Assembly: GCA_947623285.1 (NCBI GenBank)
Contig: CANQGP010000002.1
Coordinates: 23,143 to 55,142, forward strand
Reading direction: 5' to 3'
DNA: 32,000 nucleotides
Source of the DNA: an uncultured Clostridia bacterium
GTDB taxonomy: Bacteria; Bacillota; Clostridia; TANB77; CAG-508
Positions 1 through 32,000 of the stretch are shown here, one piece after another. Made by a program: the position numbers and the translations under genes. Each line of letters begins with the position of its first letter. Within the stretch, counting starts at the first letter, position 1. Under the pieces are notes generated by a model. The model was not told the DNA's origin and searched no databases. It worked only from the letters and a program-made list of their open reading frames with translations.

Positions 1-3000
1 TACTAAGATTAATACAGTGTATACCATTTCTGAACCTGTTTTAACACTAACGATTGTATCTGCTGCACTGTAGTCATCCTCGTTTTTATCTCCGTTTCCT
101 GGTGTTGAGTTAATATCTTGTGTTCCTTCTTCGTTGTATGCTTCTGTGATTTCAGCTGTATTTCCCATGATTCCTGTATTACTTTCTGTCATTGTTTTTG
201 TTAATATTAATGTTACTACTCCACTTTCTCCTGGTGCTATTGCTTTGTTTTGTAAGCTATTTGTTCTTAACACTGTTCCTGTTTGATACCAATCTTGGTT
301 TAATTCTGAATTGAATACCATATCTTCTGGCATATAGTCGTCTATTGTTTTAACATATCCTGATACTTCTCCGACATTTTTTGCTTCTATTTTATATTCA
401 ATTATTAAATTGGCACCTTCCATCTTTTTGCCGTCAAGTTCAACTTTTGCTAATACTTCTTTGTCATAATTATATGTTTTTACATCTCCGTCATTTGTTC
501 TTACTGTTATTTTACTTATGTATTTTTCTAGTGCAAAATCAAATTTTCCTGTTGTTACTAATCCTATGTTTATGTTTGAAACATTTGAATTTTCTTGAAT
601 TGCTAACATATCTGTTATTCCATAGGTTTTTTCTTCTCCATCTATTCTAAGTGTTTTAGAGATTGCCTTTGAATTGCTGCTTGCGTCTACTCCTGGTTTT
701 TGATATTCTGTAAGTTTATATGTTCTTGTATCATATTCAAATATTACAACATATTCACCTTGTGGTATATTCTGAAGTGTATATAATCCTGTACTATCTG
801 TAGCACTTTGTATTTGATTTCCATTTTCATCTTTTGCAAATTCATTTGTTTCAATATTTAATAATTTTACTGTCATATTTTCTACTGTATTTTCATAATC
901 ATCTTTTGCTCCATTCAAATCTCCATCTACCCATGCATATCCAGATATTGTACCTTTACTAGTAGGATTTGGATTTTCTCCTGGTTCTGATGATGGGTTT
1001 GTTGTTGGTTCTGTTGATGGATTTGTTGATGGCTCTGATGATGGGTCTGTCGATGGTAGTGGTTCTTCTTGCGGTTCTCCTATTATGTGCTGTATTGTTT
1101 TTGTTTGTCCGACAACATTTCCTTTTTCCATTAATTCGACTTTATTATTTATTGGTATATTTTCAGTAGTTTCTCCTTGGTAATTGATTAATACTTTTGC
1201 TGTTAATGTTTTTTCTTCTTCAGGTCCCAAAGATATTACTTTGTTTATCTTATTATCTACCGCTTTTACTACATCTGTGTTTCCATCTTGTGATGTTATT
1301 GAAGCTTCAGCTAAAGAAACTTGTGATGGTAATTGATCAACCACATTTAATACTGGATATTCTATATTGCTGTTGTTTTTTATTCTTACTGAATATGTAA
1401 TTGCATCTCCTGATTGAACATATCCGTTTTCTTGTACATCTGAATTGATTGATAAATCAAATCCCTTTAAATATTCTAAATCAACATCCAATGTTGTAGA
1501 ACGATATGTATTACTTCCTGCTGTTACTATTCCTGATACTGATACTTTATCTTTTTGTGAATTTTCTACTACTTTAAATATTACATCTACTAAAGCACTT
1601 TGACCTGGTCCTATTGATTCTATAGTTATAGTTTCGTCATTTTTTGGTGCAAACTCTACATCAGTTGTTAATCTGTTTGATATTCTTTCTAATTCTGCTG
1701 GTGCATTCCATTTAGCTTTTACATTTTTTATTTCGTGATCTGTTGTATTTTTTATTTCCATCCTGCAGTTAACATTGTCACCTTCTTTATATGTTTGTGT
1801 ACTAACAACGAAGTATGTAATTGCTACTTGTAAGTCTCCACTTTGTTTACCTACTTTTACTGTAACTTCATTAGAATCTATACTTTTTTCTTCAAAACTT
1901 ACTGTTGCCTTACTCTTTATTTGCATTCCTGTTTCTGCTTCATTATTTACAATTACTTCAAAGCTTACTGTTTTACTTTCTTTTGCTTTAATTTCTTCTA
2001 TTTGAATTGTTTTTTCAGTTGCTTCTTCTTTATTTATTGCTAGTCCTTCTCTTGAAATTAATGTTGTTCCTTCTGGTATTTCAACTTTAGCTTGTACATT
2101 TGTTAAGTCTTCATCTCCTGTATTTTCTACTTCTACATCATATCTTATTATTTCATTTCTATTTACTTCTGAATCATTTTCTAATACTTCTCCTCCAACA
2201 ACTGCTGTTAAATTTGCAACCATTTGAGGTCCATTTGCTGTTTTTAATGCTATTGTTGTTGCTTCCATTTCTTGTGCTGAACTTGCTTGATTGTCATTAT
2301 ATTTTACTGAATATCCTTGATACATTTGTTGTTTATATTGTAGATTTTCTGGTACTGATATTCCATAAGATATTTTCATTGTTTCTGCAACATTCATATC
2401 TGATACTTGTACTAAATATTTTTTTGCTGCTCCTGTATTTGTTACTGTTTGTTCCCATCTATTTGACAAGTTTTCTAAATCGTCTGTTGCTTTTTCATTT
2501 TCTGTGTAATAAACTCTTACTTTACTTGGATCTATTCCTTCTACATTTAATGCTGTTGTTAATTGTGTATTAATGTTGTTTTCATATTCTTCTTTTCCTA
2601 TTTGTGCTTTTCCTTTTGTTCCAAATGTTCCCATTACTTTTACATCTGATATTTCACTTTCGTTGTTATTTATTACTTCTGATTCTACTGTTAATACCTT
2701 TTGTTCAGCTCCTGTAGGAATTGTTACATTTACTCCTTTTTGTTCTCCTACTGTTGAAACTCCTAATTCAGATATACTGTTTGTTGTAATCAAACTTCTT
2801 GGTGATACTATATCTACTACTGCTTCTTCTGTTCCTATTGGTGCTGCATCTTTATATTGATTTGCTTTTGCATTTGTATATGTCATTACTATACTATCTT
2901 TTTTGTTTAATGCTCTATTATTTAATGTAAGATTAGCATTTATGTCTATTACCGTTCCTTCTGTTCCTGCATCTTTATGTTCTTTTTGCTCTCCTATTAA

Positions 3001-4854
3001 TTCCATTCTTATTACTTGTTTTCCGTCTACTACTCCTTGGCTTGCATTTACTGTTGCAAATTCATCTCCATATAATTTGTTTACACTATTTACTTTTACT
3101 GCTTGTACATCTTTAGGAAATTCTATTGTAACTACTGGATTTGCATATAAATCTTGGCTTGGAGAATTTGTTTTTAATGTTGCTTTTATTTCTACATTTT
3201 CATTTTCTTGTGTTGTTGTTAAACTTGTAGCATTTGTTTCTATTGATGCTTGAGTTGTTGATTCTTTTAATTCTATTGTTGCCATTGTTCCTTCTTTACT
3301 TATGTTTGTTGCTATTTCTGGTGCTACTGCTATATTTCTTATTTGTTTTACTAATTCTCTTGGTTGATTTATTGCTCCACTTATTGATTTTGTATTTAGT
3401 ACTATCATTTTTCCTTCTGTTTGTGGTGCTGTTGTTTCTACTATGATATTTGTTTCTGCTTCTCCATAAGTTACTGTTATTATTCCTTGTTCATCTGCTT
3501 CAGTATCTTTTGTTATAGTTGTAATTACTTCTCCGTTTGCTCTTTTAATTGTAAATGTTCCATTTTCTCCAAACATATTTAAGAATTCATTTTTATTTAT
3601 TTTTGTTTCTTTATATCTTATATTTGTTGTTGGGATTATTCCTTGTCCTTCTTCATTTGTATATATGCTATTGTTTGTTTGCATTTCTAATTTTTCTATT
3701 CCTTCTGTATATGAAACTACCATAGCATTTTTTTCTATATAATCCATTTCTTTTGCTTCGTTGTCATATAAATATCCTTTATATATATCTCCTGTTAATT
3801 GTGTTTCTACAGTTGCTATGTTTCCTATTGGAGTAATTGCTAATGCTTGTACATCTTCTTTATTTATATTATCTCCTTTTGAATATAAAGAAGTTTGTGA
3901 TGAAGTTCTTAATTCTACTGGAGTTTCTACTAATGGTGCTGTACTTGTGTAATGGTACATTATTGTGTATTCTTTTTTATCTGATCCCCAGTTTAAATTT
4001 CCTTCATTGTTGTCAATGTTTTTATATGACACAATTACTGTTCCTTCATTTTTATTGTATATTACATTTTCTTCTGCAACACGGTCACCATCTATAAGTA
4101 CTGTTACATTTTCTGGTTTTTCATTTGCAATTATTGGCACGTTTGTTTGAATTGTTTCAGTATTTCTAGGTAATATGTTTTTTACTACTTCTGTTTGCAC
4201 CTTTTGTTGAACCAATGTACCATTTGCACCTAAACTGAAATATTTTTCTATTGATTGAGTTAGATTTATTTCAGCATTAGCTGTCCACATTGGTTTTATT
4301 TTTACACTACCTTCCAATTCTTTTTCTCTTTTATTTGTGTTTTCATATTTTCCGTTTAATGTAATATTTATTTCTTTATTTAAATAATTTGTACTTATTA
4401 CATCTGACTTTTTGAATTGTATTGGTAATACTATTGATGCTACAGTATTAGAAGATATATTTTTTAATTCAATTTCATTTGTATCTGTGTTTACATTATT
4501 CACATATTTATTTTCAGTTATTTTATCTTTTATAATACTGAAATTGGCATCTTCTATTTTGATAGTTGCATTTGAAATAGAGAACTTATCTTTTACTGAT
4601 ATTTCTAAATGTAGATTTTGTTCTTCTTCTATATTTAATTCTGTTTGATGTTCTCTTCCTTCTTTTTCAAAGTATGTATCAAAACTGATATTTTCTCCTT
4701 TCGTTATTGTTGCTTGGTTTTCTAATTCTTCAGCAACTGCACTAGCAATGTTGCTTCCTACTAATGCAAAGTTAGCAAATATCATACAAAATATGATTAA
4801 TGTTGCAATTATTTTGTTTGCTAAAGATTTGTTACTTAATATGAATTTTTCCAT
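1..4854 (-). CDS. Giant cell-surface protein (1618 codons visible; the last ~20-30 codons lie beyond the left edge); paralog of the 9691-14469 gene
   Basis: Absent from the ORF track only because its stop is outside the window. The minus-strand frame aligned to position 1 is open in every line I checked (no in-frame tta/cta/tca on the + strand). ATG at 4854-4852 is preceded by GAGGGAG and by an in-frame TGA (4866-4864). The product starts MEKFILSNKSLANKIIATLIIFCMIFANFALVGSNIASAVAEE (signal-peptide-like). Its last ~330 aa are colinear with the 9691-14469 product: ISGYAWVDGDLNG...GLYTLQNIPQGEYVVIFEYD (SdrD-B/Cna-B-like), then ...INSTPGNGDKNEDDYSAADTIVSVKTGSEMVYTVLILV at the edge. The + strand ORFs 381-4648 are Leu/Phe-rich antisense artefacts. 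Confidence 0.85.
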   Translation of the reverse strand, partial: MEKFILSNKSLANKIIATLIIFCMIFANFALVGSNIASAVAEELENQATITKGENISFDTYFEKEGREHQTELNIEEEQNLHLEISVKDKFSISNATIKIEDANFSIIKDKITENKYVNNVNTDTNEIELKNISSNTVASIVLPIQFKKSDVISTNYLNKEINITLNGKYENTNKREKELEGSVKIKPMWTANAEINLTQSIEKYFSLGANGTLVQQKVQTEVVKNILPRNTETIQTNVPIIANEKPENVTVLIDGDRVAEENVIYNKNEGTVIVSYKNIDNNEGNLNWGSDKKEYTIMYHYTSTAPLVETPVELRTSSQTSLYSKGDNINKEDVQALAITPIGNIATVETQLTGDIYKGYLYDNEAKEMDYIEKNAMVVSYTEGIEKLEMQTNNSIYTNEEGQGIIPTTNIRYKETKINKNEFLNMFGENGTFTIKRANGEVITTITKDTEADEQGIITVTYGEAETNIIVETTAPQTEGKMIVLNTKSISGAINQPRELVKQIRNIAVAPEIATNISKEGTMATIELKESTTQASIETNATSLTTTQENENVEIKATLKTNSPSQDLYANPVVTIEFPKDVQAVKVNSVNKLYGDEFATVNASQGVVDGKQVIRMELIGEQKEHKDAGTEGTVIDINANLTLNNRALNKKDSIVMTYTNAKANQYKDAAPIGTEEAVVDIVSPRSLITTNSISELGVSTVGEQKGVNVTIPTGAEQKVLTVESEVINNNESEISDVKVMGTFGTKGKAQIGKEEYENNINTQLTTALNVEGIDPSKVRVYYTENEKATDDLENLSNRWEQTVTNTGAAKKYLVQVSDMNVAETMKISYGISVPENLQYKQQMYQGYSVKYNDNQASSAQEMEATTIALKTANGPQMVANLTAVVGGEVLENDSEVNRNEIIRYDVEVENTGDEDLTNVQAKVEIPEGTTLISREGLAINKEEATEKTIQIEEIKAKESKTVSFEVIVNNEAETGMQIKSKATVSFEEKSIDSNEVTVKVGKQSGDLQVAITYFVVSTQTYKEGDNVNCRMEIKNTTDHEIKNVKAKWNAPAELERISNRLTTDVEFAPKNDETITIESIGPGQSALVDVIFKVVENSQKDKVSVSGIVTAGSNTYRSTTLDVDLEYLKGFDLSINSDVQENGYVQSGDAITYSVRIKNNSNIEYPVLNVVDQLPSQVSLAEASITSQDGNTDVVKAVDNKINKVISLGPEEEKTLTAKVLINYQGETTENIPINNKVELMEKGNVVGQTKTIQHIIGEPQEEPLPSTDPSSEPSTNPSTEPTTNPSSEPGENPNPTSKGTISGYAWVDGDLNGAKDDYENTVENMTVKLLNIETNEFAKDENGNQIQSATDSTGLYTLQNIPQGEYVVIFEYDTRTYKLTEYQKPGVDASSNSKAISKTLRIDGEEKTYGITDMLAIQENSNVSNINIGLVTTGKFDFALEKYISKITVRTNDGDVKTYNYDKEVLAKVELDGKKMEGANLIIEYKIEAKNVGEVSGYVKTIDDYMPEDMVFNSELNQDWYQTGTVLRTNSLQNKAIAPGESGVVTLILTKTMTESNTGIMGNTAEITEAYNEEGTQDINSTPGNGDKNEDDYSAADTIVSVKTGSEMVYTVLILV
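970..1074 (-). repeat. In-frame 12-nt tandem repeat (tetrapeptide P-[ST]-[ST]-[EDN]) forming a Pro/Ser/Thr linker
   Basis: Minus-strand translation is EEPLPSTDPSSEPSTNPSTEPTTNPSSEPGENPNP. The Pro codon (tgg on the + strand) recurs every 12 nt from 982 to 1056. The tract is locally G+C-richer and lies immediately N-terminal of the SdrD-B-like module. Confidence 0.8.
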
Positions 4855-4897
4855 AACACTCCCTCACATTCTTCTCCTTATAAATTTCACTAATAAT

Positions 4898-4926
4898 ATA
4901 TTAGCTAGTTTTTTTTTCTAAATCAA
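4898..4926 (-). promoter_or_regulatory. Putative sigma-A-type promoter of the 4854-1 gene
   Basis: The minus strand reads TTGATT (4926-4921), 17 nt, TAATAT (4903-4898). The spacer contains an A9 run (T9 on the + strand, 4909-4917). It lies ~45 nt upstream of the ATG. Confidence 0.45.
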
Positions 4927-5177
4927 TAGCTGTATTCTTTGCTTTGAGCTTGATTGAGAGTTTTGCAGTTAGGGAAGCTCATTCTAGGGTTTTTTGTGTT
5001 AGTTTTGTTAAAAATTGTTTACATTTTTGTTACATTTTAAGTTTTTTTGGTGGTTATTTGCGTTTCCGTAAAGGGTTTTGAAGTTTTCTATCTTTTTAAA
5101 TTTTTTTAAATTTTTTTGATTTTTTGTTGAATTATTTAAAATTTTTTTAAAATTTCTATGATTTTTTGTTAAATTTT

Positions 5178-5221
5178 AAAAAAAAATAAGAAGATAAGAA
5201 CTAATTTCCTATCTTCTTATT
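5178..5221 (-). terminator. Intrinsic terminator downstream of the 5243-9673 gene
   Basis: Perfect 12-bp stem (5210-5221 tatcttcttatt pairs with 5185-5196 aataagaagata) with a 13-nt loop. On the minus strand it is followed by a T-run (A-run 5178-5184 on the + strand). It begins 22 nt after the stop codon. Confidence 0.8.
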
Positions 5222-5242
5222 AAATATATTAACTTTTTATGC

Positions 5243-8200
5243 TTATTTTGTTAATACTTTTTTCTTTATTAATACTATTCCGCTTCCAAGTACTATTAAT
5301 GCTACTATTGTTACGGCAGTATAGATTACATATGTTATAGCATCTTGTCCTGTTGGTGAAGTTACCTTTACTTCTTCTGAAACTGATGTATCATTTTCTC
5401 CTTCATCTATTTGTCCTTCTTCTAATGCTTTTCCTGGTACATAATTTCCTGGTGTTGAGCTTACTTTTCTTCCGCCCTTTTCTTTGTCTATATGTATAAT
5501 TTCTGTTTCATTGTTAAGGTTAATATCTTCATCTGATGCTGCTAATACTTTAGATACTGTTAAGTTTGTTGTGTTTACATTGTTTGGTGCTTCTGGTGTT
5601 AATGGCTTACTTAATGCTGTAGTTGTTAATATTCTCTTAGCATCTAATTTTGTTGTATCTGCTTTAACTTCGTCTGCAAACATATTCTTGTGTGTAGTAT
5701 GTAATTCTTCTGTTGCACTTGTAACCCATCCTGCATCTTTTTGTTGCCAATCACTATTTATAGTTTCATCATATCCCCAACTATTATCTAGGTAATCTAC
5801 TATTTCTTCTGCACTTAATGTTCTTAGTTGTGCACCTGGGTCTATTACTCCATAATCATAGTATCTTGTACTGTCATAATCTTTTTCACTTATGTTTGTT
5901 GCTTTAAATTCGTATTGTACTTGTAAAGTAGCTCCTTGCATTACCTCATTATCTAATTCTAGTTTAACTGTTCCAAATGGTGCTGTATTTGATTGAGGCA
6001 TGTATGTTAATGAATCTCTTTGTCCTGTTATTGTTCCATCTTCAGCTATTGTTGCATCTACTAATACTTGTCCATTTGCAAATGTTAATCTTAATCCGCT
6101 TACACGTTTTGATAATTTTAAATCTTGTATTGGTCTTTCAATTATACCGAAGTCAACACGTGGGACATTATATTTTAAGAATACATCTTTTACTGAATTT
6201 CCATCTTGGTCAAATTCTACTTCTGTAACTTCTAGTTCATCAAATTCTATTGTTATTGACATTGGAGCTGTTGTTGATTCCATATTCATGTTTGCTGTGT
6301 TAACACTATTTTCATATACTTGATGTTTTGTAATTTCATCAATTTCTGCTCTTATACTTGGATCGTCCTTAGCATCTGTATATCTTGGGTCAACTTGATC
6401 TGGATTTTCTGGATTTTCTAAGTATTTCTTATACCATTCAGGGTTAGTCATTTTTCTGTTCCATTCATCTTCTGGTTGAGTTGTTGATTTGTAGTTTTCT
6501 GATGTATAAGTTATTACTGTTCCATCAGCTAATGTATATGTTTGACTTCCGTCTCCCCATATAAATCTGATTACATATTTTCCTGGTACAAATCCATTTA
6601 TTGAATAAGTTCCGTCATCATTTGATGTGATAGTTTCTGTGGTAATTTCATTACCAAGGTTATCAAATCTTTGAGCTAATTTTGGATTATTTGATTCATC
6701 TTTTTTGATTATAGGATTTCCTTCGCTATCACGTTCTATTTCTTCATTTTCTGTTGTTTCTACTTCTAGTAGTTGAACTTGTACATTTCCTATTCCATGT
6801 TCTCCTCCATCAAATATTCCATTTCCTAGTTTTTGATTTCCTGTTCCACCATTATTTGGTGCTTCTGCTAAGTCTTCAAATACATTTCCTTCTAATGTTC
6901 TACCATCTCCGTCTCCATGGTATTGTAATATGAATGATGGTGCTGCATCTGTATCATCTTCGTATGTTTCTAAGTTGTCTGGTGTTACATTTCCTGGTGC
7001 TGAATCTATATCTATACCTGCATATACATTTCCTTCTGAGTCGAATGAAGTATATGATGCTATTTCTACTACATTTTCTAATGGAGCTTCTGGTTCGTTT
7101 TCATCATTTTCATTCATATCTAGTATTGTTTTTACTGTATCTCTATTCATTATGAATTGTATATAAACATCTGAACCTTGATAATCTCCTTTTAATTCTC
7201 CAGTGTTATCTTTTACACCTTGATATTCTCCATTTAATTTGTCTTCTTCTACTTGTTTTTCTTCTTCTTCACTTGATGGTGCACTAGATTTACCTGGTTC
7301 TAATATTGTGTCTAATGTGTTGATTGTTACCATTTTGTATTTATCATTGTAGTTTTCATTTTCTTGATATTTTAATTCTCCAGTTACATTTCCTTTTTCA
7401 TCTATACCTGTTCCTATTGCTTGGATTGTATAATTTGCATCATAGTAATCTACTATTCTGTTTACTCTTGCTCCTAATGTTGTTGACTCATTTCTGTATC
7501 TTATTCTATATGTTACTGCTACTTTTAACTCTTTGTTATTTTCACCTTCTGATTGTTGTGCACTATCATCTGTATATAATGCATCTGCTTTATAAATTGG
7601 TCTTGTATATTTTGCTTTATCTGGATTTGTAGTTCCTGTTGGGAATTTAACTCCAACATTGAATCCGTTTTCATATTCACCTTGGTTTTCATATCTATTT
7701 GCATAGTTATATGTGTGATTATATCCATTTATTGATACTATTGCGTTTTGTACGTCTTTTTTAATTGCTAAGTCAGGTCTATCTCTTAAATATAATCCTA
7801 AGTTGATGTTTTTAATTTCTTCTACTTCTCCATATGTGAAGTGGCTTTCTATTGAATATCCTGTTTCATCTGTATTTGCTGTTAATGGGAAGTATTGATT
7901 TTCATAATCAAAGAATGATTTGTATCTGTCGTCGCCTTCACCTTTGTTGTATTTTAATTCATTTATTCTACTTTCACCATCTTTAAATATAGATACTCCT
8001 GTATTCTTTTCTTTATCATTTCCTTCTACATAAGTAAATTCATCATTAAAGCTTTGTCTTGTAATTTCATTTTCTGCTGCTTTTGAACCATTGTCTATAT
8101 CTATATGTGGGATTACATTTGTATAAATTAATCCGTCATATTCAAATTCGATATAGTAATCATTTAGTTTTTCTATTTCAACATCTTCAAATAGATATGC

Positions 8201-9673
8201 TCCATTTTCGTCTGTTTTTTGTTCTCCTATTACTTCGCCAGTTGATTTTGATTTTAATCTTACTGTTACTCCTGGCATTAATTCATCGTTCTTGTCATAT
8301 GTATTGTCTTGGAATAAGTCATTTCTTTGAGTGTCTTTTCCAAATATCATATCTTTCCATACATATCCTGAAAGTTTAATCCATTTTTGTTCATTTTCTA
8401 CAACTTGGTAGTCACCGTCTATTATGACTTTTACATCTGTACCATTTTCTGGAGCTATATATCCATAATGTTTGTTTCCAACCTCATGTGCTGTATATGT
8501 TCCGACAATTAAGTCTTTTATTTCTATTTGTCCTTTATCGTCTGTTGTAAATTCTGTTGCTTCTTCTCTACTGTCTACATATGAGATTTTATCTCCTTCT
8601 TGTTTTACATATTTTCCTCTTGCATTTGTAAATACAAATGTTACTCCGTCTAATTTAAAGTCATGATTATTTTTATTTACTTTTTCTAGTTTTAAATCTC
8701 CTAATAGAATAATTTCTGGTACTTCTGCGTTTGCATTATCTCTTAATGGAGTAGGTTGTGTGTCTACTGTTATTAGGTTTTGTCCTCCTGTACCTAGTAT
8801 CCATATATCTGCTTTTATATCTTGTGAATCTTTGTATATTCCTACATCAATTTTATTGATTTTTTCTACAGTTCCATCTGCTGGAACTAATACAAAGAAT
8901 TGTTTTTCATTTTTTAGTATATCTAATGCATTTGATGAAGTTATAAGATTGTCACCTTCATAGCTTCCATATAATGGAGCTATTTCATTATTATTTTGAT
9001 CATATGTTCTTACATATTCTAATGTTCCATCAAATTGTGGTGTAAATGGTCCTACTTTTGCAAGTTCTTGTCCATTTATTTCTACTAATTCTATTGTTGG
9101 TTGTGCTTCACTCTTTATTGTTATTGTTGCTTTTTGTTCTTGTTGTACAGATTGTGCATATTGTTCACCTTGTTTTATCATGCTTGGATATGAATGTCCT
9201 CCTGAATTATAACCAACATCTCTTATTACGTTTGCATTTAACCATGTTCCAATATGTCCATATACTGCTTGTTGTTTTGGAGAGTAATTTCCTACCCAGC
9301 TTCCTGAATCATATTGTGCTAAAATGTATGCCATTGTTCCATTTGCTGTGTCTTCATGTGTTGCTAATAGGCTTGAAGGTGAATTACTATTTCCTCTATA
9401 TATATAAGAAGTATTTTTGTCTATATGTACATAATATTGAATATTAAATACAGTATGTGGATTTAAGTAACGTCCATTTTGTATACAGAATGTTTCGTTT
9501 CCTGGTAGTCCTTCTACTACTGTGTCTGCACTTGTTGCATCTCTACGAAGTGAACCTACTACTGTTGGAACTCCAAAATCTAATTGTCTTGCTTCTGCTT
9601 TTGTTTGAACTATTATTATTGCTAATAACATCATCATTATTGTTACAACTACTTTTAATATTTTCTTACTCAT
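5243..9673 (-). CDS. Giant surface protein with a putative N-terminal thioester (TQXA-like) adhesin domain and a Cna-B/SdrD-B-type stalk
   Basis: The ORF track gives 5243-9682 from a TTG. The better start is ATG 9673 (MSKKILKVVV...), with GGAGG at 9687-9683 nine nt upstream. Signal peptide ends ...VQTKAEA. FCIQ (Cys codon 9487-9485) and KQQAVY (9277-9260) resemble the Cys and Gln motifs of thioester domains. Later come a prealbumin/Cna-B-like module (LKLEKVNK...IVGTYTAHEVG..YGY) and two SdrD-B-like modules (LSGYVWKD...DENGAYLFEDV; LEGNVFED...DDGTYSINGFVPGKYVIRF). The C-terminus is TSPTG, a hydrophobic helix, then KKKVLTK. Confidence 0.9.
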   Translation of the reverse strand: MSKKILKVVVTIMMMLLAIIIVQTKAEARQLDFGVPTVVGSLRRDATSADTVVEGLPGNETFCIQNGRYLNPHTVFNIQYYVHIDKNTSYIYRGNSNSPSSLLATHEDTANGTMAYILAQYDSGSWVGNYSPKQQAVYGHIGTWLNANVIRDVGYNSGGHSYPSMIKQGEQYAQSVQQEQKATITIKSEAQPTIELVEINGQELAKVGPFTPQFDGTLEYVRTYDQNNNEIAPLYGSYEGDNLITSSNALDILKNEKQFFVLVPADGTVEKINKIDVGIYKDSQDIKADIWILGTGGQNLITVDTQPTPLRDNANAEVPEIILLGDLKLEKVNKNNHDFKLDGVTFVFTNARGKYVKQEGDKISYVDSREEATEFTTDDKGQIEIKDLIVGTYTAHEVGNKHYGYIAPENGTDVKVIIDGDYQVVENEQKWIKLSGYVWKDMIFGKDTQRNDLFQDNTYDKNDELMPGVTVRLKSKSTGEVIGEQKTDENGAYLFEDVEIEKLNDYYIEFEYDGLIYTNVIPHIDIDNGSKAAENEITRQSFNDEFTYVEGNDKEKNTGVSIFKDGESRINELKYNKGEGDDRYKSFFDYENQYFPLTANTDETGYSIESHFTYGEVEEIKNINLGLYLRDRPDLAIKKDVQNAIVSINGYNHTYNYANRYENQGEYENGFNVGVKFPTGTTNPDKAKYTRPIYKADALYTDDSAQQSEGENNKELKVAVTYRIRYRNESTTLGARVNRIVDYYDANYTIQAIGTGIDEKGNVTGELKYQENENYNDKYKMVTINTLDTILEPGKSSAPSSEEEEKQVEEDKLNGEYQGVKDNTGELKGDYQGSDVYIQFIMNRDTVKTILDMNENDENEPEAPLENVVEIASYTSFDSEGNVYAGIDIDSAPGNVTPDNLETYEDDTDAAPSFILQYHGDGDGRTLEGNVFEDLAEAPNNGGTGNQKLGNGIFDGGEHGIGNVQVQLLEVETTENEEIERDSEGNPIIKKDESNNPKLAQRFDNLGNEITTETITSNDDGTYSINGFVPGKYVIRFIWGDGSQTYTLADGTVITYTSENYKSTTQPEDEWNRKMTNPEWYKKYLENPENPDQVDPRYTDAKDDPSIRAEIDEITKHQVYENSVNTANMNMESTTAPMSITIEFDELEVTEVEFDQDGNSVKDVFLKYNVPRVDFGIIERPIQDLKLSKRVSGLRLTFANGQVLVDATIAEDGTITGQRDSLTYMPQSNTAPFGTVKLELDNEVMQGATLQVQYEFKATNISEKDYDSTRYYDYGVIDPGAQLRTLSAEEIVDYLDNSWGYDETINSDWQQKDAGWVTSATEELHTTHKNMFADEVKADTTKLDAKRILTTTALSKPLTPEAPNNVNTTNLTVSKVLAASDEDINLNNETEIIHIDKEKGGRKVSSTPGNYVPGKALEEGQIDEGENDTSVSEEVKVTSPTGQDAITYVIYTAVTIVALIVLGSGIVLIKKKVLTK

Positions 9674-16287: not shown

Positions 16288-18414
16288 TTATAACATAGTT
16301 TGTGTAAGTGGTAAAGCTTGCGTACTTTCCTCTACAGTCTGTGCATTCATTCCAAAATATTCTGCCATTATTTCTCTTACCGCTTCTGCTGTATAGTTTC
16401 CGTGCCCACCATTTTCTACCATTACCACTACTGCTATTTCTGGTTTATCAAATGGTGCAAATCCAACGAACCATGCATTTACATCATTTGTTGCTGTTTC
16501 TGCTGAACCTGTTTTTCCTCCTACAGGTATGCTAAATTCTCTAAATATATTGCTTGCTGTTCCTCCTGAATCTGATGTAACTGAACGCATTCCTTCTAAT
16601 ACTGTATTTACATATTCTGGATTTATATTTATGTCAGCAGGTGTTGTATCTTGTATATTTAATTTTTGATTTATGAATTTTTCTATTTCTTCTCTTGATA
16701 CTTCTGTTCCATTTGCATTTTGTATTGTTTTTATTATTGTTGCATCTACATGTTTTCCCCTATTTGCTAACATACTAATGTATTTAGCCATTTGTAATGG
16801 TGTAAATTCATTATATCCTTGACCTATTACTGCATTTAGTGTGTCTCCTGGATTCCATGAATATCCTATGCTATCTGTATATTCTTTGCTTGCTAATACT
16901 CCTGATTTTTCGTCTGGTAATTCTATTCCTGTTTTTCCTCCTAGTCCAAAATATCTAGCATATTTGGCTAATTCATCTATTCCCATTCTGTCTCCTGTTT
17001 CATAGAAGAAAAAGTTACATGATTTTTCAATTGCTCCCATTACATTCAAAGGACCATGTCCTACATGATAGTCTGTATAATACCAACAATTCATTTTTAT
17101 TCCATATTTACTATATACACCTGTATCATTTATTCGTGTGTTTGTATTTATTACTCCACTTTGTAATCCTGCTATTGCTGATACCATTTTGAAAGTTGAT
17201 CCTGGAGAGTATGATACTTGTGTTGCTTTACTTACTAATGGATGTAGCTGGTCATCTCTATATTTTACCCAATCTTCATTACTTATTCCATTTACAAATA
17301 ACCCTGGATCATAGTCTGGATAACTTGCCATTGCTAGTACTTCTCCTGTGTTTACATCCATTACTACACATGCTCCGCCTTTTGCATTATAAACTTTTCC
17401 AAATCCTCCTGCTCTGATTTTTTGTATGTTGTTTGCTAATGCTCTTTCAGTTATTGCTTGTAAGTTAGAATCAATTGTTAATACTATATTTGAACCTGCC
17501 ACTGCTTCTTGTGTTATATATTCTGCTGTTGCAGTTCCGTCTACTGCCATATCTATTTGCTTTGTTCCGTCTTTTCCTTTTAGATATTCTTCAAATACTG
17601 ATTCGATACCTGTTCTTCCTATTAAATCATCATTTTTATATGTATCTTTTCTGGCTTCATATTCTTCTTCATTTATTCTACCTGCATAACCAAGTATATG
17701 TGATGCTAAGTTTCCTGATGTATATGTTCGTATTGGTTTTACTACAATATTTATTCCTGGGAATTTTTCGCTACTTTCATTGAATTCTGATACTGCTTCT
17801 CTTGGTATGTTATCTGCTAATTTTATTGATTTTGTACTACTATATCCTTTTTGGTTAATTTCATATCTTATTGCCATTATCTTTCTTGCGTCATTTATGT
17901 TTTCTTGTTTTATTTCATATTTATCTTTAAATTTATAAAAGGCTTGTTCCGCTGTTGTTTCTGCTGGTAATTTATTACTTGCCAACCATTTTGAAAGCTG
18001 GTCTGCTTCTATTGTGTATTGCATAGTATTTATATCTACTGGGAATGAATCTGGATAACTTATTCCATATTTTTCTAATACTCCTATGATATTAAAGATT
18101 GTATTATTTAATGTTTCTGTATCACTTTTTGTTTTATATAATTCTAATTCAAAAATCATATTTGATGATACTAATGTATTTCCTGTTTTATCTAATATTT
18201 GTCCTCTTGCTGCTCTTAGAGTACTTTCTCTTGATAGTCTTGTGTTTGACTGTTCTCTATATTCTGCTCCATTTACAATTTGCAGGTTAAATAATTGGAC
18301 TAACAAGATTATTCCTATTATATATACTAGGATTGTTAATACATTAAATCTTAAATTTATATTATTTTGTTTTATAATTTTTCTTATTTTTCTGCTATTG
18401 AAAATTCTTGCCAT
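16288..18414 (-). CDS. mrdA: Class B penicillin-binding protein 2 (elongation transpeptidase)
   Basis: 708 aa with an N-terminal TM anchor. It carries the STFK, SCN and KTGS(A) transpeptidase motifs (GSTFKMVSAIAG, IEKSCNFFFYE, GGKTGSAET). It sits directly after mreD. SD AAGGTG lies upstream of ATG 18414. Confidence 0.9.
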   Translation of the reverse strand: MARIFNSRKIRKIIKQNNINLRFNVLTILVYIIGIILLVQLFNLQIVNGAEYREQSNTRLSRESTLRAARGQILDKTGNTLVSSNMIFELELYKTKSDTETLNNTIFNIIGVLEKYGISYPDSFPVDINTMQYTIEADQLSKWLASNKLPAETTAEQAFYKFKDKYEIKQENINDARKIMAIRYEINQKGYSSTKSIKLADNIPREAVSEFNESSEKFPGINIVVKPIRTYTSGNLASHILGYAGRINEEEYEARKDTYKNDDLIGRTGIESVFEEYLKGKDGTKQIDMAVDGTATAEYITQEAVAGSNIVLTIDSNLQAITERALANNIQKIRAGGFGKVYNAKGGACVVMDVNTGEVLAMASYPDYDPGLFVNGISNEDWVKYRDDQLHPLVSKATQVSYSPGSTFKMVSAIAGLQSGVINTNTRINDTGVYSKYGIKMNCWYYTDYHVGHGPLNVMGAIEKSCNFFFYETGDRMGIDELAKYARYFGLGGKTGIELPDEKSGVLASKEYTDSIGYSWNPGDTLNAVIGQGYNEFTPLQMAKYISMLANRGKHVDATIIKTIQNANGTEVSREEIEKFINQKLNIQDTTPADININPEYVNTVLEGMRSVTSDSGGTASNIFREFSIPVGGKTGSAETATNDVNAWFVGFAPFDKPEIAVVVMVENGGHGNYTAEAVREIMAEYFGMNAQTVEESTQALPLTQTML

Positions 18415-18438
18415 ATATTATTTTCACCTTCTTCGAAT

Positions 18439-18981
18439 TTAGAAATATCTTGTTAGAATTTTGTTTCCTTTGTATTCGTTTTCTATGTAATATCCGAATC
18501 TTTGAATTAATGGATACAATATAATAGAAAGGATTATATTGTATATTGTTTCTATCATAAGTATTTTTATAAATATTAATATATCTACATTTGTGTTTAA
18601 TATAACGAAATGTAGCAAATACATTACACTCTCTGTTGCTATTGTTGTTGCTGCTACTATAAACATTATTGTTATTCTATTGTCTTTTGAAAAATTTTTA
18701 TCGAATATTCCTGCAAGTAGTCCAACTATACCATATACTACTGCAGTTATACCTACTGTTTGATTTGTTAATAAATCCACTATTAAACCTATAGAGATTC
18801 CATATATTGCACCTAAGTTTTTATTTGTAAAAAGTCCTATGAATAAAACTAAAATGATAAATAAGTTTGGCATTACATTTGCTATTGTAAACCAATTGAA
18901 AAAGTTCAATTGAAGAAAATATACTACAAATGCTAGTATGACTAATATTATATTGATTATTACTTTTTTCAATTGGTTCAC
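18439..18981 (-). CDS. mreD: Rod shape-determining protein MreD
   Basis: 180-aa polytopic membrane protein immediately downstream of mreC. Position and hydrophobic profile are typical of MreD. Confidence 0.75.
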   Translation of the reverse strand: MNQLKKVIINIILVILAFVVYFLQLNFFNWFTIANVMPNLFIILVLFIGLFTNKNLGAIYGISIGLIVDLLTNQTVGITAVVYGIVGLLAGIFDKNFSKDNRITIMFIVAATTIATESVMYLLHFVILNTNVDILIFIKILMIETIYNIILSIILYPLIQRFGYYIENEYKGNKILTRYF

Positions 18982-19005
18982 CTCTTTTCTTTGATTGCTA
19001 ATATT

Positions 19006-19836
19006 TTAATTGTTTGTTACTACTAATACACTTGTCAATTTATCAAAATCTATTGCTGTTTCTACTATTGCATATCTATCTGTTATGTTTTGGGTTGATA
19101 CTACTTTTTTTATTGTTCCAATGTGAATTCCTTTTGGATAAACCCCTCCAATTCCAGATGTTTCAATACTATCTCCTTGTATTATATTTGCATCTGTTGG
19201 TATATACATTGCTCTTAATTCTGAATCTGATGATAAATCTCCTTTACATACTATACTATCTTTTGTTGTGCTCATTATTGCACTTACAGAACTTGATGTG
19301 TCTACTATTGTTTGAACTTTAGCTGTTGTGTCTGTTACTGATACAACATGTCCTACTAATCCCTGGTCCCCAATTACTGTCATATCTTTTGCAACTCCGT
19401 CATTGCTTCCTACATTTATTACTATTGTTCTTGAATAGTTACTTATATCTCTATTTACAACATAACCTGAGATTGTTTTATATTCTCCGTATTTTTCTGT
19501 TAAGCTTAGATATTCTTTTAATGTTTCATTTTCTGTTTTTATATTTTCCATTTCTCTTAACTCTTGTTCTAATTCACTATTCTTTTTTTGTAGTTCTTCA
19601 TTTTGGCTTTTTAAATTATTTATATCAGCAAAAAAAGTATTATTTCCGCTTACTTTATTTTTTAAATATGTTAATCCATTTTGTACAGGCACTATTACTT
19701 TGTTTGCTACATTTTCAAAAAATGATGCTTCTCCATTATCATTGTTTGAAAATATTACTATTATTATTAATACAATTATTGTTATAAATACACCTAAAAA
19801 ACCTGTTTTTCTGTTTTTATACATTGGCAACCACAT
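19006..19836 (-). CDS. mreC: Rod shape-determining protein MreC
   Basis: TM anchor, then a coiled coil (LKSQNEELQKKNSELEQELREMENIKTENETLKEYL), then beta-barrel domains (GLVGHVVSVTDTTAKVQTIVD...GIGGVYPKGIHIGTI). The start is ambiguous: ATG 19836, TTG 19830 or ATG 19824. Confidence 0.9.
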   Translation of the reverse strand: MWLPMYKNRKTGFLGVFITIIVLIIIVIFSNNDNGEASFFENVANKVIVPVQNGLTYLKNKVSGNNTFFADINNLKSQNEELQKKNSELEQELREMENIKTENETLKEYLSLTEKYGEYKTISGYVVNRDISNYSRTIVINVGSNDGVAKDMTVIGDQGLVGHVVSVTDTTAKVQTIVDTSSSVSAIMSTTKDSIVCKGDLSSDSELRAMYIPTDANIIQGDSIETSGIGGVYPKGIHIGTIKKVVSTQNITDRYAIVETAIDFDKLTSVLVVTNN

Positions 19837-19843
19837 TCCTTAT

Positions 19844-20878
19844 TTATATTTTTCTTCTTCTATTATTTATTAATCCTGTCCTTAGCTTTTCTATTTCGTC
19901 TAATGTTCGTCCTGTTCCTTTAACTACACATTCTAAAGGGTCATCTGCTACATAAACTGGCATTTGCGTTTCACTACTTAGTAATTTATCCAAATTTTTT
20001 ATTAATGCTCCGCCTCCTGCTAGTACAATTCCTTTTCCCATTATGTCAGAAAGTAGTTCAGGTGGAGTTTTTTCTAATGTTTGCTTTACACAATCTACTA
20101 TTTTTTCTATTGGTTCTCTCATTGCTTCTTCCATTTCGGTTGAAGATATTGTTACTGTTTTTGGCAATCCATCAGTTAAATCTCTTCCTCTTATTTCCAT
20201 ATATGCTTCTGTCATCAAAGGTGCTGCACATCCTATTTCCATTTTTAGTTGTTCTGCTGTTGTTTCTCCTACTGCTATGTTCTTTTCTCTTTTTAAATAA
20301 TTTACTATACTTTTATCTATTTCATTTCCTGCAACTCTAAGTGATTGACTTACTACTATTCCACCTAATGATATTACTGCTACTTCTGTAGTTCCTCCCC
20401 CTATATCTACAATTATATTACCGCTTGGCTCTCCTACATCTAACATTGCTCCAATTGCTGCTGCCATTGGTTCTTCTATTAAAAGTACTTCTCTTGCTCC
20501 TGCTTGCATTGTTGCTGCTTCTACTGCTCTTTCTTCTACTTCAGTTATTCCTGATGGTACTCCTACTATTATTCTTGGTTTTCCTATACTATATTTTTTT
20601 CTTACTTTTTGAATTATGTTTCGTAGCATTAATTGAGTTGCTGTATAATTCGCTATCACTCCATCTTTCATTGGTTTTACTGCTGTTATTTGTTCTGGTG
20701 TTCTACCTAACATTTCTTTTGCTTCTATTCCAGTTGCTACTATATTTTCACTTCTTCTATCTATTGCTACTACTGCTGGTTCTTTTAAAACTATTCCTTT
20801 TCCTTTTAATGTTACAAGAATATTTGCTGTTCCTAAGTCAATTCCTATATCCTTTGAGCCAAATGAAAATAATTTCAT
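19844..20878 (-). CDS. mreB: Actin-like rod shape-determining protein MreB
   Basis: 344 aa reading KDIGIDLGTANILV...VGVPSGITEVEERAV...DIGGGTTEVAVISLGGIV, the classic MreB/actin-fold motifs. Confidence 0.95.
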   Translation of the reverse strand: MKLFSFGSKDIGIDLGTANILVTLKGKGIVLKEPAVVAIDRRSENIVATGIEAKEMLGRTPEQITAVKPMKDGVIANYTATQLMLRNIIQKVRKKYSIGKPRIIVGVPSGITEVEERAVEAATMQAGAREVLLIEEPMAAAIGAMLDVGEPSGNIIVDIGGGTTEVAVISLGGIVVSQSLRVAGNEIDKSIVNYLKREKNIAVGETTAEQLKMEIGCAAPLMTEAYMEIRGRDLTDGLPKTVTISSTEMEEAMREPIEKIVDCVKQTLEKTPPELLSDIMGKGIVLAGGGALIKNLDKLLSSETQMPVYVADDPLECVVKGTGRTLDEIEKLRTGLINNRRRKI

Positions 20879-20912
20879 AATCCAATTTCACAACCTTTCT
20901 TGTTTTTCTTTA

Positions 20913-21609
20913 TTAATTCTGTTTTGATAATTCAGAAAATATACTTATATATTTCATATTTCCTATAACCATATGGTCTAACAATTCTATTTCAAACATT
21001 TGTGAAGCTTCATATAATTTTTCAGTAAATTTAATATCTGCATCACTTGGAGTTGGATTTCCACTTGGATGATTATGCACTAATATTATTTTTGGTGCTT
21101 GCATTTTTATTGGTTCACTTAAAATATCTTTTATACTTAAATTTACAAAGTTGCTTCCTCCGATTGCAACATCTTTCATTTTTATTATTTCGTTTCTTGA
21201 ATTTAATATAACTATTTTTGCAATTTCTCTTTTTTCATGTTGCATTTCACTTAGCAAAATTTTTGCTAAATCATATGGTTTTTTTATCTGTATTTTTCTG
21301 TAATCTGCAGGTTTTGATATTCTCACTCCGAAGTTCACATGCTGCTTTTATTTGTATTGCTTTAACTCTTCCTATTCCTTTTATTTGCTTAAGTTCTTCT
21401 ATTGTCAATTCTTTTAAGAATTCTAACCCTCGCTTTGGTTCTTCTTTGTTTATAGCCAGTATTTTTTGTGCTAATTGGACTGATGTTTCTTCTTTAGTTC
21501 CTGTTTTTATTATTATTGCTAGCAATTCTGCTTCTGAAAGTGTTTTTTCTCCATAAAGTTCTAATTTTTCATATGGTCTTTCTGCATTTGGTAATTCTTT
21601 TATTTTTAT
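20913..21609 (-). pseudogene. radC: radC (JAMM-type RadC/YsxA family), carrying a frameshift and lacking a canonical start codon
   Basis: The two track ORFs (21525-21271 and 21338-20913) are the N- and C-terminal halves of one RadC. The N half reads KELPNAERPYEKL...LLAIIIKTGTKEE...IKGIGRVKAIQIKAACEL. The C half reads GVRISKP...ILVHNHPSGNPTPSDADIKFT...LLDHMVIG. The frames join if one nt is removed in gaacttcgga (about 21330-21333). Upstream of KELP the frame is open only back to TAA, and contains ATA AAA ATA AAA GAA (ATA at 21609) where M-K-I-K-E-L-P is expected. Confidence 0.75.
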
Positions 21610-21647
21610 TTTTATTCCTTCTTTCTTTTATAAGAATTACCCTGTCA

Positions 21648-21908
21648 TTAAACAAATCTTCTATATATAATTATTGCTATTGTCATTCCTATTATACTTG
21701 CTATATTAATATTGAACATTAATCCGAATGTTATTTTTACTACACTTAGGTCTAATGTTACTGGATCTGTTAATCCAAATTGTTGACCAAATCCCATCCA
21801 GCTTAACCATTCAACATTTGCTGCAAGTTGTCCTAATAATCCTCCTACAACTAATCCTGATAGTATAAATATTATTAGTATACATATATTTTTTTCTTTT
21901 GTTGCCAT
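21648..21908 (-). CDS. Small membrane protein, DUF4321-like
   Basis: The track ORF is 21648-21932. I prefer ATG 21908 (MATKEKNICILIIFILSGLVVGGLLGQL...), preceded by GGGGG. It has two hydrophobic segments and ends IIYRRFV. Small proteins like this precede radC/mreB in Clostridia (from memory). Confidence 0.6.
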   Translation of the reverse strand: MATKEKNICILIIFILSGLVVGGLLGQLAANVEWLSWMGFGQQFGLTDPVTLDLSVVKITFGLMFNINIASIIGMTIAIIIYRRFV

Positions 21909-21965
21909 ATTTTTGCCCCCTATATATTCCATTTTTCCTTACGGAAATTTATATTTATCAATGGT

Positions 21966-21994
21966 ATTATATCTTGAATTGTTAATTTTTTCAA
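21966..21994 (-). promoter_or_regulatory. Near-consensus sigma-A promoter for the DUF4321-radC-mreBCD-mrdA(-minC) operon
   Basis: The minus strand reads TTGAAA (21994-21989), 17 nt, TATAAT (21971-21966). Confidence 0.65.
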
Positions 21995-22044
21995 GTATAT
22001 CTATTTATTTTTTATATTTATTGTGTTAAGATGTATATTAATAA

Positions 22045-22190
22045 ATTCAATATAATATAAAACAAATAAAACCGCGTAAGCGACCAAACGTAGCGATAGC
22101 GAAGTGCGACTTGGAGCAACTTACATACTAATTATTTGTATATGGAAGTTGCGACACCAAGGTTTTATTAGTTTTATGATTATATTGAAT
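22045..22190. repeat. Long palindrome E2 (146 nt): 28-bp AT stem enclosing an 87-nt G+C-rich structured core
   Basis: 22045-22073 (attcaatataatataaaacaaataaaacc) pairs with 22161-22190, with one mismatch and one bulge. The core (22074-22160) contains CGC-GTAA-GCG (a GNRA-type loop), five GCGA motifs, and a nested hairpin CTTGG-A-GCAACTT...AAGTTGC-GACA-CCAAG. Confidence 0.8.
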
Positions 22191-22332
22191 ATTAGAATAT
22201 CAAGATATTATATAATTAAACATTTTAATATTGAATAATATTATCGAGTTATTTTATTACCAAAATTTTTATATTTAAATATAATATAATTAGTAGTATA
22301 ATGAATATAAGGACTGTTCGAGGAGGATTTCT

Positions 22333-22956
22333 ATGAAAATTGAAAAATTAACTGAAAATAAGATACGAATTCTATTAAAAAATGAAGATATTAAAGATAA
22401 AAATATAGATTTACATACGATTATGACAAAGGCCATTGAATCACAGGGATTCTTTTTAGAAATGTTACATCAAGCAGAAGAACAACTAGGATTTTATACT
22501 GATGGTTGTAAGCTTTTAATTGAAGCTTATTCCTCTCCTGACAATGATTTTGTTTTTACAATTACTAAATACTTGGAGGCTGAAGACACCGTTACTTTGC
22601 CTAGAAAAAGAGTTGTTCCAAAAAGAAAAAAGGTTAATGTATCATCAAAACATTTTATTTTTTCTTTTGAAGATTTTGAAGCATTTTGCTCTTTATGTAC
22701 TTTTCTAAATCATTCTAAAATTTCTGCTAGAGGATTGGCTAATCAGATCTCTTTGCATGAATATAATAGTACATATTATTTAGTTATCAATGGACTTAAT
22801 AATAAAAACTTATGTTATAAAACATTGTTTTCTATTTTCTCAGAATTTGGAAAGTTTGTGGATACTTCTTCAAGTTTTGAAAACAAATTACTTGAACATG
22901 GTCGCATTACTATCAAACATAATGCTTTGTATACTGGAATTAAATATTTTGCATAA
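22333..22956 (+). CDS. mecA: Adaptor protein MecA (ClpC adaptor)
   Basis: AGGAGG lies 6 nt upstream of the ATG. The N-terminus is MKIEKLTENKIRILLKNEDI. The C-terminal region (FIFSFEDFEAF...YNSTYYLVING...FSEFGKFVDTSSSFENKLLEHGRITIKHNAL) is colinear with B. subtilis MecA as I recall it. Confidence 0.85.
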   Translation: MKIEKLTENKIRILLKNEDIKDKNIDLHTIMTKAIESQGFFLEMLHQAEEQLGFYTDGCKLLIEAYSSPDNDFVFTITKYLEAEDTVTLPRKRVVPKRKKVNVSSKHFIFSFEDFEAFCSLCTFLNHSKISARGLANQISLHEYNSTYYLVINGLNNKNLCYKTLFSIFSEFGKFVDTSSSFENKLLEHGRITIKHNALYTGIKYFA

Positions 22957-22980
22957 ATAAAATTATAGAAATCAAAAAGC

Positions 22981-23039
22981 GAACCCAATTGTTTAAACAT
23001 TCTTGTGCTTAGCACATTGTCTAACAATTGGGTTCTTTT
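22981..23039. terminator. Bidirectional intrinsic terminator between convergent mecA and the M23 peptidase gene
   Basis: A 13-bp stem, gaacccaattgtt (22981-22993) with aacaattgggttc (23023-23035), has an inner hairpin tgtgc/gcaca. It is flanked by aaaaa upstream and tttt downstream. Confidence 0.75.
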
Positions 23040-23088
23040 CATTGTCAAATTTTTTAATTCACTTTATCTATATTAATACTTTCTTATT

Positions 23089-24090
23089 TTAATATACATA
23101 GTTTTGTGGATTATATGGTACTCCATTTATTCTTACTTCTAAGTGTAAGTGTGGTCCTGTTGAATTTCCTGTTGAACCTACTGCTGCTATAACTTCTCCT
23201 TGCGATACTGATTGACCTACTGATGCATATAGTTTGCTACAATGACAATAATGTGTTTGTACTCCATTTCCATGGTTTATTGCAATCATATTTCCAAATG
23301 ATCCTTTATTTCCTGCAAAACTTACTGTTCCTGCTGCGGCAGCTTTTATTTGTGTTCCTGTTGGTGCTGATATATCTAATCCTGTATGGTTTGAACTTCT
23401 TATTCTACTTGATACTCCAAATCTTGATGTTATTGTTCCTGATATTGGTCGTATTAAAGTTATTCCTATATCAACTTTTCCTCCTCCTAGTTTTCCTACT
23501 GATGTATTGACTTGTCCTCCTGTTGTTATTTTGGTTGGTAGTTCTGCTTGAGTTTTAGGTGTTTCTTTATATAAACTTGCTACAGCTGTTTCTGTTTCTG
23601 CAAATTCTTTTTTATCTGTTTCATATTTTTCTACTATTGATATTTCGTTTATATTTGTACTATTTTTTTCTTTTAATTGATTTACTATTTGTTCTGCTTC
23701 TTCAAAGTTTGTAACATATGCTTTTTCTTCTCCAGCATCAGCTATTGCATAATAGCGATAATATGGTATTCCTTCTTTCTTTATAGCTTCAAAAATTTCA
23801 TCGTCGTTTGTAATTACATCTTTTTTTAATAAACATAATTTATATTCTGGTAAGCTTGGAACTTGTACAAAAGCTGTGTTGTCCTCTTCTCCTTTGTCTA
23901 CATATTGGTTTATTTTTTCTTGCAATTGACTTTTATTTGATGTGTATCCAATATGCTGTCCATTTATAGATACACTGTATGTAGGTTTATAAAAAAATGC
24001 AACTGCTCCAAATATAAGAAAAACAGATATGATTATTAATATTATTAATTTTATTGTCTTTTTTACCTGTACTGTTAGTTTCTTTAACAT
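23089..24090 (-). CDS. Membrane-anchored M23 (LytM-type) metallopeptidase
   Basis: N-terminal TM helix. The C-terminal domain has HTGLD...NHGNGVQTHYCH...GNSTGPHLHLEV (HxxxD and HxH zinc motifs). AAGGAG lies 6 nt upstream of ATG 24090. Confidence 0.9.
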   Translation of the reverse strand: MLKKLTVQVKKTIKLIILIIISVFLIFGAVAFFYKPTYSVSINGQHIGYTSNKSQLQEKINQYVDKGEEDNTAFVQVPSLPEYKLCLLKKDVITNDDEIFEAIKKEGIPYYRYYAIADAGEEKAYVTNFEEAEQIVNQLKEKNSTNINEISIVEKYETDKKEFAETETAVASLYKETPKTQAELPTKITTGGQVNTSVGKLGGGKVDIGITLIRPISGTITSRFGVSSRIRSSNHTGLDISAPTGTQIKAAAAGTVSFAGNKGSFGNMIAINHGNGVQTHYCHCSKLYASVGQSVSQGEVIAAVGSTGNSTGPHLHLEVRINGVPYNPQNYVY

Positions 24091-24192
24091 TATTTTCTCC
24101 TTTGAAATTTTTGATCTTACTTATGTTTATTGTTCTTTTGTGTTACATTTTTATATGCATTTATCTTTATATTTCTTTTTTGTTACATTGTA

Positions 24193-24221
24193 ATAATATT
24201 GTAATATTTGTTTTTTTGCAA
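24193..24221 (-). promoter_or_regulatory. Putative sigma-A promoter of the M23 peptidase gene
   Basis: The minus strand reads TTGCAA (24221-24216), 17 nt, TATTAT (24198-24193). The leader is ~95 nt and A-rich. Confidence 0.5.
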
Positions 24222-24270
24222 GACGGTTTTCAGTCGATTTCGTCCAAATTTGACTGTTTACCTGGGTATA

Positions 24271-24330
24271 TCTCTTGTTTTCTTTAAATATCTCTCGTTT
24301 TCTCCGTTTTTCTTTGTTTTTCTCTCTAAC
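24271..24330. repeat. Six tandem degenerate 10-mers (TCTYYNNTTT) with exact 10-bp phasing
   Basis: The units are tctcttgttt / tctttaaata / tctctcgttt / tctccgtttt / tctttgtttt / tctctctaac. Every unit starts with TCT. The tract lies between the pcrA stop (24407) and the M23 promoter. Confidence 0.8.
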
Positions 24331-24406
24331 GTGCTTGTTTGTTGATAATCACATACTCTCACTATTTTTAGATGTGAAAGATTTTTGTTTAACTAAATTT
24401 TTATTT

Positions 24407-26707
24407 TTATAATATTTCTAAGTTTGCATATTTAGCCATTAATCTTTTATGTCCTGACTTTTCAAAATTGATATCTACTTTTAAGTCATCTCCTTCTGGT
24501 TCTATTTGATTTATTATTCCTTCACCGAATTTTTTATGATATACTTTTACACCTGGTTTGTATTGTGTTAAATCCACTTTTGTTTTTTCTTTTTTCTTTA
24601 ATGAATTTAAAAAACTATCTGCTGTTCTAAATGCAAATCCTGATGATACTGTTGATGATTTTTGTTGACTATTAATTCTTGAATTTAGTGAACTTGGTCC
24701 TGTTTTGTATGTTTTAACTTTTGAATTTCCATAACTCCATTCAAAGTTATCTTCTTGAAAATCGCTGTAATCACTTTTTCCTTCTAGTGCTTCTTCATAT
24801 CCATCTAACAAGTCTTCAGGGATTTCTTTTACAAATCTTGATACTGCGTTATATGATGTTGAACCAAATATTGTTCTTTGTTTTGCAAATGATATAAATA
24901 AATTTTCTTTTGCTCTTGTTATTCCTACATAACATAAACGTCTTTCTTCTTCCATTTCTTTTGGTTCTGATATTGATTTATATCCTGGAAATATTCCTTC
25001 TTCTAAACCTACTAAAAATACTGTTGGAAATTCTAGTCCTTTTGCACTATGTAGTGTCATTAATGTTACTGATTCTTCTTCATCTTCCATTCCATCTATA
25101 TCTGAGGTTAAAGTTATTCCTTCTAAAAATTCACTAAGTCCATTTTCGGCTGATTCTTCCTCAAATTCTATTGCTACAGTTAAAAATTCGTCTAAGTTTT
25201 CTATTCTGTTTTCTGCTTCTATTGTTTTTTCTTTTTCTAATGCATCTAAATATCCTGTTTTCTTTAATGTTGATTTTATCAATTCTGATATTGTTTTTTC
25301 TTCATTTCTTAGTTCTTCTATTTGATTTATGAACTCTCTTGATTTTAAAAACACTCTGTTTAAATCGTATCTGTCTGCATTTTTTAATACTTCGTACATT
25401 GATATTCCATTTTCGTTTGCTATTTGTTCTATCTTATCTAAGCTTGTTTTACCTATTCCTCTTTTGGGTTCATTTACTACTCTTCTGAAGCTTATATTGT
25501 CTGATGAATTTTGAATTAGTCTTAAATATGCAATTATGTCTTTTATTTCTTTCCTTTCATAGAATTTTAGTCCACCTATTATTTTGTATGGAATATTTTC
25601 TCTTCTTAATATGTCTTCTATTGCTCTTGATTGTGCATTCATTCTATATAATATGGCAAAGTCTGAATATTTGTAATATTCTTCACGTTTTAGATGTTCT
25701 ATTTCATCTACTATAAAAGATCCTTCATCATATTCATTATCTGCTAAATATACTTTTGGTAAATTTCCTTTTTCATTTTGCGTCCATAGTTCTTTTTTAT
25801 ATTTTACTTCATTATTACTTATTACTGAATTTGCTACTTTTAGTATGTTTCCTGTGCATCTGTAGTTTTGCTCTAATTTTATTACTTTTGTGTTTGGAAA
25901 ATCTTTTTCGAAATTTAGAATATTTGAGATGTCTGCTCCTCTAAAACTATAGATTCCCTGATCATTATCTCCTACTACTGTGATATTTCCATTTTGTGCT
26001 GCTAGTAAACTTATTAATGTGAATTGAGCTTTATTTGTATCTTGATACTCGTCTACTAAAACATATTTAAATTTGTTTGAATAATAATCTAAAATTTCAG
26101 GTTCTTGTAGCAATATTTTTATAGTATAGTTTATTATGTCATCGAAATCTATTGCATTATTTTCTTTTAATTTTTTTTGATATAATTTATATACTGTGGC
26201 TATTTTTTCTTTTCTATAATCATCTGCTCTTGCTGTATATTGGTCAGGTTCTAGCATTTCGTTTTTTGCATTACTTATTTCTGAAAGCACACTTCTATCT
26301 GTAAATAATTTATCATCTATGTTTAATTCTTTTAAACAGTTTTTTACTAAAGTTCTTTGGTCTGATGTATCAAATATTATGAATGAACTGTTGAATCCGA
26401 TTCTGTCTATAAATCTCCTTAATATACGCACACAAATTGAATGAAAGGTTCCAACCCACATGTCTTTTATTCCTTCACCTATTAATGCTTCTATTCTTTC
26501 TTTCATTTCATTTGCTGCTTTGTTTGTAAATGTTATTGCTAATATTTCCCATGGATGCATTCCTTTTTCTTCTAGTAAATACGCAATTTTATGTGTTAAT
26601 ACTTTTGTTTTTCCGCTTCCAGCTCCTGCTATTACTAAGCATGGACCTGTTGTAGTTGTAACTGCTTCGTATTGTTTATCATTTAATCCTTCTAGTATTT
26701 TTTGCAT
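24407..26707 (-). CDS. pcrA: ATP-dependent DNA helicase PcrA (UvrD/Rep superfamily 1)
   Basis: 766 aa reading LNDKQYEAV...VIAGAGSGKTKVLTHKIAYL...ILAITFTNKAANEMKERI...VDEYQDTN...TLHSAKGLEF...YVGITRAKE, with a C-terminal KVYHKKFGEGII Tudor-like tail. Confidence 0.95.
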   Translation of the reverse strand: MQKILEGLNDKQYEAVTTTTGPCLVIAGAGSGKTKVLTHKIAYLLEEKGMHPWEILAITFTNKAANEMKERIEALIGEGIKDMWVGTFHSICVRILRRFIDRIGFNSSFIIFDTSDQRTLVKNCLKELNIDDKLFTDRSVLSEISNAKNEMLEPDQYTARADDYRKEKIATVYKLYQKKLKENNAIDFDDIINYTIKILLQEPEILDYYSNKFKYVLVDEYQDTNKAQFTLISLLAAQNGNITVVGDNDQGIYSFRGADISNILNFEKDFPNTKVIKLEQNYRCTGNILKVANSVISNNEVKYKKELWTQNEKGNLPKVYLADNEYDEGSFIVDEIEHLKREEYYKYSDFAILYRMNAQSRAIEDILRRENIPYKIIGGLKFYERKEIKDIIAYLRLIQNSSDNISFRRVVNEPKRGIGKTSLDKIEQIANENGISMYEVLKNADRYDLNRVFLKSREFINQIEELRNEEKTISELIKSTLKKTGYLDALEKEKTIEAENRIENLDEFLTVAIEFEEESAENGLSEFLEGITLTSDIDGMEDEEESVTLMTLHSAKGLEFPTVFLVGLEEGIFPGYKSISEPKEMEEERRLCYVGITRAKENLFISFAKQRTIFGSTSYNAVSRFVKEIPEDLLDGYEEALEGKSDYSDFQEDNFEWSYGNSKVKTYKTGPSSLNSRINSQQKSSTVSSGFAFRTADSFLNSLKKKEKTKVDLTQYKPGVKVYHKKFGEGIINQIEPEGDDLKVDINFEKSGHKRLMAKYANLEIL

Positions 26708-26749
26708 TTATTTTTTGTATGATATACTTAATAATTTTATATACATCAT
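26708..26749 (-). CDS. Possible 13-codon upstream ORF abutting the pcrA start
   Basis: AAGGAG at 26758-26753, ATGATG at 26749-26744, peptide MMYIKLLSISYKK. Its TAA (26710-26708) is immediately followed by the pcrA ATG (26707). pcrA has no SD of its own in the preceding 15 nt. Confidence 0.3.
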   Translation of the reverse strand: MMYIKLLSISYKK

Positions 26750-26810
26750 ACACTCCTTTCTTTATTTTTTCTTGTATTTGTAAGCTTTTTGTTGGTTTTT
26801 TACTTAAATA

Positions 26811-26839
26811 AGTATATATTTTTTGATTTGATAAGTCAA
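26811..26839 (-). promoter_or_regulatory. Putative sigma-A promoter of pcrA
   Basis: The minus strand reads TTGACT (26839-26834), 17 nt, TATACT (26816-26811). Confidence 0.55.
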
Positions 26840-26874
26840 TATTAAACAAAGTATTTTTACAGTATTTTCGCAAC

Positions 26875-26897
26875 AAAAAAGGGTGGCAGCGCCACCC
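26875..26897 (-). terminator. G+C-rich intrinsic terminator after the 26910-27407 gene
   Basis: gggtggc-agc-gccaccc (26881-26897) is followed on the minus strand by T6 (a-run 26875-26880). It begins 13 nt after the stop codon. Confidence 0.85.
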
Positions 26898-26909
26898 TTG
26901 GGTAATTGT

Positions 26910-27407
26910 CTACTTGCAAACAATTTTATACCATTCTCTTTGAGAATCACACATTGCTCTGGACATCTTGTATGTTGATACATGTTCACACAGAATTGAT
27001 GATGTCCTACCTTTTTTCTTATATGAGCATCCTCTGCTCTTTATTTCAGAGATAAAAGGCTTGTTAGTATTAACTTTGTTCATTTTTCTTACACGTTTGT
27101 TTTCCCGTCTTTTTACTTGTGCCAACCACTTCCCTGGTTTAGACTCAGGTTCAAATGGTCGTCTGAAGGAGTTTCCTTTCTTATATCCTTTCATATACTT
27201 CCTGTTTTCTTTTTTTGAAAGGTACCCTTCTTCAATAAAATCTTCGTCAAAGATTTCTTCCTCAAAACTATCTTCGTAGTTTTCATCATAGGAATCATCT
27301 ACACCATAGTTATTTGTGTTGTCATCTTGTCCGCTGTAAAACGTTGCAATTTCATTTTCAAGGATTTCTGCTTCTTCTTCTGTCAGCATTAAATTATTAT
27401 AACTCAT
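26910..27407 (-). CDS. Hypothetical 165-aa protein: acidic N-terminal half, basic Cys-containing C-terminal half (family not recognised)
   Basis: AAGGAG lies 4 nt upstream of ATG 27407. The N-terminal part is ...EEEAEILENE...DDSYDENYEDSFEEEIFDEDFIEEG. The C-terminal part is KKENRKYMKGYKKGNSFRRP...RGCSYKKKGRTSSILCEHVSTYKMSRAMCDSQREWYKIVCK (C-x12-C-x12-C-x10-C). G+C content is clearly above the neighbours. Confidence 0.65.
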   Translation of the reverse strand: MSYNNLMLTEEEAEILENEIATFYSGQDDNTNNYGVDDSYDENYEDSFEEEIFDEDFIEEGYLSKKENRKYMKGYKKGNSFRRPFEPESKPGKWLAQVKRRENKRVRKMNKVNTNKPFISEIKSRGCSYKKKGRTSSILCEHVSTYKMSRAMCDSQREWYKIVCK

Positions 27408-27518
27408 AGTTCTCCTTAAAATATCTTCTTGAATTAAATGTTAAAGTTAATTACTAACACCGTACGCTTACAATTACCATAACACTATTGCTAGTGCTTC
27501 TACAAAATCACTGTTTAT

Positions 27519-27547
27519 AGTTTAGCATACTTTTTTTATTTTGTCAA
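27519..27547 (-). promoter_or_regulatory. Consensus-like sigma-A promoter of the 26910-27407 gene
   Basis: The minus strand reads TTGACA (27547-27542), 17 nt, TAAACT (27524-27519). The ~110-nt leader contains the hairpin CACTA-GCAA-TAGTG (27483-27496). Confidence 0.65.
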
Positions 27548-27563
27548 CACTTATGTTAACTTT

Positions 27564-27806
27564 TTATTGTAGTTCTGTTTTTACTGTATTTACTTCTGTT
27601 GTTGTTGCTTTTTGTGCTGGTTGATAATATCCTTTTGTTTGTGCTATTTTAAAAAGCTCATATTGGAAACTTTCTCCGTTGTTACGCATTTGTTGTATAG
27701 TTTGTCTTAAATCCATATTTTCAGCTTCTAATATTACTCCTTGATATGTTTTTATATCTCCTTTTGTACTTTCAAGAATATCATTTACCATTGTTTTTTC
27801 ATCCAT
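27564..27806 (-). CDS. Spore coat protein, CotF (Coat F domain) family
   Basis: 80 aa reading MDEKTMVNDILESTKGDIKTYQGVILEAENMDLRQTIQQMRNNGESFQYELFKIAQTKGYYQPAQ, which matches the clostridial Coat F pattern as I recall it. AAAGGAG lies upstream. Confidence 0.75.
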   Translation of the reverse strand: MDEKTMVNDILESTKGDIKTYQGVILEAENMDLRQTIQQMRNNGESFQYELFKIAQTKGYYQPAQKATTTEVNTVKTELQ

Positions 27807-27892
27807 GCTTTTCTCCTTTCTTATTTACAAATTTTATTTTTAAACTTTTTATTTGCATTCTGTTTTCCACATTTTTTTAATTATATGTGGAT

Positions 27893-28144
27893 TTAGTTGT
27901 TTAAAAATGTCATTAATTTTTGTTTTGTGTTTAATGCGTCTTGTGCTGATTTTGTAAATAATTGTTTTATTTGTGGATCAACACAATTTTGTGCATATGT
28001 GTTTAATTTTTGATAGGAAGTTTCATGTGCTCCTATTAAATGTCTTAAGTTTTGTAATTCTACTTGATTTAAATCTGCCACCTTCATCAGTCCTTTCTTT
28101 AATATTCTTTTTACATTATTTACTATTTTTTTGTTTTTATTCAT
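27893..28144 (-). CDS. Small CotF-associated spore coat protein-like ORF
   Basis: The segment ...DLNQVELQNLRHLIGAHETSYQKLNTYAQNCVDPQIKQLFTKSAQDALNTKQKLMTFL resembles the small helical partner usually encoded upstream of Coat F genes. The start could be ATG 28144 or the internal ATG 28087 (MKVADLNQ..., preceded by AAAGGA). Confidence 0.6.
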   Translation of the reverse strand: MNKNKKIVNNVKRILKKGLMKVADLNQVELQNLRHLIGAHETSYQKLNTYAQNCVDPQIKQLFTKSAQDALNTKQKLMTFLNN

Positions 28145-28195
28145 TTTTTACAAGAAACCTTATTGTATACGTAAAAATCTTTAATTTTCATATAC

Positions 28196-28240
28196 AAAAA
28201 AAACACTATATAAGGCAATATTTTTATTGCTCTTTTAGTG
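28196..28240 (-). terminator. Intrinsic terminator after the 28311-30116 PBP gene
   Basis: The minus strand reads CACTA-aaagaGCAATAaaaaTATTGCcttata-TAGTG (nested stems), followed by T8 (a-run 28196-28203 on the + strand). Confidence 0.7.
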
Positions 28241-28310
28241 CTTTTTTATTAACAATAACAAGATTTTGTGGCACCTATCTACAATCTTTTATTGTGTTGG
28301 TGGTTCCTCT

Positions 28311-30116
28311 TTAGAATAATGTTTTTATTTTTTTGATTAGGTAGTGGCTTCCTCCTTCTGTGTTATTTTGAGTGTTTTCTACCATACTTATTATTAGCTT
28401 ATTATTTCCTTCTGGCTCATTTATTGTGAAACAATCAAACCATCCTAATGTTCCACTTTCGGTGTCATCCGCTGATTTTTTTAGTTCTGCTGTTCCTGTT
28501 TTTCCTGCTATTGTGTGACCTGTAATTTCCATATCATTTGCTGTTCCTTCTGGATTTTCTACTACTTGTATTAATGCTTTTTGTACTTCGTCTGCTGCTT
28601 GCTCTGAAAAAGCTCCTTCTTTTAGATATTCTGTTTCTGGTCTTTCTTTATATAGTAGATATGGTTTTACCATGTTTCCTTTGTTTGCAAATGCTGAGTA
28701 AATTGATGCCATATGAATTGGATTTACTAGAATATTTCCTTGTCCATATCCTGAATCTGCAAGTTTTTTCTCATTTTCTATTGTGTCTGTATTTGAGAAT
28801 TGAGATTTGCTTATTGATAATGGGAAGTTTGGTATTTCTTCTCCAAATCCTATATTTTTTAATCCTTCTATAAATGTTTGTGTCCCTATTTGCATTGCTG
28901 CTTGTCCAAAGAAGATATTATCTGAGTGTATTAATGCATTTTGTATATTTTTTACTCCGTTATATGCTGTTAGTGTTGTTATTTTATCTTCTCCCCAAGT
29001 TGAATCTTTTTGCCAACTTAATCCTTCATAATTAAATGTTGTTTCTGGTGTTAATTTTCCTGTTGTTAATCCTATTGCTGCTGTTATTGGCTTGAATGTT
29101 GAACCTGGGCAATAGCTTTGTGCAAACCTATTGTACAATGGTTTTGAATCATCATTATTTAGTTGCTCCCATTTTTCGTTTGACATTCCTGATACGAAGT
29201 CGTTTGAGTCATATGATGGTGTGCTAACTAATGCTAACAATTCTCCTGTTTGTGGCTCCATTACTACAAAAAATCCTTTATCATTTTGCATCTGGTCATA
29301 TAAGTCTTTTTGTAGTTTTGCATCTATTGTTAATTTTACATTTTGTCCATCTTTTTGATTTTGAATTGCTAATGTTTTTACTTTTTCATCATTTTCATTT
29401 GTTATATATATTTCTTTTCCATCTGTTCCTTTTAGTGTTTCTTCATATGCAAGTTCTGCTCCTGTTTTTCCTATTGTGCTTTCTGAACTGTAGCCTTTGC
29501 CTACATTTGCTTCTAATTCTTTGTCTGTTATTGATGAGATATACCCTATTAAGTGTGAAGCTTCTTTTCCTAATGGATAAACTCTTTTGTTTCCCTCTTC
29601 TGTTGTTTCATTTTCTGCTAATTTTTCACCATTTCTATCTAATATTTCTCCTCTTTTTGCTGGCAATGTTGATACTCGTACTTTATATGAATCGTTTAAT
29701 TCTGGGAAAATTAAATTAGATGACCATTCTATTTTGTAATCTAATTTTTCTCTTACTAATTCTGCTGTATTTGTAAATTCTATTGTTCCTGCTGATGATG
29801 GAATTTTTTCGTTATATGTTATTTGAGTTTTTCCATTATTTTGAGTTTTTCCTGTTATTTCTACTTCTATTTTTACTGCATCTATTCCTTCATATATATT
29901 CTTGTTTCTTTTTACAAAGTTTTCTTTTGATATTTTTGATTTTGATTCTTCTGATATTGTTTCATATAGTTCTTCATATTTATGTTCATTGATTAATGCT
30001 ATATAATTTCTAAACGCTTGGTCTTGCTTTTTTCCAAAATATATTAATATGCCAACTATTGCTAGTGCTATAAATACAAGTATTAGCATGATTATTACTA
30101 TTTTTTTTGCTTTCAT
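28311..30116 (-). CDS. Class B penicillin-binding protein with an NTF2-like (MecA_N-type) N-terminal domain
   Basis: 601 aa with a TM anchor. The N-terminal region (FRNYIALINEHKYEELYETISEESK) is typical of the PBP2a/PbpC-type head. Transpeptidase motifs are GSTFKPITAA, HSDN and GKTGTAE. AAGGAG lies 8 nt upstream of ATG 30116. Confidence 0.9.
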   Translation of the reverse strand: MKAKKIVIIMLILVFIALAIVGILIYFGKKQDQAFRNYIALINEHKYEELYETISEESKSKISKENFVKRNKNIYEGIDAVKIEVEITGKTQNNGKTQITYNEKIPSSAGTIEFTNTAELVREKLDYKIEWSSNLIFPELNDSYKVRVSTLPAKRGEILDRNGEKLAENETTEEGNKRVYPLGKEASHLIGYISSITDKELEANVGKGYSSESTIGKTGAELAYEETLKGTDGKEIYITNENDEKVKTLAIQNQKDGQNVKLTIDAKLQKDLYDQMQNDKGFFVVMEPQTGELLALVSTPSYDSNDFVSGMSNEKWEQLNNDDSKPLYNRFAQSYCPGSTFKPITAAIGLTTGKLTPETTFNYEGLSWQKDSTWGEDKITTLTAYNGVKNIQNALIHSDNIFFGQAAMQIGTQTFIEGLKNIGFGEEIPNFPLSISKSQFSNTDTIENEKKLADSGYGQGNILVNPIHMASIYSAFANKGNMVKPYLLYKERPETEYLKEGAFSEQAADEVQKALIQVVENPEGTANDMEITGHTIAGKTGTAELKKSADDTESGTLGWFDCFTINEPEGNNKLIISMVENTQNNTEGGSHYLIKKIKTLF

Positions 30117-30160
30117 AAATATTGCTCCTTGTATAATATTTAGGTTTTTAAAGGTTACCT

Positions 30161-30243
30161 ATAAACCTTTTTTGTTTTTATCTTTCTTTAAATTTTTTAG
30201 TTATTTATAACCTTTTTTCGTTTTATCTTTCTTTAGATTTTTT
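30161..30243. repeat. ~38-nt direct repeat with 46-nt period, duplicating the 3' end of the 30223-31935 gene
   Basis: 30161-30198 (ataaaccttttttgtttttatctttctttaaatttttt) against 30207-30243 (ataaccttttttcgttttatctttctttagatttttt). The second copy contains the stop and last codons (EKKSKER*). The first is a downstream non-coding copy. Confidence 0.75.
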
Positions 30244-31935
30244 CTCATTTTCATAATTGTTATTTTTGTTTTCTTTTTGCTCTTTTGTTGAATTTTCTGT
30301 TTGCTTTTGTCTTGAATTTTCTGTTTGTTCATTCTTATCCCAGTTTTTAATGTTCATTTCGTTTTTGAATGTATTTACTTTTTTCTCTGTTGTTTTATTA
30401 TTTATTAATCTTTCTGTTTTTTCGTCATCTATCAATCTTTCTGTTATTTCATCATCTATTAATTTTTCTGTTATTTCGTCATTCGTATTTTGGCTGAAAC
30501 TTCTTTTTCTTTCTTTGAAAAATCTGACTATTTTATTCTTTATTTCAGGTATCCTCAATTTACGTATTACTTCTCTTACGGGTTTTCCTAACTTGTTTAG
30601 TTTCATGCTTACTTGTCCCATAAATTTGTCTACTGGTCTCATTACTTTAAGTGCTTGTGTTCCAAAGTTTATTGGTTCTTTTGGAACTTTTCCTCTTCTT
30701 GCTTGTGCTATTACTTTTTTCTGGCTAGCTAATTTGTTATATATTCTATTTCCTACATATACATGCTGTCTTCTATTATCTCTTTTTATTTTATATTTGA
30801 AGAATAATGGCTTTTTTCCTTCTGTTTCTTCTGCATCTTTGTCTCTTAGTTCCTCAAACTCTTCTTCTATGTCCATTAATTCATCTGCTTCATTTTCAAA
30901 TTTTCTTTCCATTTTGTTTAATATATTTCTTAGCTTTTTCTTTTCTATTAACTTTAGTTCTCCTTTAGTTATTTTAGGTAATGATTTATATATTAAATCT
31001 AAGTACATGTCTTCTGAATCTTTGATTGCTTGCATTGCTTCTTCATGTGACAGAAATCTATTATTTAATAAATCTTCCCTTTCACTTTCCATTTCATCAA
31101 TTAATTGATTAGTTCTTTTATTTGTTCCATTCAGATTGTATTTTTTTTGCAATATAGGATATCGAGTTAATAAATTTAATTTTTTGTTTATACATATTTC
31201 TCTATCTAATACTTCATCCATTATTTCTTCTTTGTCTTGTCTCACAATGTCATACTTTTCACCATCTTCAGTTTCTACATCTCTAACTTCATATTGAGAT
31301 AAGTTTTCATTTATTTTATATTGCAACATATATATGCTAGTTGTTCTATCATATTTTTCTGCTTCTATTTGTTTTTTTAGTGCAATTTCATTTGCATTGT
31401 TCTCTGTTCCAATATTTCCATAGTTATATTCATAATATTTTTTTCCTAATATATCATGTATAGCAAAATCTTTTGCAAAACTCAATGCTTCTTTTGAAGT
31501 AACATTACTTGTTGCCATTATATATTGTCTATGGTGTTGTATTTCATGTGCTATTGTATGTATTATTTCTTTACAACCACTCATTCTTTGGTTAAAATCT
31601 GAACTCATTAACATTTTGTATAATTGATTTGTATTTATTTTTACACTTTCGCCATTCCTATATTCTCCATAGAAATCTCCTTCTGCTTCATCTCCTAAAT
31701 ACAATTCTATTTTTTCTTTAAACTCTTTTTCTAATACTTTCATTTCAGATTCGTATATTCTTGTTACTATTTTATCCAATTTTTCTTTAACTTCATAACT
31801 GTCTAATCTTTGTACTTCCATATATACAAACAAATCATCAATTGCTGTTATTCTTTCTTCTAGTTCTTCGTTATTTAATTCTGTTATTTTTTGGATGTTT
31901 TTTATTTCTCCCGCTTCAAATAATATATCTCTCAT
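30223..31935 (-). CDS. Hypothetical cytoplasmic HExxH-motif protein with long Lys/Glu-rich coiled-coil/low-complexity tail
   Basis: 570-aa ORF with no signal peptide. It has IIHTIAHEIQHHRQY (HExxH) and a possible downstream Glu ligand in GTENNANEIAL. The C-terminal third is K/E/R-rich with tandem repeats. Confidence 0.7.
   Translation of the reverse strand: MRDILFEAGEIKNIQKITELNNEELEERITAIDDLFVYMEVQRLDSYEVKEKLDKIVTRIYESEMKVLEKEFKEKIELYLGDEAEGDFYGEYRNGESVKINTNQLYKMLMSSDFNQRMSGCKEIIHTIAHEIQHHRQYIMATSNVTSKEALSFAKDFAIHDILGKKYYEYNYGNIGTENNANEIALKKQIEAEKYDRTTSIYMLQYKINENLSQYEVRDVETEDGEKYDIVRQDKEEIMDEVLDREICINKKLNLLTRYPILQKKYNLNGTNKRTNQLIDEMESEREDLLNNRFLSHEEAMQAIKDSEDMYLDLIYKSLPKITKGELKLIEKKKLRNILNKMERKFENEADELMDIEEEFEELRDKDAEETEGKKPLFFKYKIKRDNRRQHVYVGNRIYNKLASQKKVIAQARRGKVPKEPINFGTQALKVMRPVDKFMGQVSMKLNKLGKPVREVIRKLRIPEIKNKIVRFFKERKRSFSQNTNDEITEKLIDDEITERLIDDEKTERLINNKTTEKKVNTFKNEMNIKNWDKNEQTENSRQKQTENSTKEQKENKNNNYENEKKSKER
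30403..30483 (-). repeat. Three in-frame 27-nt tandem repeats (9-aa unit [DN]DE[IK]TE[KR]LI), with a degenerate fourth copy at 30376-30402
   Basis: The units are tattaatctttctgttttttcgtcatc / tatcaatctttctgttatttcatcatc / tattaatttttctgttatttcgtcatt. They translate as NDEITEKLIDDEITERLIDDEKTERLINNKTTEKKV. Confidence 0.85.
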
Positions 31936-32000
31936 TTTCTTATCCTACCTACTCATATCTTTTTCATCTTTATGTATGTGTTTTTTATAAATTTCTTCTA

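Follow-up and report, generated by a model that had tools for sequence, protein, structure and literature searches.

A highly divergent class II-type thioester domain probably tips a sortase-anchored surface protein of an uncultured gut Clostridia bacterium

In a 1476-residue surface protein, the N-terminal region of about 290 residues (29 to about 320) is probably a class II thioester domain (TED) of highly divergent sequence that forms the tip of a fibrillar, sortase-anchored adhesin of the TIE type. The gene is located on the minus strand of the window, by which the whole analysed stretch of 32 000 nucleotides is meant, and its product is laid out as signal peptide, TED-like head, Ig-like stalk and sorting signal. 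The initial annotation had proposed that a long stalk carries an adhesin domain of thioester type at its tip. Motifs, conservation and class II structural matches make this the most likely reading, but the glutamine chosen as bonding partner (Gln134/135) and the minimal size assumed for the domain had to be given up. The gene and its start region comprise the following features.

5243..9673, minus strand: surface-protein gene (1476 aa), ATG start at 9673, TAA stop at 5243-5245
9683..9687, minus strand: GGAGG ribosome-binding site (Shine-Dalgarno), read from the sequence, 9 nt upstream of the ATG at 9673
9590..9673, minus strand: putative Sec signal peptide, residues 1-28 (MSKKILKVVVTIMMMLLAIIIVQTKAEA), predicted from its sequence pattern, with a likely cleavage site between AEA and R

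Translation was started from the ATG at 9673 and not from the TTG at 9682, because the TTG immediately abuts GGAGG with no spacing, the ATG is spaced 9 nt from it and homologues begin MSK.... Residue numbers from this start are Cys63 and Gln134/135; the earlier numbers Cys66 and Gln137/138 had been counted from the TTG and were corrected. Both GNETFCIQNGRYLNPH and NGTMAYILAQYDSGSWVGNYSPKQQAVYGHIGTW are present in the minus-strand translation of 5243-9673. Codons were checked by script, and FCIQ and KQQAVYG were found where they had been reported (Cys63, 9485-9487; Gln134, 9272-9274; Gln135, 9269-9271), with the spacing of 71 residues between Cys and Gln134 as earlier described. The range 9050-9590 first assigned to the domain covers only its first ~60%, since the domain extends to about 8714 (residue ~320). 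Its parts are as follows.

8714..9589, minus strand: whole TED-like domain, residues 29 to about 320 (AF2 pLDDT 88.1, pTM 0.80; Foldseek matches 6fwy, 6fwv)
9479..9490, minus strand: FCIQ, corresponding to the [YFL]CΦζ motif, with Cys63 (codon 9485-9487) as the proposed thioester cysteine (homologue alignment and model)
9260..9277, minus strand: KQQAVY, counterpart of the TQxxΦW helix motif, containing Gln134/135, at the predicted start of helix α2 (residues 132-147)
8882..9127, minus strand: predicted β-sandwich, residues 183-264, inserted after helix α3 and ahead of the terminal hairpin; a class II hallmark that includes invariant Gly208-Pro209 and an FY motif (259-260)
8720..8854, minus strand: predicted β-hairpin, long and twisted, made up of residues 274-294 and 299-318, its turn carrying Gln298 (AF2 models); proposed to correspond to TED strands P and Q
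8780..8782, minus strand: codon of Gln298 (in GQNLI), the proposed thioester-forming Gln (conservation and profile-profile alignment)

Conservation was assessed in 55 homologous N-terminal domains and shows that the motifs are not a chance occurrence. Cys63 is present in 55/55, preceded by F (28), Y (18) or L (9) and followed by I (34), V (13), L (3) or M (3) and then mostly by Q (29) or E (10), so that FCIQ, as had been suggested, is a true match to the TED motif [YFL]CΦζ. In the AF2 model the residue is located at the end of a β-strand. A disulfide role was excluded, as Cys63 is the sole cysteine of the whole 1476-residue protein and 27/55 domains contain a single Cys.

The helix motif reads [K..]-Q-x-A-[I/V/L]-[Y/W] in the same domains, with Q in 51/55, A in 40 and Y or W at position 138 in 32 and 23, respectively. 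In the window protein Lys takes the place of Thr and Tyr that of Trp, and relatives carry KQKAVW or VQNAVW, which bears out KQQAVY as the counterpart of TQxA(I/V)W. That the Cys bonds with the Gln of this motif, as was also supposed, is wrong for TEDs. In published TEDs the TQxxΦW Gln is located on helix α2, hydrogen-bonds the Cys backbone, is dispensable and takes no part in the bond, and the bonding Gln is found near the C-terminal end of the domain on a later β-strand, where it is universally conserved within a weak ΦQζΦΦ motif (PMC4450167, PMC6194298). The helical motif itself is present in most TEDs, not all, and lies between the Cys and the bond-forming Gln. Because the bonding Gln of TEDs lies in that later strand, the earlier deduction of a short spacing and a minimal TED falls; the domain is of a large class II type of about 290 residues, for which a better partner is available 235 residues past the Cys. 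This also corrects a common misconception, as the 'TQXA' glutamine is not the bonding residue.

That better candidate, Gln298, is kept in 53/55 domains and missing only from two short fragments (295 and 363 aa), and is invariant in both family alignments (A2 and A3). It is followed by N in 38, L in 36 and I in 33 of the 55 domains and is placed at the start of the last long β-strand in the AF2 model; the preceding residue is variable and not hydrophobic, unlike in ΦQζΦΦ. Gly208 is invariant (55/55), and no residues other than Cys63, Gly208 and Gln298 are shared by all members of the 27-sequence alignment. Across sequences down to ~22% identity, Cys and Gln298, with one Gly, are the most conserved residues. 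Gln134 is replaced by Ser, Lys or Val in 4/55 relatives, all four of which retain the Cys and the Gln298 equivalent, and the Gln135 position is unconserved (K13/N11/R9...). The spacing from Cys to Gln298 is 235 residues here and 222-302 in the family (median 240), longer than the 171-204 of solved or modelled class II TEDs and of the same order of magnitude. The likely bonding partner of Cys63 is Gln298 and not the earlier candidate Gln134/135.

The AF2 model of the window domain contains helices at residues 109-119, 132-147 and 163-177, followed by β-strands at 183-264 and the hairpin 274-294/299-318. A second AF2 model, of a 24%-identical relative, was obtained with pLDDT 91.7 and the same element order. 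Strands, three helices, an inserted β-sandwich and a long hairpin thus follow one another in both models in the class II order; in solved class II TEDs a seven-stranded β-sandwich separates helix α3 from strand P, and the Gln is carried by an elongated hairpin of strands P and Q (PMC6194298). The order of the three TED motifs is as expected, and so is the predicted secondary structure around each: the Cys lies on a β-strand, the middle helix opens with Q-x-A-[IVL]-[YW], and Q-N-L-I is again on a β-strand.

Both models were compared with the PDB (350 542 chains) using Foldseek. The sole matches with E<1e-3 were two class II TEDs of TIE adhesins, EfmTIE86-TED (6FWY; E 1.4e-6, probability 1.00) and BaTIE (6FWV; E 7e-5 with the first model and 1.2e-4 with the second), described by Miller et al. 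2018 (PMC6194298) together with SaTIE-TED (6FX6). Probabilities of the 6fwy and 6fwv matches were 0.98-1.00, and the runner-up matches had E values of about 1e-2. SaTIE-TED was absent from the significant matches, and no class I TED structure was significant in the same search with either model. TM-scores to the class II TEDs were low for both models (0.22-0.29, rmsd 10.8-13.6 Å over 293-335 alignment columns), so that a global superposition on a solved TED (TM about 0.5 or more) was not reached. These values fit a superposition of no more than one lobe; the models depart from the crystal structures in how the lobes are arranged towards each other or in part of their fold.

Sequence-profile searches of the window protein against Pfam TED (PF08341), TED_2 (PF20610) and NCBIfam gave no match at E<=1, and a Pfam scan of 27 family members, one by one, gave no TED match. 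No TED was found among PDB sequences using phmmer or the family HMM, and the remainder of the 1476-aa protein matched nothing among PDB sequences. With no score above the curated cut-offs, the domain lies outside the PF08341, PF20610 and NCBIfam families as now built. The absence of an HMM hit had been named in the initial annotation as refuting a TED, and no thioester-domain match was indeed obtained from Pfam or NCBIfam; this absence nevertheless says little, because a class II TED with experimental support, that of pLS20, only just passes Pfam as a control (TIEpLS20, 28.8 bits on TED_2, cut-off 27, and 23.6 on TED, cut-off 22) and has no PDB sequence match either. No relative was found among GTDB species representatives with a single-protein query. 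In a homologous-protein search the N-terminal domain gave one match, the TIEpLS20 TED none and alignment A2 none; as relatives of A2 are known, this search was uninformative.

Profile-profile comparisons were performed with a reference set of 12 plasmid class II TEDs (TIEpLS20 family). Lobe-matched alignments gave P=0.0025 and 0.011 and mismatched controls 0.29 and 0.21; the P-values of matched lobes were thus 20- to 100-fold better, although the signal is still weak and the HH probability was <12% throughout, below what counts as significant in HH-suite. Local full-length comparisons gave P values of 0.03-0.07 with HH probabilities <2%, and the global mode of hhalign returned a meaningless 7-column alignment. 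The pairs aligned with the TIEpLS20 family are weak but colinear (FCIQ with YCID, FFVLVP with FYFTAP, GQNLI with YQRLM), and Gln298 aligns with the modelled Gln256 of TIEpLS20.

In common with class II TEDs, the window domain has an N-terminal site after a signal peptide, a Cys in [YFL]CΦζ on a β-strand, Q-x-x-Φ-[W/Y] on the middle helix of three, a β-sandwich past helix 3, a hairpin with a conserved Gln, a stalk of CnaB/SpaA type and a sortase-type anchor. It differs from them in its identity of about 11-12% with no HMM-level similarity, in the Lys for Thr and often Tyr for Trp of the family's helix motif, in a much longer stalk (about 1100 residues) and in a TPxTG/TSPTG sorting motif in place of LPxTG. 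TIEpLS20 (p34) of the Bacillus subtilis plasmid pLS20 is a class II TED adhesin of 778 aa that is required for conjugation and in which Cys68 is essential (PMC8092201). Both proteins have a domain that standard HMMs detect barely or not at all; however, TIEpLS20 is plasmid-borne in a conjugation operon, whereas the window gene is chromosomal and adjoins the cell-shape genes minC and mreBCD, with no conjugation genes found nearby, and its product is twice as long and paired with a giant DUF11/CLIPPER protein. With the class I TEDs SfbI, FbaB, Cpa and CpTIE (PMC4450167) the domain shares the three motifs and the proposed chemistry, in which an internal Cys-Gln thioester captures an amine of the target; the inserted β-sandwich is missing from class I TEDs, which carry an additional helix α0 and in both respects differ from the window domain.

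Divergent TEDs of this sort have a precedent in the work of Monzon et al. 2022 (PMC9210967), in which AlphaFold revealed TEDs among N-terminal heads of predicted fibrillar adhesins unmatched by the models of Pfam, and unannotated TED subfamilies are on that account a known phenomenon. Their clusters retained Jackhmmer similarity to PF08341 (PMC9210967), whereas the window family showed none in the profile searches run here. Read as a TED family, it is an unannotated, divergent subfamily of the known kind.

Other explanations were weighed against a divergent class II TED. A minimal TED, in which Cys63 would form the thioester with Gln134 or Gln135 of KQQAVY about 70 residues downstream, could draw on a real and well conserved motif (Q134 in 51/55) and on its likeness to TQxA(I/V)W, after which the family was historically named, but is very improbable: Gln134 is likewise at a predicted helix start, as is the non-bonding, dispensable motif Gln of all solved TEDs (PMC4450167, PMC6194298), it has been exchanged in four relatives in which Cys63 and the counterpart of Gln298 are retained, Gln135 is unconserved, and ~180 further well-predicted residues belong to the domain. 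Equally little weight was given to a stalked surface enzyme with Cys63 as nucleophile (a papain-, NlpC/P60- or transglutaminase-like peptidase or amidase), to which one invariant Cys in an extracellular domain and a weak Foldseek match of one model to a MALT1 caspase-Ig3 structure (E 7e-3, probability 0.25) would point. His, Asp and Glu are nowhere conserved at 70% or more in the domain, so a Cys-His-Asp/Asn triad is absent; moreover, peptidase and transglutaminase families were unmatched in Pfam and NCBIfam and such folds were absent from the significant Foldseek matches. The enzyme reading of Cys63 was rejected on the lack of conserved His, Asp or Glu.

A head domain of other origin, adhesive or structural, in which short degenerate motifs and a generic β-sandwich with helices resemble a TED by coincidence, would accord with the HH probabilities and with TM-scores of 0.2-0.3, the range of unrelated folds. 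It was considered quite unlikely, because three motifs occur in the right order and secondary-structure context, both chemically required residues are the most conserved, two independent models each found only class II TEDs significant among all chains, lobe-matched profile alignments exceeded their mismatched controls and the overall architecture is that of a TIE adhesin. A fold derived from TEDs that has lost the thioester, serving as a non-covalent adhesin head in which Cys and Gln are structural or ligand-binding, is unlikely but carries some weight, given the great divergence from validated TEDs, the missing HMM match, the low TM-scores and the altered helix motif (Lys for Thr, Tyr for Trp). 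Selection on the Cys and Gln would normally slacken once the function is lost, yet these two are, with one Gly, the most conserved residues down to ~22% identity; it is also hard to explain otherwise why a secreted protein should keep one single, invariant Cys. As to the altered motif, bond formation in Cpa is independent of the helix-motif Gln and Trp, according to work cited in PMC4450167.

For the preferred reading, a class II-type TED, we infer from the motifs, their conservation, the predicted order of secondary structure, the exclusively class II structural matches and the domain architecture that Cys63 and Gln298 would lie close together and form a thioester that reacts with a target. 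The protein would be exported by Sec and the signal peptide cleaved after Ala28. The head would fold as a β-barrel and a three-helix lobe, with the β-sandwich inserted ahead of the long hairpin, which would place Gln298 beside Cys63. Attack of the Cys63 thiol on the side-chain amide of Gln298 would release ammonia (-17 Da) and leave a buried Cys63-Gln298 thioester. The KQxAVY helix motif (Gln134, Tyr138) would pack on the Cys backbone like TQxxΦW in known TEDs, outside the bond. A nucleophilic amine of the target, most likely Lys, would then attack the thioester, giving an intermolecular isopeptide bond between Gln298 and the target and freeing Cys63.

The remainder of the protein and the neighbouring region contain the following features.

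8405..8701, minus strand: SpaA/CnaB-type prealbumin-like stalk domain, residues 325-423 (Pfam PF17802, E 1.5e-12)
8117..8320, minus strand: SdrD B-like stalk domain, residues 452-519 (Pfam PF17210, E 1.7e-11), with a second copy further on
5267..5362, minus strand: C-terminal cell-wall sorting signal, with TSPTG at residues 1438-1442 (5348-5362), a hydrophobic segment and a KKK tail
5185..5221, minus strand: intrinsic-terminator-like hairpin just past the gene, 16-bp stem and T-run
9691..14469, minus strand: upstream gene of a 1592-aa surface protein that carries DUF11/CLIPPER repeats and one SdrD_B domain, a conserved partner of the TED-like gene, TAG stop at 9691-9693

The stalk of ~1100 residues, with Ig-like domains of SpaA/CnaB and SdrD_B type, would keep the head off the wall, and the TSPTG, TM and KKK signal would direct attachment by sortase. 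The ending [VI]TP[PSN]TG followed by TM and KKK is present in almost all of the 61 full-length sequences listed. A predicted signal peptide, an N-terminal head, an Ig-like stalk and a sortase sorting signal make the architecture typical of a TIE-type fibrillar adhesin. The upstream 1592-aa gene and the TED-like gene are probably co-transcribed, because the TAG stop of the former (9691-9693) is close to GGAGG at 9683-9687, and the same pair of a DUF11/CLIPPER giant and a TED-like gene is present in two related loci (L095 and L096). No second TED-like domain was found in the window or in these two loci. A slim chance was assigned to a TED lineage with a different job, for example covalent capture of a Lys on the partner giant or on the surface of another bacterium (a two-protein fibre, cell aggregates), or an altered, reversible or pH-tuned thioester chemistry; this is suggested by the constant pairing with the probably co-transcribed giant and by the distinct helix motif, with Lys for Thr and Tyr and Trp alternating.

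Thioester domains allow bacteria to bind their targets covalently, and the known cases are mostly from cultured pathogens and conjugative plasmids. As the TED-like head described here was missed by Pfam, NCBIfam and PDB sequence searches, covalent adhesion may be under-counted in uncultured gut Clostridia. For annotation, the analysis provides a candidate residue pair, Cys63-Gln298, and seed alignments (A2 and A3) for a new TED profile. An MreB query placed the organism among uncultured gut Clostridia. The family hosts are uncultured gut Clostridia, and its about 99 clusters at 50% identity are all from metagenome assemblies; among ten clusters checked, none carries a name. An identical copy of the 1476-aa protein is present on five metagenome contigs.

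The head of the TED-like protein (residues 29 to ~320) is probably a divergent class II thioester domain (TED), with a putative bond joining Cys63 and Gln298. The gene and its surroundings in the window are laid out as follows.

1-4836, minus strand: third giant gene, a paralogue of the upstream giant, running off the window start (>1600 aa; DUF11/CLIPPER repeats and SdrD_B)
5185-5221, minus strand: strong terminator-like hairpin directly after the TED-like gene (16-bp stem, AT-rich, T-run, unusually long)
5243-9673, minus strand: gene of the TED-like protein (4431 nt, 1476 aa)
5348-5362, minus strand: TSPTG of the C-terminal sorting motif, followed in the protein by a hydrophobic segment and KKK
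9269-9274, minus strand: Gln codons of KQQAVY (Gln134/135)
9485-9487, minus strand: Cys codon of FCIQ (Cys63)
9691-14469, minus strand: upstream giant surface protein (1592 aa; DUF11/CLIPPER repeats and an SdrD_B domain)
15289-31935, mecA on the plus strand: housekeeping block (minC, PBP2-type transpeptidase, mreD, mreC, mreB, radC, mecA, M23 peptidase, pcrA/uvrD helicase and a second PBP with a MecA_N domain)

The ATG at 9673 is likely the real start of the TED-like gene, because GGAGG (9683-9687) lies 9 nt upstream and homologues begin MSK...; the mechanical ORF call begins at an in-frame TTG (9682) that abuts the Shine-Dalgarno sequence. FCIQ and KQQAVY lie where the initial annotation placed them, and both sets of codon coordinates were verified by script. 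Its residue numbers were 3 too high because they were counted from TTG 9682, three codons before the ATG, and become Cys63 and Gln134/135 when ATG 9673 is the start. Its range of 9050-9590 takes in only part of the domain.

Residues 1-28 look like a typical Sec signal peptide. The head is followed by a SpaA/CnaB-type domain (residues 325-423), SdrD_B-type domains and ~900 further residues without a family match. Almost all of the 61 full-length family sequences printed end in [VI]-T-P-[P/S/N]-T-G, a TM segment and KKK, which is a sortase-type sorting signal. The family motif is not LPXTG, and the TSPTG of the window protein has Ser at the usual Pro position. This layout is that of canonical TIE adhesins (PMC4450167). 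None of the window ORFs scanned matched a sortase family.

The head (residues 28-335) was modelled with AlphaFold2 from a 27-sequence family alignment, with confident scores (pLDDT 88.1, pTM 0.80) and the following elements.

Residues 59-63 (Cys63 at the end), 77-85, 88-93 and 102-107: strands
Residues 109-119, 132-147 (KQQAVY at the start) and 163-177: helices
Residues 183-264: β-sandwich
Residues 274-294 and 299-318: long hairpin, Gln298 at the turn

In class II TEDs a ~75-residue β-sandwich is inserted after helix α3 and before the extended P-Q hairpin, which returns as a slipknot and brings the Gln (PMC6194298); the predicted element order of the head is the same. The same order recurs in the model of a relative with 24% identity (pLDDT 91.7). 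Foldseek was run with each model against 350,542 PDB chains. The sole matches at E<1e-3 were EfmTIE86-TED (6fwy; 1.4e-6, 2.0e-6) and BaTIE (6fwv; 7e-5, 2.3e-4) for the first model, in alignments spanning 299-335 columns, and two 6fwv chains (1.2e-4, 1.8e-4) for the second, all other matches of both models having E ~1e-2 or worse.

Pfam and NCBIfam scans of the TED-like protein matched no TED model, the thioester-domain/TQXA HMMs that the initial annotation had proposed as a check included; Pfam likewise gave no TED match in any of 27 family members, and PDB sequence searches gave no match. As Pfam TED and TED_2 are currently defined by their HMMs, the sequence of the domain is outside both. 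The control was the class II TED adhesin of plasmid pLS20, which has experimental support (PMC8092201). It clears Pfam TED_2 and TED by just 1-2 bits and has no phmmer match in the PDB, and a profile built from nine of its plasmid relatives finds SaTIE-TED (6fx6) at no better than E 1.7e-5, in a stretch of ~90 residues that surrounds the Cys. Because the pLS20 TED itself barely passes Pfam and lacks a phmmer match in the PDB, HMM silence is weak evidence against TED identity.

Word-indexed searching with the N-terminal domain returned one homologue, and the profile of the two sequences, run as an exhaustive HMM search, matched 99 cluster representatives, always N-terminally and mostly in proteins of 1200-2000 aa; none of ten clusters looked up carried a name. 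When the family was compared profile to profile with 12 plasmid class II TEDs, the similarity was specific although not significant overall (P 0.03-0.07): P was 0.0025 for N-lobe against N-lobe and 0.011 for C-part against C-part, and 0.29 and 0.21 in two mismatched-part controls. The alignment pairs FCIQ with YCID, FFVLVP with FYFTAP and GQNLI with YQRLM; in TIEpLS20, the pLS20 adhesin, YCID holds Cys68, shown to be essential, and YQRLM holds the modelled Gln256 (PMC8092201). F259-[Y/F]260 is highly conserved and has no known TED counterpart; in the alignment it falls opposite the FY of GxxFYxTAP, a motif of plasmid class II TEDs.

In TEDs the bond joins the [YFL]CΦζ Cys to a Gln in a weak ΦQζΦΦ motif; these two residues lie in β-strands and alone are universally conserved, and the TQxxΦW motif (once TQxA(I/V)W) is helical, adjoins the bond and hydrogen-bonds the Cys backbone, its Gln and Trp both being dispensable for bond formation (PMC4450167, PMC6194298). 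The initial annotation had paired Cys63 with Gln134, which is conserved in 51 of 55 complete N-terminal domains aligned; this pairing is very improbable, its premise being mistaken because the TQxxΦW Gln is not the bond former in published TEDs, where the bonding Gln sits in the ΦQζΦΦ strand (PMC4450167, PMC6194298). The 71 residues it found too short are merely the distance from Cys to helix motif. Gln134 and Tyr138 would instead have a supporting role, as in TQxxΦW. Gln298, 235 residues past Cys63, is the natural choice of bonding Gln; the corresponding distance is 171-204 in class II TEDs that have been solved or modelled. It is unlikely that the fold is TED-like but no longer forms the bond: Cys63 is present in 55/55 domains and Gln298 in 53/55, both exceptions being short fragments (295 and 363 aa) and one merely one column off, and in the 27-sequence alignment Cys63, Gly208 and Gln298 are the sole invariant residues.

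Coincidental resemblance is less likely still. TM-scores to class II TEDs are only 0.22-0.29 (rmsd 11-14 Å; Foldseek), values that would fit superposition of one lobe out of two and leave room for real differences; the motif logos (n=55) read [F28/Y18/L9]-C-[I34/V13]-[Q29/E10] at the Cys, [K]-Q-x-A-[I/V/L]-[Y32/W23] at the helix and Q-N-L-I at Gln298. A cysteine enzyme is just as improbable as the Cys63-Gln134 bond: no position of the domain keeps a His, Asp or Glu in >=70% of the sequences. Cys63 is the sole cysteine of the entire protein. The class II reading is preferred, and the domain most likely derives from class II TEDs and would work like them. It is a new TED subfamily rather than a new kind of domain, because divergent TEDs invisible to HMMs are already on record (PMC9210967). 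If this is true, covalent adhesion extends to uncultured gut Clostridia, with a precise residue pair, Cys63-Gln298, and a conserved partner gene accompanying the TED-like gene. Further highly conserved positions without a known counterpart in TEDs are Asn111 (51/55; it opens helix 1) and Gly208-Pro209 (55/55 and 53/55; within the β-sandwich).

The context (G+C 28.7%) is the chromosome of a Bacillota/Clostridia organism, neither plasmid nor phage, because the housekeeping block is present; MreB is 73-76% identical to that of uncultured gut Clostridia MAGs, and the TED-like protein occurs only on metagenome contigs. Two minus-strand ORFs (30223-31935, 570 aa; 26910-27407, 165 aa) have no Pfam family at E<=0.001. 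The TED-like gene is flanked on both sides by paralogous giant surface protein genes and begins 18 nt past that of the 1592-aa protein; both giants carry DUF11/CLIPPER repeats, a type that recent work identified as isopeptide domains (PMC12617251). The hairpin at 5185-5221 lies between the TED-like gene and the third giant gene; the latter must have its own promoter within 4837-5184. The order DUF11/CLIPPER giant, then TED-like giant, is kept in two distant relatives (L095:327-10737, L096:911-10201), with a gap of 4-18 nt; L096 also has a second CLIPPER giant, then a 3046-aa SpaA/M23-peptidase protein without a TED-like head. Both flanking giants end in [IV]S[IV][KR]TG[GS] and a TM segment, and this difference from the TPxTG type of the TED-like protein suggests that they may use another sorting signal or sortase.
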